Shown here: positions 1 to 64,000 of the stretch, piece after piece
Layout: the number at the start of each line of letters is the position of its first letter
How positions within the stretch are numbered: position 1 is the stretch's first letter
Source: an uncultured Candidatus Saccharibacteria bacterium
GTDB lineage: Bacteria > Patescibacteriota > UBA1384 > CAILIB01
DNA length: 64,000 nt
NCBI GenBank assembly: GCA_964593885.1
Contig: CAZQKK010000001.1
Coordinates: 24,066 to 88,065, forward strand
Direction of reading: 5' to 3'
The notes under the pieces: generated by a model
Database searches by the model: none
Told to the model about the DNA's origin: nothing
The model's input: the letters and a program-made list of their open reading frames with translations, nothing else
Translations under genes and position numbers: made by a program

Positions 1-3000
1 ATAGTTTCCCGAATAAACGAAGGTTGAGGTTTCTGGAGTAAAAGCAGTGCCAATATTCACAGCACCGAAGCAGGCCATAAAGTCACAGTCCAGGGTTCCT
101 GAGAGTGTCCAAGTCTTTGAGCCCGCATTAAGTTGGTTTGAACCACCACCGCTGTTTGAAAGAATGTCCAGCTTATTGGTAACGGTGATGCCTCCACTAC
201 CCATAGCAGAAGTTGAAACATCAAGAACCCCAGAACTAAAACCAAAGTTGAGGTTGTAGAATGTCCAAGTGGTATTGCCGCCAAAACTACCATTACCTGT
301 GAGCCAGAAGGTGCCCCCAGTAAGGTTGATGGTGCCATTACCAGTAGCATCTCCACCATTCACCGTAATATCGTTTGTACCAGAAAGGGTACCCAACGTT
401 ACCGTAAGGTCATTTGAAACGAGCATGGCTGAGGAGTTACTCCAGCCGCCGCCACTTCCGTTAAAGGTGAGGTTGTAGAAAGCCGATCCGCCATTGAGTG
501 TTCCAGAAAGAGTCTTCCCAGTTGCAGTCGCTGTAAAGGTTACCGTTCCGCTTCGCGCAGTGAAGGTTCCGCTGTTGGAGTAGTTACCAGCAACAGAAAG
601 TGCGTAGTTTGAAGCGGTAACATCGAGGGTACCAGCGGTGATGGTAAGGTCATTATCAACATTGGTAGCGCCCTCTAGCACGTAGGTTTCACCAGCGTTA
701 TTGATGGTAAGGTTGTAGAAAGACGAAGTCATCGATTGCACCGTGGTATTACCTGCGCCATTGTTTCCGGTATAGGTGACGGTTGAACTTGCACCAGCAA
801 AAGCAGCTGCAGGCGAAGCTAGGAGCTGGAATGGATCGCCCCCAGTACCAGAAAGTGTCCAAGTTCGGTTACCAGCATTTAACGTGGTAGCTTGTACATC
901 ACCAGACTTACCCACCCGAAGTATGTGTGAAACTGTAAGACCCCCTGTTCCACCTGTCTGAGTGGTAAAGGTATGCCCACCTGAAGCATCAGAATTTGAG
1001 AATGACAAATCGTAGAAGGTCCATGCTGTGGATCCAGATGTGGTGCCAAAGTTTTTATTCGCTGTTGCGCGTTGCTCAAACTCACCACCAGTGAGATTAA
1101 TTACCCCAGCAGTGCCTGCAACAGCACCCTTTACTCTGACGTCGTTGGTACCTGAGAGGGTTCCAGCTGTCATGGTAAGGTCGTTGGAGACCTCCATAGC
1201 TGATGTGTTACTCCAACCTCCACCTGATCCATTGACGGTCAGGTTGTAAAAACCTGAAGTTCCGTTGAGGGTTCCTGAGAGGGTTTTACCTGTGGAAGTA
1301 GCATTGAGGGTTACCGTTCCACTTCGCGCCGTAAAGGTTCCACTGTTGGAGTAGTTATTCCCTATGGTAAGGCCGTAGTTTGAAGCAGTAACGTCAAGGG
1401 TGCCCGCTGTATTGGTAAGGTTGTTGCTGGCAGTTGTTGCCGCCTCAAGGACAAATGTTTCTGAACCGTTATTAGTCTCAAGGTTGTAGTAGGTTCCTGA
1501 TTGAATAGTGCTATTACCCGCACCATTATTTCCTGTGTACTGGAAGGTTGATGTGTTGGCGGTGAATACCGCAGCTGGCGAAGCAAGGAGTTGGAATGAA
1601 TCTCCTGTCGTACCAGAGAGTATCCAGGTACGGTTTCCAGCATCAAATGTAGTGATATTGGTATCACCAGAGACTCCTGCCTTTAGCACACCTGTCACTG
1701 TGATGGTTCCACTTCCACCTGTTTGAGTATTAAACGTTACTGGAAAGCCTCCACTTGCATACACGGAGAGGTTATTAAATGTCCAGTTATTTGAACCAGA
1801 GGTTGTCCCAATATCTCGAGTTCCCCCTCCACCTCTATGGGTTACGGTCCCACCTGTGAAAGTAATCGTCCCTGCTCCAGTAATGTTTCCAGATACATCA
1901 ACATTCACCGCTCCCGCAAGCGTTCCAAGCGTAACGGTAAGGTGCCTCGCAATGTCTACATTGTTACTAAATGTCCATCCACCGCCTGAACCGTTGAAGC
2001 TGAGGTCGTAGAAGTCACCGTTACTGTAGGTCATTGTTCCTGCCAGGGTTTTCCCCGTTGTAGTAGCGTCAAAGGTAACGGTTCCGGTTCGAGCCTCAAA
2101 TGTTCCACTGTTTGAGTAGCTTCCCCCAATTGTTACGGCGTAGCTACTGGTGGTGTCAACATCAAGCACACCTGTAGTAATCGTGAGGTTGTTGTTCACA
2201 TCCATCGCCCCAGCTAAGAGCACGGTTCCAGCACTCCCGAGGGCCTGGATGTAAGCGTTGTACAGGCTCTGCCCGTTGGTGGTAAATGTCTTAGTACTGG
2301 AGTTTGGAGGGGCGAACCTGAAGTCTGAGGTTCCAGGGGTGAGGGTAATTGCTCCTGTACCATCCACCAACTTCACCGCCCCGCTCACCGTTACATCAGA
2401 GCTGCCAAGGTTAATACTGTGGCTTCCACAGTTATTTCCTACATAGAGCGAGGTGGTGGTATTTGCAAGTACTACGTTTGAATCGTTGAGACTGAGTGCC
2501 CATGAACCGGTACGAGTTGGCGTACATGGGGCGATGTAGATGAAATCAGTGGTAATAGAGTAGTTACTGCCAGTTGTCGTAAAGGTTGAGCCCGTGATTC
2601 CATCTGTTGCCTCAAAACGTAGGCCTCCGGTACTGGTAATGTTTCCAGCTAGCTGGAATGTAATGCTGTTTCCAATTGCTGCATACGGCTGAATACCCCA
2701 GTTACCATAGTTGCCACCAGCAATATTCACCGTGATGCTTGCTGTCCTCCCGTTGAAGTAGATGGAGCCGGTACCGTTGAGTGTCGTAGCTGAGTTGAAG
2801 ACTACAGGTGTGCATGTTGTTGTACACCTAACGTCCATGTACCCACCACTTCCGGTAACCGTTCCTCCGTTAAAGGTGAGGGAAACCTCAATCACAAAAG
2901 AGTTTGCCGAGAGAGTGGTCACAAAACCACTTGCCCCAATATTGAGCGTCTCAAACTTGGAATTATTTGGGACGGTAAGGGTTCCAGTTCCCGTGTGCGT

Positions 3001-6000
3001 CACTACTGAAGTTGTCCCCTCGACGAATTTGTCCCCGCTATCGGTGAAGTGCCTGACAACCGAGAGTGTAGAAGTAGCCGGGGTGTACGAGACACCTGAG
3101 GTATTTGCCAGGGTAAAGTCTCTCCCAACCGTGAGGTTAACACTTGAAGAAGTAACCGCACCGTTGGTAACCGTGAAGTCATTTGAGGTCTCAAGGGCTG
3201 CACTAAAGGTCCAACCTCCAGATACTCCATCAAAGACCAGGTTATAGAACTTTCCGGTAGCACCATTGAGTGTCCCCGAGAGCGTTTTACCTGCAGCCGT
3301 TGAGGAGAAGGTCACGGTTGAGGTACCCATGGTGAAGGTACCACTGTTGGTCCAAGATCCACCAACGGTTACCGAGTTACTTCCAGGAGAGAAGACGCCC
3401 GAGGTATTGATCTTAACATCACCACCAGTAACGTTTGTAGTAACATTTCCACCCGGAGTAAAGGTCTTTGACCCCCAAACGTAGAGACTTATTCCAGACT
3501 CAACAGTAAGGTTACTGGAAGCTACACTGTACCTAATCCCAGCATCGGTATTGTCAGCAGTTGAGAGGTTTGCGTTGGTAATGGGGCCAGCATCCTCGTG
3601 TCTCACAATCAACCTGTTTTGGTAGAGGTTGAAACCGGTAATATTTGAAGTTGTATCTGCTGCACGTGTTACCGTTGTGGCCTTTGGAGTTTCAGTACTA
3701 TCAATCCAGACCGCAATAGGATCCCCCGCAGCGCTTGGGTTAGAAGCCACGGTTACGCTATAGGTACCACCAGCAGCCGTACACGAAGTTGAAGCAGTAC
3801 TACCTCCAGCAACAGCAACCTTAATGGTGAGGTTATCTGATGAACAGTTGTAGACACTTGAACCTTCATCAGAGTAGACGGTTCCCGAAACGGTGATGAG
3901 TACGATGGGTTGGTACTCAACAAGCAACCATGCTGCACTTACCTGCACAGTTCCGCTCCCTGCCGTGTCTCTGAAGCCAATTTGAGCTGCGTCTAGCTGG
4001 GTATCGGTCCAGGCAGTGCTCTGCTCAGGTCTGGTGTAGGCGGTGATTGGGTAGCTATAGGGTGCTACGGTATCATTGGTTTTCCAGGTTGTAGAGGCTG
4101 GGATGAGGGTTTTTGACTCGATAACGGTTCCGTTTGAGGAATCTTTGAGTCTAACCATCATGTCTTCTTCTGTAGCACTACTGGTATTAAACCTTGCACC
4201 CACCGAAACTAGGGAAATAGTTTCACTCCCTAGGGTGCTATCCGCTAGGTTAACGTCAAGGATGTCATTGGTGGTAGTTTCACTTGCCAAGTCGGTTGCA
4301 TCGTTTGGCGGGGTAGTGTCATCGATGTTGGCGTAACCGTTGGTCCAAGCCGAATTATCCCCTGCTGCATTTGGAGAGAGGTGGATGATTTTTCCGGCAC
4401 CTGGCCAAGTATTCTGAGTTGCTCCACTACCACTGTTAATTGCGACATCATCAATTACCGTCTGGCCGGTAGTCATTGATCCAACGTTTCCCACATTATT
4501 TCCAACCGCAAGCTTTGAAACTCCCGTGGAAATACTCCTGTTTGACGCAGAAGCAAACGATGACCCGTCAATGCGTGCATCAACAATATGACTCCCCGCT
4601 GAAGCAGTAGTATCAAACTTGATTTCTAACCTATACCACGTAGCTGTACTGAGCGCAGAGGACGCAGAGCCTACCTGTCCATCTTCGTCGTAGAGCTTGA
4701 CAGTATTGGTTGCCGATAACGTGAGGTAGGCTCGCCGGGTACTTGCCGAATCTCGTAACTCAAGTACTGAGACTTCATTGGAGTTTGTGGTGGTGATGTA
4801 GACGTATGCCCTGGCGTAGAAAGGACCGTTTGAATCTGCGGTAGCAAATGTCTGGCTAATGAAGGTTTGAGCGCCAGCTGTTGCAGATTGAAAGGCGTAG
4901 GTTCCACCATTCGCAGGTGAGGTAACAATGGTTCCTGAACCAGTCATGGTGGTCCACTCCATATCAGCTGTGGTGGAGTTGAGCTCAAAACCACTTGAGT
5001 ACAGCCTTCCACCTGAGAGTGGGGTGTACTCAACTAGAAGCCAGATAGCAGTTGACTTAAATCCAACTGTTGTATCATGGTTACTCACACCAATTTGAGT
5101 GGTATCAAGGTCAGCGGTAGTCCAAGGGGTATAGGTGGTGGCGCCAGGTAGATCGTAAAGGGTAAGTTTTGAGAGTTGGGCGGTATCATCATCATTCGTT
5201 ATCCAGGGACTCCATGAGTCAAGAACCCCAATATTTCCGGAATCCTCAACAGTTCCACCACTTGATGCCCTAATTCTTGTTTTATAGTTGATATCAACAT
5301 CTGAACCCATACATGCCACACCAGCTCCCCCGCTCCAACCAGCCAAATCTCCACCACAAGCGTTCATTCTGGCGCCAACAGATACAAGCTTTACCTTATC
5401 TCCTGAAGTGATACCTGCACTTGAGGCTGATTCAAGGTTGATTTCAGTAACTGAGCCACTCCCTTGGGAATAGATACCACCACCTGTACCATCTGAAGGG
5501 GTAACCTCGTTCACGTCATCGTAGTCGTCGGTGTTGTTTGGCGAACCTGTCCACGCCTCGTTGTCTCCGTCAGCATTCCCGTGCATGTGGACAATCTTTC
5601 CTTCACCTGGCCAGTTGTCAGCCTTGGTGGTGTCGCCGTTGATGGCGATATCGTCAAAGTACATGTTTGCTGTGGTGGAGGTGAGGTTACCCCAAGTGAG
5701 CCTATCAATCCCTGCTGCAAGGTTCTCTGAAGTAGACGAGGCAACCGTCACCCCATCAAGCTTGAGGGTGGCATCGGTTGATGAGAGGGTGGTGGTATCC
5801 ACAAATACCTCAACCCGGTACCAGGTTGAAGCAGTAAGCGCAGATGAGGCGGAGCCAATTTGAGCAGAGTCTTCTTCGTTCCAGAGCTCAATGGTTCTAT
5901 CTGTATTCATCCTCACCCCAATCTTGTTGTTGGTTGAGGTACCAATTTTTAGGAACGCCATTTCAACACCAGGGGTGGTATCTACCCTGACGTATGCCCT

Positions 6001-7290
6001 GAACCAGTACTTGGCAGACTGGGCGCTTGCTGCCCAGGTTTTGTAGATGGTTGCAGTATTTGAGGTAGTGTTGGTTCGAAAAGCGTAGTCACCAGATCGT
6101 TTAGTGGTACCATCTACGGTTGGAGTAGTACCTGAACTACTGGTAATTTCCATGTCAGCGGTGAGACTGTTGAGTTCAGCCCCTGAAGACCAGACACGGT
6201 TTGCTGATGCTGAGCCAACCTCGTCAGAGGCAATCTGCCAAGCTCTACTCTCTTTGAAAGTACCCACCGAAGCAGGCCCCAGGAGGTAGAATTCTGGCGA
6301 AATATCAGGTGCGTCGTAACTGTAGGTAACGGTAACTGGCTTCCCAGCCTCAAGGTTGACCTCCCAGGAGATTTCCTGCACCTGAGCATCCAACTGGGTG
6401 ACAACACCCTTCTTGCCTAGACCGGAAATACTGAAGACATTTGGCACCAGTTCTTTAATACTTTGCTTGCCTACCTGGTCTGAGGTAACCGTTAACGCAA
6501 CCTTGTACTCCGACTTTGGGTAGATCCTCATCGAGGTCTCGCGCTTGATGGTGGTACCAGGGTTTGAGACTACCTGGAAGGAATCTCTGAGGCTTCGCTC
6601 CCCGTCTTTGGTTTGCGCGGTGAGCTGTACCTCGTAGGTACCGGCCTGATCTGCCTTGAGTGAGGCGGCGTAATCTGGAACATCGGTAACATTCTTGTCG
6701 GCACAGATGTCTGAGATGGTTACATTAGGCTTAACCACCTCACCGTTTGGCTGCTTTACCTCTAGGGTAACCTTGGCGTCACAGAGCGTTTTTCCAGCAT
6801 CGTCAAGGACTGCCATGCCCATGGAAACATCGTCCCCAGCTTTGTATGGCTGCTGGTATACATTGAAGGCGAGTACTCCCCAGGTGAAGTCTTGGGTGAT
6901 GGTCTCAACTCCCCTGCCCCTATCAAAGCTTACCGAGAGGAGGTACTTTCCTGGCTTGAAGTTCCTGACTGGTGGAACGCTTATATTGAGAGAACCGTCT
7001 GAGTTCTGGGTGAGAGTTGGCTCCACCGAGATAACCTGCCCATCTTTTACCAGCTTTGCCTCTTTCGCCTCAGCTTTTGAGACGTGTGCCAGCTTGAAAA
7101 CTGGTTGGGAAATAGCTGAAACTTGGTTACTATCGCCCACTATCTTAAGGCTTGGCCTTACCGTTGCACTGTAGATGGCCAACCCAACCACCACCAGTAC
7201 TACAACACCACCAGCAAGGAGGACTGACTTCTGCCGCAAGGCATCGACAAGTCCTCTCCCTGATCTGTTAGTGAAGTAAGAAATTCGCAT
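1..7290 (-). CDS. Giant surface protein B (partial; C-terminal part runs off the window at position 1). N-terminal signal-anchor TM helix, two concanavalin/LamG-like domains, then tandem ~115-aa Gly/Thr/Ser/Asn-rich beta-helix-like repeats
   Basis: ATG at 7290-7288 (rc), 3 nt after the TAG of the upstream giant ORF. Manual minus-strand translation in the frame of 7290 stayed open for over 2400 codons to the window edge. It is absent from the ORF track only because there is no stop codon in the window, and every listed minus ORF in 1-7290 is in a different frame. Product begins MRISYFTNRSGRGLVDALRQKSVLLAGGVVVLVVVGLAIYSA. LamG-like stretches (TWYRVEVFVDTT...LKLDGVTV; TWYRLEIKFDTT...ARIDGSSF) are present. 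The unit TASNYGLTIGNNYSNSGTFTARSGTVTLNATSTGKTLSGTLNG...FYNLT.NGSGGGW recurs at least 4 times in frame. Confidence 0.8.
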   Translation of the reverse strand, partial: MRISYFTNRSGRGLVDALRQKSVLLAGGVVVLVVVGLAIYSATVRPSLKIVGDSNQVSAISQPVFKLAHVSKAEAKEAKLVKDGQVISVEPTLTQNSDGSLNISVPPVRNFKPGKYLLSVSFDRGRGVETITQDFTWGVLAFNVYQQPYKAGDDVSMGMAVLDDAGKTLCDAKVTLEVKQPNGEVVKPNVTISDICADKNVTDVPDYAASLKADQAGTYEVQLTAQTKDGERSLRDSFQVVSNPGTTIKRETSMRIYPKSEYKVALTVTSDQVGKQSIKELVPNVFSISGLGKKGVVTQLDAQVQEISWEVNLEAGKPVTVTYSYDAPDISPEFYLLGPASVGTFKESRAWQIASDEVGSASANRVWSSGAELNSLTADMEITSSSGTTPTVDGTTKRSGDYAFRTNTTSNTATIYKTWAASAQSAKYWFRAYVRVDTTPGVEMAFLKIGTSTNNKIGVRMNTDRTIELWNEEDSAQIGSASSALTASTWYRVEVFVDTTTLSSTDATLKLDGVTVASSTSENLAAGIDRLTWGNLTSTTANMYFDDIAINGDTTKADNWPGEGKIVHMHGNADGDNEAWTGSPNNTDDYDDVNEVTPSDGTGGGIYSQGSGSVTEINLESASSAGITSGDKVKLVSVGARMNACGGDLAGWSGGAGVACMGSDVDINYKTRIRASSGGTVEDSGNIGVLDSWSPWITNDDDTAQLSKLTLYDLPGATTYTPWTTADLDTTQIGVSNHDTTVGFKSTAIWLLVEYTPLSGGRLYSSGFELNSTTADMEWTTMTGSGTIVTSPANGGTYAFQSATAGAQTFISQTFATADSNGPFYARAYVYITTTNSNEVSVLELRDSASTRRAYLTLSATNTVKLYDEDGQVGSASSALSTATWYRLEIKFDTTASAGSHIVDARIDGSSFASASNRSISTGVSKLAVGNNVGNVGSMTTGQTVIDDVAINSGSGATQNTWPGAGKIIHLSPNAAGDNSAWTNGYANIDDTTPPNDATDLASETTTNDILDVNLADSTLGSETISLVSVGARFNTSSATEEDMMVRLKDSSNGTVIESKTLIPASTTWKTNDTVAPYSYPITAYTRPEQSTAWTDTQLDAAQIGFRDTAGSGTVQVSAAWLLVEYQPIVLITVSGTVYSDEGSSVYNCSSDNLTIKVAVAGGSTASTSCTAAGGTYSVTVASNPSAAGDPIAVWIDSTETPKATTVTRAADTTSNITGFNLYQNRLIVRHEDAGPITNANLSTADNTDAGIRYSVASSNLTVESGISLYVWGSKTFTPGGNVTTNVTGGDVKINTSGVFSPGSNSVTVGGSWTNSGTFTMGTSTVTFSSTAAGKTLSGTLNGATGKFYNLVFDGVSGGWTFSAALETSNDFTVTNGAVTSSSVNLTVGRDFTLANTSGVSYTPATSTLSVVRHFTDSGDKFVEGTTSVVTHTGTGTLTVPNNSKFETLNIGASGFVTTLSANSFVIEVSLTFNGGTVTGSGGYMDVRCTTTCTPVVFNSATTLNGTGSIYFNGRTASITVNIAGGNYGNWGIQPYAAIGNSITFQLAGNITSTGGLRFEATDGITGSTFTTTGSNYSITTDFIYIAPCTPTRTGSWALSLNDSNVVLANTTTSLYVGNNCGSHSINLGSSDVTVSGAVKLVDGTGAITLTPGTSDFRFAPPNSSTKTFTTNGQSLYNAYIQALGSAGTVLLAGAMDVNNNLTITTGVLDVDTTSSYAVTIGGSYSNSGTFEARTGTVTFDATTTGKTLAGTMTYSNGDFYDLSFNGSGGGWTFSNNVDIARHLTVTLGTLAGAVNVDVSGNITGAGTITFTGGTVTHRGGGGTRDIGTTSGSNNWTFNNLSVYASGGFPVTFNTQTGGSGTITVTGVLKAGVSGDTNITTFDAGNRTWILSGTTGDSFQLLASPAAVFTANTSTFQYTGNNGAGNSTIQSGTYYNLETNNGSETFVLEAATTASNNLTNTAGTLDVTASNYGLTIGNNYSNSGTFTARSGTVTLNATSTGKTLSGTLNGTSGFYNLTVNGSGGGWSNTSAMEVSNDLTMTAGTLSGTNDVRVKGAVAGTAGVINLTGGEFEQRATANKNFGTTSGSTAWTFYDLSFSNSDASGGHTFTTQTGGTGGLTVSHILRVGKSGDVQATTLNAGNRTWTLSGTGGDPFQLLASPAAAFAGASSTVTYTGNNGAGNTTVQSMTSSFYNLTINNAGETYVLEGATNVDNDLTITAGTLDVTASNYALSVAGNYSNSGTFTARSGTVTFTATATGKTLSGTLNGGSAFYNLTFNGSGGGWSNSSAMLVSNDLTVTLGTLSGTNDITVNGGDATGNGTINLTGGTFWLTGNGSFGGNTTWTFYNLNFGFSSGVLDVSTSAMGSGGITVTNKLDILSNSGGGSNQLNAGSKTWTLSGTLDCDFMACFGAVNIGTAFTPETSTFVYSGNY

Positions 7291-7293
7291 ATT

Positions 7294-10200
7294 CTAGTTA
7301 GGTGAAATCTGGACGAGCACCGCAGGGGTGGCCGAAGCCGCATTTGTCATCACTCTTCCGGCACACGCGGTCACTGCTGCGGTAATATTGTTCACCGAAC
7401 CTGTTGTAGTTGAGGTACCAGCACATACGCCACGTGCGGCACCTGAGACTGCTTGCGCCCAAGCAGTACCTGAAGTATTGAGAATGAAGATTCCGCTTGC
7501 GGTGTTTCCGATAGCGGTGATTCCAGCTACTCCTGTTGCAGCAGCTGAACTTGAGTCATCTACCTGGCCATCAACTGAGGTGTTCTGAATAACGATACTT
7601 CCCGGCTCTACCGATGAAGTACTTACAGCATACACCAGAGTAGAACCGATAAAGAAGCGGGTATCAGCTACCGATGTAATGGATGCCCCTGAAACAACCT
7701 TTGCAAGCACAAGAACCGGGTACTGGGCATTGAAGGTTGGGAGTGTTGCGTTCTTGGCAACGGTACACTGCTTACCTGTGGTGGTATCGGTGGTGCTGGC
7801 AATTAGGTAGACGTACTCGGTGGTACTTGCCGTCATGGCAATGCTGGTATCTGAAGGAATCACACACCTTCGCACCGTGGTACGCGATCCGCTGGTGTAG
7901 TGGTCAGCCGTGTAGGCAGCTCCTGCCGTAATGTTGAGGGTGAGTCCAGCCCCTGCAAATGGGCGAAGTGGGCCGCTTGAAGTGGTGAGGTCTCCCCTAG
8001 TGGCACCTGAGTTTGGATCAACTCCAACCGTTGGTACTCCTGGGAGCGATTCAGAACTTGCCAGCTTACCAGTGGTGTCTACTACGAAGACCTTACCAAC
8101 CGCGATGGTGTCAGCAGTTTGGCTGGCAATTTGGGTAACCGAGAGAAGGGTGGTGGAAACTGAAGTAGGTGCCACGGTAATACCTCCTGAGGCTGAGACG
8201 CTGAAGACAGCGGTTCCTGCAGCGCGGAAATCAAGGAAGTTACCACTGAAAGCGGTTTCTCGGTTTGCACCGATGAAGGTTCCGTTAGTACTCCATCCAG
8301 TGACACTTGCGGTGTATGGTGCTTGGAGCATGAAGGCAACACCAGCATCCGTCGCAAGTGAGGTTTCAAAACTTGAGATTCTCACCCTACCGTTTGCCTG
8401 AACACTCATCCCTGAGCTTACGGTAAGCCTTACCCAGTACGCACTGATACCACTCACTGTTCCTTTCGTAAGGGTATTCGTCCAACTGACGGTGCCACTA
8501 GCCGTGAGCCCGGTAGTCCCATCGCTCCCACCCGAGATTGCTGTCCAAGTAGTACATACCCCACTGGTTAGCTCCGTACACACCTCAAACCCAGTTGCCC
8601 CACCACTACCACTTGTCTCGGTGTAGAGAATAGAGGTAAAGCTAGAGTCTGAAAAGCCGTAGTAGGTTCTATCGTTGAGGGCACCGCTGTTCTTGTAAAC
8701 ATTGTAAGCACCACCAGCGTTTGCAGTAGAAGTGATATCCGTGAACGCAGATTCTGCCGTGGTAGTTTGGAGAACCGATGTAAAGCTCCACGGACTGAGC
8801 TTGGTAGCACCACTAATGGTGGTTGCAAGCACTGTGGTGTCGTTTGCCTTGTACTCAGCCAGGTTCCCAACAAAGGTAGGACTGCTGTTTACCGCAATAC
8901 CGTCGGCAACCTGGAGGCTCTTCACGCCAATTGTCTGAGCAGAGATGGTGCCAGCAGTAAGCTCTGAAACACCTTTAATGGTAGCGTTCTCAATGAGCAC
9001 ATCGCCAATCTGGGCAGACTTCACCGCAAGCCCGGCTGTCGTGCTCTTGATGGTACCGGTCTGGGCGTACCAGATTTGGGTACCCACACTTGCGTTTCCA
9101 ACACTGACGATGAGGTTACCCTTGAAGGCAAGAGCGCTGTAAGAGGTACTGCTTGAGCTACTGCCAAACCCACTGGTATTCACCTGGCTGTAGCTAGAGC
9201 CATCAGCCGAGTAGTAAACCTGACTTCCAGTTGAGGTGTTCCCCGTAACCGCGTAGAGACCACCATTGTAGGCAACCATACTCTGTACCGTTGTGTTGTT
9301 TGCGCTGCCAAAGCCTGAGCCATTTACCTGGGTGAAGGTAGATAGATCGTAGGAACGGTAGAGCTTCGTGCCACTGGTGGTGTTCTTCGTTCCAAAGTAG
9401 TAGGCGCCGTTGAAGTAGAGAGCGGAGGCAAACTCGGTGTTATTGGTATCGCCAAATCCTACGCTTCCAACTGCTGACCAGGTCGTGCCGTTCTGGCTTC
9501 TCTGGAGGTAAGCGCCTCCACTGCTCGCGGCGGAGGCAGCGTAGAGGTACCCCTGGGCACTGAAGAAGCTCCTCACACCTGAGCCGTTTGATCCACCTAG
9601 ATCTGCTGCCAGTGTCCAAGTTGTGCCGTTGAAGCTCCTGAAGGTCTCACCGTTTGCGGTACTCACGTAGGCCGCTCCGCCAAAAACGGTGATCGCCGTT
9701 GCGGTTGTGCGTGAGGCACTACCAAAACCACTCGCATTCACCTGGGTCCAAGTTGAGCCGTCAACGCTTGACCAGACCTGCGCACCAGTTGAGCTGTTTG
9801 TGGTTGCGGCGTAGATGGTACCGGCGTACGAGCCAAGCACGGCTGTGGTGTTGTTGGCGCTACCAAAGCCTGAGGTGTTCACCTGGGTCCAGCTGGTGCC
9901 ATTAGTTGAACGGAAGATTTGTGTTCCAGTACTGGTATTTGTGGTGGCGTAGTAGAGGGCATCGTTGTGGGTAATCGCTCCAGTGATGGCAGTGTTGGCA
10001 GCACTACCAAAGCCGCTTGTATTCCCCTGGGTCCAACTGGTGGTAGCGATTGCAGCACCGGTGAGGTTGAACTGAGCGTCAGCGGTAACGGCAAGTACCT
10101 GGGTTCCGTTCTTCTCTAGCTCGAGGAAGTTACCGGTGAAGCCACTACCCGAGTTGATACCGAGGTAGTTTCCACCGGTTGATCCTGATGCAATAGCGCT

Positions 10201-13200
10201 ACCCAATTGAAGGAGCGATTTTGCAGCGTTGCTAGTAGGGGTGCCAGTTGCCTGGAAGGCACTCTCGGTTGCGCTGTTTGCGGCGAACACAGCCGATGTT
10301 GCGGCTGAGCTGGTTGCACCTGAAGAGGTAACCTTAAAGAAGTTGGTACCACTAACCTGGAAATCTACAAAGTTTCCGGCGAAGCCACCGGTAGCATTGA
10401 GACCAAGGAAGGTTCCGCTAGCACTTCCACCTGCAATGGTGCTCCCCAGCTGTACCAGCGAAGCTGTAGCTGAAGCTTGTGGTGCACCAGTAATAGCGAG
10501 AGCGTTGGCGCCAGTGAGGGTTGAGGTAAGGCTTGAAACAGTTGAAAGAGCTCCGGCGGTAGTAACGGTAAGGCGGTTAGAGCTGTTCACCGCAAGGTTG
10601 AGGAGGTTAGCGGTAAGGCCTGCAGGTCCATTGATGGTGAAGGCAACCGTGCCAGTAGCTGAGGTGTTGAGCGTTGCACCAGTTGAGGTGAGGGTACCCA
10701 CGTTGTAGGTAACACCAGAAGCGTTGAGGTTGAAGGTATCACCACTCTGACCAACCGTAATGGTGTTGCCACCCTGCCCAGAGATGGTTGCTGACTCCTC
10801 AAACACAAGGTTCATGGCAGTACCAACACTTCCAAGGATGAACTGGTTGGTACCGGTTCCCTGGAGCTGGAGCTCACCTGATGAGGAGGTGAGGATGGTG
10901 TTGGTGTTGTCATTTGTCAGCTCTCCGTAGACGCTTCCGCCGCTACCGTAGACTCTCAGGCGGTTCTGCACACCTGATTTGTTGATAGCGAGGGTTCCGC
11001 TAGCTGGCTGGAGGTTAATTGCCCCAGTTGAGGTGCTGATAACACCGTTGGTGGCATCGTGGGTGAGACTGAGGAGCGATGTTCCATTGGTGGAGATTGA
11101 GAGCTTCGCACCGGGAGCTATCGTCCCAACCCCAACGTTTCCTGAAGCATCAACGAGGAGACCCTCTACTGCGCCTGCCCGTATACGCATTGGGAGGACG
11201 GTTGAGCTGGCCCCTGTCTGGATGTTGAGGAGAGCCCCGGTACCGTTTGCCGATGCATCGGTAGTGAGGTTGAAGAGGTTGTTGGTACTGGTACCAGTGG
11301 CGTAGTTCCAGGTAGTAGTGTTCGTCCCCATGGTTAGCGACTGGTTACCAGTTGGGCTAGCGATAGAGTTCCAGCGTACTGAAAGGGCGGCTGGATCTGT
11401 CCAGGTCATTGGGCTTCCAGCGCCACCAGCACTGGTGAGGACGTATCCAGAGGTTCCAGCAGTAGTAGGGAGGTTGAAGTTGTAGGTACCGGCAGCTGCC
11501 TGGGTTTGGATGGTTACCGTACCTGAAGTAGCCCCGGAAAGGTTGAGGGCTCCGGTTGAAGCTCCTGCAGTTCCAACGTTAACTATTGGCGATGTAACTG
11601 AGGTAGAAAGGGTAGTTGCTCCCGCAATAGTAGTGAGGCCTGTCGCACGGTTAATGGTGAAGGCATCTGCGAGGTAAGCCCCAGCATCATCGTAGCGAGC
11701 AATACCGAAGTTGCTCCCTGCGTTACTACCCGATTCTGCTTCGCTAGAAGTGTAGATACCCCAACGTATCGAACCCCCGGTCTGCATTTGGTACATCCTG
11801 AAGTTACCAGCTGCACCACTTAAGATTCCATCAGCTCTACCAGTGGTACTGGTAACTGAGAGCGCTGAGTTACTCGTATTACTTACGGTAAGTGATCCCG
11901 ATGTGACCGACGTTGCACCCGTGAAAGTGTTAGCACTTGAGCCAGACTGGGTGTAACCACCTGTTGTAGCAATGCCTCCAGCCACCTGCAGCTTATTCAC
12001 GCCATCATCAGAAGCAGTTCCAACCAGAAGGTTTCTGTTGGTACTCGAGAACCTAGCTGCTTCTCCACCATTAATGGTGAACGTGATTGGAGCAGCAGCT
12101 CCTGCAACATTGAGGTTAATTCCTCCTGCCCTTCCAATAAGCTGAAGTGCATCTGCAGTATCAAGGTAGGCGATATCAACACCTGTACCAGCAAAGTTCT
12201 TCGCTTTGTAGCTCTGGTTGTTGTTGGTAAGGAATCCGGTAGTAGATGAAACTGATCCTGTTACGGCTAGCAGGCCAGATGATACTGCGGCTGTTACCGA
12301 TCCACCAGGGCGAAGGTTGATCACCGAACCATCAATGTTGTAGGTAGCGTAACCGAGGGTATTTCTGTTGTAAGCCTGAGTGGTAATACCTGTAGAAACA
12401 TCAATCTCAAACCCTGCATTTACCCCACCGGCACCACCCACAACCAGTGCTGAAAGTGGTGTATCGGTACCAATTCCAACGTTACCCGCTCCGGTTAGCA
12501 GAGCGTAGTTTGAAGCAGCGCCAGAAGCGGTGAAGTAGGCACCGATGTTGGTACCACCAGCACGTGGACCATCTGAAACACCGTAAACACCAAGCCCGTA
12601 ACCAGTACCTGTGGTAACGTAGCCAGTTCCTCGGAGTCCCGCATTCCCGTAAGTAGCCGCGGCAGTTCCGTAGGCAATACCGTAGATTCCAGGAAGGTCA
12701 GCTGTGTTTGATGAGGCGAAAGCTGTTGCGTACCCGGCATTAGGAACCCCACCCACACTAAGGGTTCCACCAATACTTGCATTGTTGGTGACTGAAAGTG
12801 CTGTTCCAGCTGCTGAAAGGGTTGTAACCCCGGTAAGCGTGTTAGCACCAGAACCGCTCTGAGTGTAGGATCCGGATGAAGTTATACCAGTCACCCCAGT
12901 AATCGCACCGGCTGTGGAGATATCAAGTGCGGTAGAATCAACTGCAAAGGTATTGAGACCTCCGCCTAGCGTGATTGCTCCCGTTGAGGTGCCTGTATTG
13001 ATGTTGGTAGCGAAGTTTGAAGAAACGTTGAGATTGATAGTGCCACCAGTGACGGTGAGTCCTGCTGAACCTGAGAGTGCTCCTGTAACCGCAAGTCCTG
13101 CGTACTGGGTGGTCTTCTCGGTAACGGAGGTGTAGATTTGGCCACCATCAACAGTAGCTGACATGTACTTGCCATCAGCAGACATCGCAAAGTGGTTCCA

Positions 13201-16200
13201 GTACCTTGAAGATTCTTTACTTGCCCAGGTAACACCGAAGTCTGTGGAAACGTAGATTGTGCCATTGTACTCACCAGCAACCTGGCGGGCACCGTCGTCA
13301 GAAATCTGCATGTCGTTCCAGTTCCTACTAGAGTCACGCCCTGTCCAGGTTGCACCATAGTCTGATGAGGTGTAAATCTGACCTGACTGTACTCCCGCGG
13401 TTTGGTAGGCACCATTTGCAGACATCGCAATACCCTCGTTCCACTGTCGATTTGAATCTTTAGGTGTCCAAGTTGCACCGTAGTCTGACGAAACGTAAAT
13501 TTTGTCGTTCCACACGGTACTGGATTGGTACTTTCCGTCAGCTGACATTGCCATACTCGTCCAGATTCTTGATGAATCCCTAGGCGTCCAAGTTGCACCG
13601 TAGTCTGACGAGGTATAGATTTGGCCACCGTAGTGAGCCGCCGTCTGATACTTTCCGTCAGCAGAAACAGCAATCGCATGCCAAGCTCTGTTTGAATCCT
13701 GAGGAGCCCAGGTTGCACCGTAGTCTGACGAGGTATAGATTTGGCCACCATCAACAACAGCTGTCTGACGAGAACCATCTGCTGACACTGCTACATCTTG
13801 CCAGTTTCTACTTGAATCTCGTGAGGTCCAGGTGACGCCAAAGTTTGATGAGGTATAGATGTTGCCACCATAGACAGTTGCGGCTTGGTACTTTCCATCT
13901 GCCGAGCTTGCGATACCAGTCCAGTTACGGTTTGAGTCACGAGCTGTCCAGAGAGCACCAAAGTTTTCTGCGGTCTCATCTACCGACTGCGAACCAAGTA
14001 GCGTTCGCCCAAAGGCAAGGCGTTCAATTGGACTAGTTGAGCTACCGTTAAGCCTCTGGAGAATTTGCCCTGCAAGTGAGATTTGACCACCAATTGAAAT
14101 ATTGTTGGTAACACTGAGACCTGTGCCAGCGGCAGTAGCTGAAAGTGCCCCGGAAACGGTGGTGGTTCCAGCGAGTACTGTCGCCCCGTTTGCAGCAACG
14201 GTGATGATGTCGGTTCCTGCTGCAGAAACCCTGAGCGGCTTCACCGTAGAAGAAGTGCCTGTGGCGATATTCAAGAGGTAGCCAGTGCCATTTGATGAGT
14301 TTGCCGTGGTGAGGCTGAAGAGGTTATTTGAGCCAGTTCCGGTGGCGTAGTCAAACGCCGTGGTGTTGGTTCCCATGTTAAGGGAGAGGTTGCCGGTTGG
14401 GGCAGTGAGGCTACTCCATGAAACCCCAAGGGCAGATGGGTTTGTCCAGGTCATCGCCCCAGCGCCACCGCCACCGCTAGTAAGAATGTACCCCGAGGTT
14501 CCTGCTGTTGTTGGGAGGTTGAAGTTGTAGGTACCGGCTGCTGCTTGAGTTTGGATGGTAACTGTACCAGAGGTTGCACCTGACAGGTTGAGTGCACCCG
14601 TAGAAGCGCCCGCAGTTCCAACATTAACTATTGGCGATGTCACTGAAGTGGCAACGCTGAGTGTTCCCGTGAGTGATGCGGTTGCACTGATGGTCTGGCC
14701 GTTGAGGGTGCCACCAATGGTTGCGTTGTTGGTGACTGCTAGTGCTGTACCAGCAGCAGAGAAAGTAGTAACTCCCGTTAGAGTGTTAGCACCAGAACCA
14801 CTCTGGGTGTAGGCACCTGAGGTGGTGATACCGGTAACCCCGGTAATTGCTCCAGCGGTTGAGATATCGAGAGCTGTAGAATCAACAGCAAAGGTATTTG
14901 ATCCCCCACCGATAGTAACGGCTCCCGTTGAGGTGCCGGTGTTGATGTTAGTGGCGAAGTTAGAAGAAGCATTAATACTTGCAACACCTCCAGTAATCGT
15001 TAGGCCAGTATTCCCTGTAATGAGACCAGTGATTGAAGCACCCCCGGTGCTCACTATGAGTGATGGGGTGAGCGGAACTGACTGGTAGAGGTAGTCACTC
15101 GTCGCCACCAAGCCATACTTCCCATCACCTGAAAGGGCAATTGCCTGCCAGGCTTTATTCACCGTTAGACCAAGTGTTACCCATGTTACGCCGTAGTCAG
15201 TTGACTTGTAGATGTAGTAGGTACCATTGCCATCCGAGGCAGAAACAAGCTGCAAGGTACCATCGCCAGATATTGCCACATCACTCCAGCTCCAACTGGA
15301 GTCTCTGGCTGTCCAGTTATCACCGTAGTCTGAAGAGGTGTAGATTTGGTTAGTAGATATTTTGAGAGCAGTTTGGTACTGACCACTATCTGACATTGCA
15401 ACAGCAGTCCAAACCCTACTAGAATCCTGTGATACCCAGGTTGCACCGTAGTCTGAGGAGGTGTAGATGAGACCGCTAAGCACCACGGCTGTTTGGTACT
15501 GCCCAGTACTTGAGACCGCAATATCGTACCAGTTCCTACTTGAATCCCGCGGGGTCCAGGTAACTCCATAGTTTGACGAGGTGTAAATTTGACCACCGTA
15601 GACAGTTGCGGCTTGGTACTGCCCATCATCAGAAATGGCAACATCCTGCCAGCCTCTACTTGAATCCCTAGCGGTCCAGGTTGCACCGTAGTCTGAGGAG
15701 GTGTAGATTTGACCGCTGTTTACCACTGCAGCTTGGTACTGACCACCACCTGAAACAGCAACTTCAAACCACCCTCTATCAGAATCTCTAGCTGTCCAGG
15801 TTGCACCGTAGTCTGAGGAGGTGTAAATTTTTCCCCCGTTTTTTACCGCCGCTTGGTACTGGCCAGTAGTGGATACACTCGGCTCACTTAAACCAGTAAC
15901 CGTCCCAACGGGATTCCATGAGCTTAACGGGGTAAACCCACCCGCAACAGTTAATTGACCGTATGCGGTCGTAACACCCCCGGTTACTGAGAATGTCTTC
16001 CCGAGGAAAGCATCAGTAACTGCAAGCGATCCTGAATCTGAAATGGTGAATCGGTCTTGGCCTCCGCTCTGTACCTTAAGCAAGCTTCCCTGGAAGGCAC
16101 TTCCAGCGTTTACCGTAAGGTTGGCTAGGAGTGTATTCTCTTGGGCTACCGATGTGTAGATGTACCCTGGACTTGAATCTGGAGCAACCACAATCCGTTT

Positions 16201-19200
16201 ACCATCAGCCGAGATGTCAAGATTTTCAAAGTTAAATGCTGAGAATGTGCTAGCAATTGGGTAGTTTGACCAGGTTAACCCGTAATCACTAGAGACGTAC
16301 GCTCTGTTGTTATTTCCAGTAACCATCCGTGAACCGTCTGATGACATTTTCACCCGCAACCAGGATCCGCTACCAATGCTCATCGTGGTCCAGGATGTCC
16401 CGAAATCCTCTGAAATAGATATCCCCCCAAAGTACTTAGCACTCACCATTCGTTTACCATCATCAGACAGTGCAAGAGCGTAGTAGGAACCTCCACCTGC
16501 AATGGTAGCCGCATTGCCCCAGGTTACCCCGTAGTCAGATGAGATGCGTGCTGGATTTCCAGCAACAGCCATCTTAGAACCGTTTGCCGAAACAGCAAGC
16601 TGCGTTGCTGAAGCAACACCCTGCGCACCTCGATCTGTCCAGGTAGCACCGTAGTCTGAGGAGGTAAAGACCTTATTCGCGCCAGTCTCACCTGCAATCT
16701 GGTACTTACCGTCTGCTGACATGGCAACCTGCTTCCAAGTCCTACTTGAATCTCTGGCAGTCCAGGTAGCACCATAGTTTGATGAAGTATAGATTTGAGT
16801 ACTATCCCCCGCAGCCGTTTGATACCTTCCATCAGCAGATATTGCAACATCATTCCAGTTTCGATTTGAATCACGAGCAGTATACGTTACTCCATAGTCT
16901 GAGGAAGTATAGATTTGCCCGCCGTAGACCGTACCCGTAAGATACCTACCATCACCCGAGGTTGCTACCCCAGTCCAGTAACTTTGTGCAGATCCACGCT
17001 GCGTCCAGCTCTGGCCAAAACTTGAGATTGAAGCATCGCCTCCATCGGTAGTTACCCTGTTTCGCCCAAAGAAGAGGGAGCTTGAGGAGCCACTGCCAGC
17101 TGGGGTGCCAGAGAGCATCTGGAGCTGCATATTGTTGAAGTTGATGCTCCCAGCAGTTGTGAGGTTACCCTGGTAGTCAACGCTCAGCTTACTTGATCCA
17201 TTCACCTGGAAGTCAGCGAAGTTGCCGGTAAAGCCTGAGCCAGAGTTCACCCCAAGGTAGGTGCCTGCGGTACTTCCACCAACCACTGCTGAGCCAAGTT
17301 GGAGAAGCGATGAGGTAGCTGAAGCTGCCGGAGCACCGGTAATAGCCACGGCGTTTGCACCAGTAGTTGAGAACGTAGAAGCGCCACTGAAGGTATTAGC
17401 TCCCGATCCGCTCTGAGTGTAGCCACCTGAGGTGGTAATGCCGGTGATCCCACTGATTACCCCAGCAGTTGAGACGTCAAAGGCGGTAGAATCAACCGCA
17501 AAGGTGTTGAGACCACCACCAAGCGTAATTGCCCCAGTTGAGGTTCCAGTACCAATGTTGGTGGCGAAGTTAGAAGAGGCGTTGAGGTTAACTGTAGCTC
17601 CGGTAACCGTAAGGCCAGCTTGACCTGTCACTAATCCGCTAAAGGTAGGGTTGGAGACAACCGCAATGGTTGGGTTGGTGGTACCTGTAATTGAAATGTT
17701 GGAGCCCTGGGTGAGCGTTGAGGCAAGGTTGATGAAGGTTGGAGCCGAGGAGCCGTTTGAGGAGAGAATTTGGCCAGCACTTCCACCAACAAATGAGGTA
17801 GCGCCTGCGCCTGTCTGGTATGGGATGTTTCCAGCAGCACCACCAGCAAGGTTGGTTGCGGTGGAGACCGAGAGGGTGGAAGGATCAGTCCAGGTCATTG
17901 CGGTAGCACCGCCACCAGCACTGGTAAGGAAGTAGCCTGAGGTGCCAGCAGCTGTTGGGAGGTTGAAGTTGTAGGTGCCGGCAGCTGCCTGGGTTGTAAT
18001 AGAAACGGTACCCGAGGTTGCGCCAACAAGACCAAGGCTTCCTGACCCCGTAACATAGAATGACCCTGATGCGTTTGGACTTACGGTAACATCGGTACCA
18101 TCTCCGGAAATTCCAGCTCCACCTCCACATGATGGGTCAAAGTTAAGGTAAGTTGCGGTAAACATACTGCAAGAGCCACCAGTTTGTACCTGGAATCCTG
18201 TTGCCGTAATATCTAACGTTGAGACGATGTCGCCACTTGTTACGCTGAAGACATCAGTACCGTTATTCTGAACCGCAAACTTACCGGTAGAACCTGTAGC
18301 GATGTTAATCAGGAAGTTTGGATCGGTGGCGGTGTCCTGCAGGGTGAAGGCAAGGTTCCTAGCGTTGGTGAGTGCGATGGTGTTGCCGTTATCGTAGGCA
18401 GCCTGCAGCGTTACTGAAGCAGTAGCACAGCTAGACCAGCTAGGAACTCCCGAAGCGAGAACGAGACACTGACCATTAACCCCTGCGGTAAGCTTTGAGA
18501 GCGTTGTGGCACCAGAGGCGTAGAGGAGGTCTCCTACGGCGTAGCTTGCCTGGCCGGTTCCACCGTACTGCGCAGCGATGGTGCTTCCGTTGTAGGTAAC
18601 GTTCTGGAGGGTGCCACCATTGGTAAGACGAGTTGTGTTGTTGGTGAGGAGCGATCCATCGAGAAGGTTTAGATCTGCCACTTGCCCAACCTCGGTATTC
18701 ACAACTTTCAGCTGTGAAGTACCCTCACGCATAAGGTTGATAGCGTATTCTTCGGTATCAATTGGTGAGGTAATCCCGCTTGCAGTCACGGTTAGAGATA
18801 AGCCTGTAACACCGTTTTCAAGGGTGAGGTTATCGCCAGAAAGCTTCGTTGTGCCTTGGAATCCAACAACCCTAATTCCTTCTGCTCCTCCTACAGTTGA
18901 GTTGTTAGTGACTGTAAGTGGGGCAACCGTGCTGGCATCATCACTATTGGTAATACTCAAGAGAGAAGCGGTACTATCGTACGTAGCATTGTCAGCCTGG
19001 GTGATGTTAACAAGAGCAGAGCTCCTGGCACCAGCCACAAGGCTAGACTGAACGGTGAGTGTCCGAGCATTAGTTCCACTAAAGGTAGTAGAAGCAGTTG
19101 ACCTCAGGAAATCGGTGGAATCAAGCCCGTCCAAGGTACCGGAGTCTACTCCTGCGATGGTGGTGTTTGTCACGCCGGTAATTCGTCCCTGAGCATCGGT

Positions 19201-22200
19201 GGTAAATACTGGCACCTGGGTGGCTGAACCGTATGTTCCTACTGAACCCACGTTAGGAAGGCTTAGAGAAACGCTGCCGCCAAGCGCAACCGCACCACCA
19301 CCTGAGAGACCTGTGCCAGCAGTAACAGTGAGTGAAGAGTTGGCAAGTGCTGCATTTGCAACAGAACCATTTGGTAGCGATACCGCACCGGCAGTTACCG
19401 TAAAGCCACTGGCTACGGTGAGTGAACCAGTGAAGTTAGCAGAGGAACTAATGGTTTGGCCGTTGTAGGTTCCAGCGGTTAGGTTGCCTGCATTAATGGT
19501 CCCAGCAACAATGTTGCCGTCTTTATTTACACTTAGCTTGCTCACCCCATTCACCTGGAGATCCACTAAGTTTCCGGTGTAACCTCCGACAGCATTGAGA
19601 CCGATGAAGGTACCGGCTGCATCGCCCCCAACAATGGCATTCCCGAGGCGAAGGAGGCTACTGGTAGCCGAGGCGGCTGGAGCTCCAGTGAGCGATAGTG
19701 CTGTACCACCGGTGTTTGAACCGGTAATAAGGCCGGTAAACGTAGGGTTGTTCACAATGTTGAGGGTGGTACTCCCACCCAGTGAGACAGATCCACCGCC
19801 CGACAGGTTGGTACCAGCGGTAACGGTGAGTGAAGAGTTTGCTAGGTTGGCATTTGAGATGCCGGCAGTTCCAGAGAGATTTGCGTTAGTGAGACCTGTA
19901 ATGGTGTTTGTACCAGCATCGATGGTAGCGCCTGAAATGGTACCAGCATCCACGATACCAGCTCCACTGTTATCGATACCGTTCACCCCAAGCAATCCTC
20001 CAATAGAAACGTCATTAGTAACTGAAAGACCGGTACCGGCAGATGAGGCGGTAACCACCCCAGTAAAGGTTGGGTTGTTTACCACATTTAGGGTGGTTGA
20101 GGAACCAAGAGCTACAGATCCGCCACCAGTGAGGTTGGTACCAGCCGTTACCGTGAGAGATGCATTGGCAAGCTCAGCGTTATCAATAGAGCCATTTGGG
20201 AGCGAAACGGTACCAGAGGTAACCGTAAGTCCATTTGCAACGGTGAGCGAACCGGTAAGGTTAGCAGCTGCCGAGATGGTTTGACCATTGATAGTTCCAC
20301 TGGTGATGGTGCCACTACCCAAGCCAAGTGAGGTACCAATAATGGCGCCAGTATCTGAAACGCTGAAGGTGGTGGCACTATCGGTGGTGTTCCTCACCGC
20401 CATGGCGATTCCAGAAGTACCTCGGGTAACGGTGAAGGTTCCGTTGGTGGTGGTAGCCGTACCAATGGCCAGGGCGCCAGCCGCAAAGTTGAGGCCTGAA
20501 GCTGAAGCGATAGTGGTATTGCTGTCCCAGTAGGTAAGGGTGCCGGAACTTCCTGATCCAGTTACCCCACCACCTGCTGAACATGATCCCCAGGTAGGAA
20601 CACCGCCAGAGATAACGAGACACTGGTTGTTTGAACCGTTGGCGATAGCAGACCAAGCACCAGCCGAAATGTAAGGCACGCCAGTTGAGGCGCTTGAATC
20701 AAAGCCAGTGCCACCCCTATTTGGAGCAAGCTGACCAGTGGTGATTGCTGAAGCTGCGAGGGCAATACTGGTTGCCGAAACACCGGTTACCCTTCCCTGG
20801 GCATCAGTGGTGAAGACAGGCACCTGACTTGCTGATCCGTAGGTTGCAGCACTCCCCACATTTGGTAGTGAGAGGGTGGTAGAACTCCCAAGAGAAACCG
20901 CTCCGCCTCCGGAGAGGCCAGTGCCAGCAGTGACGGTGAGCGATGAGTTTGCAAGCTCGGTATTGCCAATTTCCCCGGCTGGGAGCGAAACGGTGCCGGC
21001 AGTTACCGTGAGGCCACCGCTGGTAATGGTGGTAGAACCCGAGGTGACGGCAAACACATCGGTACCATTGTTCTGGACGGCAAACTTGCCGGTAGAACCA
21101 GTGGCAATATTGACGATAAAGTTACTGTCTGTGGTGGTGTTTGCCAGGGTAACGGCAAAGTCTTTTGCATCAGTTGTGGTGATGGTGTTGCCATTCCCGT
21201 AGGCAGCCTGCAAGGTGTTTGAAGCCTGTGCACAGCTTCCCCAAGTTGGGATTCCTGCAGAGACAATGAGACAGTCCCCGTTTGAACCAATTGCGCGTTT
21301 TCCGAGGGTGTTGGCACCTGTGGCATAGATAATATCGCCAGTAGCGTAGCTGGAAAGGCCAGTTCCACCGTAGGTTTCGCCAATGGTTCTTCCGTGCCAG
21401 TCAAAACCAGAAATGGCATTGGTAACATCGCCAACGATATCGGCTCCATCCACAATGTTTACCTGGCTGACGTCTAGGGTGAGTGTTTGGAGGCCGCTAT
21501 TACCGAGGCTGATTGCCCCATTTGCAAGGATACCCACACTTCCACCTGGTGTTGACATTTGAATGGTGCCACCAGTAGCGGTTGCATCAAGGACAATACC
21601 TGGGAGCGAACCAACTGCAGTAAGTGAAGTAACACCAGCACTGGAGGTTGAAATATCAAGCCTATTTGAGGCGTTGTAACGGTTGCTAATCTGGTTTCCT
21701 GCGTTTGAGGTGACAGAGAGCGGCTGGGTAAAGGCATTGGATTGGGCGAGGTACGCAACGTTGCTGAGGGTACCATTTGCATTTACATCAAGCCCACCAA
21801 GCTGGAGAGCTGTGGTGGCATTAATGGTTGGAGCGGTAACCGAGGTAGCGAAACTTGGGTTCCCAATCACGCTAATTGAGGTACTTCCCCCCAGGGCTAC
21901 AGAACCACCACCGGTGAGGTTGGTTCCGGCAGACACCGTGAGTGAGGAATTTGCAAGCTCAGCATTGCCAATTTCGCCGGCAGGGAGCGAAACGGTTCCA
22001 GCACTTACCGTGAGGCCGTTGGCAACGGTGAGTGAGTTGCCACTAATGTCCCCTGTGCTGTTGATTGAGAGTACCGTTGCGTTATCAGCGGTATTCCTGA
22101 CTGCAAGGACGATGCCACTTGAAGCCTTCCTAACCGTGAGAGGAGCGATGGTTGAAGCCGTCCCAATTCCAAGCTCTGATGCGCCAGCGTTCCAGTTGAG

Positions 22201-23250
22201 ACCGGCTGTGTTGGCGATAGTTGATGCGCTATCCCAGTAGCTGAGCTGTCCAGTAACTCCTGATCCAGTAACTCCACCACCACTTGAACATGAACCCCAG
22301 GCAGGAACACCAGCGGTAATGATGAGACACTGGGTATTTGAGCCATTTGCGAGAACAGACCAGGTTCCGCCAGCAAGTACTGGGATACCCGTAGAGCCTG
22401 AGGTGTTGAGTCCGGTGCCACCGTACTGAGCCGCGATAACACTCCCCTGCCAGGACCCACTAATGACGGTGCCTAGCGTGCTATTTCCAGAAACGGTGAG
22501 GGTGGTGGCGTCAGCGGTAGCAACGTAGAGGTTGGCAAAACGGTTTCCGGTAGCACCAAGGTCAATGGTTCCTGAAGGTGTTAGGTTACCGGTAAAGCTA
22601 GTAACACCGAGCGTCTTGTTGGTGAAAGTCTCAGTTCCAGCAAGGGTAGCAAGGACACCAGTAGTTGGCAGGGTAACGCTGGTAGCACCTGTGGTAACCA
22701 GGCTCAAAGGATCAGCGCTAGTGGTAAAGCTGGCGCCAAAGCTGATGGTGGCGCTGTTTGGAATGGTGAGAGTACCCGTTGTGTCAGTAACCGTGAGGCC
22801 GCTCACCTTCTCAGCATTGATTGCCTGAGCAACAGCACCAATCTGGAGACGTGGTGTCATCTCACCGTCGCCGTTGAAGTTAATCCCTAGGTATACCCCG
22901 TCCTGGTTGAAGTTAACCGCGGAGGTGATTGGGTTTGAAGAACCAAGGTTGGTGCCAAAAATACTGTTAGTAACGGTGAGGTTCTTGGTCTCAGTCCAGA
23001 TTGGAGCTCCGCCGGTTGCAACGGTGTAGAGGCTGAAGGTAAAGGAGTACGAACCGGTAACAACCGTGGTTCCGTTGAGGTTAACAACACGTCCCTGGAA
23101 AGGAATCTGGCGATTGATACCTGAAGCAGCAAAAGCTGTAGGTGTCTGAACTACCCAAGAAAAGGCATTTGAGCATGCAAAAGCAACCACTCCGAAGAGT
23201 AGTACCCCGCCCCTGAGGAAATTTCGTGTGGCGAAGCGGTGTTGCGACAT
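7294..23250 (-). CDS. Giant secreted/surface protein A, 5318 aa. Signal peptide, repeated Cys-pair modules, about 20 BNR/Asp-box repeats forming three 6-8-bladed beta-propeller blocks, a fourth SGFGS-type propeller-like block and long Gly/Thr/Ser/Ala-rich repeats
   Basis: Single uninterrupted ORF in the track. N-terminus MSQHRFATRNFLRGGVLLFGVVAFACSNAFSWVV...AFAASG is signal-peptide-like. S-x-D-x-G-x-T-W motifs (IYTSSDYGATWTARDSSRNW) repeat roughly every 40 aa in blocks encoded at about 16250-17050, 15180-15900 and 13150-14000. A block of (S/T)xDG(T/S)(S/T)W(T/S)QVN(T/A)SGFGS repeats is encoded at about 9100-10060. A module YGGTG...ANGSNTQCL(I/V)I..GVP(A/T)WGSC recurs 3 times, and TQAAAGTYNFNLPT(A/T)AGTSGY recurs 3 times. 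Confidence 0.9.
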   Translation of the reverse strand: MSQHRFATRNFLRGGVLLFGVVAFACSNAFSWVVQTPTAFAASGINRQIPFQGRVVNLNGTTVVTGSYSFTFSLYTVATGGAPIWTETKNLTVTNSIFGTNLGSSNPITSAVNFNQDGVYLGINFNGDGEMTPRLQIGAVAQAINAEKVSGLTVTDTTGTLTIPNSATISFGASFTTSADPLSLVTTGATSVTLPTTGVLATLAGTETFTNKTLGVTSFTGNLTPSGTIDLGATGNRFANLYVATADATTLTVSGNSTLGTVISGSWQGSVIAAQYGGTGLNTSGSTGIPVLAGGTWSVLANGSNTQCLIITAGVPAWGSCSSGGGVTGSGVTGQLSYWDSASTIANTAGLNWNAGASELGIGTASTIAPLTVRKASSGIVLAVRNTADNATVLSINSTGDISGNSLTVANGLTVSAGTVSLPAGEIGNAELANSSLTVSAGTNLTGGGSVALGGSTSISVIGNPSFATSVTAPTINATTALQLGGLDVNANGTLSNVAYLAQSNAFTQPLSVTSNAGNQISNRYNASNRLDISTSSAGVTSLTAVGSLPGIVLDATATGGTIQMSTPGGSVGILANGAISLGNSGLQTLTLDVSQVNIVDGADIVGDVTNAISGFDWHGRTIGETYGGTGLSSYATGDIIYATGANTLGKRAIGSNGDCLIVSAGIPTWGSCAQASNTLQAAYGNGNTITTTDAKDFAVTLANTTTDSNFIVNIATGSTGKFAVQNNGTDVFAVTSGSTTITSGGLTVTAGTVSLPAGEIGNTELANSSLTVTAGTGLSGGGAVSLGSSTTLSLPNVGSAATYGSASQVPVFTTDAQGRVTGVSATSIALAASAITTGQLAPNRGGTGFDSSASTGVPYISAGAWSAIANGSNNQCLVISGGVPTWGSCSAGGGVTGSGSSGTLTYWDSNTTIASASGLNFAAGALAIGTATTTNGTFTVTRGTSGIAMAVRNTTDSATTFSVSDTGAIIGTSLGLGSGTITSGTINGQTISAAANLTGSLTVANGLTVTSGTVSLPNGSIDNAELANASLTVTAGTNLTGGGSVALGSSTTLNVVNNPTFTGVVTASSAGTGLSVTNDVSIGGLLGVNGIDNSGAGIVDAGTISGATIDAGTNTITGLTNANLSGTAGISNANLANSSLTVTAGTNLSGGGSVSLGGSTTLNIVNNPTFTGLITGSNTGGTALSLTGAPAASATSSLLRLGNAIVGGDAAGTFIGLNAVGGYTGNLVDLQVNGVSKLSVNKDGNIVAGTINAGNLTAGTYNGQTISSSANFTGSLTVASGFTVTAGAVSLPNGSVANAALANSSLTVTAGTGLSGGGAVALGGSVSLSLPNVGSVGTYGSATQVPVFTTDAQGRITGVTNTTIAGVDSGTLDGLDSTDFLRSTASTTFSGTNARTLTVQSSLVAGARSSALVNITQADNATYDSTASLLSITNSDDASTVAPLTVTNNSTVGGAEGIRVVGFQGTTKLSGDNLTLENGVTGLSLTVTASGITSPIDTEEYAINLMREGTSQLKVVNTEVGQVADLNLLDGSLLTNNTTRLTNGGTLQNVTYNGSTIAAQYGGTGQASYAVGDLLYASGATTLSKLTAGVNGQCLVLASGVPSWSSCATASVTLQAAYDNGNTIALTNARNLAFTLQDTATDPNFLINIATGSTGKFAVQNNGTDVFSVTSGDIVSTLDITATGFQVQTGGSCSMFTATYLNFDPSCGGGAGISGDGTDVTVSPNASGSFYVTGSGSLGLVGATSGTVSITTQAAAGTYNFNLPTAAGTSGYFLTSAGGGATAMTWTDPSTLSVSTATNLAGGAAGNIPYQTGAGATSFVGGSAGQILSSNGSSAPTFINLASTLTQGSNISITGTTNPTIAVVSNPTFSGLVTGQAGLTVTGATVNLNASSNFATNIGTGTSTGAITLGGGLNTFAVDSTAFDVSTAGVISGITGITTSGGYTQSGSGANTFSGASTFSTTGANAVAITGAPAASATSSLLQLGSAVVGGSTAGTYLGVNSGSGFTGNFADFQVNGSSKLSVDYQGNLTTAGSINFNNMQLQMLSGTPAGSGSSSSLFFGRNRVTTDGGDASISSFGQSWTQRGSAQSYWTGVATSGDGRYLTGTVYGGQIYTSSDYGVTYTARDSNRNWNDVAISADGRYQTAAGDSTQIYTSSNYGATWTARDSSRTWKQVAMSADGKYQIAGETGANKVFTSSDYGATWTDRGAQGVASATQLAVSANGSKMAVAGNPARISSDYGVTWGNAATIAGGGSYYALALSDDGKRMVSAKYFGGISISEDFGTSWTTMSIGSGSWLRVKMSSDGSRMVTGNNNRAYVSSDYGLTWSNYPIASTFSAFNFENLDISADGKRIVVAPDSSPGYIYTSVAQENTLLANLTVNAGSAFQGSLLKVQSGGQDRFTISDSGSLAVTDAFLGKTFSVTGGVTTAYGQLTVAGGFTPLSSWNPVGTVTGLSEPSVSTTGQYQAAVKNGGKIYTSSDYGATWTARDSDRGWFEVAVSGGGQYQAAVVNSGQIYTSSDYGATWTARDSSRGWQDVAISDDGQYQAATVYGGQIYTSSNYGVTWTPRDSSRNWYDIAVSSTGQYQTAVVLSGLIYTSSDYGATWVSQDSSRVWTAVAMSDSGQYQTALKISTNQIYTSSDYGDNWTARDSSWSWSDVAISGDGTLQLVSASDGNGTYYIYKSTDYGVTWVTLGLTVNKAWQAIALSGDGKYGLVATSDYLYQSVPLTPSLIVSTGGASITGLITGNTGLTITGGVASINASSNFATNINTGTSTGAVTIGGGSNTFAVDSTALDISTAGAITGVTGITTSGAYTQSGSGANTLTGVTTFSAAGTALAVTNNATIGGTLNGQTISATASLTGTLSVATSVTSPIVNVGTAGASTGALNLSGATSGTVTIQTQAAAGTYNFNLPTTAGTSGYILTSGGGGAGAMTWTNPSALGVSWSSLTAPTGNLSLNMGTNTTAFDYATGTGSNNLFSLTTANSSNGTGYLLNIATGTSSTVKPLRVSAAGTDIITVAANGATVLAGTTTVSGALSATAAGTGLSVTNNISIGGQISLAGQILQRLNGSSTSPIERLAFGRTLLGSQSVDETAENFGALWTARDSNRNWTGIASSADGKYQAATVYGGNIYTSSNFGVTWTSRDSSRNWQDVAVSADGSRQTAVVDGGQIYTSSDYGATWAPQDSNRAWHAIAVSADGKYQTAAHYGGQIYTSSDYGATWTPRDSSRIWTSMAMSADGKYQSSTVWNDKIYVSSDYGATWTPKDSNRQWNEGIAMSANGAYQTAGVQSGQIYTSSDYGATWTGRDSSRNWNDMQISDDGARQVAGEYNGTIYVSTDFGVTWASKESSRYWNHFAMSADGKYMSATVDGGQIYTSVTEKTTQYAGLAVTGALSGSAGLTVTGGTINLNVSSNFATNINTGTSTGAITLGGGLNTFAVDSTALDISTAGAITGVTGITSSGSYTQSGSGANTLTGVTTLSAAGTALSVTNNASIGGTLSVGGVPNAGYATAFASSNTADLPGIYGIAYGTAAATYGNAGLRGTGYVTTGTGYGLGVYGVSDGPRAGGTNIGAYFTASGAASNYALLTGAGNVGIGTDTPLSALVVGGAGGVNAGFEIDVSTGITTQAYNRNTLGYATYNIDGSVINLRPGGSVTAAVSSGLLAVTGSVSSTTGFLTNNNQSYKAKNFAGTGVDIAYLDTADALQLIGRAGGINLNVAGAAAPITFTINGGEAARFSSTNRNLLVGTASDDGVNKLQVAGGIATTGGYTQSGSSANTFTGATSVTSGSLTVSNTSNSALSVTSTTGRADGILSGAAGNFRMYQMQTGGSIRWGIYTSSEAESGSNAGSNFGIARYDDAGAYLADAFTINRATGLTTIAGATTLSTSVTSPIVNVGTAGASTGALNLSGATSGTVTIQTQAAAGTYNFNLPTTAGTSGYVLTSAGGAGSPMTWTDPAALSVRWNSIASPTGNQSLTMGTNTTTWNYATGTSTNNLFNLTTDASANGTGALLNIQTGASSTVLPMRIRAGAVEGLLVDASGNVGVGTIAPGAKLSISTNGTSLLSLTHDATNGVISTSTGAINLQPASGTLAINKSGVQNRLRVYGSGGSVYGELTNDNTNTILTSSSGELQLQGTGTNQFILGSVGTAMNLVFEESATISGQGGNTITVGQSGDTFNLNASGVTYNVGTLTSTGATLNTSATGTVAFTINGPAGLTANLLNLAVNSSNRLTVTTAGALSTVSSLTSTLTGANALAITGAPQASATASLVQLGSTIAGGSASGTFLGLNATGGFAGNFVDFQVSGTNFFKVTSSGATSSAATSAVFAANSATESAFQATGTPTSNAAKSLLQLGSAIASGSTGGNYLGINSGSGFTGNFLELEKNGTQVLAVTADAQFNLTGAAIATTSWTQGNTSGFGSAANTAITGAITHNDALYYATTNTSTGTQIFRSTNGTSWTQVNTSGFGSANNTTAVLGSYAGTIYAATTNSSTGAQVWSSVDGSTWTQVNASGFGSASRTTATAITVFGGAAYVSTANGETFRSFNGTTWTLAADLGGSNGSGVRSFFSAQGYLYAASAASSGGAYLQRSQNGTTWSAVGSVGFGDTNNTEFASALYFNGAYYFGTKNTTSGTKLYRSYDLSTFTQVNGSGFGSANNTTVQSMVAYNGGLYAVTGNTSTGSQVYYSADGSSYSQVNTSGFGSSSSSTSYSALAFKGNLIVSVGNASVGTQIWYAQTGTIKSTTAGLAVKSAQIGDVLIENATIKGVSELTAGTISAQTIGVKSLQVADGIAVNSSPTFVGNLAEYKANDTTVLATTISGATKLSPWSFTSVLQTTTAESAFTDITSTANAGGAYNVYKNSGALNDRTYYGFSDSSFTSILYTETSGSGGATGFEVCTELTSGVCTTWTAISGGSDGTTGLTASGTVSWTNTLTKGTVSGISAYWVRLTVSSGMSVQANGRVRISSFETSLATDAGVAFMLQAPYTASVTGWSTNGTFIGANRETAFSGNFLDFRAAGTAVFSVSASGGITVAPTSVSTTLLSVTQIASQTADTIAVGKVFVVDTTGKLASSESLPGVPTVGVDPNSGATRGDLTTSSGPLRPFAGAGLTLNITAGAAYTADHYTSGSRTTVRRCVIPSDTSIAMTASTTEYVYLIASTTDTTTGKQCTVAKNATLPTFNAQYPVLVLAKVVSGASITSVADTRFFIGSTLVYAVSTSSVEPGSIVIQNTSVDGQVDDSSSAAATGVAGITAIGNTASGIFILNTSGTAWAQAVSGAARGVCAGTSTTTGSVNNITAAVTACAGRVMTNAASATPAVLVQISPN

Positions 23251-23257
23251 CCCACTC

Positions 23258-23287
23258 AGTATAGGTGTCCAACAGGTTAGCGGTCAA
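23258..23287 (-). promoter_or_regulatory. Sigma70-like promoter of giant gene A. -35 TTGACC, 18-bp spacer, -10 TATACT, only 7 nt before the ATG, so near-leaderless
   Basis: rc of 23251-23299 reads TTATTTGACCgctaacctgttggacaccTATACTgagtgggATG. Hexamers match the consensus in 5/6 and 5/6 positions. Confidence 0.5.
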
Positions 23288-23299
23288 ATAACCGTATAT

Positions 23300-23327
23300 A
23301 AAAAAAGAAGCTCCTAGAGCTTCTTTT
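23300..23327 (-). terminator. Intrinsic terminator of the TPR gene. Hairpin GAAGCTC-TAG-GAGCTTC followed by a U7 run, with the stop codon in the loop
   Basis: Plus strand aaaaaaagaagctcctagagcttcttttcc. On the minus strand the stem-loop is followed by TTTTTTT. Separates the upstream operon from the giant-gene promoter. Confidence 0.7.
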
Positions 23328-23940
23328 CCAGCCTCTTGATTATCTCTGAAAGCTCATCACGTTTTGTGGCTTCCAGACCTTGTTTTGAGATATTTACCGC
23401 ATCTTGGATTTTTCCCTGGTCTTCGTAGAGAATCGCCAGGTTTGTGTAGGCAACCACGTAGCCAACATCAGACGAGATTGCTTTCCTGTAGGCTCTTTCC
23501 GCCTCCCCCAATCGCAATACCCTACTTTCATCGTCAATTGCCGCCCAATCACGGTACGAATTTCCAATCCCGTTCCAAGCAAACGCTACGTTTGTCTCAG
23601 CCTTGATCAGCTCTTGGTAGCCACTAATTGCCTCTTCGTACTTCTTGAGACGGTACTTTACGAGTGCCAATTGTGCGCGGTACTCAAGCTTTGCGTCCTT
23701 CACCAACGCCTGTTCGTACAGGGTCTCTGCACCAGTCATATCCCCAGCTCGTTGCTGCTCTGCTGCCCGTGTAGCAAGCTCAAGCGCACTGTAGCTAGGG
23801 GTAGCTTGGTTGAGCTCGCGTACCTTGCTCCAGCCACCAACGGCACTAACCACCAATAGAGCAACTCCAGCAAGCAAAATGGTGGCAAAGAAAACGAGAA
23901 AGGCAAACTTCCAAGGCGATCGACGCATGGTGAACATCAT
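23314..23940 (-). CDS. TPR-repeat protein with N-terminal TM anchor (208 aa)
   Basis: Hydrophobic N-terminus FAFLVFFATILLAGVALLVVSAV, then 3-4 TPR-like repeats (AETLYEQALVKDAKLEYRAQLALVKYRLKKYEEAISGYQELIK; AFAWNGIGNSYRD...AERAYRKAIS; AYTNLAILYEDQGKIQDAVNISKQGLE). Start is 3 nt after the stop of the FN3 gene. Confidence 0.7.
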   Translation of the reverse strand: MMFTMRRSPWKFAFLVFFATILLAGVALLVVSAVGGWSKVRELNQATPSYSALELATRAAEQQRAGDMTGAETLYEQALVKDAKLEYRAQLALVKYRLKKYEEAISGYQELIKAETNVAFAWNGIGNSYRDWAAIDDESRVLRLGEAERAYRKAISSDVGYVVAYTNLAILYEDQGKIQDAVNISKQGLEATKRDELSEIIKRLEKKL

Positions 23941-23943
23941 TTG

Positions 23944-25659
23944 TTACAGCTTACTGAGCCAGCCAAAGTTCGCCCTAATTTGGCCGAAAATGAGATCAAG
24001 GAGGGAAACAGGTTGTGCAGGGGCGAGGACCAGGTAGTCAGGTCTCTCCTCTGGGTTTGCTACGTCTTCGTTCCCCACACGGTCTTTCACCACCACCCTG
24101 AAGTGGTAGGACTGCCCAGGCTGGAGACCGGGGATTACCAGGAACTTTGCCCTACTGAACTGGGTATCGGTAAGCACCTGTTTTTCATACTCGCCACTAG
24201 CTCCCGGGCCGTAGTCAATAACCACCTTAGATGGCTCTGAGAGCTCTAGGGAGACCAGTACCTGCACCGTCTGCCTGCTACCAAGGTCAATGGTGGTATC
24301 GCTCCTAAGGCTCAGGATTTTTGGGCGCGTGCTGTCTGGTGGGGTAGTAAACTTGACGTTGCCCGAAACTGCCTGGTTTCCAAAGACATCCTTTCCAATC
24401 ACGGTGAGCGTATAGACGGTGCTACTCTCAAGCTCGGTGAGGGCGTACGTGTGATCTGTGGAGAGGAGGTCGTTTCCTCCTGATCCCTTCTTCCCAACAA
24501 ACTCTGGGTTGGGGTGTTCAACAATTTCATACCGCAAGAACTCATCGATGGCACTTGAGGATTTCCAGGTTACCTTTGCACTATCTTCGGTGATATCGCT
24601 AACGAGGAGGTCGGTGATCTGAGGAATCACAACGGTAGCAAAAACCTTCTCATCGGATTGTAAGAGGTTTCCCGCTTGGTCCACACCCGAAACCTTGAGG
24701 TAGTAGATGGTTCCACTTGCAAGGTTGGAGAGCCTCACGATGTGGTTGGTGGTGAAGGTGGCATCCTCAATTTTGGTAGTGTAGTTTGAGGTACCTGTAC
24801 CGTACTCAACCTTGGTGGTACTTGAGGTAGAGGTGTTCCACTGCACCACTGCTGAGGTGAGCGTGACGTCGGTGATGGTGAAGCCCGAGATGAAAGGCGA
24901 GTTTGGCGTTGCCAGACGTTGGGTAGCACTCACCACAGAGTTACTTGCCGCATCACGCGATTTCACCCGCCAGAGGTAAGCCTGTGAGGGAGTGAGTCCC
25001 GAAACCTTCACCTGGTGGAAGAGGGTGAGATCTTCCGCCCGTCCAACAGCGTTTTCTGTCACATCGGTGACACCATACTCAACAATGGAGCTTGCTACCT
25101 CATTTGTGGTCCAACTAATGGTGACCAAACTTGCCGAGTCAATAGAGATGAGGGGGCCGACGATGATGATTGGCGCGGTAATATCGCCTGGATCGGTGGT
25201 GAAGCTAAATTCAGAAGACTCAACCTGGTTCCCATCAACGTCGGTAGACCTCACTTTAGAGAAATACGTAGTCCCCTTGGTGAGACGGTCAATCTGGACG
25301 TTGTGAGCGGTTGAGTAGGTATCAACCTGGCCAATCTGGTTGTTGTAGTTGCCGCTGCTCGTTCCCAGGTAGACCACCGAGTTTGCCTGCTTATCGGTTG
25401 TCCAGTTAATGGTTACCTCGGTTTCGGTGATACCCGAGACGCTTGGACCAGCAGTGATGACCGGAGGGAGCGAAGCTGAGTAACTGTAGACAACACCAGT
25501 TGCGCCGAAGAAGAATGACTCAATGCTGTAGTTTCCCGATTGAATTTTGATCGGAGCATCATCAGCAGCAAGTGCTTTGGGAACAGTGGCCGTAACCCCA
25601 ACAAGCACCGCAAGAGCGATGGCAAAGAGTGTGCGAAGCTTACTCGTGGCGGATGGCAT
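23944..25659 (-). CDS. Secreted protein with about six fibronectin type III (FN3/PKD-like) domains. The ORF-track start 25716 is less likely
   Basis: Signal peptide MPSATSKLRTLFAIALAVLVGVTATVPKALA begins at the internal ATG 25659. Repeated ~95-aa beta-sandwich units carry FN3 signatures (TETEVTINWTTDKQANSVVYLG...TTYFSKVRSTD; LVTISWTTNEVASSIVEYG...YLWRVKSRD; AVVQWNTSTSSTTKVEYG...YYLKVSGVD; AKVTWKS...; YHFRVVVKD). Confidence 0.7.
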   Translation of the reverse strand: MPSATSKLRTLFAIALAVLVGVTATVPKALAADDAPIKIQSGNYSIESFFFGATGVVYSYSASLPPVITAGPSVSGITETEVTINWTTDKQANSVVYLGTSSGNYNNQIGQVDTYSTAHNVQIDRLTKGTTYFSKVRSTDVDGNQVESSEFSFTTDPGDITAPIIIVGPLISIDSASLVTISWTTNEVASSIVEYGVTDVTENAVGRAEDLTLFHQVKVSGLTPSQAYLWRVKSRDAASNSVVSATQRLATPNSPFISGFTITDVTLTSAVVQWNTSTSSTTKVEYGTGTSNYTTKIEDATFTTNHIVRLSNLASGTIYYLKVSGVDQAGNLLQSDEKVFATVVIPQITDLLVSDITEDSAKVTWKSSSAIDEFLRYEIVEHPNPEFVGKKGSGGNDLLSTDHTYALTELESSTVYTLTVIGKDVFGNQAVSGNVKFTTPPDSTRPKILSLRSDTTIDLGSRQTVQVLVSLELSEPSKVVIDYGPGASGEYEKQVLTDTQFSRAKFLVIPGLQPGQSYHFRVVVKDRVGNEDVANPEERPDYLVLAPAQPVSLLDLIFGQIRANFGWLSKL

Positions 25660-26905
25660 CAATTGGGTTAAGTTTAGCAGCTCGGTTGGCAGGGTAAATG
25701 CCGGTAAGCCCTGCAATAATCAGTGAGAAGAGGAGCGAGAAAACCGGCCAGTAGATAGGGATATTCACCCCTTGGTACACTACAGGGAAGGTGTTCTGGA
25801 AAATATCCGGGACAGTTCCCTCGGCAATCACAGCCAGCACCTGGAAGATGAATACCGTCACCTGCTGGAAGAGGTGCGCCATGATAATACCAGCAATACC
25901 TCCAAGTATCCCTATGAGGAAAGCTTCAGTGAGGAAGAGCCTCCTTACATCTCCTCGCCTAATCCCCAACGCCTTCATGATACCCACTTCTCTCGTTCGC
26001 TCAAGCAAGCTTACGGTAAGCGTATTGAACATTCCGATACTAGCGACAATGATGGCGATGCCACCCAGAATCGCCAGGGTGAGCTGGATGTAGCCAAAGA
26101 CTCGTTTAATCTCATCTACGGTATCCACTACGGTTGTCACACGGTACCCTTGAGCGATAACTGCAGCAGATGCCGCCTCAATGCCACCAACATTAGTGAC
26201 GGTAACCTTCACATTCTCGTAGTCAGGTTTCACCTCGGTGAGCAGGCTCTCCAGGTACTCGCGTGGGACGTACACGGCAGTTGCCACGTCATCAGAAACT
26301 ACCCCTCGTACCACCACGTCCTTTATCTTGGAATTCAATTTGTACTCTCGGTCTAGGCCAAGGTCAAAGGTGATGAGCGGAGTTTTGTCCTGGTCTAAGC
26401 CAAAGAGGGTAAGGAAGCTAGTAGTTACCAGCATGGCGTTGGTTTCACCATCGCCAAAAGACTTTCCTACCCGTATCTTTCCTTTATCGAGGGTAGTGAA
26501 GTAGTCAGCATCAACCCCAACAACCGTCACGTTACTGGTTTTCCCAGGGATATCCACCGATCCCTTAAGGGTAAGCTTTGGGAGCACCCTGTCTACGTTG
26601 GGGATCTGCCTGAAGGTTGCAACAGCATCAGCGTTGAGAGGTTTAATATCCTTGTTGATGCTTGATACTTCAAAAGAGAGGAGGGTGGAAGATTTGAGGA
26701 CGTTCCCCACGGTTAGCCGTTCTAACCCAAGCCCAAGTGAAATGAGGTAGACCATTGAGGCTACACCAAAGGCAATAGCACCAACGGTGAGTACTGAGCG
26801 AAGTCTGTTTCGCCTCAAACCGCTCCACGCCAGTGGAACGAGGTCAATAACCCTGACGCTTGCAACCTTACCCACGGGATTCTCCTGCTTGCATGCCCGT
26901 TGCAA
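25640..26905 (-). CDS. ABC transporter permease, FtsX/MacB/LolC family (type VII ABC). Four TM helices with a ~230-aa extracytoplasmic domain
   Basis: N-terminal TM VLTVGAIAFGVASMVYLISLGLGL, a large loop, then a C-terminal FtsX domain (IQLTLAILGGIAIIVASIGMFNTLTVSLLERTREVGIMKALGIRRGDVRRLFLTEAFLIGILGGIAGII). Overlaps the downstream FN3 gene by 20 nt. Confidence 0.8.
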   Translation of the reverse strand: MQRACKQENPVGKVASVRVIDLVPLAWSGLRRNRLRSVLTVGAIAFGVASMVYLISLGLGLERLTVGNVLKSSTLLSFEVSSINKDIKPLNADAVATFRQIPNVDRVLPKLTLKGSVDIPGKTSNVTVVGVDADYFTTLDKGKIRVGKSFGDGETNAMLVTTSFLTLFGLDQDKTPLITFDLGLDREYKLNSKIKDVVVRGVVSDDVATAVYVPREYLESLLTEVKPDYENVKVTVTNVGGIEAASAAVIAQGYRVTTVVDTVDEIKRVFGYIQLTLAILGGIAIIVASIGMFNTLTVSLLERTREVGIMKALGIRRGDVRRLFLTEAFLIGILGGIAGIIMAHLFQQVTVFIFQVLAVIAEGTVPDIFQNTFPVVYQGVNIPIYWPVFSLLFSLIIAGLTGIYPANRAAKLNPIDAIRHE

Positions 26906-27821
26906 AATCGCTCTGTGACTCAGAGGTTGGTGGGCTGGTTAAGAGGTTTCCATCGCGGATGTAGAAGACCCTGGTTGCATACGGGAGGAAGTCATTGCTG
27001 TGGGTAACAAGGATAATAGTGCGACGTTCCTGCTTGTGGAGACGTTCAAGCTCATCAATGACCATCTTCGCCGAGCGGCTATCAAGGTTTCCAGTTGGCT
27101 CATCCACCAAGAGGAGGGCTGGATCGTGCACGAGTGCGCGCGCCAAGGCCACTCGCTGCTGCTGTCCACCCGAGAGCTGGCTTGGGAGGTGGTTGGCAAA
27201 ATCAATGAGCCCAAACCTATCCAGGAGCTTCAGAGCTTCATGACGCCTCCAGTCTCTTGGAGCTCCTGCAAGCATGAGTGGAAAGGCTACGTTCTCCCAT
27301 ACGCTCAGTGAATCCAAGAGGTTGAAGCTCTGGAAAACAAGTCCCACCTCTTCTCGGTGGTAGATTGCCATCTCGTCGTCGGTGAACTGCTGGATGGTGT
27401 GGTTTCGCAGTTTGATTTCGCCCCGTGTTGGAGGTTCAAGACCCGAGAGCATGTGGAGGAGGGTAGACTTACCAGAACCAGATGGTCCGAGAATCACGAT
27501 GTACTCGCCATCCTCAACGCTAAAGCTAATGCCCTTCACTACCTCGTTGTAACTGATTCCCTGACCGTAAGCTTTGGTGAGGTTAACTGCCCGAAAAACC
27601 TCCTTGTCTGACATGGGAAGCTGGGAGGTAACCTCTGGCCCATCGGGACTTGAGGTTGGTGAAAAGGATTGGCCAAGCTCTTTCTGGATTGCCGCCACCA
27701 GGGGATCATTCTCATCAATTGCAGAAGAACCCCGCTGGTATGCGAGGGTAGCCTCAGCGCTGGTGTCTGAAGTAGTTTCTTCTTTAGGAAGCTGCAGGTT
27801 TTTCGGATCCTGTGGTGGCAT
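26868..27821 (-). CDS. ABC transporter ATP-binding protein (MacB/LolD-like) with a Ser/Thr/Pro-rich N-terminal extension. Alternative start at 27614 ([12 protein letters not shown])
   Basis: Walker [10 protein letters not shown], signature [15 protein letters not shown], Walker [14 protein letters not shown]-loop ILVTHS. The first ~70 codons are low complexity and overlap the HK gene by 38 nt. Confidence 0.85.
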
Positions 27822-29469
27822 TGGTTGACGGTGGAGTGGCTACCGCTGAAGCCTGATCCGCAGCACTGGCTGTTGTTGCTCCAACCTGGGCATGCTGATC
27901 ATCTCCCTCTTCTCCTCCCGTTGGAGGTGGATTGGGAATCTCCTTAAAGATTGGGAGTGAAAGAATAAAGGACGTGCCTTTTCCTTTCTCTGATTGTACC
28001 TCAATATCGCCTCCATGTTGACGAAGTATTGATTGAGCCACGTACATTCCAAGCCCAGAGCCGTTAGCAAACAGTTTGGAAGCCTCTTTTCCACGTGCAA
28101 AGCGGGTGAAGAGTTTTTGCCTTTCCTCGTCATCCATGCCAATTCCGGTGTCTTGGATGGTGATTTGGATCGCTCCACCAACTTCCTGCGCCTTTACCGT
28201 AACCGAACCATTCGGGGTGTACTTAATAGCGTTATCAACAAAGTTGTTAACCACCTCGTAGAAGCCTTTGGGATCAAGGTAGGAGTCTGGAAGTGGCATC
28301 GGCTCCTCGTAGGTGAGCTGGAGATTCTTGTTTTGCGCCAAGGGTTGGAGGGCAGCAACCAGGTCACGACAAACCTTTCCAAAGTTTGACATCTCCCAGT
28401 TGAGCTCCTTCCTCCCCTGCTCAATACGCGAGATATCCAAGAGGTCGTTCACCATATCAACCATGCGTTTGGTGCTCTTGAGTGACTCTTCAAGAAGCTC
28501 AAGCTGCGGCTTTGGAATGTTCATGTGAGGAGCTTCGTCCACAATCATGGAGAGTGACCAGTGGATAACCGAAAGGGGGGTGCGAAGCTGGTGTGAGGCG
28601 GTATTCAAGAAATCAGTCTTCTGTTTATCAAGCTCCTGGAGCCTTACATTGATTTCTTCCATACGCTTCTTCCCATCCAAAGCCTCTTTCTTCTGGTGGT
28701 ACTCTTGGAAGTAGAATTGCTTGAGCTTTTCAACCATCCCTTGGAACTCTCTGGAAAGCTGCTCAACCTCATCGTTGGTGGCAATAGCAGCGTAGGCGTT
28801 CAGGTTACCTGCCCTAATGGCCAGGGCAGATTCTGTGAGAGCAATAATTGGCTTAGTGAGCTTTGCCGCCAAAAAGTAGGCGGCGAGAATTCCCATAATG
28901 ATGCCAAAACAGCCAAGGTAGATGAAGAGTCTAGAGAGCCTATTAAACTCACCATCAATAACCTGCTCTTCTACCCCAAGTCTAATGGTGTAGACAATCT
29001 CGTTACTTGCCACCAGTGGGTAGGCGTAGTTGTAGAACACCTCACCATCGCGCTCAATCTTGCCTACAACGGTGTCTTTTTTACTGACAATCTGGTTGGT
29101 GAGGGTGTCGGTGTAGCTCTTGCCTTTTAGGCTCTGAGAGCTTGCAATACTGTCGTAGTAGACAACGTTATTCTTATCGATGAGCAGTACGTACCTCACC
29201 CCTTGCTGCCCCTCAACTTTCCTAATCGCGTCGGTAACCGCCTTGTTGTCACCTGTCTGGAATGTCTGGAAAACGCTCGCCGCCAGGTTGTTTACAAGGA
29301 TTTTGTAGGAGTTATCGATGGTATTCACCAACCGAGGCCTCACCGTGAGGTAGAGCGTTCCTGCAAGCAACCCAATAATCAGCGTAATGAAGAGCCCTTG
29401 GGCAAGGGCAAATCTAATTTTTACGCTGGTTCTCGGTTTCCAAACCTGATCAGAAAACGCTGTGAACAC
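27784..29469 (-). CDS. Sensor histidine kinase. TM1, ~130-aa extracytoplasmic sensor, TM2, HAMP, HisKA, HATPase_c, with a low-complexity Ala/Thr/Pro C-terminal tail
   Basis: H-box FLNTASHQLRTPLSVIHWSL. N-box and G boxes (ANGSGLGMYVAQSILRQHGGDIEVQSEKGKGTSFILSLPI). Two hydrophobic segments flank a ~130-residue domain. Confidence 0.85.
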   Translation of the reverse strand: MFTAFSDQVWKPRTSVKIRFALAQGLFITLIIGLLAGTLYLTVRPRLVNTIDNSYKILVNNLAASVFQTFQTGDNKAVTDAIRKVEGQQGVRYVLLIDKNNVVYYDSIASSQSLKGKSYTDTLTNQIVSKKDTVVGKIERDGEVFYNYAYPLVASNEIVYTIRLGVEEQVIDGEFNRLSRLFIYLGCFGIIMGILAAYFLAAKLTKPIIALTESALAIRAGNLNAYAAIATNDEVEQLSREFQGMVEKLKQFYFQEYHQKKEALDGKKRMEEINVRLQELDKQKTDFLNTASHQLRTPLSVIHWSLSMIVDEAPHMNIPKPQLELLEESLKSTKRMVDMVNDLLDISRIEQGRKELNWEMSNFGKVCRDLVAALQPLAQNKNLQLTYEEPMPLPDSYLDPKGFYEVVNNFVDNAIKYTPNGSVTVKAQEVGGAIQITIQDTGIGMDDEERQKLFTRFARGKEASKLFANGSGLGMYVAQSILRQHGGDIEVQSEKGKGTSFILSLPIFKEIPNPPPTGGEEGDDQHAQVGATTASAADQASAVATPPSTNATTGSEKPAAS

Positions 29470-29505
29470 TCCCGCTCCTTTGGGGTGCGCAGGCCGGAAG
29501 GGAGC

Positions 29506-30048
29506 CTACGGGTTATTATTTGGTTCGCCAGGGCGAAGAACCTCAGACATTGGCATAACATCCTGCATGGATGCAAAACTCTGGTAGGGATCAGCTGGAG
29601 GAGTAGCCGGAGTTGGAGCAGCAGCACTCTCACTTGGTGCAGCTGGTGCTGCAGGAGTAGCAACAAGTGGTTCAGCTGGAGCTGGTGCGGCAAAGATTGC
29701 CTTAATTTTACTGAGAATTTCTGCAGGAGAGAATGCAGCCTTCACAATGTAATCAATGGCGCCTAGTGCGTGAGCCCTTTCAACATCAGCTTTCTGAGCG
29801 AAGTTAGAGAATACGATAATCTTTGGGAGCTTACGCTTTTCCTGCTGGAGCTTTTCAAGAACATCAAATCCACTCATCTTTGGCAGAAGCACATCGAGGA
29901 GTACAAGATCAGGCAACTCAGGTTCACAGAGAAGTTTGTACGCCTCTTCGCCATCGTAGGCGTGGAGCACTTCAAACTGCTCTTCCTCAAGTTTCATGCC
30001 GATAATTTTTGCGAGCATCTGCTCGTCTTCAACAACAAGGATTTTCAT
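29506..30048 (-). CDS. Response regulator with receiver domain only (CheY-like) plus a Pro/Ala-rich disordered C-terminal tail, no DNA-binding domain. ORF-track start 30090; ATG at 30048 (MKILVVEDE) preferred
   Basis: MKILVVEDEQMLAKIIGMKLEE...DLVLLDVLLPKMSGFDVLEKL...KIIVFSNFAQ...GAIDYIVKAAFSPAEIL carries the conserved D/D/T/K receiver residues. The tail is AAPAPAEPLVATPAAPAAPSESAAAPTPATPPADP. Confidence 0.8.
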   Translation of the reverse strand: MKILVVEDEQMLAKIIGMKLEEEQFEVLHAYDGEEAYKLLCEPELPDLVLLDVLLPKMSGFDVLEKLQQEKRKLPKIIVFSNFAQKADVERAHALGAIDYIVKAAFSPAEILSKIKAIFAAPAPAEPLVATPAAPAAPSESAAAPTPATPPADPYQSFASMQDVMPMSEVLRPGEPNNNP

Positions 30049-30139
30049 AGGAAGAGAGGCTAGTGCTGATTCATAGCTATTTTGGCACATACTATCTCTC
30101 CGTTACAAGCTAACCGACACGCATGGTACACTGAGGTAT

Positions 30140-31225
30140 ATGGAATTCGCCCTCGGCCTACTGAGTGGAACCGCTATAATCCTTCTCTTGCAAGCAGGCA
30201 TCTTTAAGCGTGGAAGTGCGTCAGGCACCCCGGGTAATATGGTGAGTACCAACCCAGAAGAAGCCCTCCTCTTCGCTGAAGCCCCATTTGCGGTATGTGC
30301 CACATCGGTAACAGGAGCGATTACCTGGGGAAACGAGAAATTCTGGAAGATCTGTGGAAAACGTGAGGTGAGAAACCTGGGTGACCTCGGAAAGCTGTTT
30401 AACACAACCTTCTACCCAGTACGGAAGACTCCTAAACTCCACGCAAACCTCACAATTCCAGGTAAACAGGTTGATCAACTCCACCACTACAGCGCTCTTC
30501 GTTGGCCTACCCAGGGTGCAAAAAGGGGAAGGAGTGAAATGTTTAGCTTCCACGAGCAAACTCACCGCGAAGTACGCCACTACCAGCAGGCCTCATTTGA
30601 ACACCAGCTTGTGAGGTACCTTTCGCTTGTCGGAAGTGAGCTACGTAGTATTTCAGCAAGAGGAGGAAATGTAAGTCCGGAAAGATTAGAGGCACTGGTA
30701 CAAGAGGTTGAGAACCTCAGCTCACTGGTTTTAGAGACCCACGAGCTAACTCGTAGAACTCCTTCACAAACAACGGTTGATTTGAAGAAAATTATTGCAA
30801 CGGTTCTCTCACAACATAGGAGTGAATTTGAGGCAAAGAGTACGCACCTCATAAAAACCTTCCCACATACCTCACTGGTTCACGGAAGTGAAGTTGAGTT
30901 CCTCGTACTCTTCCAAACCATATTTGGAGCACTCCTGACCATGCTGCCAAAGCACAAATCTCTCAAAGTACAGGTTCTGCAAGATGGCAAACGTTTCCAA
31001 GTGGCAATGAGTATCCCCGACTACCAGCTCCACCCAAGCCTGGTCAATAAGCCTTTCAATTTCGCAACTGCCGAAACCGGCATCCCTACGCCCTACAGAC
31101 TCTGGAGGCTGCAACTTGCCATCGCTCACCAAATTGCCGCTAAGCACCACGGGAACCTCCAGGTTACTAGCAATGCGTTTGAAGGAACCTCTTACATCCT
31201 CACTCTAGCTGCACGAGATAGCTAG
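30140..31225 (+). CDS. Membrane-anchored PAS-domain protein with a degenerate (pseudo) histidine-kinase core. The phospho-acceptor His and the G2-box glycines are replaced
   Basis: N-terminal TM EFALGLLSGTAIILLLQAGIF. PAS-like AVCATSVTGAITWGNEKFWKICGKREV. The H-box-like SLVGSELRSISA has Ser where HELRTPL has His. The HATPase-like C-terminus RLQLAIAHQIAAKHHGNLQVTSNAFEGTSYILTLA has GLGL replaced by RLQL. Divergent from the REC gene across a 90-bp intergenic region. Confidence 0.5.
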   Translation: MEFALGLLSGTAIILLLQAGIFKRGSASGTPGNMVSTNPEEALLFAEAPFAVCATSVTGAITWGNEKFWKICGKREVRNLGDLGKLFNTTFYPVRKTPKLHANLTIPGKQVDQLHHYSALRWPTQGAKRGRSEMFSFHEQTHREVRHYQQASFEHQLVRYLSLVGSELRSISARGGNVSPERLEALVQEVENLSSLVLETHELTRRTPSQTTVDLKKIIATVLSQHRSEFEAKSTHLIKTFPHTSLVHGSEVEFLVLFQTIFGALLTMLPKHKSLKVQVLQDGKRFQVAMSIPDYQLHPSLVNKPFNFATAETGIPTPYRLWRLQLAIAHQIAAKHHGNLQVTSNAFEGTSYILTLAARDS

Positions 31226-33476
31226 CGGTAATGCCAAAGATGGGGTTGAGTATCGATGCTATCCTTCCTAGTGTAAGAATCTTCTGTGTATCGAGGCGTA
31301 GTGCTCTCTTCAGTTTAGTAGTGATGGTGAGACGTGGCACATCCTGTTTCTGTAAAGTCGTGGCCTCAGCAGCATGAGATGCATACGTTTGCAGCTTAGT
31401 CTCAAGGTAGTTTGGCGTGAAAACTAACGCGAACCCCTTGGAGAGTTGGGCATCACGTGTTGTATCGCTACTGGTGACAACCTGAGCTCCATTGCTATCA
31501 CTGCCAGCTGGGGTGACTTCCTCTAGTTTGAGAGGAATATCCTGCTTTTCACCTTTTTTCATCACAAACGTATGTATAGAATCTGTATCTAGCCAGTACC
31601 TCACCGCGGTATCCTCAAGTGCCGTTATAGCAGCGTTGTAGGTAACACCTGGTTCATCGGGAAGGAGAAACCACTGCATCTCCGGCGAAACCTCAACATC
31701 TCCTTCGCCTGCTTCGTTGCTCTCGGTGGTAGTTGCCCGGTAGCCGTTACTTCCTGTAACCGTAACATCTACCGGACAGTCTATGGAGAACAGGATCACT
31801 TTCTTGTAGGGAAGTGGGGGTTTTGGCTGCTGAAAAATTTCAGCAAGGTACTTGAGGATTACACCCGCCCCAGTACCTGGTAAGTCCTGGTGCTTCCCAC
31901 TTGCCTTGAGTACGTCTGCACCCTCAAGCGGAGAGCTCTGGATAGGCACGGTACCGTCACCTCCGTTACTGAGTGACGTAATCTCCCCCAACATTTCCCC
32001 GTCTGGCCATATGTCTTGGTCTTTCACTGGTTGTACGAGCGTCCAGGTTGGAGTGTTTTCACCCTCTGAAACTACCGTAGCAACGCTCACCCGCTTGTGA
32101 AGCTCAGGAATGCTCGCATTGAGTTTGAGCAGCCTGGTATTGGCGTAAGCCATTTCACTTGGGATAAGAAAGCTCCTCCCGCGCTTGAGAGCAGGGTACA
32201 CCGGCTGCAAATCTTGCACCGAGGAAAAGTTGCTGTGGATAACATCATGGTTCTTAGCGGGACTTTCAGGTATCCCTTTCCCATAGAGCCTCATGAGACT
32301 GCCTACAGCTGCCCAGTCTTTTGGAAGCACCCCAGCTTGCCAGAGCGGATAGGCTTTCACCGCACCCGCGTTTGGAGTACCAACCTGCACGAGGGAATGG
32401 ACATCCCCCAAGTAACCTGCACCTTGGATGTAGGCTCTGGATAAGATACCCCCGTACGAGTGTGCGACCACATTTACGTACCTACTTCCTGCCTTCCGCT
32501 TCAGCCTAGCGAGGGCTGGTAAGATGTAACTTTTGAGGATAACCTCTGCCGGTTGCCGCCAATCGTAGTAGGCAACCTCGTAGGTGGCGTGGGCATCATC
32601 TAGTGCCTTGAGAAAGTCAGTGTAGCCTGGCGTAAGCTTACCAATGAAGTGGAGGTTGTGGATAACTTCACCAGGGTTTGGTGGGTGGCTCATGGCGCCA
32701 AGGTGAATTGATGTTCCGTAGCCAGGAATGAAGAGAATGGGAAGTTCTTTCTGGAGGCAATTCTCTTTTGGAATGAGACCATACTCATGTTGGTAGACAA
32801 TGACAGTCTTTGACTCACACCCCGAGAAGGTAACGTTGTTGTAGCTAACAAACTTACTTGCACCTACTGCCTTCACAAAACCAACACCTCGTTGTTTTGC
32901 TTGGAAGTGAACACCATCAACGGTAAGAAGGTGATCAATTCCGTTAAATGTCATCCCTGTTTCCAGCATTGCAGCATCGGCGTCACGATTCTCAAACCAG
33001 ATATCTTGAAAGACGTAGTTTCGCTCATAGCGAAAACCACCCGTTCCAACGCTGATGGTGTTACGAATATTGTCCAGCATGTGGACGCCCCTGAATACCG
33101 AAGGCGGATCTGAAAACTGCAATCCTTCCGAACTTCCAGTGACCACAAGGTTGCTCACCTCAACTCCTGCTCCCGCCTCCCCAACCATCCCCTTCCACGG
33201 AGCTCCACTGGAGGCTGAGGTGAGTGTAACTGGACTACCGGGGAGTCCTGCTACCTCAAGACTCCCAAGCACCCTGAGGCGTGCACCCGCCTTGAACTTC
33301 ACCGTCACACCCGCCCGAAGCTTGAGCTTGCAGCCAACGGGCACCGTTACGGTGCTGACCACATACTCTTTACCGGGTGTACTGAGGCTTGGCACACTCT
33401 CACACCCCGCTGCACGGGTAAGCCTGGCAGGTAAACAGAGGAGCACAACGAGAATGAGTGAGGTAAGGCGGCGCAT
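31200..33476 (-). CDS. Secreted two-domain protein. N-terminal beta-helix-like region plus alpha/beta-hydrolase (lipase/esterase, GxSxG-type) domain. ORF-track start 33491
   Basis: Signal peptide MRRLTSLILVVLLCLPARLTRAAG begins at ATG 33476. Lipase-type motifs LPILFIPGYGTS (oxyanion region) and NVVAHSYGGILSRAY (nucleophile elbow AHSYG). Convergent 26-nt overlap with the pseudo-HK gene. Confidence 0.6.
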   Translation of the reverse strand: MRRLTSLILVVLLCLPARLTRAAGCESVPSLSTPGKEYVVSTVTVPVGCKLKLRAGVTVKFKAGARLRVLGSLEVAGLPGSPVTLTSASSGAPWKGMVGEAGAGVEVSNLVVTGSSEGLQFSDPPSVFRGVHMLDNIRNTISVGTGGFRYERNYVFQDIWFENRDADAAMLETGMTFNGIDHLLTVDGVHFQAKQRGVGFVKAVGASKFVSYNNVTFSGCESKTVIVYQHEYGLIPKENCLQKELPILFIPGYGTSIHLGAMSHPPNPGEVIHNLHFIGKLTPGYTDFLKALDDAHATYEVAYYDWRQPAEVILKSYILPALARLKRKAGSRYVNVVAHSYGGILSRAYIQGAGYLGDVHSLVQVGTPNAGAVKAYPLWQAGVLPKDWAAVGSLMRLYGKGIPESPAKNHDVIHSNFSSVQDLQPVYPALKRGRSFLIPSEMAYANTRLLKLNASIPELHKRVSVATVVSEGENTPTWTLVQPVKDQDIWPDGEMLGEITSLSNGGDGTVPIQSSPLEGADVLKASGKHQDLPGTGAGVILKYLAEIFQQPKPPLPYKKVILFSIDCPVDVTVTGSNGYRATTTESNEAGEGDVEVSPEMQWFLLPDEPGVTYNAAITALEDTAVRYWLDTDSIHTFVMKKGEKQDIPLKLEEVTPAGSDSNGAQVVTSSDTTRDAQLSKGFALVFTPNYLETKLQTYASHAAEATTLQKQDVPRLTITTKLKRALRLDTQKILTLGRIASILNPIFGITASYLVQLE

Positions 33477-33523
33477 ACGGTCACTATGCACCCCAACTCT
33501 TACACCTTACCCAACTAAAAGTT

Positions 33524-34615
33524 TCAGTTTCCCGATCGCTGGAGAGTGGCCAACCAGAGCGCTCTTTCGTCAATAATTGGAGGCTGGTTACCTGCAGATG
33601 CGTGCTGCAAGCGTATGCAGAGGAGGTCAGCAACGAGGGGGAGCGAAACGAAACCGTTCTTCACCAAGAGCTCTACCTCGGCAAGGAGGGTGAGCATGTA
33701 GCGAGAGTAGCCAGAGTGAGCCAATCCACGTTTTGCATCGCGCCTCAAGAGGTGGAAGAGCCTAAAGTAGTTACTATCGTCTCCATCCTGGCTTTCCCAA
33801 GCTGCGAGGAGCTTACGCGCTTTTGAGATGTTGCGGGAGGTAATCGCATTGCAAATCTCAAAGACTCCTACAGGATCCTCAAAGTTTTCTGTCACTTCTT
33901 CAAGCATTTCAGCTGATACAACCTGACCCTCACGTGAGCTCAAGATGAGGCTCTCTACCACGTGGTGAAGCCACCAGCTTCGCTCATCCTGCTTGAGGAC
34001 GTCTTGAGCTTTCAGCTGCTTGTCGAGACGCTGCGTTTTCTCCAAGGTTGCCAGCTTCCTTACGAGGAGCTGCTCGGCTTCACGCGAGAGCCTCAGTCCC
34101 ACCTCTCCCAGCTCTTCTCCAACTACTGCGAGGATTTTTGAGGTTTGAGGTAGCCTGTGGAGTTTCACCACAGCTTCTTGCTTCAAGCTGGCAGTGACAA
34201 ACCACTTCATGAGCGAGTGGGTATCGGGAAGCTCGAGCTCCTCCCATACCACCAGCGTCATGGTTTCGGGCACACCCCTCTCAAGCACTTCTCTGAGTGC
34301 TGAGGAGTAGTCGCCGCCGCTCCCCTTTTCACGCGAAGTTGGCCGCTTTACGAGAACTAGGCTAGTCTCACCAAAAAGACCCTGAGCCTGGGTCACGTTA
34401 CGTAACCTTTCAGCAAAGGTTTGAGCATCTGTTTCATCGGCGTGAATCCTGTGGAGCATTTCGGTGCCATGCTTCTTACTGAAAAGGTTCACCCAACGTG
34501 AAACAGCCCTGCTACTGGCAAGGCTATCTGAGCCATGGAAGAGGAAAATTCGCTCACGCGGGGCCATGGATGGTTTTATCGAGGTGAAATCTGAGTTCTT
34601 GGTTAGAGAGGACAA
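33524..34615 (-). CDS. holA: DNA polymerase III delta subunit-like protein (HolA family). Possible alternative start at 34567
   Basis: N-terminal IFLFHGSDSLASSRAVSRWVNLF...GLFGETSLVLVKRP matches the HolA N-domain pattern (YLLYGEE...SLFG...LVIV). A helical C-terminal region follows. Confidence 0.45.
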   Translation of the reverse strand: MSSLTKNSDFTSIKPSMAPRERIFLFHGSDSLASSRAVSRWVNLFSKKHGTEMLHRIHADETDAQTFAERLRNVTQAQGLFGETSLVLVKRPTSREKGSGGDYSSALREVLERGVPETMTLVVWEELELPDTHSLMKWFVTASLKQEAVVKLHRLPQTSKILAVVGEELGEVGLRLSREAEQLLVRKLATLEKTQRLDKQLKAQDVLKQDERSWWLHHVVESLILSSREGQVVSAEMLEEVTENFEDPVGVFEICNAITSRNISKARKLLAAWESQDGDDSNYFRLFHLLRRDAKRGLAHSGYSRYMLTLLAEVELLVKNGFVSLPLVADLLCIRLQHASAGNQPPIIDERALWLATLQRSGN

Positions 34616-35207
34616 CTATGTTGCTCCCAACCGTTACCCGTGGGTCTCGTGAGTAGCGTCGTACCTGGAACTCCTCAAGCTTGCGCTCCAGGAAACCTGC
34701 AATTGGCGACAACAGCGCTTCAAGCCCCCGCTGCACAACGTACGTAAGCACACTATGACGGAGCACTACCTGGTGTACAACCGGCCGGTAGCCCGCCTCC
34801 TCCATCCACTGGTTTTCCTGACAGAATCTCTCGTACACGCCAGGGGAAGCAAAGAGAGGAAAGGTGTTATGGAAAACGCGTGAGTGGTAGCTGTCGCGGG
34901 GAGTAATCTGGAGAAAGGAGGTTGTGGCGAAGCGATTCATGCACACCCTCCCAGCAACATGGTTGCCGTGCCTACGCAAACCGAGTAGCTGTACTGCGCC
35001 TAGTGAAAGGAACCTGCAGAGGTAGATGTGCTGTGGCTTGGTGGCGATGTAGAAATCAATATCGCTACCCTCGTGGAAATTTCCGGTAGCCATAGAACCA
35101 TTGAGACCAACCATTCTGACGTAGGGCACAAGCCTAAGAAATGCGCTGGTAATGAGCGCTCGAAACCAGAGTTTTCGCCAGAGTTTTCGGTTACTTTCTT
35201 GTGCCAT
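34554..35207 (-). CDS. Nucleotidyltransferase-domain protein (Pol-beta superfamily). The ORF track extends to 35357 but overlaps smpB by 125 nt, so ATG 35207 is preferred
   Basis: GS...D.D motif GLNGSMATGNFHEGSDIDFYIATKP. Confidence 0.5.
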   Translation of the reverse strand: MAQESNRKLWRKLWFRALITSAFLRLVPYVRMVGLNGSMATGNFHEGSDIDFYIATKPQHIYLCRFLSLGAVQLLGLRRHGNHVAGRVCMNRFATTSFLQITPRDSYHSRVFHNTFPLFASPGVYERFCQENQWMEEAGYRPVVHQVVLRHSVLTYVVQRGLEALLSPIAGFLERKLEEFQVRRYSRDPRVTVGSNIVVLSNQELRFHLDKTIHGPA

Positions 35208-35232
35208 ACAGGCACTATAGCAGCCCGTTTTC

Positions 35233-35691
35233 CTAGCGTCTGCCCCGTTTTGCGGTGAGCTCGAGGTCACGCAGTACCGCACGCTCGCGCAGGAGGTTGC
35301 GTTTGTCAGACTTCTTTCGTCCCGTACCAATACCGATAGTGAGCTTTGCCCAGCCACGCTTCATGTGGAGATCGAGGGGAACTGCCGTTTTGCCTTTGGC
35401 TGAGAGCTGCTCTTGGAGCATCCTCACCTCGCGGGTGTGGAGGAGGAGTGATCTGGTGCGCTCAGGCTCTCCTGCAAGTCCCAGGTGCATGCCAACCACC
35501 ACCACCTTTGGGAGGGCTTGGGGGTTGGTGCCTTGCGTGAGCTTCACGTAGGCACCAGTTAGCTGAACTCTCTCGGCTCTAATTGATTTGATCTCGTCTC
35601 CGGTGAGCGAAATCCCGGCTTCGAGGGTTTCCTCTACCGCAATATCAAAACGGGCCCGACGGTTTTCAGCTCGACGGTTACCCTTCTGCAT
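35233..35691 (-). CDS. smpB: SsrA-binding protein SmpB
   Basis: NRRARFDIAVEETLEAGISLTGDEIKSIRAERVQLTGAYV...RSLLLHTREV...GKTAVPLDLHMKRGWAKLTIGIGTGRKKSDKR matches the conserved SmpB pattern (ENKKARHDY.IEE..EAGIVL.G.EVKS.R.G...L.D.Y....GKTLVPL.......K..IAL.KGKK..DKR). Confidence 0.85.
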   Translation of the reverse strand: MQKGNRRAENRRARFDIAVEETLEAGISLTGDEIKSIRAERVQLTGAYVKLTQGTNPQALPKVVVVGMHLGLAGEPERTRSLLLHTREVRMLQEQLSAKGKTAVPLDLHMKRGWAKLTIGIGTGRKKSDKRNLLRERAVLRDLELTAKRGRR

Positions 35692-36747
35692 CTACTTAGA
35701 CTTAGCTGTCTCAGGATCTTCCCAGAGCTGCTTGAGGTTGTGCCAATCGCCAATGATCACCGAGACAATGGCAGCACTTGGGAGGGCGATAATGGCACCT
35801 GTAACCCCAAAGAGGGCAATACCAACGAGCATGGCGAGGATGACAAATACCGGTGAAAGCCCTACTGCCTTTGCCATTACTCGGGGGGTAATGTAGAAGT
35901 TCTGAATCTGTTGGATAACAAAGAAGTTGACGATGATAACCAGAGCAACGGTAAGGATATCTCCAGTATTGATAGCAACAAAGACTCCTGGCATCACCCC
36001 GATAACCGGCCCAATGTAAGGAATAACCTCCATGAGCCCTGACCAGAGCCCAAGCGGGAGGGGCGATGATACGCCAATGATCGTGTAGACGATAACGTTC
36101 AAGAGACCAACGAAGAGCATGATGGTAAGCTGCCCCCTAATCCAAGCACCCATCTGGTGAGAAATCTTCCTGAGCATGGCGTAGGCCGGCTCAAAACGGT
36201 TCCGAGGCATGATCTGGTGGAGGAACTCTCGGGCGTTCTTTTCTTCAAGGAGAAGGTAGAAGCTGAGGACGAGACCGGTAACTACACTAGCTAGGCCGCC
36301 AAAGAAGCTGAGAGCGGCACTAAAGGCGTTACTTCCGGCACTGCCAAGGCTTCCACTAGCGTTTGAGATGACATCGTTCACCGTTGAGCTAGAAGATCCA
36401 GAACGAAGAGACTCAAGGGCAGGTCTCAATTTGTTGATGATATCTGGGATGATTTCCCCAAGCGTATTAACCTGGGTAATCAGTTTTGGCAGGAACAGGT
36501 AAGAAAGCAGGGTGAATGCGACAACGAGAATGGTAAAGAAGAGTGCTACCGCAAGCCCACGCGACATGTGCTTCTGCATGTTCTTGATAGTAGGGTTAAC
36601 CGCTGCCACAAAGATGAACACCACGAAGAGCATGAAGAGAATCTCGCGCACCGCAAAGAAAGCCCAAACCGCAACTGCAGTGATGAGAATCTTGAAAATA
36701 GCTGACCAGCTAATATCAAAGGTTAGCGTTGACTTTGATGGTTCCAT
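35692..36747 (-). CDS. AI-2E family transporter (UPF0118/PerM-like), 7-8 TM helices
   Basis: Multiple hydrophobic segments and the family-typical LGLWSGLMEVIPYIGPVIGVMPGVFVAINTG. Stop abuts the smpB start. Confidence 0.7.
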   Translation of the reverse strand: MEPSKSTLTFDISWSAIFKILITAVAVWAFFAVREILFMLFVVFIFVAAVNPTIKNMQKHMSRGLAVALFFTILVVAFTLLSYLFLPKLITQVNTLGEIIPDIINKLRPALESLRSGSSSSTVNDVISNASGSLGSAGSNAFSAALSFFGGLASVVTGLVLSFYLLLEEKNAREFLHQIMPRNRFEPAYAMLRKISHQMGAWIRGQLTIMLFVGLLNVIVYTIIGVSSPLPLGLWSGLMEVIPYIGPVIGVMPGVFVAINTGDILTVALVIIVNFFVIQQIQNFYITPRVMAKAVGLSPVFVILAMLVGIALFGVTGAIIALPSAAIVSVIIGDWHNLKQLWEDPETAKSK

Positions 36748-36789
36748 AGGTGGATGTTACGAGAATACTTCTCTAGTAGCGTAGCATGT

Positions 36790-36864
36790 TGGCGCCCTCG
36801 ACAGGAATCGAACCCATATCTCCCCCTTAGGACGGGGTAGCTCTATCCATTGAGCTACGAGGGC
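36790..36864 (-). tRNA. tRNA-Arg (anticodon CCU)
   Basis: rc GCCCTCGTAGCTCAATGGATAGAGCTACCCCGTCCTAAGGGGGAGATATGGGTTCGATTCCTGTCGAGGGCGCCA. 7-bp acceptor GCCCTCG/CGAGGGC, D-arm GCTC/GAGC, anticodon loop GTCCTAA, T-loop TTCGATT, CCA encoded. Confidence 0.85.
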
Positions 36865-36871
36865 AGGCGTC

Positions 36872-36943
36872 ACATCCGCTTTGGTAAAATCCGTGGGACA
36901 AAGAATACGATACTACCCACAAGGTTTTTACCAAAGCGGATGT
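36872..36943. repeat. Perfect 18-bp inverted repeat (acatccgctttggtaaaa / ttttaccaaagcggatgt) with a 36-nt loop, immediately 5' of tRNA-Arg(CCU)
   Basis: Arms at 36872-36889 and 36926-36943 are exact reverse complements. Confidence 0.8.
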
Positions 36944-37038
36944 TCCTTATGCAGTCATGTAGGGACAGTATTTTTAGTCGGTGCTAAAAGATACGCCTCA
37001 TACCCTCAATTCTCCACAAGCTATGTGTGCGAAGAAAT

Positions 37039-37162
37039 GGGTATTGTGGTGAGATCATATTCATCTTCATACAGCCATGCCAGAGTATATGTAGTTGAAA
37101 ATAGGTATTGTGGGAGAATCATATTCCTCTTCCACACGAGCTATTTTCAACTACATATACTC
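37039..37162. repeat. Non-coding repeat cluster. A ~36-bp direct repeat occurs twice (37039-37074, 37103-37138, about 80% identity). A perfect 22-bp inverted repeat gagtatatgtagttgaaaatag / ctattttcaactacatatactc (37083-37104, 37141-37162) encloses DR copy 2 in a 36-nt loop
   Basis: Read directly from the sequence. Region is AT-rich relative to flanks and lies between tRNA-Arg and the hup terminator. Confidence 0.75.
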
Positions 37163-37175
37163 CATTTATAACAGA

Positions 37176-37201
37176 AAAAGTGCCCGAGTGGACACTTTTT
37201 C
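37176..37201 (-). terminator. Intrinsic terminator downstream of hup (bidirectional hairpin flanked by an A-run and a T-run)
   Basis: aaaaagtgcccgagtggacactttttc; on the minus strand the stem-loop is followed by a U-run. Confidence 0.6.
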
Positions 37202-37217
37202 GTAACCTGAGAGTTGG

Positions 37218-37490
37218 TTACTTTACCAGAGAGCGGAGAGCCTTACCTGCACGGAAGCGCGGGAGACGGAGAGATGGGATCTCAATGTGCTTCTTGGTGT
37301 GTGGGTTAACACCACGGCGTGCTTGGCGAAGTCCGACATCGAAGGCACCGAAACCGGTGATAGTGACCTTCTCGTTCTTTGCCAGTGCATCAGAAACAAG
37401 GTCAACAACTGCGTTAACGCCTGCCGCAGCCTCTGTTTTTGAGAGACCTGTTTTCTTTGCAACCGCAGCGATAAGCTCAACTTTATTCAT
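37218..37490 (-). CDS. hup: DNA-binding protein HU
   Basis: MNKVELIAAVAKKTGLSKTEAAAGVNAVVDLVSDALAKNEKVTITGFGAFDV...RRGVNPHTKKHIEIPS has the canonical HU/IHF family signature and length (90 aa). Confidence 0.9.
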   Translation of the reverse strand: MNKVELIAAVAKKTGLSKTEAAAGVNAVVDLVSDALAKNEKVTITGFGAFDVGLRQARRGVNPHTKKHIEIPSLRLPRFRAGKALRSLVK

Positions 37491-37502
37491 AGGGCTCGTT
37501 GC

Positions 37503-38294
37503 TTAACTGTTGGTAAACCGGCGGATGTGTTCAAGGTGTGTTGCACGCTGCGTAGTGACGTCTACTATGCAGAAAGCGGCTCCTAGCTCACATTGTCCTG
37601 TCCCTAGACTATAGCGCCACGGTAGCCCTGTCAAGAAACTTTTAATGATCGGTTCTTTATCTGCTCCTAGACTGGAATTTCGTGGTCCAACCATCCCAAG
37701 ATCAGATATAAACGCGGTGTTATCACCTTCCAACAGTTGGGCGTCTGCAGTAGGTACATGAGTGTGTGTCCCCACTACTAACTGCACCCTCCCGTTGAGG
37801 TACTCTGCCAGCATTCGCTTCTCACTGGTTGCCTCAGCGTGCACATCAACCAGGACTACATCAGGCTTAGGTGAAATCGCCAAAATCTCGTCCATGGTGT
37901 GGAAAGGGTTGTCTACACTTGGCTGCATGAAGACCCTCCCGAGGATGTTGATGAGCCTCACCCGCTTGCCCTTCACGGTAATATCCAGGAATCGCTTACC
38001 CGGTGCGTTACGGTAGTTTGCAGGGCGAACCAGCATGGTGTCAGGCTTATCGATAATCTCCAGCAAATCCTCTTTATCCCAAATGTGGTCACCCATGCTG
38101 AAGGCATCAATGCCAAGGCCGAGAAGCTGCTTGTAGTGCTCCCTAGAGAGCCCATGGCCGTGGGTGGCATTCTCAGCGTTGGCGATGATGAGATCGGGCT
38201 TGTAGTCGTTCCTGAGGGCAGGGAGCAGCTCTTCAACCGCCTCCCTCCCCGGCCTCCCAACAATATCGCCAATGAAAATGACTCTAAGCTCCAT
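37503..38294 (-). CDS. ymdB: YmdB-family metallophosphoesterase (2',3'-cyclic-nucleotide phosphodiesterase, TIGR00282)
   Basis: MELRVIFIGDIVGRPGREAV...DLIIANAENATHGHGL...DAFSMGDHIWDK...VDVHAEATSEK...VVGTHTHVPTAD matches the YmdB metal-binding motifs. Sits downstream of rny as in Firmicutes (1-nt TAATG overlap). Confidence 0.85.
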   Translation of the reverse strand: MELRVIFIGDIVGRPGREAVEELLPALRNDYKPDLIIANAENATHGHGLSREHYKQLLGLGIDAFSMGDHIWDKEDLLEIIDKPDTMLVRPANYRNAPGKRFLDITVKGKRVRLINILGRVFMQPSVDNPFHTMDEILAISPKPDVVLVDVHAEATSEKRMLAEYLNGRVQLVVGTHTHVPTADAQLLEGDNTAFISDLGMVGPRNSSLGADKEPIIKSFLTGLPWRYSLGTGQCELGAAFCIVDVTTQRATHLEHIRRFTNS

Positions 38295-39778
38295 TAGGCT
38301 GCGGTTGCCTGGTAGCGAGCTTCCCGAATCACGTTAACCTTCACCTGACCTGGGTAGGTGAGCTCTTCCTCAATCTTTGCGGCAATTGTTTTAGCAAGTT
38401 TGGCGGCAGCAAGGTCATCAACCTCACCTGGCCTTACGTACACGCGAACCTCACGTCCAGCTTGGATGGCGTAGGTCTTGTCTACCCCTGGGAAGGAGTT
38501 GGCTGTTTTCTCGAGGTCACGGAGACGCTCAACGTACTCTTCGTAGTTTCCTCGGCGAGCACCTGGACGAGCACCCGAGATGGCGTCTGCAGTTTTCACA
38601 ATCCAGGCCTCAGTAGTCTCGGCGGGAACGTCATCGTGGTGGGCAATAATGGCATGAGCCACATCTTCACCAAGCTTGTACTTGCGGGCGATGTCAGCAG
38701 AAATGTGGTGGTGGGGAGCCTTAATATCGTGGTCGAGTGCTTTTCCAAGGTCATGGAGCAGGCCTGCCATTCTTGCAAGCGGCACGTTAGCACCTAGCTC
38801 TTCGGCAATAAGCCCTGAAATTTTGGATACCTCAATGGAGTGAGCAAGCATGTTCTGACCGTACGAGGTGCGGAACTTGAGCTGTCCAAGAATCCTAATT
38901 ACCTCCTTAGGCAGGCCACTCACCTTAGCTTCAACCACAGCAGCTTCGCCAGCTTTCCTGATGGTGTTGTTCACCTCTTCAGTTGCCTTCTGAACAATCT
39001 CTTCAATACGAGCTGGCTGAATTCGCCCATCTCTAATGAGCTGTTCAAGAGAGACGCGGCCAATTTCACGACGAACAGGATCAAACGAGCTGATCATGAC
39101 GGTATCTGGGCTGTCATCAATGAGGAGGTCTACTCCTGTAGCTTTCTCAAAAGCGATGATGTTCCTACCCTCTTTTCCAATCAGTCTCCCTTTCATCTCT
39201 TCGGTAGGGATGGTGACGGCAAAGACGGTGTTCTCAGCAGTTACATCTGAGGCAATACGGGAGAGAATGGTAGAAAGACGCTTGCGAGCCTCGTTTTCTA
39301 CCTCGGTCTCGGTCATCTCATCCATGGCCTTCATCCGCTTGATGATGTCATCTTTCTGACTCTTCTCTACCAGGTTGAGGAGGGCGGTTTTAGCCTCTTC
39401 CTTGGTCATCTTGGCGATGCGCTCAAGTGAAGATTCCTGCTTCTCCCTAATGTCCCTTACCGCATCCTTAAGTTTGTTGAGCTCTTCGCTCTTCGTCTCG
39501 AGGTCACGACGCTGCTTCTCAAGCTCATCAATGCGCTTCTCAGCCAGTTGCTCTCTATTTTGGATAGACTTCTCGAGGTCCTTCACAAACTTTTGGCGCT
39601 CTTCAGCCTCAGCCAGGAGCTCACTCTTACGCTTCTGGGCTTCCCGCTCAGCTTCTTCAATCATCTTCTTCGCCTGTTTTTCAGCCTGCTCAGACTTCCC
39701 TGACTGTTTTCGTGAGGCTACCGCAAAGCCACCGGCTCCTGCTACGAGAGCAGCCAGAATGGGCAAAATAATCTCCAT
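38294..39778 (-). CDS. rny: Ribonuclease Y
   Basis: N-terminal TM MEIILPILAALVAGAGGFAVA, coiled-coil region, KH domain (GRLIGKEGRNIIAFEKATGVDLLIDDSPDTVMISSFDPVRREIGRVSLEQLI) and HD domain (LLHDLGKALDHDIKAPHHHISADIARKY). SD AAAGGAG sits upstream of the ATG. Confidence 0.9.
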   Translation of the reverse strand: MEIILPILAALVAGAGGFAVASRKQSGKSEQAEKQAKKMIEEAEREAQKRKSELLAEAEERQKFVKDLEKSIQNREQLAEKRIDELEKQRRDLETKSEELNKLKDAVRDIREKQESSLERIAKMTKEEAKTALLNLVEKSQKDDIIKRMKAMDEMTETEVENEARKRLSTILSRIASDVTAENTVFAVTIPTEEMKGRLIGKEGRNIIAFEKATGVDLLIDDSPDTVMISSFDPVRREIGRVSLEQLIRDGRIQPARIEEIVQKATEEVNNTIRKAGEAAVVEAKVSGLPKEVIRILGQLKFRTSYGQNMLAHSIEVSKISGLIAEELGANVPLARMAGLLHDLGKALDHDIKAPHHHISADIARKYKLGEDVAHAIIAHHDDVPAETTEAWIVKTADAISGARPGARRGNYEEYVERLRDLEKTANSFPGVDKTYAIQAGREVRVYVRPGEVDDLAAAKLAKTIAAKIEEELTYPGQVKVNVIREARYQATAA

Positions 39779-39965
39779 AAAGCTCCTTTCGCCACCTCAA
39801 ACCAACCAAAAATGCAACCTATTCTCCTATGAGAGATTGAAACGTGAGGTTGCGGAATAATCTGAAAACATGGTTAGTGAGGGGCAAATTACCGTAATTG
39901 TAGGTGTTTGACAGTCCCCAAAGGGACTTAAGCGCACTATAGCGAAGGAGCTCCCGCTTGGCAAT

Positions 39966-39997
39966 TAAAAAACCCTCAGCCAATTAGGCGATGAGGG
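39966..39997 (-). terminator. Intrinsic terminator with the stop codon of gene 39984..40403 inside the hairpin (CCCTCA...TGAGGG + U6)
   Basis: Plus strand aaaaaaccctcagccaattaggcgatgaggg; on the minus strand the hairpin is followed by TTTTTT. Confidence 0.6.
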
Positions 39998-40403
39998 AGG
40001 GAAGGATTCTCATGAACTCGCCGGGAGTTCCATCAAATAGCGTGACAGCAGTACAGCACATGAAGACGCTCTGGTCTTCTTTGGAGAGATCAGTTGCCCA
40101 GATGATCTGTTTGACACCTGCCCCAAGGGCAATGCCAAGCTCGATGTAGACACCACGTGCTCCGGGACTGTCGTAGCCAAGGAGGATAACGACGTCAGCA
40201 TCCTGGACAGCAGCCTTGAAAGCGTCTGCCCACTCTCGGTTTTCCTCAATGTGCTCAGCATATGGCTTGAGGACAACGTGGACCTGCGTCCAGTCAACCG
40301 TTGGCTCCATGCCCTGCTCTTCGAGGAGCGATACGACGGCCGAGACCATCTCGGCATTGCGGGTTCGACCCGCGACGTAGAACGTTCTTTTAGGTTCAGG
40401 CAT
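39984..40403 (-). CDS. Nucleoside 2-deoxyribosyltransferase-like (flavodoxin-fold, YtoQ/Nuc_deoxyri_tr2-like) protein, 139 aa
   Basis: TFYVAGRTRN...ADVVILLGYDSPGARGVYIELGIALGAGVKQIIW resembles the G..G..E.G.A.A.GK core of this family. Confidence 0.4.
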   Translation of the reverse strand: MPEPKRTFYVAGRTRNAEMVSAVVSLLEEQGMEPTVDWTQVHVVLKPYAEHIEENREWADAFKAAVQDADVVILLGYDSPGARGVYIELGIALGAGVKQIIWATDLSKEDQSVFMCCTAVTLFDGTPGEFMRILPSLIA

Positions 40404-40528
40404 ACTTCATCATCTCGATATCTTAGCAAAATGAGCGGTGTGAGCAAGTTCAGGTTGACCAGAGGTATGAAATCGGGTAGGTTATATGGGTTGAAATAAC
40501 TGTGGAAACACAGCTATTCTCGGGGGCT

Positions 40529-40606
40529 ATCGTGCTTCGCACGATGCGACCCTCGCAAGTCATCAACTCTCGTGGGCTCGATTTGCTTCGCAAATCGCGA
40601 CCCTCG
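40529..40606 (+). repeat. Two copies of a palindromic hairpin motif with a TTC loop (atcgtgcTTCgcacgat; gatttgcTTCgcaaatc), each followed by gcgaccctcg. They lie about 50-125 nt upstream of tRNA-Pro
   Basis: 40529-40555 and 40580-40606. Similar hairpins recur at 42654-42672 and 42967-42981 upstream of other tRNAs. Confidence 0.7.
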
Positions 40607-40653
40607 TCGAAATCCAAAAGCGAAAACTTGTTTTCACTTTTGTCTTTCTCCTC

Positions 40654-40729
40654 GGGGCGTAGCACAGTTGGCTAGTGCGCCTGGTTTGGGACCAGGAGGT
40701 CCGCAGTTCGAGTCTGCGCGCCCCGACCA
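40654..40729 (+). tRNA. tRNA-Pro (anticodon UGG)
   Basis: CGGGGCGTAGCACAGTTGGCTAGTGCGCCTGGTTTGGGACCAGGAGGTCCGCAGTTCGAGTCTGCGCGCCCCGACCA. Acceptor CGGGGCG/CGCCCCG, anticodon loop TTTGGGA, CCA encoded. Closely resembles bacterial proM. Confidence 0.9.
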
Positions 40730-40819
40730 AGAAAGAACCTGCAGTAATGCGGGTTTTTTCTTGTCAAAATATAGTATTGACGGGAAAGGTTCTATGGCTT
40801 ATACCGAACATATACCGAT

Positions 40820-41512
40820 ATGCCAAAACTACCCATCCCTCCCCAAACAATCGAAAAAATACGAAACCTGCGCAAGGAAGGTTACTCGTTGAGGGATATT
40901 GAGCGACTAGTTCCTCATAGCAGATCTACTCTCCACAAATACACCTCAGATATCCTCTTTGTGCAGAATGGTGATTCAAAGAATTCTGCAACTATTGAAC
41001 AATACAACAAGAGAACTAGGCTTCGTGAAGCAAAGCTATTTAAACAAGAAAAGGCTGCAGAAGATCTTTTGCCCGATATTACTAACCAGGAGCTCTTCTA
41101 CCTTGGTCTAGGAATTTATATTGGAGAGGGAACAAAAACACATCACCAAACCAGAATTACAAACTCTGACCCAACAGTGTTACTGATCTGTAAAACCTGG
41201 CTAATCAAGTGTCTTAACGTTCCAGAAGATAACATTCGCATTGCGCTTCATATTTATCCAGACGTATCTGAAAGGGCTTCAATAGACTATTGGTCAAATA
41301 CATTAAACATTTCTCAGTCACAATTCTATAAATGCACGACTGACTTGAGAAATAAGTCAAAAACTGGTAGAAACAACAGGGTACTACAGTACGGAACAGC
41401 TCAGATGTATGTAACCGCCAATGGGAATAAGAATTTTGGCTCAAGGTTACATGACGTTATAATGAGCTACATCGATAGATCAAAATACCTTGCGGGTATG
41501 GTTCAATGGTAG
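40820..41512 (+). CDS. AT-rich ORF (230 aa) with N-terminal HTH and a LAGLIDADG-like motif (LGLGIYIGEG). Putative homing-endonuclease-like mobile gene whose last 21 nt overlap tRNA-Gly
   Basis: N-terminal HTH IEKIRNLRKEGYSLRDIERLVPHSRSTLHKY. Motif ELFYLGLGIYIGEGTK resembles the single LAGLIDADG motif plus the downstream Lys. About 38-40% GC versus about 52% in flanks. The reading frame ends ...KYLAGMVQW-TAG inside tRNA-Gly (41492-41512). Confidence 0.4.
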   Translation: MPKLPIPPQTIEKIRNLRKEGYSLRDIERLVPHSRSTLHKYTSDILFVQNGDSKNSATIEQYNKRTRLREAKLFKQEKAAEDLLPDITNQELFYLGLGIYIGEGTKTHHQTRITNSDPTVLLICKTWLIKCLNVPEDNIRIALHIYPDVSERASIDYWSNTLNISQSQFYKCTTDLRNKSKTGRNNRVLQYGTAQMYVTANGNKNFGSRLHDVIMSYIDRSKYLAGMVQW

Positions 41513-41565
41513 AATTCCTCCCTTCCAAGGAGAAGATGCGGGTTCGATTCCCGCTACCCGCTCCA
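41492..41565 (+). tRNA. tRNA-Gly (anticodon UCC)
   Basis: GCGGGTATGGTTCAATGGTAGAATTCCTCCCTTCCAAGGAGAAGATGCGGGTTCGATTCCCGCTACCCGCTCCA. The 3' half is nearly identical to E. coli glyT. Anticodon loop CTTCCAA. Confidence 0.9.
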
Positions 41566-41582
41566 AGATTTCTCAAGTACAT

Positions 41583-41657
41583 GGAGGCCATGGTGTAGTG
41601 GTAACACAACAGATTGTGGATCTGTTATCACGGGTTCGATACCCGTTGGCCTCCCCA
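41583..41657 (+). tRNA. tRNA-His (anticodon GUG) with encoded G-1 and CCA
   Basis: G-1 pairs with C73. Acceptor GAGGCCA/TGGCCTC, D-stem GTGT/ACAC, anticodon stem ACAGA/TCTGT, loop TTGTGGA, T-loop TTCGATA. Confidence 0.85.
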
Positions 41658-41664
41658 ATAAAAG

Positions 41665-41699
41665 GACAAATTGCCTCGTGTAATTTGTCTTTTTATTTT
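41665..41699 (+). terminator. Intrinsic terminator after tRNA-His (GACAAATT-gcctcgtgt-AATTTGTC followed by a T-run)
   Basis: ggacaaattgcctcgtgtaatttgtctttttatttt. Confidence 0.7.
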
Positions 41700-41760
41700 G
41701 AGCGAAATAATGGGTATTGAACCCGTGAGCTGAGGGATGTATCCCGAAGCTGCATAGTGA

Positions 41761-41780
41761 GATACCCGTTGGCCTCCCCA
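41761..41780 (+). repeat. Exact 20-bp direct repeat of the tRNA-His 3' end (gatacccgttggcctcccca; original copy at 41638-41657). att-like scar
   Basis: Identical 20-mers 123 bp apart, with a terminator and tRNA-fragment-like sequence between them. Confidence 0.8.
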
Positions 41781-41837
41781 AGAATGAACATCACCTAGGT
41801 GGTGTTTTTTCTTTTGCCTGAAGCCTACAATAGAGAC

Positions 41838-42572
41838 ATGCACGCTACCTCAACCGTTTTCTGGCTCTCACTGCTCACCGCAGCCACAACAGCCCTAGGT
41901 GCGCTTCCCCTCATGTTCTGGAAGCAGAGCCGACACGGCTGGCAGAGCTACGGTAACTCGGTTGCAGCTGGGTGCATGCTTGGTGCTAGCGTCCTCCTAG
42001 TTGTCCACGGCCTCGATACTAACGTTCTTGGTGTACTTGCTGGAATTCTCATCGGAGCACTCGCAGTCTGGATCACCCAGGTAATAGTTGAGAAACATAA
42101 GGCTTTCCACCTCAAGGGAATGACGGCAATCACCGCTCGAAAAGCCTTTCTCATTGTGAGCATCATGACCATCCACTCGGCTATGGAAGGGTTGAGCATT
42201 GGTGTTTCCTTTGCCGAGAGCGGGAACTTTGGTCTCATCGTGGTTGCCGCCATGGCACTCCAGAACATACCCGAGGGACTGGCCATCTCGCTGGTTCTCG
42301 TACCTCGAGGAGCAACCATTCTGGCAGCAGCTTTCTGGAGCTTCTTCTCAAGCATCCCTCAGGTACTCTTTGCTGTTCCCGCATTCGCGTTTGTGGAGCG
42401 ATTCCACCCGTTCCTCGCACCAGGCTTAGGATTTGCAGCTGGAGCAATGGCGTGGATGTGCTTCAAAGACCTTATCCCTGAAGCAAGTCAGCACCTTGGT
42501 GGTGAGCGAGTCTGGCTCACCGTGACGCTCACCGGTATCGCAACCTTCCTTCTAGATGCCCTCCTGAACTAA
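41838..42572 (+). CDS. zupT: ZIP-family divalent metal (zinc) transporter, ZupT-like. The ORF track starts at GTG 41799; ATG 41838 is preferred
   Basis: 8 TM helices and the ZIP signature HSAMEGLSIGVSFAESGNFGLIVVAAMALQNIPEGLAISLVL. Confidence 0.8.
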   Translation: MHATSTVFWLSLLTAATTALGALPLMFWKQSRHGWQSYGNSVAAGCMLGASVLLVVHGLDTNVLGVLAGILIGALAVWITQVIVEKHKAFHLKGMTAITARKAFLIVSIMTIHSAMEGLSIGVSFAESGNFGLIVVAAMALQNIPEGLAISLVLVPRGATILAAAFWSFFSSIPQVLFAVPAFAFVERFHPFLAPGLGFAAGAMAWMCFKDLIPEASQHLGGERVWLTVTLTGIATFLLDALLN

Positions 42573-42727
42573 AACCTGGAAAAAAGGGTGGTAATCTGGT
42601 AGTGTACGGCAAGCGAGTTTTTCTGCGCCGTATCGATGCAGTAAAGCAGCGCCGTATCGCTTTCAGCGATACAAGGCACTCGCTCGCATGAAAAGAGAAA
42701 GCCAGCTTTCTCTTTCCCTTCTCGCTC

Positions 42728-42803
42728 GCGCCTGTAGCTCAGTGGATAGAGCATCTGTCTTCGGAACAGAGGGTCGGGGGTTCGATCCCCTCCAGGCGCG
42801 CCA
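42728..42803 (+). tRNA. tRNA-Arg (anticodon UCG)
   Basis: GCGCCTGTAGCTCAGTGGATAGAGCATCTGTCTTCGGAACAGAGGGTCGGGGGTTCGATCCCCTCCAGGCGCGCCA. Anticodon stem TCTGT/ACAGA, loop CTTCGGA (U33, TCG, G37). Confidence 0.75.
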
Positions 42804-42817
42804 AATCACCCAAACAT

Positions 42818-42894
42818 GTCCCGATAGCTCAGTTGGATAGAGCGAGAGCCTTCTAAGCTCTAGGTCGCTGGTTCGATCCCAGCTCGGGACGCCA
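42818..42894 (+). tRNA. tRNA-Arg (anticodon UCU)
   Basis: GTCCCGATAGCTCAGTTGGATAGAGCGAGAGCCTTCTAAGCTCTAGGTCGCTGGTTCGATCCCAGCTCGGGACGCCA. Resembles bacterial argU. Confidence 0.9.
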
Positions 42895-42996
42895 GTATTC
42901 AGGTTACACCTGGTTGCCTACTGATAATTTTTCTGGTACTATTTTTCCGTTACTTCGCAGGTCTCAGTCGCTTTCGGCGACAGTGACTCTCGCTTC

Positions 42997-43071
42997 GGGT
43001 CTATAGCTCAATGGTAGAGCAGTGCCCTCTTAAGGCATTGGTTCTGGGTTCGAGTCCCAGTGGGCCCACCA
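42997..43071 (+). tRNA. tRNA-Lys (anticodon CUU)
   Basis: GGGTCTATAGCTCAATGGTAGAGCAGTGCCCTCTTAAGGCATTGGTTCTGGGTTCGAGTCCCAGTGGGCCCACCA. Anticodon loop CTCTTAA. Confidence 0.85.
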
Positions 43072-43086
43072 AAATATTCAACAACC

Positions 43087-43164
43087 AGGCGCGGTCGTCT
43101 AGTTGGTCCAGGACATCAGATTCTCATTCTGAAGATCACGGGTTCGAATCCCGTCCGCGCTACC
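43087..43164 (+). tRNA. tRNA-Glu (anticodon CUC)
   Basis: GGCGCGGTCGTCTAGTTGGTCCAGGACATCAGATTCTCATTCTGAAGATCACGGGTTCGAATCCCGTCCGCGCTACCA. Glu-type D-arm (GTCTAG..CCAGGAC), anticodon loop TTCTCAT. The 5' boundary is +/-1 nt. Confidence 0.8.
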
Positions 43165-43172
43165 AAAAAGAG

Positions 43173-43204
43173 AAACTCTATCGCAAGATAGGGTTTTTCT
43201 TTTT
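43173..43204 (+). terminator. Intrinsic terminator after tRNA-Glu (CTCTATC-gcaa-GATAGGG followed by a T-run)
   Basis: aaactctatcgcaagatagggtttttcttttt. Confidence 0.7.
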
Positions 43205-43216
43205 GTATTGAGATTA

Positions 43217-43349
43217 AACGGGATTCGTTCGTGCTTCTGGCGTAAGTAAGCGAAGCGCTACAGACCAGAAAGCGATGCGAAGCATGTACCTACAAGGAAA
43301 TGTCACATGCTGGGAGCATGTGATTAGAACGAATCCCGTCCGCACTCCA
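43217..43349 (+). repeat. Structured ~130-nt non-coding segment. An inverted copy (43217-43229) and a direct near-copy (43328-43349, 19/21 identical) of the tRNA-Glu 3' end form a 13-bp long-range helix. It encloses internal hairpins including TCACATGC-tggga-GCATGTGA
   Basis: acgggattcgttc is the rc of gaacgaatcccgt. cgaatcccgtccgc is identical to tRNA-Glu positions 43144-43157. Confidence 0.7.
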
Positions 43350-43383
43350 AGGTGAAAGAGCGCAAGTTTGGTACCATACATGT

Positions 43384-44754
43384 ATGCATGAATCGCCTAT
43401 TACCAAACCGCAGATTCCCGATGCAGAGACTACCTTGGTGCCAGAAACCGAGCCATTTGAGTTTGTATACATTCAACGTGAAATCGACCAAAAGTTCATT
43501 GCTGCTCGTTCGCTCCAAATTGTCGAAAGTGCGCGTTCAGAAAACGCACAAAGCTTCATTTTCCTGGATAAATCAGCACGTCCGCTCAACGAAGTTGTTC
43601 GGGAAACCTGGAGATATACCACTGACACCCCACCTCCTCCTACCTACTTCTTTAACATTGGTCGAGAACTCTCATCACCACTTTTCAGTAATCAAGAGAA
43701 CGGTCCACATACAACTATTAGCCCTGGTCTTCTCAACTTACTGTCAGACGCGGAGGCCCTTGAAGCCTACAGACGGCAGTATCGCGGTCTGAATAACCTT
43801 CCTGAAGGAGCTCAGGTCATGATTATTGATGATGTGAGCTCGAGCGGTTCAACGCAAAGAAATGCGCTAGACGCGCTGGAGCTTATGTTCCCGCATATAC
43901 ACTTCACCTTTGAGAGTTTCGTGCCTCAGCACGCTTCAATCCAAAAAAGCGATCAAGAAGAACCAGGCCTGTACTTTCGCAATTCTAGCGTTCACTTGGG
44001 AGAATACATTTTGCCACCTTGGAGTCATAAACCAGGCATAACAGGCGTCACAGACCCAATCCCAAGTATTAATGAAACTAACCTCGTTTCTCGGAAAGTT
44101 CCAAATAGAGCGGAAAGACCAGAAACATCGCCAGCAATAGAGCATGAGCAGGGTATGAGTGGCAACGAAGAGGAGTACGAGCTTCTACCAAACCAGGTTA
44201 ATTACAACACCAGGTTTACTACTCCAGAAGCGCTCTCAAATCTATCAAATGCCCTCGCAGTGGAGGTTAGCGGAATCCTTAGTAACATTGGCCAAAGTTC
44301 GGAATCTGAAAATGTAAGGAGGCTACTCCAAGAAGTTCCGAATTTTGTTCATACACAGAGTATGTCTGCAACTCTCATCGAGTGGGAGCGAGAGCCAGAG
44401 GTAGATGTACTCGTTCTTAACAATCTAAAAGCTCTCCTTTACCGTTTTAATTCTTGGTGCCAACAAGTCAGAGAAAGCGTCACCAGCTGCACTACTGATT
44501 TGGATTTCGATCAAAGAGAAAAGTTGCAAATTCACCTTGATAACCTTCAGAAGATTTTTTTAACGAATATCACTGAGAGATCAGAGCAATTTGAAACCAT
44601 GTTTACCGAAGACAACAACCATACTGACTATGCTTCCACAAACGAAGTGTTACAGTTAAAAAAAGAATTGAAGCAAATCCTTGAAAAATATATTTCGCAT
44701 TCATCAGAAGAAGAACTGCAAGAGCTAAAACATTGGCTTGAGGCACAGCAGTAA
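43384..44754 (+). CDS. Hypothetical protein with an N-terminal phosphoribosyltransferase (PRTase type I)-like domain and an acidic helical C-terminal half (456 aa)
   Basis: PRPP-binding-loop-like motif GAQVMIIDDVSSSGSTQRNALDAL (four hydrophobics, DD, then xxxxGxT). The C-terminal ~250 aa are E/L/Q-rich. GC is lower than the surroundings (about 43-46%). Confidence 0.45.
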   Translation: MHESPITKPQIPDAETTLVPETEPFEFVYIQREIDQKFIAARSLQIVESARSENAQSFIFLDKSARPLNEVVRETWRYTTDTPPPPTYFFNIGRELSSPLFSNQENGPHTTISPGLLNLLSDAEALEAYRRQYRGLNNLPEGAQVMIIDDVSSSGSTQRNALDALELMFPHIHFTFESFVPQHASIQKSDQEEPGLYFRNSSVHLGEYILPPWSHKPGITGVTDPIPSINETNLVSRKVPNRAERPETSPAIEHEQGMSGNEEEYELLPNQVNYNTRFTTPEALSNLSNALAVEVSGILSNIGQSSESENVRRLLQEVPNFVHTQSMSATLIEWEREPEVDVLVLNNLKALLYRFNSWCQQVRESVTSCTTDLDFDQREKLQIHLDNLQKIFLTNITERSEQFETMFTEDNNHTDYASTNEVLQLKKELKQILEKYISHSSEEELQELKHWLEAQQ

Positions 44755-44765
44755 GTACCCGTCCC

Positions 44766-45572
44766 ATGGAAAAAATATCCGGCAACATCTACGAAACAAC
44801 CGCTGACAAGAAGGAAGTTATTGAAGGCGAAGCTGAGCGCCTCAGGAACGCAGACTTCCCAGGCTTTGTGAGTCGTGAACTCATTGGCGAAATTACGCCT
44901 GAGATGCGGGTGCTTGATATCGGATCGGGTGAGAATTCAAACCTTGCAGCTCTCACCTCTGAGAAAGGTGGCCAGTACGTGGCACTTGATAGAAGGCTGG
45001 ATGCCCTTCAAACCCTCGTTAGCTCACCAGACTGGAAAGGAACTGCTATCCAGGCAAACGCAACCGAGCTTCCCCTGAGAGATAGATCTGTAGATATCTC
45101 CCACAGTCGCCTCGTCCACGCTTGGCTCAACGATGAACAGCGGGTAGCCGCAGTACAGGAAATGTTCCGCGTCCTTAGAGAAGGAGGAAAGTTTGTTGCC
45201 ATAGATTTTGACTGGGAAACCATGGAAGGCTCACCCGCCATCATGAGGTTTGCCGAGGTTGCAACCACCATTCTTGGGAGGGTTGGTTTTGATAGCACCT
45301 ACGGCAGCCACGCACTCCAAACCGTTTCTGAAGCCTCCCCTCGCCTCACCTCGCTCACCGAGCAGAGGTTCCACCGAGAAGCAGGCATGTTCTACAACGA
45401 AATCTTTGACAAAGAAGGGCCTCTCTTTTTCATGGCAAACCGTATCCAGAGCCCTGAGCTTGCTGAGGAAGTCACGCACGTATTCAAGCTCCTTCGCGTA
45501 GAAGAACAGGCTGGGCAGCTACAACCTTTTGTTCCACCAGACCTTGTAGGAGTTACTGGTTCCAAGAGCTAG
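44766..45572 (+). CDS. Class I SAM-dependent methyltransferase (Methyltransf_11/25-like, small-molecule type)
   Basis: Motif I VLDIGSGENSN, acidic loop YVALDRR, motif post II RVLREGGKFVAIDFDW. No DPPY/NPPY DNA-methylase motif. Confidence 0.7.
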   Translation: MEKISGNIYETTADKKEVIEGEAERLRNADFPGFVSRELIGEITPEMRVLDIGSGENSNLAALTSEKGGQYVALDRRLDALQTLVSSPDWKGTAIQANATELPLRDRSVDISHSRLVHAWLNDEQRVAAVQEMFRVLREGGKFVAIDFDWETMEGSPAIMRFAEVATTILGRVGFDSTYGSHALQTVSEASPRLTSLTEQRFHREAGMFYNEIFDKEGPLFFMANRIQSPELAEEVTHVFKLLRVEEQAGQLQPFVPPDLVGVTGSKS

Positions 45573-45589
45573 TTGAAACCCAGCACACT

Positions 45590-45622
45590 AAAAAAGCCCC
45601 GCCTTCCGGCGAGGCTTTTTTC
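45590..45622. terminator. Bidirectional intrinsic terminator between convergent genes (AGCCCCGCC-ttcc-GGCGAGGCT with A-run and T-run)
   Basis: aaaaaagccccgccttccggcgaggcttttttcg. Confidence 0.75.
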
Positions 45623-45633
45623 GAATTACACCC

Positions 45634-46386
45634 CTACTTCTCTGGGGTGACCGTACAATCCTTACACTTAGCGGGGTCGAGAGTGCCGATGGTAACCTTG
45701 TTTGTCTTAGCAAGCACAATACAGGCATCGATCATGATCTTGTAGGTTGAGTAGTCTCCCTTGTCTGGTGCCGGCTCCCAGTACGGTAGTGGCGGAAGTC
45801 CACCCTCCTGTGGCTTGTACTTCAGGTTGTAGACCACCGAGAAAGCGTCAGTAGAGTAGGTTCTAATCACCTTTTCTACGCACTTACCATCTACCATTTT
45901 CAGTGCAGTAACCGTTACCTTCATTTTTCCAACCACGTTTGCCACGATGTCAAAAGGCTCTTTGGTATTTTTGAAGAGGAGCACCTTGAGATCTGGCTCA
46001 ATCACCACTTTCTGACAGCCATCATTGGTAAACAGCTTAGCGTCTATCAGTATCTTGGTCAGGAGATCACCCATGTTGTACGTGTCGAAAGGCTTGCAGG
46101 TTTCCTGAGCAGCTGCAACGTTCACAGCAAATGGGTTACTCAAGCTAGCACCATCAGCTTGTGTGAGCGCAGCAGGATTAGGGTAACTAGAGAGCAAGAG
46201 CGCCTGAATTGCCTTGTCCTCAATGGTTCCCAACCTTACCGTCCCCGTAGTCTGCTGACCACCGATGTAGCTTGCACCAGCTAGGTTGTTTGTCGCGAGG
46301 TAGTAGCCAAACAGGGTGCCAAAGATGAAGGTTGCGATACTAAACATCGCGAGAGTTCTCACAACTGGCGTACGACGGAGTTCCAT
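45634..46386 (-). CDS. Hypothetical membrane-anchored/secreted protein (250 aa)
   Basis: N-terminal hydrophobic helix TLAMFSIATFIFGTLFGYYLA. No recognisable catalytic motifs. Four Cys in the C-terminal half. Confidence 0.5.
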   Translation of the reverse strand: MELRRTPVVRTLAMFSIATFIFGTLFGYYLATNNLAGASYIGGQQTTGTVRLGTIEDKAIQALLLSSYPNPAALTQADGASLSNPFAVNVAAAQETCKPFDTYNMGDLLTKILIDAKLFTNDGCQKVVIEPDLKVLLFKNTKEPFDIVANVVGKMKVTVTALKMVDGKCVEKVIRTYSTDAFSVVYNLKYKPQEGGLPPLPYWEPAPDKGDYSTYKIMIDACIVLAKTNKVTIGTLDPAKCKDCTVTPEK

Positions 46387-46456
46387 GAAGGATGGTTTAG
46401 GTTAGTTACTACTCCAGTCTAGCACTGTTACGCATTTGAAATAGTATACTTACACT

Positions 46457-46741
46457 ATGCAGGCAACCTTCACCTCACCCATCTGGTCATACCCGGGTCC
46501 TGGCAGTTGGTACTTCATTACCCTTCCCGAAGATCTCGCCAAAGACCTCAACGAACACGCCCCAAAGGGTGGCTGGGGGAGTGTAAAGGTACAGGTTACT
46601 ATTGGCACTTCAACCTGGAAAACCTCGGTCTTCCCTGACAAGCGCTACAACTCCTACATCCTTCCCGTTAAAAAGCAGGTGAGGAGCGATGAAAACCTCA
46701 TCACCGACAGCCCGGTAACTGTAACCATTTCGGTAGTGTAA
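46457..46741 (+). CDS. DUF1905-family small protein (94 aa)
   Basis: GSWYFITLPEDLAKDL...GGWGSVKVQVTIGTSTWKTSVFPDKRYNSYILPVKKQVR matches the DUF1905 pattern (GW.FV.LP.E......G...V.V..G...W.TSL.P....GY.LPVK..VR). Confidence 0.55.
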   Translation: MQATFTSPIWSYPGPGSWYFITLPEDLAKDLNEHAPKGGWGSVKVQVTIGTSTWKTSVFPDKRYNSYILPVKKQVRSDENLITDSPVTVTISVV

Positions 46742-46879
46742 CTGGCAAGTTTTCACAACATTGACTGCGCTTTCCACTCCAGTCAGACTAAATTAGTAAT
46801 AGCCTTTTGAAAGAGGATTACCCTCAGTGCTCGGTCGAAGTACTGCCTCATTTTATCCACACTTCATAACAGTCAACCT

Positions 46880-47476
46880 ATGAAAACAATCCTTCGCAGT
46901 GTCATGATGATCGCCGCTGTTGCCATGCTGGCAACTGGTACAACCCGCGCTCTATTCACGAGCACCGTTGCTCTCAGTGGAACTTTCTCAACCGGTACGC
47001 TCCACATGAGCCTTACCGATGGTACAACTACCAACCTCTCGTTTGCTAACCTCAAGCCAGGCGATACTGTACGCAAGTGGGTAATGCTCACCAATGATGG
47101 TACCCTCGATATCGCTGGCATGAACCTCCAAACTGCCAACGTTACTGGCGACGCTGGTCTCCTCGACCAGGTTCGCGTTTCAGTGATTGGTTGGAACAAC
47201 AACCCAGGTGGAAACGCTTACTTCACCCCGGGTTGGAACACCACAGCTGGTCAGGCTGTAAACTGGTACGGTACCGCTGATGATGTCTTCACCACCCCAG
47301 AGTGGCAGTCAGGCACCATTCCTACAGTACTCGCTCCAGGACAGAGCATTCAGTACGTCCTCGATTTCACCGTTCCAACAACCATGGACGATGCTTGGCA
47401 GGATAAGTCAGTTACCTTTGACATGAACTTCACCGCTCAACAGGGTGCAGGTACTGCTTACTCAATCTGGCCATAG
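46880..47476 (+). CDS. TasA/CalY/camelysin-family secreted protein with a SipW-cognate-type signal peptide (198 aa)
   Basis: MKTILRSVMMIAAVAMLATGTTRALFTSTVALSGTFSTGTLHMSL...NLSFANLKPGDTVRKWVMLTNDGTLDIAG parallels B. subtilis TasA AAFNDIKSKDATFASGTLDLS...NLSNLKPGDKLTKDFQFENNGSLAI. Confidence 0.7.
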   Translation: MKTILRSVMMIAAVAMLATGTTRALFTSTVALSGTFSTGTLHMSLTDGTTTNLSFANLKPGDTVRKWVMLTNDGTLDIAGMNLQTANVTGDAGLLDQVRVSVIGWNNNPGGNAYFTPGWNTTAGQAVNWYGTADDVFTTPEWQSGTIPTVLAPGQSIQYVLDFTVPTTMDDAWQDKSVTFDMNFTAQQGAGTAYSIWP

Positions 47477-47528
47477 TAATGGCTTACCGATCGCCTGAGG
47501 TTCCTCGGGCGATCACCTAAGCTATTCC

Positions 47529-48236
47529 ATGAAAAACTACCGACACCACCTCAGCACCGTAGGTTTTGTACTCATATTTCTGCTGGGTGGGTTTGTCCTC
47601 GTCTCAGTACTCCCTATCCCAGGAGCTTGGCGTATTCTCTCGGTACTCTCAGGTTCAATGGAGCCAACCCTCCACACGGGAAGCGTTGTCATCATTCAGC
47701 CTACAGACACCTATGAGATTGGTGATGTGATCACCTTCCAGCAAGCCTCAACAGACTCAAAGAATACCGGTTCAATTACCCACAGGATCATTAAGAAGCA
47801 GCGAGTTAACGGCACTGACATCTTCCAGACCAAAGGAGATGCCAACAATGCTGCAGACGTACTTCCCATTAGCCAGGGAAACATTCTGGGCAAGGTAAAG
47901 GGTACTGTTCCAATCCTGGGGTACATCCTTGAGTTCCTCCGTAACCCGGTAGGACTCATCATCTTTGTGATCATTCCTTCAACCCTCATCATCAGTGAAG
48001 AAGCTAAGAAGATCTGGAAAGAGGTAACTCGCATCCGCACTGAGCGCAAGGCGAAAAAAGCCGCTCTTGAAAAGCCAGAGGCTGAAACCCCAGAGGAGGA
48101 AGCTGTACCAGTAGTGGTTGACCCGCCAGCGAAGAAGAAGACGACAGTAAAAACTGTAGCTCCCAAGAAGAAAGCTCCTAAGGCTAAAGTCCCCAAGACT
48201 AAACCAACCAAGCCAAGTAAGCAAACGTCGTCATGA
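47529..48236 (+). CDS. sipW: Signal peptidase I of the SipW/archaeal-eukaryal type, with a Lys/Pro-rich C-terminal tail
   Basis: N-terminal TM, catalytic-Ser box VLSGSMEPTLHTGSVVII, THRII, and TKGDANNAADVLPI matching SipW TKGDNN..D. C-terminal tail KKKTTVKTVAPKKKAPKAKVPKTKPTKPSK. Confidence 0.8.
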   Translation: MKNYRHHLSTVGFVLIFLLGGFVLVSVLPIPGAWRILSVLSGSMEPTLHTGSVVIIQPTDTYEIGDVITFQQASTDSKNTGSITHRIIKKQRVNGTDIFQTKGDANNAADVLPISQGNILGKVKGTVPILGYILEFLRNPVGLIIFVIIPSTLIISEEAKKIWKEVTRIRTERKAKKAALEKPEAETPEEEAVPVVVDPPAKKKTTVKTVAPKKKAPKAKVPKTKPTKPSKQTSS

Positions 48237-49231
48237 CCATACGCATCTCTCGCCTGGTTAGTCTACCGGCACTTCTCGGCATCGTTGCCCTCGCTGCTTT
48301 CGGTCCAGTCCAGAGCATTCGCGCCGCATCTTTTGAAACTGGTGGCTTGAAGATTACCTACGACGGCCCCGCAGCACTCACCTTTGGAAACATTAAACCA
48401 GGCGATAGTAACCGTAAGCAGTTTACGGTTCAGAACGTCTCTAGTGTTGATCAAAACATTGCCATCGGTGCCACCACGTTTGCCGACCTCCTGAGCACCT
48501 CACTCTTGGTTACCCCTGATATCAATGGCACCCCAATTTGGACGAGGACACTCGCTTCGCTCTCAGGAACTGCGACCACCGGAATTGAGATCACACCAAT
48601 CCTCTCACCAGGCTTTAGCGTAACCCTCGGGGTAACGATCTCGCTCCCCTCTACTGCAGCTAACGAATTTCAGGGCCTCGTATCTGATGGGTTCTCAATT
48701 GTAATAGGTAGCCAGATCGGGCTCCCAGAAACTACCCCTACACCCTCTCCTGGTGATGGCGGAAACGGTGGAGATGGGACGGGTGGTGGTGACAACAGAC
48801 CAGCAGCAGCCCCTGGCGGACAGTTTGACGGCCAGCCACTCGCACTCCTCGCTCCAGGTAACATCGCCACAAATAACGCAGCCCAGCCGAACACCCTTAC
48901 CGATGGTGCTGGAAATCAGTCACCTAGCCCTTCAGTAAACAACGTTCTTGGTGCCGCAACTTCTCAAAACCTCCCTGACTGTTTCTGGTGGTGGTTGTTA
49001 CCAGTAATCTTTGCTGCCCTCTTGGTGGCGTACCGAGTAGTAGGTAATAAGCGAAAGATTGCCTTTGAGTCAGTTTGGCCTGCAGTGGTAGCTATTGGCA
49101 CCATCGCACTCCACCTCTACCTCCACACCTGGTACCGAGAGGTAGCCGGATGTGACTACACCACCTACATCGTCATCGCGGAGCTCGCCATCTACTACGT
49201 ATTCCTCTTCAAACAGGGTAAAAACGAGTAG
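48233..49231 (+). CDS. Second TasA/camelysin-like secreted protein (332 aa) with a Gly/Pro-rich linker and C-terminal hydrophobic membrane-anchor segments (TapA-like role)
   Basis: Signal peptide VSLPALLGIVALAAFGPVQSIRAASFETGGLKITYDGPAALTFGNIKPGDSNRKQFTVQNVS (TasA-type core). Linker PSPGDGGNGGDGTGGGD. C-terminal WWWLLPVIFAALLVAYRVV...AVVAIGTIALHLYL...YIVIAELAIYYVFLF. 4-nt overlap with sipW. Confidence 0.6.
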   Translation: MTIRISRLVSLPALLGIVALAAFGPVQSIRAASFETGGLKITYDGPAALTFGNIKPGDSNRKQFTVQNVSSVDQNIAIGATTFADLLSTSLLVTPDINGTPIWTRTLASLSGTATTGIEITPILSPGFSVTLGVTISLPSTAANEFQGLVSDGFSIVIGSQIGLPETTPTPSPGDGGNGGDGTGGGDNRPAAAPGGQFDGQPLALLAPGNIATNNAAQPNTLTDGAGNQSPSPSVNNVLGAATSQNLPDCFWWWLLPVIFAALLVAYRVVGNKRKIAFESVWPAVVAIGTIALHLYLHTWYREVAGCDYTTYIVIAELAIYYVFLFKQGKNE

Positions 49232-49243
49232 GTAGCTGTAGTT

Positions 49244-49570
49244 CTACCTGAGCGTCACGTGTTCCGGCAGTGTTGGTGTCTCTTCCCAAACCTCTTTGAG
49301 AATGCGGCACGGATCAATAATCCGAGGATCAACAATTTGGTAGAACACGTTGAGTCCTTCTTTCCGAGTCCTCACCAGCTTCGTATGCCTGAGCATTGCG
49401 AGATGCTGCGAGACATTAGCTTTCTTCAATCCCAGCATTTCAACGAGCTGCTCAACCGAGGCTTCCTGAAACTTTATCGTGTTCAAAATTTCCAAACGAA
49501 TAGGATTTGAGAGTACCTTGTAGATTTCAGCGTTGCGGTTGTAAACAGTTTTTGGAAATGGAGATTTCAC
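49244..49570 (-). CDS. ArsR/SmtB-family transcriptional regulator
   Basis: YKVLSNPIRLEILNTIKFQEASVEQLVEMLGLKKANVSQHLAMLRHTKLVRTRKEG is a winged-HTH ArsR signature. Confidence 0.8.
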   Translation of the reverse strand: MKSPFPKTVYNRNAEIYKVLSNPIRLEILNTIKFQEASVEQLVEMLGLKKANVSQHLAMLRHTKLVRTRKEGLNVFYQIVDPRIIDPCRILKEVWEETPTLPEHVTLR

Positions 49571-49700
49571 GGTTTCGCAATTAATGATTCGCGCTAAGTA
49601 TAGCTTTTGCGCGCTGGATTGACTACCAATACCACTTTTTCTGTCCCTCGGCCGTCACGGGGTATCATTGGCACTTCACAATGTGCGAAAGTACGAAGGC

Positions 49701-49726
49701 ATTAGTTTCGTTATTTCGAAACTAAT
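49701..49726. promoter_or_regulatory. Perfect 10-bp inverted repeat ATTAGTTTCG-ttattt-CGAAACTAAT overlapping a -10-like TAATAC (49724-49729) about 35 nt upstream of nrdD. Candidate repressor operator
   Basis: Arms are exact reverse complements. Located in the divergent arsR/nrdD intergenic region. SD GGAGG lies 8 nt before the nrdD ATG. Confidence 0.5.
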
Positions 49727-49759
49727 ACATCAGTAAGCCCTAACCCTCCCGGAGGCGAC

Positions 49760-51868
49760 ATGTTCAAACAGGTACGGAAACGCGACGGTAAACTCACAAC
49801 GTTTGACACGTCAAAGATTGCTATCGCTATTGGGAAGGCGGGGGTAGCAACGGGTGAATTTGGCTACAAAGAAGCTGAACGACTGACAAAGCTGGTGCTC
49901 AAAGAACTCCCTAAGCTAAAGAAGCTTCAAACTCCAGGCGTAGAAGATGTCCAGAATAGTGTTGAGAAAGTCCTTCTCAACTCGCCCTACCAACAAACTG
50001 CAAAGGCCTACATTCTCTACCGCGAGCAGCACGCGCAGCTACGCAATCTCGCCCACGCAAGTCAGGTTGAACTGATGGATCAGTACCTCCAAAACTTGGA
50101 CTGGCAGGTTTCGGAAAACTCGAATATGTCGTACTCACTCCAAGGATTGAATAACTACGTCTCATCCGAGGTTTCCAAAACCTACTGGCTGCGAAAGGTC
50201 TATCCACCTGAGGTATTTGAGCCAGCTGAGCGCGGAGACTTCCACATCCACGACCTCAACACCCTCTCCACCTACTGCGTAGGCTGGGATCTCCAAGATC
50301 TCCTTGTATCCGGCTTCAAGGGCACCCGAGACAAGATTGAGTCAAAGCCCGCCAAGCACTTCAAGACCATCCTCGGCCAGATTGTAAACTTCTTCTACAC
50401 CCTCCAGGGCGAATCGGCAGGAGCCCAGGCATTCTCCAACTTCGACACCCTCCTCGCCCCGTTCATTCGCTACGACACGCTCACCCAGGCAGAGGTTGAG
50501 CAGTCCCTCCAAGAGTTCATCTTCAACATGAACGTCCCTACCAGGGTAGGCTTCCAGTCCCCTTTCACAAACATTACCCTTGATCTCATTGCCCCAAGCA
50601 CCCTCGCTAACCAGCAGGTCACCATTGGGGGCGAAAGTAAGCCAGAAACCTACGGTGATTTCCAGAAAGAAATGGACATGTTCAATGCCGCCTTCACCAA
50701 GGTTATCGCTGAGGGTGATGCCAAGGGTAGGGTCTTCACCTTCCCCATCCCTACCTACAACATCTCCAAGGACTTTGACTGGGACAACCCAAAGCTTGAG
50801 GGACTATGGAAGATGACCGCCAAGTACGGCATCCCCTACTTCTCTAACTTTGTGAACTCGGACATGGACCCTGAGGATGCCCGGAGCATGTGCTGCAGGC
50901 TGCGCCTCGATAACCGAGAGCTCAGGAAGCGCGGTGGCGGTCTCTTTGGCGCCAACCCGCTCACCGGATCAGTTGGGGTGGTCACCATCAACCTCCCCCG
51001 CATTGGCTACCTGGCGAAGAACCAGAAAGAGTTCCTCTCTCACCTCGCCCACCTCATGGACATCGCCAAGGAGAGCCTCGAGATTAAGCGCAAGCTCATC
51101 GAGAAGCTTACCGACGCCGGACTCTACCCCTACAGCAAGTTCTACCTGCGGGACATCAAGGCGCGCAACGGTACGTACTGGACCAACCACTTCTCAACCA
51201 TCGGCCTCGTTGGCCTCAATGAAGCCTGTCTCAACCTCTTTAGTGAGAACGTCGCCACCGAGAAGGGCCAGCGCTTCGCCGTAAAGGTGCTGGAGTTCAT
51301 GAGGAAGCGAATCCAAGGCTACCAGGAGGAAACCGGCAACTACTACAACCTCGAGGCCACCCCGGCTGAAGCCACCGCCTACCGTTTCGCCAGCAAGGAT
51401 AAGGGCCTCTACCCAGACATCGTGGTTGCCAACGAAGCTGCCTACCAGAAAACCGGCGAGCAACCCTTCTACACCAACTCGTCGCACCTGCCAGTAGACT
51501 TCACTAACGACATCTTCGAGCTCCTCGACCTCCAGGATGAGCTGCAGACTAAGTACACGGGAGGCACCGTGGTACACCTGTTTGTGGGCGAAGAGATCAC
51601 CGACACACGTGCTGTGAAGTCCCTCGTCAAAACCATCTGCACCAAGTACCGCCTCCCCTACTTCACCCTCACCCCAACATTTTCGGTCTGCCCTGAGCAC
51701 GGCTACGTCGCCGGCAAGGTGCCAACCTGTGAGACGTGTGGCGCCGAGAACAACGTCTACTCGCGAATTGTCGGCTACCTAAGGCCGGTGAAGCAGTGGA
51801 ACCCTGGGAAGAAAGCTGAGTTTGGGAAACGCACCACGTACGTCATGCCCGAGAAAGCAACGGTATGA
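49760..51868 (+). CDS. nrdD: Anaerobic ribonucleoside-triphosphate reductase (class III RNR) with an N-terminal ATP-cone
   Basis: ATP-cone MFKQVRKRDGKLTTFDTSKIAIAIGKAG. C-terminal Zn-ribbon and glycyl-radical region CPEHGYVAGKVPTCETCGAENNVYSRIVGYLRPVKQWNPGKKAEFGKR. 702 aa. Confidence 0.9.
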   Translation: MFKQVRKRDGKLTTFDTSKIAIAIGKAGVATGEFGYKEAERLTKLVLKELPKLKKLQTPGVEDVQNSVEKVLLNSPYQQTAKAYILYREQHAQLRNLAHASQVELMDQYLQNLDWQVSENSNMSYSLQGLNNYVSSEVSKTYWLRKVYPPEVFEPAERGDFHIHDLNTLSTYCVGWDLQDLLVSGFKGTRDKIESKPAKHFKTILGQIVNFFYTLQGESAGAQAFSNFDTLLAPFIRYDTLTQAEVEQSLQEFIFNMNVPTRVGFQSPFTNITLDLIAPSTLANQQVTIGGESKPETYGDFQKEMDMFNAAFTKVIAEGDAKGRVFTFPIPTYNISKDFDWDNPKLEGLWKMTAKYGIPYFSNFVNSDMDPEDARSMCCRLRLDNRELRKRGGGLFGANPLTGSVGVVTINLPRIGYLAKNQKEFLSHLAHLMDIAKESLEIKRKLIEKLTDAGLYPYSKFYLRDIKARNGTYWTNHFSTIGLVGLNEACLNLFSENVATEKGQRFAVKVLEFMRKRIQGYQEETGNYYNLEATPAEATAYRFASKDKGLYPDIVVANEAAYQKTGEQPFYTNSSHLPVDFTNDIFELLDLQDELQTKYTGGTVVHLFVGEEITDTRAVKSLVKTICTKYRLPYFTLTPTFSVCPEHGYVAGKVPTCETCGAENNVYSRIVGYLRPVKQWNPGKKAEFGKRTTYVMPEKATV

Positions 51869-52551
51869 AGATTGGCGGCCTGCAGCGAACTACCCTCGTA
51901 GACTATCCGGGTAAGGTTGCTGCCACCGTCTTCACCCAGGGGTGCAACTTTAGGTGTCCGTACTGCCACAACCCCGAACTGGTCCTACCCGAGAGGTTTG
52001 AAGCACCGCTCCCCACCGAAGACTTCTTCTCGTTCTTAGCATCGCGCCAGGGCAAGCTAGATGCGGTGTGCATAACCGGGGGCGAACCCACCGTCCAGCC
52101 AGACCTCGCAAGCTTCATTGCAAGGATTAAAGAGCTGGGCTTCCTGGTGAAGCTTGATAGCAACGGCTCTCGCCCAGACCTTCTGGCAAAGATTTTGGCT
52201 GGGGGAAACGTTGACTACGTGGCGATGGACGTAAAGGCGCCACTTGAGAAGTACTCTGAAGTTGCAGGAATATCACCCTTCCTGGTGAAACAGATCGAGA
52301 AGAGCATCACCGTCATCATGGAGAGCGGCGTAGACTACGAGTTCAGAACCACGGTGATGCACCCGCTGCTCGACGTAAACGATATTGAGATTATTGGCGG
52401 CTCAATCCGTGGCGCAAAACGCTACTTCCTCCAGAACTACCAGAAGTCCAAACAAGTCTCTAGTGATACCTTTACGCCTTTCACTCCTGGTGAGCTAGCG
52501 ATCAGTAAGTGCATTATGGAAACCTACGTCAAAGAGGTTGGAATACGCTAG
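51865..52551 (+). CDS. nrdG: Anaerobic RNR activating protein (radical SAM)
   Basis: TLVDYPGKVAATVFTQGCNFRCPYCHNPELV (CxxxCxxC). ATGA overlap with nrdD. Confidence 0.85.
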   Translation: MKIGGLQRTTLVDYPGKVAATVFTQGCNFRCPYCHNPELVLPERFEAPLPTEDFFSFLASRQGKLDAVCITGGEPTVQPDLASFIARIKELGFLVKLDSNGSRPDLLAKILAGGNVDYVAMDVKAPLEKYSEVAGISPFLVKQIEKSITVIMESGVDYEFRTTVMHPLLDVNDIEIIGGSIRGAKRYFLQNYQKSKQVSSDTFTPFTPGELAISKCIMETYVKEVGIR

Positions 52552-52631
52552 CGCCACTTCACTCCGCCGCTTCCCCCAGCTACCTCACATCCCGTATACT
52601 GAAACTACCTAGTTTCAACGTGCAACCAACC

Positions 52632-53699
52632 ATGGATACCCAACTCCTCGAATCCACCGCTCGTCAGCTCGTCAGAGAGGGCCACGGTATCTTGGCGGCA
52701 GATGATAGCAGCGCCAGCTCTGCCAGGCGTTTTGAGGCTGTTGGTGTTGAGAACTCAGACGAAGCCCGTCGCACCTACCGCCAGCTCCTAATGACGGCTA
52801 GCAAGGCAGAAGAGGTACTCAGTGGTGTCATCCTTTTTGAGGAAACCTTCAGCCAGAAGGTAGATTCTGGGCAAACCTTCCCAGAGTACCTAGCCTCTGT
52901 TGGCATCCTTCCTGGCATCAAGCTTGACCAAGGGCTCCAGGATCTTCCAGGATTCCCCGGTGAAAAAGTTACCGCCGGTCTTGATTCGCTCCCAAAACGT
53001 GCAGAAGAGTTCTCGAAGAATGGGGCTCGTTTCGTGAAGTGGCGTAACGTCATCGCTATTGGCGATGGTATCCCAACTGATGAGTGCATTGGCGCCAACA
53101 CCTACATCCTCGCCCGCTACGCCAGGATTTGCCAGGACAACAACATGGTTCCTATCGTAGAGCCTGAGGTTCTCATGGATGGCACCCACAGTTCTGAAGA
53201 CTGTGAGCGCGTCACCGCTCGGGTCTACGACATCATGTTCCAAACCCTCCGAGCCTTCCGTGTCCACCTCCCAGGGTGTGTGATGAAGACAGCCATGGTT
53301 CTCCCGGGAAAGCAGGGTGAACAAGAGATGGAGGCCGATGATGTTGCCGAGCGAACCGTCCGGGTTCTCAAGAACCACGTCCCCGCTGAACTTGGCGGAG
53401 TTGTCTTCCTCTCAGGTGGTCAAAGCACCGGTCAGGCACTGGTTAACCTCAACAGAATTGAGAGGAAGGCGAAGGAACAGCAACTCCCATTCAACGTGAC
53501 CTTCTCATACCTCAGATCTCTCCAGGATCCTGCCCTCAACCACTGGGCGAAAGACCAGGCAGACGTTGCTGGTGCCCAGGAAGTCCTCAATGACCTCCTC
53601 ATGAAGGCTTCAGATGCCCGTAACGGGGTTCTGGATGAATCAAGCCTCCACCCAGACCACGTCAGCGGCAATAAAGAGTCAGGCTTCTGGGAGTACTAG
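52632..53699 (+). CDS. fba: Fructose-bisphosphate aldolase class I (eukaryote-type). The ORF track starts at 52509; ATG 52632 (MDTQLLEST) is preferred
   Basis: GILAADDSSASSARRF (versus GILAADESTGS), Schiff-base-Lys region MVLPGKQG, VFLSGGQS, and the C-terminal LLMKAS...GVL pattern of class I aldolases. Confidence 0.8.
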   Translation: MDTQLLESTARQLVREGHGILAADDSSASSARRFEAVGVENSDEARRTYRQLLMTASKAEEVLSGVILFEETFSQKVDSGQTFPEYLASVGILPGIKLDQGLQDLPGFPGEKVTAGLDSLPKRAEEFSKNGARFVKWRNVIAIGDGIPTDECIGANTYILARYARICQDNNMVPIVEPEVLMDGTHSSEDCERVTARVYDIMFQTLRAFRVHLPGCVMKTAMVLPGKQGEQEMEADDVAERTVRVLKNHVPAELGGVVFLSGGQSTGQALVNLNRIERKAKEQQLPFNVTFSYLRSLQDPALNHWAKDQADVAGAQEVLNDLLMKASDARNGVLDESSLHPDHVSGNKESGFWEY

Positions 53700-53706
53700 G
53701 CCCACT

Positions 53707-54807
53707 ATGAGAAAACCCCTCCTCGCTCGTATCACAAAACTGGGGTATACGGGTCTCCTCAAACCGATTTTCTTCAAACTTGATCCTGAGAAGGTGCATG
53801 AGCGCGCACTCCATTCAGGTGTATCTCTTGGTAACAACGAAACTGCCCGCAAGCTGGTGTCAAAGGTTTTTGGGAAGCGCTACCCATCACTTCGCAGAAC
53901 CGTTGACGGGGTAAAGTACCCCTCGCCTATTGGGCTAGCGGCTGGCTTCGATAAGAACGGTGAGCTTCTCAACATCCTACCGAGCATTGGCTTTGGATTC
54001 ATGGAGGTTGGGAGTGTCACCAAAAGGTCTTACCTAGGAAATACCGGAAAGCGCCTGGTAAGAGCACCCCACGAAAAAGGAATTTTCGTAAACTACGGAC
54101 TGAAGAGTGAGGGCGCTGAAAGCGTCGCAGAGCGGCTCAGCCAGTACCGCAAGCAGGAACTTTCAGAACCATTCCCTGTAGGTGTCAGTGTCGCTCCCAC
54201 CAATGATGGGAGGTGCACCGATCCCACTCTCATGGTTGAAGAGTATGTCTGGGGGGTGAAGCACTTCGAAAAGCTTGCCAACTACCTCACCCTCAACCTC
54301 AGCTGTCCCAACACCTCGTGCGGTCAACCCTTCCTTGAGGCCAAAAACCTACGGATGCTCCTGGATGCACTCCCAGAGGTGAGCATCCCACTCTACCTCA
54401 AGCTGTCTCCAGATAAGGATGACAGCCACATTGTAGAGCTCCTTTCCATAGCTTCAGACTACCCAGTGGTAAAGGGGGTGGTCTTAAGTAACCTCACAAA
54501 AGATAGAACGAAACTGAAAGACGCTGAGAAGTACACCAACGTGCAGGGAGGGCTAAGTGGCAAAACCCTCTTCCCGAGAACCCTCTCGCTCATCACCCAC
54601 ATCAAGAAACAGTTTGGCGACAGGTTCACCCTCATTGCTTGCGGAGGCATCACAACGGCAGCCGAAATCTACGAGCTTGAAAAAGTGGGGGCCGATCTCG
54701 TCCAACTCGTAACCGCCATCATCTACAACGGACCTAGCTCAATCACGCTCATCAGCGCTGATCTTGACCAACTCTACAGGTTACAAGGACCACCTACCCG
54801 CCAGTAA
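53707..54807 (+). CDS. pyrD: Dihydroorotate dehydrogenase (quinone), class 2. The ORF track starts at 53614; ATG 53707 is preferred
   Basis: N-terminal amphipathic segment, GLAAGFDKNGE, GFGFMEVGSVT, LNLSCPNT, and C-terminal IACGGITTAAEIYELEKVGADLVQLVTAIIYNGP. Confidence 0.85.
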   Translation: MRKPLLARITKLGYTGLLKPIFFKLDPEKVHERALHSGVSLGNNETARKLVSKVFGKRYPSLRRTVDGVKYPSPIGLAAGFDKNGELLNILPSIGFGFMEVGSVTKRSYLGNTGKRLVRAPHEKGIFVNYGLKSEGAESVAERLSQYRKQELSEPFPVGVSVAPTNDGRCTDPTLMVEEYVWGVKHFEKLANYLTLNLSCPNTSCGQPFLEAKNLRMLLDALPEVSIPLYLKLSPDKDDSHIVELLSIASDYPVVKGVVLSNLTKDRTKLKDAEKYTNVQGGLSGKTLFPRTLSLITHIKKQFGDRFTLIACGGITTAAEIYELEKVGADLVQLVTAIIYNGPSSITLISADLDQLYRLQGPPTRQ

Positions 54808-54949
54808 CGGGGTCTTTCATACCATTTTCACGGGGCGATACTACGCTAGTACTGTCAGCAGCAGGATGTTGGCAGAAAGGAGTTCACATGGAAGGCGAGG
54901 AATAACTACCCCCTTCACATTTTGCACCTACTTCACTAACTATTTCCCC

Positions 54950-55432
54950 ATGCATATTCCAAAAAAAGTTGCGCTCAGCCTTGGCGCCATCGCGCTCATG
55001 CTTACCGCAGGTCTCGCCACGCAATCTGTCTCCGCTCACATGAACGGAGCTGGAACCAACCTCGCTAGCTCACTTGCCAATAAGCTTGGCGTTGAAGAGA
55101 GCAAGGTGAACACCGCCCTTGATAGCGTCAGGAGCGAAAACCAAGCCTCTCGCGCAACTGAGATGAAGACCAACTACACCGAGAAACTCACCGAGGCTGT
55201 AACCGCTGGAAAGCTCACAGAGGCTCAAAAGACCCTCCTCCTCACCAAGTTTGATGAGGTCAAAACCAAGCAGGACGACCTAAGGAAGCAGCAGGAAACC
55301 CTGCGTACCGAAACCGAAACTTGGGCAAAGACCAACAACATCCATACCAGCTACCTTATGGGTGCCGGAATGAAAGGTGGTCCTAGCGGTCGTGGTCACG
55401 GTGGACCCGGTGGTCCAGGCATGATGCGCTAA
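54950..55432 (+). CDS. Small secreted coiled-coil protein with a Gly-rich C-terminus (160 aa). The ORF track starts at 54764
   Basis: Signal peptide MHIPKKVALSLGAIALMLTAGLATQSVSA. Helical repeats (TEKLTEAVTAGKLTEAQKTLLLTKFDEVKTKQDDLRKQQETLRTE). Tail GGPSGRGHGGPGGPGMMR. Confidence 0.5.
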   Translation: MHIPKKVALSLGAIALMLTAGLATQSVSAHMNGAGTNLASSLANKLGVEESKVNTALDSVRSENQASRATEMKTNYTEKLTEAVTAGKLTEAQKTLLLTKFDEVKTKQDDLRKQQETLRTETETWAKTNNIHTSYLMGAGMKGGPSGRGHGGPGGPGMMR

Positions 55433-55455
55433 CTAGGTGAGTTACACACGTACAA

Positions 55456-55490
55456 CAAAAAGAGGCTCGCACACGTGCGAGCCTCTTTAA
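55456..55490 (+). terminator. Intrinsic terminator (GAGGCTCGCAC...GTGCGAGCCTC) after the small secreted protein gene
   Basis: aaaaagaggctcgcacacgtgcgagcctcttt. Confidence 0.6.
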
Positions 55491-55500
55491 TAATGTCTCA

Positions 55501-55526
55501 ACAAGAAAAGCCCCCTTGCGGAGGCT
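55501..55526 (-). terminator. Intrinsic terminator of the convergent lipoprotein gene (AGCCTCC-gcaa-GGGGGCT + U-run on the minus strand)
   Basis: Plus strand acaagaaaagcccccttgcggaggct. Confidence 0.6.
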
Positions 55527-55548
55527 TTGAAGTTATTTCTGGATGGTG

Positions 55549-56829
55549 TTAGCCACCCATAGATGGGGAAATTGTCAGCTTTACGTCACCGGTCAGCTCG
55601 ACGCCCTGGTGCTCTTTGAAGAGCTGGAACGTCCACGCCGCAATTCCGTCCTCCAGCTCACCTGGAGTACCACTGAACGTATACTTGGCTTGACCGCTGG
55701 CAGTCTCAGCCACGATCACCGCGTCGTATATGGTGCTGGGCAGCAGCTTGGCAGCGTTCTTTTGGAAGAGCACTATCAAGTTGATGAAGTTGAAGTAGTA
55801 CTGATCTTCACTGCCACCATCGTGACCGAGGAAGTAGCTACCACTTGCAATCTGCTTCCCAGTTTCGTCAACCATCGAGAGAACGCTATGCACAACCTGT
55901 GGATCCATATTCGGATCAACGGCGGTGTGGAACATTCCCCAACCAGTGACGGTCCCGGCGAAATCTTCACCAGTTATGGGAAGACACGCGTAGGTGCCAT
56001 CGTTCATGGTGTAGCTGTAGCCAACTTGTGCCGGGAGGCGACTTGCGCGCACCTCACTCGTCATACCGTGGCCGAAACAGAGGAGAGGACTCCCCTTGCC
56101 TTCGTTGGCGTTCATGGTGACGTGACCGCTGGCGTATACCAGGGTTGAGTACATCACCACCACTCCCGTCCCTTGGGACAGGGTGTAGGGAGAACCTCCA
56201 CGGGTCTGCCTCGCAGGGAGATTGCTCTCCTTGGGCACCTGGATGAAACGAAGGTTTCGCTCCTTCTGGATGTCCTTTCCACCCCAGGTGGAAATTCGCT
56301 CCAGAGGAGCATCAACCCAGATTTCTCGAGGCGTTTGTGCCTGCTTAGCTGCGAGCGAACGGGTTGCCGCAGAGCGGAGCAAAACACCGTTGTACTCGTC
56401 GAGCATCGTTTGGGCAGGGATCACGAAGGCGTGCGAAGTATCCGACACACCGGCACTGTTTCCAGTGCCAGCTGACACAGCTCCAACCAGGCGAACGCCA
56501 TCGTGGAGAGTTACACCGCTCCAACCATGGTTGAACATGGTGCCGTTGAGGGCGCTGATCAAGATGTAGGTACCGTCTTCGCTGTCGAAGACGGTCTCCA
56601 CCTTTGCCTCGCCTCTGTGGTCAGAGGGATCGTATCCCTTAGCCCTTCTGGTGAAGAGTTGAGTGGAAGGCGAAACCTCCTTGAGAGGAAGGATTCCGTG
56701 AAGAACCGGGAAAGTTCCCGTCTCATTTCCGGAGCTGACAGGCGCCACACCATTTCCGCCACACCCGAAGGTGCAGAAAAAAACGATGGAAGCGGCGAAG
56801 ACTGCAAACGTAGCCTGTAAGTTTTTCAT
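55549..56829 (-). CDS. Putative secreted lipoprotein of unknown function (about 426 aa). The ORF-track start 56871 is a TTG at the predicted transcription start and is rejected in favour of ATG 56829
   Basis: MKNLQATFAVFAASIVFFCTFGCGGNG is a signal peptide with a lipobox-like TFGC. A consensus promoter lies upstream. Confidence 0.5.
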   Translation of the reverse strand: MKNLQATFAVFAASIVFFCTFGCGGNGVAPVSSGNETGTFPVLHGILPLKEVSPSTQLFTRRAKGYDPSDHRGEAKVETVFDSEDGTYILISALNGTMFNHGWSGVTLHDGVRLVGAVSAGTGNSAGVSDTSHAFVIPAQTMLDEYNGVLLRSAATRSLAAKQAQTPREIWVDAPLERISTWGGKDIQKERNLRFIQVPKESNLPARQTRGGSPYTLSQGTGVVVMYSTLVYASGHVTMNANEGKGSPLLCFGHGMTSEVRASRLPAQVGYSYTMNDGTYACLPITGEDFAGTVTGWGMFHTAVDPNMDPQVVHSVLSMVDETGKQIASGSYFLGHDGGSEDQYYFNFINLIVLFQKNAAKLLPSTIYDAVIVAETASGQAKYTFSGTPGELEDGIAAWTFQLFKEHQGVELTGDVKLTISPSMGG

Positions 56830-56876
56830 GGACAACTCTGGTTCCTTGGACGCATTCGCCCAAGACAACAAGCGGG

Positions 56877-56905
56877 ACTATACATAAAAAAATGCATTTT
56901 GTCAA
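56877..56905 (-). promoter_or_regulatory. Consensus sigma70-type promoter (TTGACA, 17-bp spacer, TATAGT) driving the lipoprotein gene
   Basis: rc reads cattgacaaaatgcatttttttatgtatagtcc. Both hexamers match the consensus at 6/6 and 5/6 positions. Confidence 0.6.
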
Positions 56906-56952
56906 TGCTCTACAGATGACCATGGTTATGCTAATGCTTTTCGTTTGAAAGT

Positions 56953-58092
56953 CTAACCTGTAACCGGCAGTGAAACGGTAAACTTTAGACCAGGCTTTGC
57001 ATCTTCAGCACTCACCTGCCAACCGTGGGCGTGAGAAATTTCTCTGACAATGGCGAGACCAAGCCCAAGACCACCTTCGCTCCGGTTTCGGGACTGGTTA
57101 ACTCTGAAGAACCTCTCAAAGAGATCCCCGAGAACTTCCTTTGGCACACCTTTCCCATTATCTGAAACGCTAAATTGATGCTCTGATCCGGTAATAACAA
57201 GCTTGGTTGCTCCTGCATGGGCAACGGCGTTACTAACAAGATTGGTGAGCAGCTGGGTGAGGAGCGACCTATCAGCCTGGTAGCTGAGAGTATCTTCAAA
57301 GCGCTTTTCTACAGTAATGCCAGCCTTTTCAAGATCAACCTCGTGCTCAGCAAGAACAGCACTCACCACCTTGCTGAATGAGACAGTCTTTTTCTGGAGC
57401 GATGCCGCCTTACTCCTCAAGCGAGCGTAATCCTGAAGCCTCTCGGTAAGGTCTGAGAGCCTATCTACCTGATCAATGAGAACCGTAGTTCTTGCGGCAT
57501 CAAGAGTCACTACCCCATCTTTAATCCCCTCAAGCTGAATTTTGAGGGCGCTGAGTGGTGTTTTGAGCTCGTGAGAGGTATCTGAGATGAGGTTCTGCCT
57601 GAGGAGCTCTACCCGGGTAAGCTCGGTTGCAAGCCCATTAAAATCCCCAATCAGTTCGTCAAACTCCATGACCCCGGTTGGTTCTACCTCACCCTGCTGT
57701 TCTCGCTTCTTGAGCTTCTCCACAGCATGGCGCAAACGCTGCAGCGGCTTTGCCACAAAAAGGTATGCCATGAGGTAACCCAAAGCCATTGAGACGAAGA
57801 TGCTCACCATGGTTACCCAGAAGAGAATGCCCTGGAACTGCCGCTTGAAAAACTCTCTCGGGCCACCTTCGCGGGGGCCAACCTGAGCATCACCTGTGCG
57901 AATAATACCAGCAACAGGAGCCAGCTCACCGTTCTCAAGCCTTTCCTCAAGCTGGTAAACCTGGATGGTGTGAGCAAACTGGCTATCACTCTGACTAGTT
58001 ACAATGGCGTTGAGCCCAAGGAGGATGGTAGTAGTAGCGAGTGCAAAGCCACCCGCCAGCCTCAATCCTGTTGAAATGGTGTACTTGGTCAT
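56953..58092 (-). CDS. Sensor histidine kinase (TM, HAMP-like, HisKA, HATPase_c)
   Basis: H-box ISDTSHELKTPLSALKIQLEGI. N/G boxes LVSNAVAHAGATKLVI...DNGKGVP...GGLGLGLAIVREISHAHGWQV. 4-nt overlap with the RR gene. Confidence 0.85.
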   Translation of the reverse strand: MTKYTISTGLRLAGGFALATTTILLGLNAIVTSQSDSQFAHTIQVYQLEERLENGELAPVAGIIRTGDAQVGPREGGPREFFKRQFQGILFWVTMVSIFVSMALGYLMAYLFVAKPLQRLRHAVEKLKKREQQGEVEPTGVMEFDELIGDFNGLATELTRVELLRQNLISDTSHELKTPLSALKIQLEGIKDGVVTLDAARTTVLIDQVDRLSDLTERLQDYARLRSKAASLQKKTVSFSKVVSAVLAEHEVDLEKAGITVEKRFEDTLSYQADRSLLTQLLTNLVSNAVAHAGATKLVITGSEHQFSVSDNGKGVPKEVLGDLFERFFRVNQSRNRSEGGLGLGLAIVREISHAHGWQVSAEDAKPGLKFTVSLPVTG

Positions 58093-58760
58093 GCAGACTC
58101 CACGCTAAACTTGTACCCACTCCCAACTACCGTCTGGAGGTAGTGCGAGCAGCTGCCAAGTTTCTTACGAATTCCTTTCACGTGTGCATCGATAACCCTA
58201 TCAAACACCTCAACTCCTTCCTCGCCGTACACCCTATCTAGAATTTCGTCCCTACTGAAGATCTTTTCAGGGTGCTCTGCTAGCAAGCTGAGAATCTGGA
58301 AAGGGAGGGTGGTGAGCTGCTGCCAATTTCCATCAACCTCAACCGCTTGTCTCTCGGCACTAATGGTGAGGCCTGGAAACTCTCTGAGCACATCCTTCTG
58401 GTTGCGTCTGAGGAGCGCCTTTACCCGAGCAACCAAGACTTTTGCCGAGAAAGGTTTCTTGAGGTAGTCATCTGCACCAAGGGCGAGACCCTTGAGCTCA
58501 TCAGATTCCTCAACCCTAGCGGTAACCATAAAAATGGGGATCTCAGTGTTCTCTCGCCTCATTTCCCTACATACCTCTAAGCCATCCATTCCAGGCAAAT
58601 TGAGGTCTAAAAGTACTACATCAGGTTTGTCTGCCTTCCAGAGCTTTAAGCCCTCACTACCATCTGCGGCTTGGTCTACCTCAAAGCCTGCCTGAACCAG
58701 GTACGCAGCAGCAACTTCTCTGATAGCTGCTTCATCTTCAATGAGGAGGACTTTCTGCAT
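58089..58760 (-). CDS. OmpR/PhoB-family response regulator (receiver plus winged-helix DNA-binding domain)
   Basis: MQKVLLIEDEAAIREVAAAYL...DVVLLDLNLPGMDGLEVCREMR...PIFMVTAR. C-terminal wHTH ...IDAHVKGIRKKLG...YLQTVVGSGYKF. Confidence 0.85.
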   Translation of the reverse strand: MQKVLLIEDEAAIREVAAAYLVQAGFEVDQAADGSEGLKLWKADKPDVVLLDLNLPGMDGLEVCREMRRENTEIPIFMVTARVEESDELKGLALGADDYLKKPFSAKVLVARVKALLRRNQKDVLREFPGLTISAERQAVEVDGNWQQLTTLPFQILSLLAEHPEKIFSRDEILDRVYGEEGVEVFDRVIDAHVKGIRKKLGSCSHYLQTVVGSGYKFSVESA

Positions 58761-58777
58761 TACTGTAATCTAGCAGA

Positions 58778-60634
58778 TTATGCCTGTTTTAGTGCTTCGG
58801 CAGGCTTCACGTTTGCGGCAACCGCACTCATGGCAACACTCACCACCATGGTAACAATGAAGAGGATACCGACGTACAAGCCAATACTCTGCCAATCGAT
58901 GATCCTAAATATCCCACTCTGCACTTCTCGCACTGTTGGGTATGTCTCACGGAGCGTGGAATTAATCACACCATTGAACCAACGTGAGAGTAGCGGACTA
59001 ACCACTACAATACTTGCGAGACCCAAACCAATACCAGCAACCCCAGCAACGAGGGATGCAATGAGTGACTGCCCAAGCACCAGTTGCCTGATTTGACCGC
59101 TCCTTGCACCTAGAGCCCTAAAGACGGCTATCTCACGTCTGCTCTCACTGATAAAGCGCGAGAGTGAAAGGGCAAGTACTACCCCCACAACTACTATGAA
59201 AAGTATGGTGAAGATAGAGGTTGCAAGCTGCAATCTTCCTTTTAGATCACCAAGAACTCCGAGCTTAACCGCATCTTGGTAGGCGTAGCCTTTTGCATTG
59301 AGTGAGGTAACCACGGTACTCCTATCCTGTACACTCCCAACTTGTACCAGCATCGTTGCTGAAGTTCTCGCTGCGGTATCATATATCTTACTATTGGCAA
59401 GAACACCAACCACATCTCCTGAGCTGAATGGGTTACCTGCTTCGGCAGTCTCCCTTTTTGTTTCAATGATTAAGCCTGGCACAACGTAGCTTGTACTCGC
59501 TTCATTTGCGCCTCCGCCAAAGCTAATTGCACCCCCACGAGGCCCGCCTCCAGCTACTGCTGAGCTACTCACCCTCAGTGGCCTACCTCCAAAACTTGCT
59601 CCCTGCCCAAGCTGCACACCATCATAGGTTGTGCCCATGTAGGTCTGGTTGAGATCAGCAACGGGAATAGCCTCACTATTTCTCGCAGTTAACTGCTTAT
59701 CAATGAGGCGCTGCATGAGGTCAGATGCTGCGGACTCTGGGATGTAGTTTGTCCCTGCCTGGTTATCGCCCTCAAGTATTCCTACCACCTTGAAAGTAAC
59801 CTCAAGCGGTGCTGCCAGTTTACTGTAATCCCAGTACTTACTGAGAGACTCTTTACGTGTAGTCTCAAGTTTTGCCAACTCATCAGCAGTACGCTTCTTA
59901 AACGTGATACCTTCACTAGTTGGATTTACCGTAAAGCTCTGCTCTTTACTGAGCTCACCGTATCTTGCAGTAAATGTTTTTCCAATCAACTCCTGTTTAT
60001 TGAAGGTTAGCTGAGTTGACTTGTTGGGGCCAAAGCTTGTTGCGCCACCTACCTCAATAGCACCTCCACTCCCCCGTCCTGGACGGCTCAGTGTTGTGGT
60101 GATTTCATCCTTGCCTTGCCAGTCTTCGCTCCTATCAACCAGCTGACTTGCCGAGATTACGATTGGAACCACACCACCTGGGGTATAGGAAAAGTCTCCT
60201 TCGGTGTACGAAGCAGCCATGCCACTTGGAATACTAGTGATTTGTCCAAAGGTAATTGGCGTTTCACCAATAAGGTTAGTTGTGGCAATTTCTCCTAGCG
60301 GCACCGCATTCAGTAGTGAGGCATTTGAGACCCCAGCGACTGCCTTTACCGTTTCAAGATCAGTTTCTGTGTAGAGACTATCCTCAGAAATGAGCCTGAA
60401 ACGTCCTCCCCCGGCATTTGTGGAGCTCTGCTTCTCAAGGGTAATCATCCTACTCTGATCTTCAATGGTACCAAAAACACTCTGCTCGGTAGCTGATTGG
60501 ATATTCTGGGTAAGCGAAGTTAAGAACACACCGCAAGCAAGTAGCACCGCAATTGGCACTACGAGGAACACCGTCTTTAACTTGTAAGACCTGAGTTTCT
60601 TTGCGCTTATCCTTGCTGTTTGAGAAATTCTCAT
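58778..60634 (-). CDS. ABC transporter permease, MacB/FtsX family, with a ~400-aa extracytoplasmic domain (618 aa)
   Basis: N-terminal TM TVFLVVPIAVLLACGVFLTSL. Large Gly/Ser/Thr-rich periplasmic region. C-terminal FtsX domain LATSIFTILFIVVVGVVLALSLSRFISESRREIAVFRALGARSGQIRQL... Confidence 0.8.
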   Translation of the reverse strand: MRISQTARISAKKLRSYKLKTVFLVVPIAVLLACGVFLTSLTQNIQSATEQSVFGTIEDQSRMITLEKQSSTNAGGGRFRLISEDSLYTETDLETVKAVAGVSNASLLNAVPLGEIATTNLIGETPITFGQITSIPSGMAASYTEGDFSYTPGGVVPIVISASQLVDRSEDWQGKDEITTTLSRPGRGSGGAIEVGGATSFGPNKSTQLTFNKQELIGKTFTARYGELSKEQSFTVNPTSEGITFKKRTADELAKLETTRKESLSKYWDYSKLAAPLEVTFKVVGILEGDNQAGTNYIPESAASDLMQRLIDKQLTARNSEAIPVADLNQTYMGTTYDGVQLGQGASFGGRPLRVSSSAVAGGGPRGGAISFGGGANEASTSYVVPGLIIETKRETAEAGNPFSSGDVVGVLANSKIYDTAARTSATMLVQVGSVQDRSTVVTSLNAKGYAYQDAVKLGVLGDLKGRLQLATSIFTILFIVVVGVVLALSLSRFISESRREIAVFRALGARSGQIRQLVLGQSLIASLVAGVAGIGLGLASIVVVSPLLSRWFNGVINSTLRETYPTVREVQSGIFRIIDWQSIGLYVGILFIVTMVVSVAMSAVAANVKPAEALKQA

Positions 60635-61323
60635 GCGACCACCTTTCCTTTATTGAGCTTCAACTGCTTTGGGAAAGCTTTTGCAACCAACGGATCGTGG
60701 GTAATCACTACAACTGAAGTACCATCTTCTGTGATATCCTTCAGTAACTTGAGAACACTTGCAGCGTTTTCAGCATCAAGGTTCCCCGTTGGCTCATCTG
60801 CCAAGATCAGTTTAGGATTGTTGATGAGCGCACGCGCAACTGCAACACGCTGCATTTCTCCACCTGAGAGACCCGCGGGAGTGTGATCCATTCTATCCCG
60901 TAAACCCACCCTTTCCAGGAGCACCTCCGCCCTGGCAAAAGCAGCTTGGGTTCTTACACCTGCAAGCATGAGAGGGAGCGCAACATTTTCCCTGGCCGTG
61001 AAGTACGACTGCAGGTTAAAAAACTGGAAGACAAACCCAATGGTTTGGTTACGGAAAGCCGCAAGCTTCCTATCTGAGAGAGCATCAAGACGCTGCCCAA
61101 CAACACTTACATGACCACTTGTGGGCGAATCTAACCCACCAAGAATTTGGAGGAGTGTTGATTTACCGGAACCACTTGGACCAACAATGGCGAGCGACTC
61201 ACCATTAGCAACCGTGAAAGAGAGGGTATCGAGGGCAAGCGTCTCGTGCTTTCCCTTGGCGTAAACTTTTTTGAGCTCCACCGCTTCGATGAGTGGTGCG
61301 CTCTCACCTTTTGGGTGAGACAT
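60631..61323 (-). CDS. ABC transporter ATP-binding protein (MacB/LolD-like)
   Basis: Walker [11 protein letters not shown]-loop, signature LSGGEMQRVAVARAL, Walker [14 protein letters not shown]-loop VVITHD. 4-nt overlap with the permease. Confidence 0.9.
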   Translation of the reverse strand: MSHPKGESAPLIEAVELKKVYAKGKHETLALDTLSFTVANGESLAIVGPSGSGKSTLLQILGGLDSPTSGHVSVVGQRLDALSDRKLAAFRNQTIGFVFQFFNLQSYFTARENVALPLMLAGVRTQAAFARAEVLLERVGLRDRMDHTPAGLSGGEMQRVAVARALINNPKLILADEPTGNLDAENAASVLKLLKDITEDGTSVVVITHDPLVAKAFPKQLKLNKGKVVA

Positions 61324-61384
61324 ACAGCGATATTAGGTACTAGGTACCTTCATCTTAGTACCTCAGTATGAATTACCTGTGAAA

Positions 61385-61780
61385 CTACTTGAATGCCCAG
61401 AACTTACTCCAACCATAGTTCCAGAAGAACACCACAGCTACAGCTATGAGCTTGGCCTGGAATGCGGTGAGCTGGAAGAGATCAACGTGGAAGAGGTGAA
61501 TAATCAGCTCGGTAATCGCAAGTCCCCCCAGTGAGATGAGGGCGTACTTCACGTACCTAGATGTAGTGTGTTCAGTTTTAAAGACAAACCTCCCATTCAT
61601 TGCAAAGCCAATGCTGAGCCCTAGGAGAAAACCAAGTGCCGTTGCTACATAGACGTTAACCCCAATAACCACCAGAATCTTGAAAAGAGCGAGGTCTGAA
61701 AGCGTACTCACCACCCCAACGCCTGCAAACTTTACAATAGACCTCTCAAATACCCACTGGAGACTGGCTGGTTTAGACAT
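61385..61780 (-). CDS. GtrA-family membrane protein (polysaccharide synthesis/translocation associated)
   Basis: 131 aa with 4 TM helices. KFAGVGVVSTLSDLALF...NGRFVFK...FFWNYGWSKFWAF fits the GtrA pattern. Confidence 0.6.
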   Translation of the reverse strand: MSKPASLQWVFERSIVKFAGVGVVSTLSDLALFKILVVIGVNVYVATALGFLLGLSIGFAMNGRFVFKTEHTTSRYVKYALISLGGLAITELIIHLFHVDLFQLTAFQAKLIAVAVVFFWNYGWSKFWAFK

Positions 61781-61825
61781 GGTCTGATAGTAGCATGCAC
61801 CAGTTATGAGCTACAATGTACCCAT

Positions 61826-62980
61826 ATGCTGATGAAGGCACTGCCAGACCACCCGTTTTTCCGCGCTCCAACGCGTGTTTCTCGTGTCTACCCAGTTCTT
61901 GCCCTAGTGCTCATGCTCGTGGGAAGTGGTGCTCTCTACCGGTGGCAACTCACCCAAGTTAATGCTGACAGTGCTGTTCAGCAGCGAGATAGGACTATTG
62001 CCTCGCTCCAGCTTGAGGTAGATTCTCTCAAAGCCCAGCAGAGCCTCGATCAGACTGAGCTCAAGGAAAAACGTCAGGCACTTGAAAGTGCTACCACCAA
62101 ACTTACTACTGTTGAGAGTGAGCTTTCAGCTAAGTTGAGCCAGCTTGCCGAGAAGGAAAAGACACTCGCTGAAGCTCAGGTAAAACTGAAACAGCAGGAG
62201 TCACAGCTTTCTAGCAACTCAACTGAACTTGAGAAGCTCCGTAACCGCCCTCCCCTCTTCAGCTTCCAGAACAAGTCGTCACAGACCAACCTCGAGAGCC
62301 AGCAGGCAGAGCTAAAAGAAGTAGTCACCAACGCCTACGATTACATCCAGGAGCTCTACGGCAAACCCTACCTCCTCAACCAAATCACCATTACCTTTGT
62401 AGACTCTTTCACCATCTCAGGAGCATCGGGAGAGATTAGCATTGAGAACGGGCCTAGCGGTATCAGTATCGACATCCACCTCAAGAGCTTCAGCAAGAGC
62501 AGCTTCCAAGATGTTAACACCATCATCCACGAGGTCATCCACGGCTTCCATGGTGTTGCAGTCCTGGAGGCATCAGCACTTGAAGAGGGTATCACCGTCG
62601 CTGCAACCGATGCGGTAATGGAGCGAATGATCGCTGACGGGAAGCTCCCTAAGTTCAGCAACCTCTACATCATTCTCAGCCAGGCACAGTACAACTCCTG
62701 GAATACCAGCATCGATATTCCCGATGCAGCAGAGGCATTCTACGGGAGTAGCGACATTTCAAAAATCTACCAGATCATTGGTAAGGCATGGTTTAACCTC
62801 TACCGGGAGGACCCAAACTTCTTCAAGAAGTTTAACGATGCCTACTACCCCAGTATCCAATCGGGCAACGTTGCGACAACCAGCTTCGTAAAGGGTAAGA
62901 TTGAGAGTGTTATCTCTAACGTGCAGGGTAATCCTATAGCAACCTACCTCAGCCAGAACAGCGCCTTCAATCCCAAATGA
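61826..62980 (+). CDS. Membrane-anchored protein with a coiled-coil region and a C-terminal putative zinc-metallopeptidase domain (HExxH)
   Basis: N-terminal TM VYPVLALVLMLVGSGALY. Coiled coil (LQLEVDSLKAQQSLDQTELKEKRQALESATTKLTTVESELSAKLSQLAEKEKTLAEAQVKLKQQESQ). The HEVIH motif sits in IIHEVIHGFHG. Confidence 0.5.
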   Translation: MLMKALPDHPFFRAPTRVSRVYPVLALVLMLVGSGALYRWQLTQVNADSAVQQRDRTIASLQLEVDSLKAQQSLDQTELKEKRQALESATTKLTTVESELSAKLSQLAEKEKTLAEAQVKLKQQESQLSSNSTELEKLRNRPPLFSFQNKSSQTNLESQQAELKEVVTNAYDYIQELYGKPYLLNQITITFVDSFTISGASGEISIENGPSGISIDIHLKSFSKSSFQDVNTIIHEVIHGFHGVAVLEASALEEGITVAATDAVMERMIADGKLPKFSNLYIILSQAQYNSWNTSIDIPDAAEAFYGSSDISKIYQIIGKAWFNLYREDPNFFKKFNDAYYPSIQSGNVATTSFVKGKIESVISNVQGNPIATYLSQNSAFNPK

Positions 62981-64000
62981 GCACTGCACCCCAGCAAGCA
63001 GCTAACCCAAACGATAACCCAAAACGCTACTCGCGTTTCTGGTTTAGGTTCTTTGAGATTGTTCCTGGAGCATCCGTCTGGATCTGTCTCATCGCCCCCT
63101 TCATCCTCTCCTACTACACCCCTCTCTGGGTCACCATCTTCATCATCCTCTTTGATGTCTACTGGCTCCTTCGCTCCCTCGGCTATGGAAAGATCTTGCT
63201 CAAGGGTTACAAGCGGCTCAAGACTAACATTGAAACAGATTGGCTTGCCAAACTTAAAGCTCTTGAATCACTGAGCCAAGATGAGATGGATAAGCTTGGC
63301 ATTTTTGACTGGCGCGATCTCTACCATGCCGTACTCATTCCAACCTACACAGAAGACCTTCCTACCCTCCAGAAAAATATCGATTCCCTCCTGGAGTGTG
63401 AGTACCCCAAGGATCGCGTTATTGTTGTCCTCGCAACAGAGGAGCGAGCTGGCGAATCATCACAGAAAATTGCTGCTGCTCTTCTTAAGAAGTATGAGGG
63501 AGCTTTCTTCAAGTTTATTGTCACCTCCCACCCAGATGGCATTATTGGCGAAGTAAAGGCAAAGGGAGCAAACGCTAGCTGGGCCGCCCGTCAACTCACC
63601 CGCTTCATTAAAGGCGAGCACATCCCCTACGACCACGTCATAGTATCCACTGCCGATGCAGACTCCAGGTACCACCAGCAGTACCTATCAAGCCTCTCCT
63701 ACTACTACCTCACAACCCCTGATAGGGTGAGGGCATGTTTCCAACCGGTAGCAATGTACTTCAACAACATCTGGGAGGCACCGATGCTCTCGCGGGTGAT
63801 GGCATTTGGAACAACCTTCTGGCAGCTCATTGAGTCAATCAGAGACTACCGCCTCATTACCTTTTCAACCCACTCAACCAGCCTGCAAACCTTGGTTGAA
63901 ACAGACTACTGGTGCACCTCAATTGTTAACGAAGATTCGCGCCAGTTCTTCAGGGCCTACTTCCACTACCGCGGCCAGTTTAGGGTTATCCCCCTCTTCA
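62977..64000 (+). CDS. Family-2 glycosyltransferase (processive, cellulose-synthase-like), 5' partial; continues beyond the window end
   Basis: Open frame from ATG 62977 (ATGA overlap with the upstream stop) to the window edge, missed by the ORF track because there is no stop. N-terminal TM helices. VLIPTYTEDLPTLQKNIDSLLECEYPKDRVIVVLATEE, DxD-like STADADS, and NEDSRQFFRAY (ED plus a QxxRW-like motif). Confidence 0.65.
   Translation, partial: MSTAPQQAANPNDNPKRYSRFWFRFFEIVPGASVWICLIAPFILSYYTPLWVTIFIILFDVYWLLRSLGYGKILLKGYKRLKTNIETDWLAKLKALESLSQDEMDKLGIFDWRDLYHAVLIPTYTEDLPTLQKNIDSLLECEYPKDRVIVVLATEERAGESSQKIAAALLKKYEGAFFKFIVTSHPDGIIGEVKAKGANASWAARQLTRFIKGEHIPYDHVIVSTADADSRYHQQYLSSLSYYYLTTPDRVRACFQPVAMYFNNIWEAPMLSRVMAFGTTFWQLIESIRDYRLITFSTHSTSLQTLVETDYWCTSIVNEDSRQFFRAYFHYRGQFRVIPLF

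What the first reader, a model, noticed from the sequence alone, without database searches (positions are those of the whole stretch)
41638..43349. Duplicated tRNA 3' ends: att-like scars next to tRNA-His and tRNA-Glu in an 8-tRNA hotspot
An exact 20-bp copy of the tRNA-His 3' end lies 123 bp downstream of the gene (41761-41780). A 19/21 copy of the tRNA-Glu 3' end lies about 170 bp downstream (43328-43349), with an inverted copy (43217-43229). The inverted and direct copies form a 13-bp helix closing a structured ~130-nt segment. Direct repeats of tRNA 3' ends are the footprints of site-specific integration or excision (attL/attR), but no integrase is present. These may be scars of past integrative elements, or a tRNA-derived small RNA. 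Downstream lie the lower-GC PRTase-like and methyltransferase genes.
Basis: seen in the sequence. Interest (0 to 1): 0.5.

Follow-up and report, generated by a model that had tools for sequence, protein, structure and literature searches.

The report
tRNA-linked repeats in a CPR bacterium
Two tRNA genes in this small-genome (Patescibacteria) bacterium are each followed by a short inserted piece of DNA that ends in a copy of the tRNA's own tail, the same arrangement known in E. coli since 1978 as "tRNA-linked repeats", whose origin and purpose are still unexplained.

Summary
An exact 20/21-nt copy of the tRNA-His T-loop-to-CCA segment lies at 41761-41781. A 14-nt exact (19/21) copy of the tRNA-Glu 3' end lies at 43330-43349, with a perfect 13-nt inverted partner at 43218-43230.

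Comparison with relatives shows short insertions of 123 bp and 185 bp. They entered at the T-loop, or equivalently just after the CCA. The downstream copy plus its terminator is the displaced original 3' end. The insert supplies a new 3' end, a new terminator and an inverted copy of the target.

The same layout (direct copy, terminator, inverted copy, hairpins, direct copy) recurs at tRNA-Arg, tRNA-Pro, tRNA-Glu(ttc) and tRNA-His in related Patescibacteria. It also occurs in an alphaproteobacterium and in Alistipes. It matches the E. coli tRNA-linked repeats (tyrT RtT units and the rrnB T1-T2 spacer).

The His insert is 86-92% conserved where neighbouring synonymous sites are saturated, and hairpins in related elements covary. 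No recombinase lies within 10 kb.

Verdict: these are TLR-like elements in a new phylum. "Integration scar" is only partly right. How they insert and what they do remain open.

The parts
41584..41657 (+). tRNA-His(GTG), intact, with encoded G-1 (41583) and CCA. Its last 20 nt (41638-41657) are direct copy 1.
41657..41697 (+). Terminator T1 of the His insert: hairpin arms 41657-41672 and 41682-41697, A-tract before and T-tract after. It is the centre of a roughly 100-bp imperfect palindrome, 41628-41728.
   Evidence: I6; 41658-41728 against 41696-41628, 71.8%. Identity to relatives 40/40 (L038) and 37/40 (L042).
41709..41728 (+). Inverted copy of the tRNA-His T-arm (18/20). It forms the 5' arm of the rod.
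   Evidence: I2
41708..41771 (+). 64-nt rod hairpin: inverted copy paired with direct copy 2, with two tandem GA/GA internal loops and apical hairpin GGGAnnnnTCCC. GAG 41700-41702 can pair with CTC 41774-41776, leaving a CCCA tail.
   Evidence: (z=-5.6 on the + strand, -2.35 on the - strand)
41761..41781 (+). Direct copy 2 of the tRNA-His T-loop-to-CCA(A) segment. This is the displaced original 3' end.
41786..41815 (+). Terminator T2, the ancestral tRNA-His terminator, homologous to the single terminator of L058. The ZIP gene follows (ATG 41838).
42804..42817 (+). Empty site. 14 bp separate tRNA-Arg(TCG) and tRNA-Arg(TCT) here. L038 carries an 88-bp TLR-like insertion at this place (68 bp plus an exact 20-bp copy of the tRNA-Arg 3' end).
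43088..43165 (+). tRNA-Glu(CTC), intact. Its segment 43145-43165 is direct copy 1.
43164..43205 (+). Terminator T1 of the Glu insert (arms 43164-43182 and 43187-43205), centre of the palindrome 43145-43227. Homologous to the terminator after tRNA-Glu(TTC) in L053.
   Evidence: I4; 73% over 63 nt; L053 77.8% over 45 nt
43218..43230 (+). Inverted copy, 13/13 complementary to 43327-43339. It forms the 5' strand of the closing helix.
   Evidence: I9
43231..43326 (+). Structured interior with four predicted hairpins. Its 3' module 43286-43337 is 80.8% identical to the element after tRNA-Arg(TCG) in L058. It contains hairpin 43304-43322, which covaries with the L058 and L038 Arg elements.
43327..43349 (+). 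Direct copy 2 of the tRNA-Glu 3' end (14 exact, 19/21), 35 nt upstream of the 456-aa PRTase-like ORF (43384-44754).
43168..44762 (+). Segment with no counterpart in the close relative L038, which has 4.4 kb of other genes here, including a 108-aa fragment with a borderline Recombinase-domain match (21.6 bits against a 21.1 cutoff). This is the variable island downstream of tRNA-Glu.

Best explanation
Both features are tRNA-linked-repeat (TLR)-like elements.

Structure (shown):
- A short piece of DNA, 123 bp at tRNA-His and 185 bp at tRNA-Glu, was inserted at the T-loop. Equivalently, it was inserted right after the CCA; the two descriptions cannot be told apart.
- The insert brings its own copy of the T-loop-to-CCA segment, which keeps the tRNA intact. 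It also brings a new terminator (T1), an inverted copy of the same segment, and one or more small hairpins.
- The original 3' end, and for His its original terminator, is pushed downstream as the second direct copy.
- The inverted copy can pair with either direct copy. With the first it forms a long palindrome centred on T1. With the second it closes a rod or multi-hairpin domain whose 3' tail is the acceptor strand plus CCA.
- Also shown: the insertion polarity, the recurrence at other tRNAs and in other phyla, the conservation, the hairpin covariation in related elements, and the identity of layout with E. coli TLRs.

Mechanism and function (inferred):
- The pieces were probably placed by a site-specific process acting in trans, since no enzyme is encoded nearby. 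One possibility is a recombinase of a resident integrative element.
- The pieces are retained because the sense-strand transcript, made by read-through of T1, is a structured RNA. This is what happens with the E. coli rrn TLRs.
- That RNA would be trimmed to a tRNA-like 3' end by the tRNA 3'-processing machinery.
- Its cellular role is unknown, as it is for E. coli TLRs.
For: 1. Exact repeats beyond chance.

2. Empty sites in relatives:
- tRNA-His in L058, L055 and L053 is followed by one terminator and then ZIP.
- The window's copy 2 plus T2 is homologous to that native terminator, while T1 and the interior match nothing local.
- Reciprocally, the window is empty where L038 has an 88-bp insert with a 20-bp repeat at tRNA-Arg.

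3. Same layout elsewhere:
- tRNA-Pro in L055 and L064.
- tRNA-Glu(TTC) in L053.
- tRNA-Arg in L058.
- tRNA-Ser in alphaproteobacterial MAGs L009 and L013, where L012 is an empty site and copy 2 is followed by the native terminator.
- tRNA-Arg(TCT) in Alistipes L030 and L036: same overall layout (direct copy, interior hairpins, displaced copy), but no inverted copy was seen in L036.

4. Shared interior module between elements at different tRNAs. Window Glu 43286-43337 matches the L058 Arg element at 80.8% over 52 nt (E about 3e-7). An 8-bp hairpin is 100% paired, with 3 doubly changed pairs.

5. Constraint on the His insert. Its interior is 95/103 and 89/103 identical to L038 and L042. ZIP four-fold degenerate sites are only 63/138 and 35/110 identical.

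6. The Pro elements of L055 and L064 keep their hairpins, with 7 of 36 pairs compensatory.

7. The sense strand folds better than the antisense strand (z -5.6 against -2.35).

8. E. coli comparison:
- The tyrT/tyrV RtT units have GGGGAAGGAT (inverted), an interior, then AATCCTTCCCCCACCACCA (19-nt tRNA-Tyr end). Rfam's consensus closes the RNA with exactly that helix and ends at CCA.
- The rrnB T1-T2 spacer has an 18-nt repeat of the 5S 3' end, a palindrome centred on T1 (35-nt arms, 80%), and T2.
- Stenum et al. 2021 (PMC8144298) define TLRs by this 18-19-bp 3' identity. They show that the rrn ones are transcribed by T1 read-through and processed.
Against: - No recombinase, transposase or HUH enzyme lies between the repeats or within about 10 kb.
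- No donor element or free copy was found in viral contigs, phage records or metagenome contigs.
- There is no expression data. T1 looks like an efficient terminator, so transcription of the element is not shown.
- The Glu copy has lost the CCA (..CTCCAA) and has two mismatches, so a tRNA-like 3' end is doubtful there.
- Within the His element the lower rod shows no compensatory changes among three sequences (0 of 41 pairs). The high conservation could also reflect recent lateral spread or gene conversion rather than function.
- Rfam RF00391 does not match, so homology to E. coli TLRs is not demonstrated. Only the layout and short motifs are shared.
- The L038 Arg and L053 Glu elements do not fold better than shuffles.
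Confidence: 0.6

Rival explanations
1. Decayed scars of large integrative elements. A prophage or ICE integrated at the T-loop through a tyrosine or serine integrase, then lost everything except its two ends.
For: - The repeat runs from the T-loop to CCA, typical of tRNA attachment sites.
- Related genomes carry ICEs with large serine recombinases overlapping tRNA-Glu(TTC) (L055) and tRNA-Arg(TCG) (L060, L061) of the same cluster.
- L038 has a 108-aa fragment with a borderline Recombinase-domain match downstream of tRNA-Glu.
- Content after tRNA-Glu differs between strains.
Against: - The instances found, at roughly ten tRNA loci, are all 88-210 bp with no gene fragments. Random decay should leave a wide size range.
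- The ICE junction in L055 has no T1-like terminator and no similarity to the small elements.
- The regular third, inverted copy is not predicted.
- Strong conservation and covariation do not fit neutral debris.
Confidence: 0.15
2. Local origin without foreign DNA. Tandem duplication of the block [tRNA 3' end + terminator + spacer], or replication template-switching at the terminator hairpin, followed by divergence. Any conservation would be due to terminator function.
For: - In L055 (tRNA-Pro), copy 1 plus T1 and copy 2 plus T2 are 79% alike over 58 nt.
- In E. coli rrnB the repeat extends 30 nt into both terminators.
- The palindrome centred on T1 is what a strand switch at a hairpin would produce.
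- E. coli tyrT units are tandem.
Against: - For the window's His element, T1 is unlike T2 and the interior matches nothing local. The sequence after T2 is unlike the interior.
- The same holds for L013 against L012.
- The shared interior module at two different tRNAs needs transfer between loci.
Confidence: 0.1
3. A self-targeting mini mobile element that uses its inverted copy as a nucleic-acid guide. In single-stranded form the inverted copy pairs with the target (the tRNA 3' end) and with the element's own end, defining both cut sites. The logic would resemble IS200/IS605 guide/cleavage-site pairing or the folded attP of CTXphi. The enzyme would be supplied in trans.
For: - The direct-inverted-direct layout fits. 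The inverted and direct copies always match the local tRNA.
- One interior lineage sits at tRNA-Arg and at tRNA-Glu.
- Hairpins are kept by compensatory change, which suits folded single strands.
- A stable GCGAAGC mini-hairpin recurs just upstream of the end.
- Presence/absence is patchy across lineages.
Against: - No candidate enzyme was found (no HUH, Y1 or Xer-type partner identified).
- There are no multiple copies within one genome region.
- No free or circular form is known.
- Retargeting would need coordinated change of two segments.
- Everything here is inference from layout.
Confidence: 0.1
4. A cis-regulatory leader (attenuator or riboswitch) of the downstream gene (ZIP transporter, PRTase-like gene), built from a structured domain followed by a terminator.
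For: The His rod is followed by terminator T2 and then the ZIP gene 23 nt later. The block is highly conserved.
Against: - T2 is simply the ancestral tRNA terminator and predates the element.
- I saw no alternative pairing between rod and T2 on manual inspection of the sequence.
- The same layout sits before unrelated genes, or before another tRNA (L038 Arg; E. coli tyrT-tyrV).
- The Glu element has no terminator after it.
Confidence: 0.04

Closest known systems
E. coli tRNA-linked repeats (TLRs): the tyrT/tyrV 178-bp repeats, also known as RtT RNA (Rfam RF00391, rttR). Egan & Landy 1978 and Rudd 1999, as cited in PMC8144298.
   Same: - Lies directly downstream of a tRNA gene, in the same orientation.
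- Its 3' end is an 18-20-nt copy of the tRNA's 3' end through CCA.
- An upstream inverted copy pairs with it to close a domain of about 130 nt with several hairpins.
- Function is unknown.
   Different: - No detectable sequence or covariance-model similarity.
- Single copy rather than a tandem array.
- A strong terminator separates the tRNA from the element here, but not at tyrT.
- Patescibacteria rather than Enterobacterales.
- Insertion polarity and empty sites are documented here.
E. coli rrn-operon TLRs rrA/rrB/rrF, the spacer between terminators T1 and T2 of rrnB (Stenum et al. 2021, PMC8144298).
   Same: - Closest match in layout to the His element: stable-RNA 3' end, T1, imperfect inverted copy forming a palindrome centred on T1, hairpin interior, 18-nt direct copy of the 3' end, T2.
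- In E. coli it is transcribed by T1 read-through and processed. It is conserved in sequence and structure across an order.
   Different: - The upstream gene is 5S rRNA, not a tRNA.
- The GGA motifs and Hfq/CsrA binding reported there were not examined here. Whether this genome encodes Hfq or CsrA was not checked.
- RF00391 scores it only 17 bits.
Displaced tRNA fragments at the ends of integrase-borne genomic islands (attL/attR; Islander, PMC4383910; tycheposons, bioRxiv 10.1101/2020.12.28.424599).
   Same: A regenerated tRNA plus a displaced 3' fragment as a direct repeat starting in the T-loop. tRNA clusters act as hotspots, with repeated events at one site.
   Different: No integrase or cargo lies between the repeats. 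The insert is only 100-185 bp. There is an extra inverted copy and a conserved structured interior.
Non-autonomous derivatives of integrative or transposable elements (CIMEs of streptococcal ICEs; MITEs and PATEs). Named from my own knowledge.
   Same: Short, gene-less, hairpin-rich units bounded by the recombination sites of a larger family and presumably moved in trans.
   Different: No autonomous partner with matching ends was found. There are no terminal inverted repeats. Copy number per genome region is one per tRNA.
Folded single-strand recombination sites: CTXphi attP(+), integron attC, IS200/IS605 ends. Named from my own knowledge, as an analogy only.
   Same: An inverted and a direct copy of a target-like sequence, separated by tens of bases, lie at one end of the inserted DNA. 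Structure is conserved more than sequence.
   Different: No XerCD, IntI or TnpA link was tested or found. The target is a 20-nt stable-RNA 3' end.

Membership tests
tRNA-linked repeats (TLR class, as defined in PMC8144298) | Located in a tRNA or rRNA operon, immediately downstream of the stable-RNA gene and in the same orientation. | tested here: met
   The His element starts 1 nt after the CCA and the Glu element likewise.
tRNA-linked repeats (TLR class, as defined in PMC8144298) | 18-19 bp at the element's 3' end are identical to the 3' end of the upstream gene. | tested here: met
   His: 20/20, or 21 with the next base. Glu: 14 exact and 19/21, with the CCA degraded, so this is met for His and only partly for Glu.
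tRNA-linked repeats (TLR class, as defined in PMC8144298) | Transcribed with the operon and processed to a discrete RNA (shown for rtT and RrA/B/F). | not testable with these tools
   No expression data. Only fold statistics and sense-strand bias.
RtT RNA, Rfam RF00391 | Covariance-model score at or above the gathering score of 45 bits. | tested here: not met
   No RtT hit in the window at gathering score, at E<=5, or at E<=10 on the isolated elements. Positive control: E. coli tyrT units score 133-138 bits. The E. coli rrnB TLR itself scores only 17 bits.
RtT RNA, Rfam RF00391 | A closing helix formed by an inverted copy and the tRNA 3'-end copy, with a single-stranded acceptor/CCA tail. | tested here: met
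   Rfam consensus structure compared with the predicted folds of 41698-41785 and 43207-43354.
Integrase-borne tRNA island (attL/attR) | A direct repeat made of the tRNA segment from the crossover point to the 3' end, with an intact regenerated tRNA. | tested here: met
Integrase-borne tRNA island (attL/attR) | An integrase gene between the repeats, normally next to one end. | tested here: not met
   Only 103 and 164 bp lie between the copies. No recombinase domain was found in ORFs from 31200 to 53699.
Integrase-borne tRNA island (attL/attR) | An empty site in related genomes. | tested here: met
   His: L058, L055 and L053. Arg: window empty against L038 filled.
IS200/IS605-type or CTXphi-type single-strand elements | A cognate enzyme (Y1 HUH transposase or XerCD use) and characteristic cleavage or dif-like sites. 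| not tested
   Analogy of layout only. No such gene was seen in the ORFs scanned.
Riboswitch or attenuator leader | Mutually exclusive pairing between the sensor domain and the terminator. | tested here: not met
   The rod (41708-41771) and T2 (41786-41813) do not overlap in the predicted fold. I saw no alternative pairing on manual inspection of the sequence. T2 predates the element.

The most novel reading that the evidence does not exclude
TLR-like elements are a pan-bacterial class of tiny mobile insertions that home to the 3' ends of stable-RNA genes.

- Their internal inverted copy would act as a guide that pairs with the target and with the element's own end.
- On that reading, one interior lineage was retargeted from tRNA-Arg(TCG) to tRNA-Glu(CTC) in these Patescibacteria.
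- The E. coli TLRs, including the rrnB T1-T2 spacer present in many cloning vectors (from my own knowledge), would be fixed and domesticated copies of the same kind of element.
Probability: 0.12. Interest if true: 0.85.

Novelty: new variant of a known kind. Interest (0 to 1): 0.5.

Why it matters
TLRs have been an unexplained feature of E. coli stable-RNA operons since 1978. A 2021 paper still states that they have no known function, and in what I read they are described only from Enterobacterales.

Here the same layout turns up in a Patescibacteria genome and, incidentally, in an alphaproteobacterium and in Alistipes. Three things were not evident from E. coli alone:
- Clean filled and empty alleles show that the elements are insertions which displace the original 3' end.
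- There is a constant three-copy (direct-inverted-direct) design.
- One interior lineage sits at two different tRNAs.

In a genome of about 1 Mb, the element is also far more conserved than neighbouring synonymous sites. If the pattern holds in a census, the origin and role of TLRs become testable by comparative genomics and by RNA work in cultivable Saccharibacteria and E. coli.

Practical point: genome annotators and island finders that read any displaced tRNA fragment as an island border would mis-call these elements.

Tried and rejected
- Rfam at gathering score and at permissive E-values on the window and on the isolated elements gave only tRNAs and noise. There was no ribozyme, T-box or RtT hit.
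- I considered a hammerhead reading of CUGAGGGAU...CCCGAAGC. By eye the A9 position is a G, and there is no CM hit, so I rejected it.
- I considered a tRNA or pseudo-tRNA on the minus strand of 41698-41790. ARAGORN and Rfam find nothing there, and the acceptor strands do not pair.
- I looked for a split or intron-containing second tRNA. No 5' half is present.
- A genome-contig scan with the ZIP protein gave no syntenic relatives, with a best hit of 44%.
- A metagenome scan for the His rod core returned 9 hits, all chance matches in high-GC DNA.
- Viral-contig scans for the His 20-mer, the rod core and the Glu/Arg hairpin module gave 0 hits.
- blastn against phage records gave 0 hits.
- An exact look-up of the window's ZIP protein found nothing on record.
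- I searched for a second tRNA-Glu fragment at the right border of the islands. Only short matches turned up (CCGTCCGC in L038 at 11767-11774, CCCGTCC in the window at 44758-44764), which are not above chance.
- The L038 fragment with a borderline Recombinase-domain match is not similar to the L055 serine recombinase.
- I considered a small ORF in the rod (MGIEPVS*). It is not conserved in L038.
- A sigma-70-type promoter scan found none for the elements.
- The shared motifs (GCGAAGC, CCCGAAG, TGAG before the copy) are post hoc and were not tested rigorously.


Full report
**1. Observation**

The window carries eight tRNA genes, seven of them in a same-strand cluster at 40653-43165 (ARAGORN; Rfam).

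tRNA-His:
- The gene is at 41584-41657.
- The 20-mer GATACCCGTTGGCCTCCCCA, running from the T-loop to the CCA, occurs at 41638-41657 and again at 41761-41780.
- There is no further match in 64 kb even with three mismatches, and no shuffle gave two hits.

tRNA-Glu:
- The gene is at 43088-43165.
- Its segment CGAATCCCGTCCGC is repeated exactly at 43330-43343 and continues as 19/21.
- A perfect 13-nt inverted partner lies at 43218-43230.
- The enclosed segment folds far better than shuffles (z=-4.5).

The segment 41709-41728 is the reverse complement of the His T-arm (18/20). It pairs with the direct copy to give a 64-nt rod (41708-41771) with two tandem GA/GA internal loops. The fold has z=-5.6 on the sense strand and only -2.35 on the antisense strand.

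**2. Organism and relatives**

Neighbouring genes encode RNase Y, YmdB, HU and an AI-2E transporter, so this is cellular DNA. The RNase Y protein has relatives named 'Patescibacteria group bacterium'. Several relatives lie on contigs of 0.44-0.95 Mb.

Syntenic loci were fetched through the ZIP transporter and RNase Y:
- L038-L041 (ZIP 95% amino-acid identity).
- L042 and L043 (79%).
- L053 (50%).
- L055 and L058-L065 (RNase Y 74-86%).

**3. The copies are products of insertion, and the downstream copy is the original**

The His element is present at the same place in the window, L038 and L042/L043. In L058, L055 and L053, tRNA-His is followed by one terminator and then directly by the ZIP gene.

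The window's second copy plus the terminator after it (41761-41815) is homologous to that single native terminator block of L058 (79.7% over 59 nt, E=1.5e-7). The first terminator and the interior match nothing else.

Hence 123 bp were inserted. The insert can be written as [copy 1 - T1 - inverted copy - hairpin] entering at the T-loop. It can equally be written as [T1 - inverted copy - hairpin - copy 2] entering after CCA-A. The two cannot be distinguished.

The reverse case also exists. The window has 14 bp between tRNA-Arg(TCG) and tRNA-Arg(TCT), whereas L038 has an 88-bp insertion ending in an exact 20-nt copy of the tRNA-Arg 3' end.

Downstream of tRNA-Glu, homology between the window and L038 stops right after the CCA (43167) and resumes at the methyltransferase gene (44763). 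L038 carries four other genes there, one of them a 108-aa fragment with a borderline Recombinase-domain match. L043 keeps a degenerate version of the Glu element without its hairpin core.

**4. The pattern recurs**

A script ran ARAGORN and then blastn-short of each tRNA against its own locus. It found the following in Patescibacteria:
- tRNA-Pro in L055 and L064/L065. There is an exact 18-20-nt copy about 160 bp downstream, an inverted 11-14-mer in between, and terminators after both copies.
- tRNA-Glu(TTC) in L053, with a 16-nt copy.
- tRNA-Arg(TCG) in L058, with an 18-nt inverted copy and the direct copy decayed to GATCCC.
- A mirror-image case at the 5' end of tRNA-His in L058.

Unexpectedly, loci from other phyla that had been fetched only for ZIP homology show it as well:
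- tRNA-Ser(GCT) in alphaproteobacterial MAGs L009 and L013 has a 202-bp insert. It consists of a new terminator, an inverted T-loop copy, hairpins, a 19-nt copy, and then the native terminator. L012 is the empty site and L011 carries a different insertion.
- tRNA-Arg(TCT) in Alistipes L036 and L030 carries homologous elements. No inverted copy was seen in L036.

In each clear case, the first direct copy, T1 and the inverted copy form one long imperfect palindrome centred on the T1 loop. In the window these span 41628-41728 and 43145-43227. L058 shows 84% over 50 nt.

**5. A family, not debris**

The 3' part of the window's Glu element (43286-43337) is 80.8% identical to the element behind tRNA-Arg in L058 (E about 3e-7). 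It also aligns with the L038 Arg element.

An 8-bp hairpin (43304-43322 in the window) is paired in all three, with double, pair-preserving changes at three positions. Only 7 of 500 shuffles reached the observed covariation score, and all slid controls fail. That hairpin motif occurs nowhere else in the window or in the other loci.

The two tRNA-Pro elements keep four hairpins, with 7 of 36 pairs compensatory.

The His insert interior is 95/103 and 89/103 identical between the window and L038 or L042. Four-fold degenerate sites of the adjacent ZIP gene are only 63/138 and 35/110 identical, which is essentially saturated.

Either the element is under strong purifying selection or it spread recently. 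Neutral decay of an old scar is excluded.

**6. What it corresponds to**

The layout is that of the E. coli tRNA-linked repeats. I fetched the K-12 tyrT-tyrV region (L066) and the rrnB 3' end (L067).

tyrT-tyrV region:
- Each 178-bp tyrT unit (Rfam RtT, 133-138 bits) contains GGGGAAGGAT. This is the inverted copy of the tRNA-Tyr T-stem/acceptor strand.
- A hairpin interior follows, and then AATCCTTCCCCCACCACCA, the 19-nt tRNA-Tyr 3' end.
- The Rfam consensus closes the RNA with exactly that helix and ends at CCA.

rrnB T1-T2 spacer:
- It has the 18-nt 5S 3' end twice (145-162 and 313-330).
- It has a palindrome centred on T1 with 35-nt arms at 80%, and then T2.
- This is the same direct-T1-inverted-interior-direct-T2 order as the window's His element.

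Stenum et al. 2021 (PMC8144298) report the following:
- There are 22 TLRs at ten loci in K-12.
- The defining feature is 18-19 bp at the 3' end identical to the 3' end of the upstream tRNA or rRNA gene.
- The rrn TLRs lie between dual terminators. They are transcribed by read-through of T1, are processed, and bind Hfq and CsrA.
- The earlier stringent-response claim for rtT was retracted.
[quoted passage not shown]'

Membership:
- The window's His element meets the TLR definition.
- The Glu element meets it partly, because its CCA is degraded.
- Neither is a member of Rfam RF00391 (no hit at E<=10). That model also scores E. coli's own rrnB TLR at only 17 bits, so the miss says little about class membership.

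Short motifs are shared across phyla, but this is a post hoc observation. GCGAAGC lies 33-34 nt from the end in the Pro elements and in one tyrT unit. It is also present in rrnB and in Alistipes L030.

**7. Mechanism: what is shown and what is inferred**

Shown:
- The insertion polarity, the target (T-loop to CCA) and the three-copy design.
- The recurrence, the constraint and the structural covariation.
- The absence of any recombinase within 10 kb in the window.

Inferred:
- The pieces were placed by a site-specific process supplied in trans.
- Candidate actors exist in the clade. ICEs with large serine recombinases (54% identical to each other) sit with their recombinase ORF running antisense through tRNA-Glu(TTC) in L055 and through tRNA-Arg(TCG) in L060 and L061.
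- However, their junctions share nothing with the small elements, so a direct link is not shown.
- By analogy with rrB, the elements may be expressed by T1 read-through as a structured RNA whose 3' end is trimmed like a tRNA.

A plain attL/attR scar does not explain the inverted copy. A tandem-duplication origin fails for the His element because T1 is unlike T2 and the interior is foreign. A guide-like role of the inverted copy in target choice, with IS200/IS605-like or CTXphi-like folded-strand logic, would explain the design and the Arg-to-Glu relationship. It has no enzyme and no direct evidence behind it.

**8. Verdict**

The finding is real. Its 'integration footprint' reading is half right: it is an insertion with a displaced 3' end at a hotspot. 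The 'scar of a lost island' part is not supported.

The best label is TLR-like element. That is a known but unexplained kind, here in a distant phylum, in non-homologous sequence, and with unusually clear evidence of how the arrangement arose. Interest is moderate, and it would rise sharply if the guide-directed mobility reading were confirmed.

Noticed in passing
window 40820-41512 (+): A 230-aa ORF between tRNA-Pro and tRNA-Gly. It has a weak N-terminal resolvase-type HTH and a LGLGIYIGEG motif resembling LAGLIDADG. Its only PDB matches, to I-DmoI, are non-significant (E 0.5-0.8). It has the lowest GC of the region (0.38). L038 has an unrelated 233-aa ORF on the other strand at this spot, and L042 has both. 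It may be a free-standing homing-endonuclease-like gene in the tRNA cluster.
   Followed up: partly
window 40527-40606: Two 23-nt direct repeats (TGCTTCGCA..GCGACCCTCG) lie 51 bp apart. Each contains a small hairpin. They sit just upstream of tRNA-Pro.
   Followed up: no
L055 3036-4636; L060 4082-5698: Large serine recombinases (529 and 538 aa, 54% identical) lie at the edge of T4SS-bearing conjugative elements. Their ORFs run antisense through tRNA-Glu(TTC) and tRNA-Arg(TCG). The C-terminal ..G(S/D)RTP is encoded by the antisense T-arm.
   Followed up: partly
L058 9043-9135 (- strand): A mirror-image case at the 5' end. A copy of the tRNA-His leader plus positions 1-18 lies 63 bp upstream of the gene. 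It is followed by an inverted copy (CCACTACA) that makes a hairpin with it.
   Followed up: partly
L042 6926-7351; L043 2039-2464: A NUDIX hydrolase gene is inserted between the two tRNA-Arg genes, which are 14 bp apart in the window. In L053, L055 and L058, blocks of 2-4 genes sit between tRNA-Arg(TCT) and tRNA-Lys. Nearly every spacer of this tRNA cluster is variable.
   Followed up: no
L058 4096-4222; L053 5043-5144: Cobalamin and AdoCbl-II riboswitches (Rfam, above gathering score) sit upstream of DUF4430 genes, inside the gene blocks inserted in the tRNA cluster.
   Followed up: no
L066 and L067 (E. coli); L055 9287-9293; L064; L030; window 43250-43256 and 43277-43283: The GCGAAGC mini-hairpin motif recurs shortly upstream of the displaced copy in TLR-like elements of three phyla. 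It starts 33-34 nt from the element end in the Patescibacteria tRNA-Pro elements and in one E. coli tyrT unit.
   Followed up: partly
L067 145-370 (E. coli rrnB T1-T2): From my own knowledge, the rrnB T1T2 terminator cassette used in many expression vectors contains a complete TLR: the 5S 3'-end copy, an inverted copy and an interior hairpin.
   Followed up: partly
window 41838-42572; L009, L013, L036: ZIP-family metal transporter genes lie next to TLR-bearing tRNA genes in Patescibacteria, an alphaproteobacterium and Alistipes. The loci were fetched by ZIP homology, so this may be pure sampling bias.
   Followed up: no
window 7294-23250 (-): A single 5318-aa ORF, a giant protein. L057 has a 7052-aa one near the same RNase Y neighbourhood.
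   Followed up: no
window 43384-44754 (+): A 456-aa ORF with no Pfam family and only a short, weak phosphoribosyltransferase-like stretch (residues about 135-170, NCBIfam E about 3e-3). It is absent from the close relative L038 and is the only cargo of the variable segment after tRNA-Glu.
   Followed up: partly

What the first reader, a model, noticed from the sequence alone, without database searches (positions are those of the whole stretch)
46880..49231. Bacillus-like tapA-sipW-tasA architecture: two TasA/camelysin-family proteins flanking a SipW-type signal peptidase
Gene 1 has the SipW-cognate signal peptide and TasA core (SGTFSTGTLHMSL...NLKPGDTV...NDGTLDI). Gene 2 has the SipW catalytic boxes (SGSMEPTL, TKGDANNAAD) plus a lysine-rich tail. 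Gene 3 is a longer TasA-like protein with a Gly/Pro linker and C-terminal membrane anchors, a TapA-like anchoring/nucleating role. In Bacillus this trio builds biofilm amyloid-like fibres. Finding it in this compact, giant-protein-bearing genome suggests a dedicated extracellular fibre or sheath system, possibly connected to the surface giants.
Basis: partly seen in the sequence, partly recalled or inferred. Interest (0 to 1): 0.65.

Follow-up and report, generated by a model that had tools for sequence, protein, structure and literature searches.

The report
TasA-type fibre operon with membrane anchor
A three-gene operon in a probable Candidate Phyla Radiation bacterium encodes a TasA-like fibre subunit, its dedicated SipW-type signal peptidase and a TasA-like protein tied to the membrane by three helices; it is a compact variant of a known fibre system, not a Bacillus tapA-sipW-tasA copy.

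Summary
All three ORFs exist exactly as described. g1 (46880-47476) is a TasA/camelysin-family protein: Pfam PF12389 at 50.5 bits, and the best PDB fold matches are TasA. g2 (47529-48236) is an archaeal/ER-type (SipW-type) signal peptidase I with Ser43, His85 and Asp104/110 intact. g3 (48233-49231) has a TasA-like N-domain, shown only by profile-profile comparison (99.3 %, E 3e-20), then an ~85-residue Gly/Pro-rich linker and three C-terminal helices.

g3 is not TapA-like. It lacks the N-terminal donor strand that TasA and TapA use. Its nearest architectural parallel is the haloarchaeal Tafi anchor TafF, which has a pilin-like domain plus three C-terminal TM helices.

g3 belongs to an unnamed family: 94 cluster representatives, one of them labelled Patescibacteria. 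In all nine contexts examined the g3-type gene lies next to, or one gene from, a SipW-type gene (untested in the close JGI contig).

Best model: SipW cleaves g1, g1 polymerises by donor-strand exchange, and g3 is an acceptor-only membrane anchor.

TasA homologues in Patescibacteria were already reported, and nothing links the operon to the giant ORF. I rate it a new variant of a known kind, of moderate interest.

The parts
46880..47476 (+). g1: TasA/camelysin-family major fibre subunit, 198 aa. Signal peptide is res 1-24 (46880-46951) with predicted cleavage T22-R-A24|L-F26. Putative donor strand is res 25-35 (46952-46984). Jelly-roll core is res 36-198.
   Evidence: PF12389 50.5 bits against a cutoff of 22.5. 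AF2 pLDDT 79.6, with res 22-37 disordered. Foldseek PDB top three hits are TasA, E 2.6e-6. F26 is invariant and T22/A24 nearly invariant across 40 homologues. The spacing from the cleavage site to the TF(S/A)xGTL motif equals that of mature TasA. dN/dS is 0.04-0.05.
47472..47531 (+). Intercistronic RNA stem-loop between g1 and g2. The inner 11-bp hairpin is 47489-47499 / 47504-47514. The outer helix pairs the g1 stop region with the g2 AUG. It is a possible stoichiometry control giving g1 in excess over g2 and g3.
   Evidence: MFE -30.5 kcal/mol, z -5.4, 0 of 200 shuffles fold as well. The inner helix is 100 % paired in the window, L003 and L006, with one AU->GC compensatory change and variable loops. 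Only three sequences were available, so the covariation support is weak.
47529..48236 (+). g2: SipW-type (archaeal/ER-type) signal peptidase I, 235 aa. TM1 is about res 9-30. Catalytic residues are Ser43 (47655-47657), His85 (47781-47783), Asp104 and Asp110. TM2 is about res 139-157. A Lys/Pro-rich cytoplasmic tail covers res ~160-235 (48006-48233).
   Evidence: TIGR02228 114.9 bits (cutoff 51.85). The Bacillus SipW equivalog NF046067 scores 114 bits, below its cutoff of 190. g2 aligns to human SEC11A across the SGSMEP, HR and GDxNxxxD motifs. Those boxes are invariant in seven SipW-type sequences from g3-type loci.
48233..49231 (+). g3: membrane-anchored TasA-like protein, 332 aa. Sec-type signal peptide is res 1-31 with an AxA site (S-I-R-A31|A32). 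The TasA-like beta domain without a donor strand is res 32-162 (48326-48718). The disordered Gly/Pro/Thr/Asn-rich linker is res 163-246 (48719-48970). The three-helix membrane domain is res 247-332 (48971-49228), with conserved C250-F-W-W-W, W282-P283, H294xxxH298 and C307.
   Evidence: hhalign of the g3 family against the TasA-like family gives 99.3 %, E 3e-20 over 164 columns, and 96.6 % with the shallow alignments. A TasA-like HMM scores g3 at 48.6 bits. PF12389 reaches only 21.3 bits against a cutoff of 22.5. AF2 predicts helices at 247-274, 282-303 and 309-331. The family comprises 94 representatives, and 59 of 96 sequences scanned (93 of those hits plus P0004, P0005 and P0006) carry both domains. 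The AxA site lies 6 residues before the conserved Gly in about 19 of 22 members.

Best explanation
The locus is a minimal three-gene operon for a cell-anchored TasA-type fibre.

Inferred from homology: g1 is exported by Sec. The dedicated SipW-type peptidase g2 cleaves it after T22-R-A24, which leaves Phe at P2' as in TasA.

Inferred from TasA: the freed N-terminal segment (res 25-35, LFTSTVALSGT) acts as a donor beta-strand. It inserts into the jelly-roll of the next g1 subunit and gives a donor-strand-exchange polymer.

Shown at the sequence level: g3 is a TasA-fold paralogue whose signal peptide ends directly at the core, so the mature protein has no donor strand.

Inferred, by analogy with the AlphaFold-based model of haloarchaeal TafF: g3 can only accept a strand from g1. 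It therefore forms the cell-proximal end of the fibre. It is held in the membrane by a conserved three-helix C-terminal domain and spaced from it by an ~85-residue disordered linker long enough to cross the wall.

Inferred: a stable stem-loop after g1 and the ATGA-coupled g2-g3 pair would give much subunit and little peptidase and anchor.

Speculative: the likely use is adhesion or biofilm/host attachment in a CPR (Berkelbacteria-like) cell.
For: -
- In the g1 family F26 is invariant and T22/A24 nearly invariant. The spacing is the same as in TasA, whose donor strand is res 28-38 with F29 and F39 at the interface (PMC9674648). F26 and F36 of g1 correspond to F29 and F39.
- The g1 N-terminal segment 22-37 is disordered in the monomer model.
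- In the g3 family the hydrophobic core of the signal ends a median of 11 residues before the conserved Gly, against 19 in the TasA-like family. An AxA site sits 6 residues upstream in about 19 of 22 members, against 16 residues upstream in the TasA-like family.
- The gene cluster is conserved. The trio recurs in L003 and L006 and, with the third gene cut at the contig end and neither downstream product family-tested, in the same order on a JGI contig.
- Distant g3-family members (21-29 % identity) also sit beside or one gene from a SipW-type gene, usually with a PF12389 gene upstream: L012, L013, L015, L016, L017.
- All three genes are under purifying selection, and g1 is the most constrained (98 % and 92 % aa identity against 88 % and 68-69 % for g2 and g3).
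- TafF precedent: a pilin-like domain plus three C-terminal TM helices, with the TafA donor strand docking into TafF in AlphaFold models (PMC11821415, PMC12337348).
Against: - No experiment exists for any CPR TasA homologue.
- Cleavage sites are predicted by simple rules and not by a trained predictor.
- TIGR04088 is just below its cutoff on g1 and absent on g3, so which peptidase cleaves g3 is unknown.
- No g1-g3 complex could be modelled.
- L012 shows SipW plus a g3-like gene with no adjacent TasA-like gene on the stretch available.
- The conserved Cys, His and Trp residues on the outer face of the TM domain suggest it does more than anchor.
Confidence: 0.55

Rival explanations
1. g1 forms free, secreted matrix fibres as in Bacillus. 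g3 is not a fibre subunit but an accessory or regulatory membrane partner of the peptidase, comparable in role to the DUF5305/TafG-type SPase accessory proteins. Its three-helix domain would bind SipW, and its ectodomain would hold or present the substrate.
For: g3 is translationally coupled to sipW (ATGA overlap). It lies next to or one gene from a SipW-type gene in every context examined, including L012 where no TasA-like gene is adjacent. The TM domain carries conserved Cys, Trp, His and Pro positions, which is more than a plain anchor needs. SPase-accessory membrane proteins are described in TasA-superfamily loci (10.64898/2026.01.04.697558; PMC11821415).
Against: The ectodomain is a full-length TasA-fold paralogue that has specifically lost the donor strand. 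That pattern is what a terminal acceptor subunit would show. There is no similarity to DUF5305 or to any Pfam family. A long, variable, disordered linker fits a spacer better than an enzyme subunit.
Confidence: 0.2
2. One reading: g3 is a TapA-like nucleator that starts the fibre by giving its own N-terminal strand to the first g1 subunit, while also anchoring it.
For: If g3 were cleaved after A21 (V-A-L-A|A-F) instead of after A31, it would keep a 12-residue segment, AFGPVQSIRAAS, that aligns with the TasA-like donor strand and has Phe at P2'. TapA is reported to co-localise with the membrane and to nucleate TasA (PMC10151520).
Against: Across the g3 family the conserved small-x-small site is the later one, 6 residues before the conserved Gly. 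The residues before it look like a signal c-region with Gly/Pro and no beta pattern. The hydrophobic core runs up to F23. No test here links g3 to TapA, which is described as having a complete V-set Ig fold (PMC10151520). The gene order differs from tapA-sipW-tasA.
Confidence: 0.12
3. g1 and/or g3 act as camelysin-type cell-surface metalloproteases, or as stand-alone adhesins or surface-coat proteins, and do not polymerise.
For: The Pfam family is named Peptidase_M73 after Bacillus cereus camelysin. g3 alone, anchored and on a long stalk, could be a monomeric adhesin.
Against: g1 has a single His and no HExxH motif (sequence). The residues best conserved in the family are the cleavage-site and donor-strand positions and the KPGD loop. 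TasA itself is a fibre subunit and not a demonstrated protease (PMC9674648).
Confidence: 0.08

Closest known systems
Bacillus subtilis tapA-sipW-tasA operon (TasA fibres)
   Same: It has a PF12389 major subunit with a T-x-A|x-F cleavage site, an 11-residue N-terminal segment before the TF(A/S)xGTL motif, and a dedicated ER/archaeal-type signal peptidase in the same operon. One accessory gene overlaps sipW; in B. subtilis that gene is tapA (PMC10151520).
   Different: The gene order differs. No TapA homologue was detected. The accessory protein here is a TasA paralogue with a C-terminal membrane domain and no donor strand. g2 scores below the Bacillus SipW equivalog cutoff (114 against 190 bits) and g1 far below the TasA equivalog cutoff (31.7 against 450). 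g1 is shorter than TasA (174 against 234 mature residues). No sinR/sinI-type regulators are adjacent.
Haloarchaeal Tat-fimbriae (Tafi): TafA/TafE pilins, TafD signal peptidase, TafF anchor (PMC11821415, PMC12337348)
   Same: It is a donor-strand pilus locus with a dedicated S26 peptidase. Its proposed anchor, TafF, has a Sec signal, a pilin-like N-terminal domain that accepts the pilin donor strand in AlphaFold models, and three C-terminal TM helices. That is the same domain logic as g3.
   Different: It is archaeal and its pilins use the Tat pathway. The locus also encodes a tip protein (TafC), an adapter (TafE), a regulator (TafB) and DUF5305 (TafG). TafD has four TM segments and an extra domain. 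Sequence homology between g3 and TafF could not be tested because no TafF sequence was available in the tools. The anchor role of TafF is itself only modelled.
Bacillus cereus sipW-tasA ... calY locus
   Same: It has two TasA-family paralogues with one SipW and no TapA (PMC4292775 by title and abstract; details from my own knowledge).
   Different: CalY is a secreted or surface-associated subunit without a three-helix membrane domain. Both paralogues keep the donor-strand region.
AbpX/AbpA-type TasA-superfamily loci with anchors (10.64898/2026.01.04.697558; PMC9245690)
   Same: The general theme is the same: jelly-roll donor-strand subunit, adjacent SPase I, and minor or anchor subunits.
   Different: The bacterial anchors described there are SLH or LPXTG cell-wall anchors, and the SPase has ten TM helices. 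Here the anchor is an integral three-helix domain and the SPase has two TM helices.

Membership tests
TasA/camelysin family (Pfam PF12389 Peptidase_M73): g1 | Score above the Pfam gathering threshold over most of the model | tested here: met
   50.5 bits against 22.5; residues 12-191 match model positions 13-194 of 196.
TasA/camelysin family: g1 | TasA-type jelly-roll fold | tested here: met
   AF2 model pLDDT 79.6. Foldseek PDB ranks 1-3 are TasA 8aur, 5of1 and 5of2, E 2.6e-6 to 7e-5, TM about 0.45-0.49.
TasA/camelysin family: g1 | SipW-dependent signal peptide (TIGR04088) with Phe at P2' | tested here: inconclusive
   TIGR04088 scores 18.7 bits against a cutoff of 19; the B. subtilis TasA control scores 42.1. 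The T-x-A|x-F motif is present; F26 is invariant and T22/A24 nearly invariant in 40 homologues.
B. subtilis TasA orthologue (NF046066 equivalog): g1 | Score above the equivalog cutoff | tested here: not met
   31.7 bits against 450. g1 is a family member and not an orthologue.
TasA/camelysin family: g3 N-terminal domain | Profile match to PF12389 or to TasA-like homologues over the whole domain | tested here: met
   Pfam alone is just below threshold (21.3 against 22.5, N-terminal 45 residues only). hhalign of the g3 family against the TasA-like family gives 99.3 %, E 3e-20, 164 columns. An HMM of 40 TasA-like sequences scores g3 at 48.6 bits.
TasA/camelysin family: g3 N-terminal domain | TasA-type fold in a structural comparison | tested here: inconclusive
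TasA-type polymerising subunit: g3 | N-terminal donor strand of about 11 residues between the cleavage site and the core | tested here: not met
   The AxA site lies 6 residues before the conserved Gly in about 19 of 22 family members, against 16 in the TasA-like family.
SipW-type / archaeal-ER-type signal peptidase I (TIGR02228): g2 | Score above the curated cutoff | tested here: met
   114.9 bits against 51.85. The same holds for six other SipW-type sequences from g3-type loci.
SipW-type signal peptidase I: g2 | Ser/His(/Asp) catalytic boxes and not the Ser/Lys pair of LepB | tested here: met
   S43 in SGSMEP, H85 in THR, and D104/D110 in GDANNAAD align with the corresponding motifs of SEC11A. 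They are invariant in seven sequences. The SEC11A Ser56-His96-Asp122 triad is from my own knowledge.
Bacillus SipW orthologue (NF046067 equivalog): g2 | Score above the equivalog cutoff | tested here: not met
   114.1 bits against 190.
TapA (YqxM): g3 | Complete V-set Ig / beta-sandwich central domain plus an N-terminal donor segment similar to that of TasA | tested here: not met
   The g3 ectodomain is homologous to TasA-like proteins. It lacks the donor segment. No TapA-like hit appears in Pfam, NCBIfam or PDB sequence searches. The definition of TapA comes from PMC10151520.
TafF-type Tafi anchor: g3 | Sec signal, pilin-like N-domain and three C-terminal TM helices, encoded beside a pilin and an S26 peptidase | tested here: met
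   The architecture matches. The TafF description is from PMC11821415 and PMC12337348.
TafF-type Tafi anchor: g3 | Sequence or structural homology to TafF (HAH_0238) | not testable with these tools
   No TafF sequence could be obtained.

The most novel reading that the evidence does not exclude
The g3 family is a previously undescribed class of donor-strand-less TasA-fold membrane anchors found mainly in metagenome contigs (its only named member is Patescibacteria). It would be the bacterial counterpart, and possibly a homologue, of archaeal TafF. Its conserved three-helix domain would work together with SipW so that signal cleavage and fibre initiation happen at the same membrane site. That would make this the smallest known self-contained cell-anchored donor-strand pilus machine: three genes, with no chaperone, usher or sortase. 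In episymbiotic CPR bacteria it could be a second attachment organelle beside type IV pili.
Probability: 0.3. Interest if true: 0.65.

Novelty: new variant of a known kind. Interest (0 to 1): 0.45.

Why it matters
CPR/Patescibacteria are mostly uncultured, and the cultivated ones live attached to other microbes. So far only type IV pili have been tied experimentally to that attachment (PMC9894109, PMC11623550).

A conserved three-gene TasA-type module with a built-in membrane anchor would be a second candidate attachment or biofilm organelle that is easy to test. Its small size makes it attractive for reconstitution. It also bears on how TasA-superfamily fibres are tethered to cells, which is still unclear even in Bacillus.

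The donor-strand-less, three-helix-anchored paralogue matches the TafF anchor modelled in haloarchaea. This suggests an old, shared solution to anchoring in both domains. The family-level finding, TasA plus SipW in Patescibacteria, is not new (PMC9245690).

Tried and rejected
- The genome-contig scan with the g3 alignment returned one true relative, a Berkelbacteria MAG, and two archaeal loci. The one inspected (L011) is a chance match of 'LTFGNIKPGD' inside an acetyl-CoA synthase/CODH subunit. L010, with the same match region and 26 % identity, was set aside by analogy. Both were rejected.
- The afdb50 fold library was not available.
- Pfam and NCBIfam gave nothing for the g3 C-terminal domain, even across 22 family members.
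- Cluster look-ups gave an organism name for only one g3-family member, a 'Patescibacteria group bacterium'.
- The consensus promoter and terminator scan found no convincing sigma-70 promoter upstream of g1 and no plus-strand terminator after g3.
- Literature searches for TasA in CPR found only the distribution remark in PMC9245690.
- Considered and dropped: a metalloprotease role (no HExxH), a spore-coat role (by my own knowledge CPR do not sporulate), and a link to the giant BNR-repeat ORF (no co-occurrence).
Full report
OBSERVATION

The window holds three co-directional ORFs at exactly the stated coordinates: g1 46880-47476 (198 aa), g2 47529-48236 (235 aa) and g3 48233-49231 (332 aa). g1 and g2 are separated by 52 nt, and g2 and g3 overlap by ATGA.

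These are real genes:
- Against a close relative (L003) and a more distant one (L006), dN/dS is 0.04-0.11 wherever it could be computed; dS was saturated for g2 against L006.
- HMMs built from the TasA-like, SipW and g3 families hit only these three ORFs in the whole window.

ORGANISM AND CONSERVATION

The same trio, in the same order, occurs in three other places:
- a 550-kb ENA contig, with g3 85-88 % identical (L003);
- a MAG titled 'uncultured Candidatus Berkelbacteria bacterium', with g1 92 % and g3 64-68 % identical (L006/L009);
- apparently a JGI contig, which has a PF12389 gene, a weak Peptidase_S26 gene and a third gene in the same order. That third gene is cut at the contig end and was not tested.

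The surroundings differ in each case. I therefore infer a Berkelbacteria-like CPR/Patescibacteria genome. Only the relative is named.

GENE 1

- Pfam PF12389 (Peptidase_M73, the TasA/camelysin family) scores 50.5 bits against a cutoff of 22.5, over almost the full model.
- A 40-sequence alignment gave an AF2 model with pLDDT 79.6. Residues 22-37 are the only low-confidence stretch.
- The three best PDB matches are the TasA fibre and the TasA monomers (E 2.6e-6 to 7e-5). Archaeal AbpA is rank 14.
- F26 is invariant and T22/A24 nearly invariant across the 40 homologues. This gives T-x-A|x-F, the same -3/-1/P2' pattern as TasA (GGTWA|AF).
- P2' Phe is the feature reported to make TasA a poor LepB substrate and a SipW substrate (PMC10269814 abstract).
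- The distance from the cleavage site to the TF(S/A)xGTL motif is identical to that in mature TasA.
- In TasA, residues 28-38 are the donor strand, with F29, I32 and F39 in the interface (PMC9674648). g1 F26 and F36 correspond to F29 and F39.
- TIGR04088 (the SipW-cognate signal) scores 18.7 bits against a cutoff of 19. This is borderline; the TasA control scores 42.1.
- g1 is far below the B. subtilis TasA equivalog cutoff, so it is a family member and not an orthologue.
- It has one His and no HExxH motif, so a metalloprotease role is unlikely.
- The NCBI gene call (190 aa) probably starts 8 codons too late, because the MKTILRSV n-region is conserved in relatives.

GENE 2

- TIGR02228 (archaeal-type signal peptidase I) scores 114.9 bits against a cutoff of 51.85. 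The Bacillus SipW equivalog scores 114 bits, below its cutoff of 190.
- g2 aligns to human SEC11A/C through SGSMEP, HR and GDxNxxxD.
- In seven SipW-type sequences from g3-type loci, G42-S43-M-E-P, T84-H85-R-I, G103-D104-A-N and D110 are invariant.
- Two hydrophobic segments flank the catalytic domain.
- The Lys/Pro-rich tail (res ~160-235) follows the second segment, so by the positive-inside rule it should be cytoplasmic. Its length varies from 0 to ~90 residues among relatives.

GENE 3

Pfam alone is just sub-threshold (21.3 against 22.5 bits, N-terminal 45 residues).

Profile-profile comparison settles homology:
- 96.6 % / E 5e-10 with shallow alignments;
- 99.3 % / E 3e-20 over 164 columns with 22 g3-family and 40 TasA-like sequences;
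- a TasA-like HMM that contains no g3 sequence scores g3 at 48.6 bits.

The AF2 model is mediocre (mean pLDDT 59). It shows a beta domain at 32-162 (block-mean pLDDT about 57-88), a disordered stretch at 163-246, and three helices at 247-274, 282-303 and 309-331.

An exhaustive HMMER search found 94 cluster representatives (29 at E <= 1e-10). Most are 300-350 aa and match end to end. Of 96 sequences scanned (93 of those hits plus P0004, P0005 and P0006), 59 carry both the N-domain and the C-terminal membrane domain.

Conserved positions in the family are:
- N-x-K/A-P-G, N68 and N144 in the ectodomain;
- an invariant Gly about 10 residues before the membrane;
- C-F/Y-W-W-W at the start of helix 1;
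- W-P at helix 2;
- often HxxxH at the end of helix 2;
- a Cys in the loop before helix 3.

No Pfam or NCBIfam model covers the C-domain. The only named family member is a 'hypothetical protein [Patescibacteria group bacterium]'.

GENOMIC ASSOCIATION

In five distant family members (21-29 % identity to g3) the g3-type gene lies directly after, or one gene after, a TIGR02228 peptidase:
- L012: SipW, then g3 overlapping it.
- L013: PF12389, TIGR04088 protein, SipW, a 120-aa ORF, g3.
- L015: PF12389, SipW, g3.
- L016: SipW (cut at the contig start), Lamin-tail-domain protein, g3.
- L017: PF12389, SipW, Lamin-tail-domain protein, g3.

The module [TasA-like]n, SipW, (small secreted protein), g3-type anchor is therefore conserved well beyond the window's close relatives.

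THE DONOR-STRAND TEST

In the TasA-like family the hydrophobic core of the signal peptide ends a median of 19 residues before the conserved Gly of the xGxL motif. A small-x-small site lies 16 residues upstream in nearly all 40 sequences.

In the g3 family the core ends a median of 11 residues before that Gly. The conserved A-x-A site lies only 6 residues upstream in about 19 of 22 sequences.

In g3 this site is S-I-R-A31|A32-S-F-E-T-G, preceded by a Gly-Pro c-region. Both hhalign alignments place this c-region where the TasA-like donor strand lies.

Mature g3-family proteins would therefore start at the core and lack the ~11-residue strand that TasA uses to polymerise and that TapA uses to nucleate (PMC9674648, PMC10151520). 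This rests on rule-based cleavage prediction. It is an inference and not a measurement.

MECHANISM PROPOSED

- Inferred from homology: g1 is exported, and g2 cleaves it at A24|L25.
- Inferred from TasA: the g1 N-terminal strand inserts into the next g1.
- Sequence pattern shown, role inferred: g3, having a TasA-fold domain without a donor strand, can only accept a strand. It therefore sits at the cell-proximal end.
- Helices predicted by AF2 at pLDDT about 65-78, with only the first strongly hydrophobic by Kyte-Doolittle: g3 is anchored by three helices.
- Inferred from disorder and from variable length and composition: the linker acts as a wall-spanning spacer.
- Expression logic: a strong stem-loop follows g1 (dG -30.5 kcal/mol, z -5.4). 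Its inner helix is fully paired in three relatives, with one compensatory change. Its outer helix pairs the g1 stop region with the g2 AUG. Together with ATGA coupling of g2 and g3, this fits an excess of subunit over peptidase and anchor. With only three sequences this remains a lead.

COMPARISON WITH KNOWN SYSTEMS

The locus works like the TasA system but is not a tapA-sipW-tasA operon. The order differs, no TapA homologue was detected, and the accessory protein would act with the opposite polarity.

The closest architectural parallel is the haloarchaeal Tafi locus. It has a pilin (TafA), an S26 peptidase (TafD, shown genetically to be required for pilin processing) and TafF. TafF is a Sec-dependent protein with a pilin-like N-domain and three C-terminal TM helices. 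In AlphaFold models it accepts the TafA donor strand and is proposed to anchor the fimbria (PMC11821415, PMC12337348). I could not test homology between g3 and TafF.

Other TasA-superfamily loci combine an SPase I with SLH or LPXTG anchors (10.64898/2026.01.04.697558). PF12389 proteins in Patescibacteria were already noted (PMC9245690), and databases already label some as 'CalY/TasA family protein'.

The longer PF12389 proteins found with g1 (316-356 aa) have soluble C-terminal extensions and not the three-helix domain.

WHAT IS NOT SUPPORTED

No link to the 5318-aa ORF (7294-23250, minus strand, BNR/Asp-box repeats) was found. It is 23.6 kb away, and the cassette's neighbours differ among relatives.

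The ArsR-like gene (49244-49570, minus strand) converges on g3. Together with NrdD and NrdG it is absent at this position in the syntenic L003, so it is probably not part of the system.

VERDICT

The locus is a compact variant of the known SipW/TasA fibre system. Its interesting part is an uncharacterised, donor-strand-less, three-helix-anchored TasA paralogue family that is genetically coupled to SipW.

Scores:
- Interest: 0.45.
- Confidence in a SipW-dependent TasA-family fibre locus: high, about 0.85.
- Confidence in the specific acceptor-only anchor model: about 0.55.

Noticed in passing
window 47472-47531: A conserved intercistronic stem-loop lies between g1 and g2. The inner 11-bp hairpin is 47489-47499/47504-47514. 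The outer helix pairs the g1 stop region with the g2 start codon. dG is -30.5 kcal/mol and z is -5.4. There is one compensatory AU->GC change in L006, and the loops differ between relatives.
   Followed up: partly
window 46880-47476 vs L003 8648-9244: g1 has much lower synonymous divergence from L003 (dS 0.27) than g2 and g3 in the same operon (0.84-0.91). Possible causes are strong codon constraint from high expression or recent recombination of g1.
   Followed up: no
window 46880-46903: The public gene call for g1 is 190 aa and starts at the second Met pair. The upstream MKTILRSV n-region is conserved in relatives, so the 198-aa start is more likely.
   Followed up: partly
window 48006-48233 (g2 res ~160-235): The Lys/Pro/Ala-rich, histone-H1-like tail of the signal peptidase is predicted to be cytoplasmic. 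Its length varies from 0 to ~90 residues among the SipW-type genes of g3-type loci. Its function is unknown.
   Followed up: partly
window 7294-23250 (-): A giant ORF of 5318 aa. Its only Pfam signal is many BNR/Asp-box repeats. No linkage to the TasA cassette was seen.
   Followed up: partly
window 49244-52551: An ArsR/SmtB-family regulator (minus strand), anaerobic ribonucleotide reductase NrdD and its radical-SAM activase lie between g3 and a class-I aldolase. In the syntenic relative L003 the aldolase follows g3 directly, so this block is an insertion or deletion difference.
   Followed up: partly
window 40653-43165 and 36790-36864: Seven tRNA genes in a loose cluster (Pro, Gly, His, Arg x2, Lys, Glu), plus one tRNA-Arg further upstream.
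   Followed up: no
L016 596-1030; L017 1498-2121; L013 5602-5964: In distant g3-type loci a small extra gene sits between sipW and the g3-type gene. It is a Lamin-tail-domain protein in L016 and L017 and a 120-aa ORF without family in L013. These may be minor or tip subunits, and they are absent from the window.
   Followed up: partly
window 45634-46386 (-): A 250-aa ORF with an N-terminal TM segment and a Cys-containing ectodomain has no family match. It lies between the methyltransferase and DUF1905 genes, and L003 has no gene at that position.
   Followed up: no
g3 res 250-307 (window 48980-49153): The conserved Cys250, Trp252/253, His294, His298 and Cys307 would all lie at the outer face of the membrane domain. 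This hints at a disulfide, a metal site or a partner-binding site and not a passive anchor.
   Followed up: no
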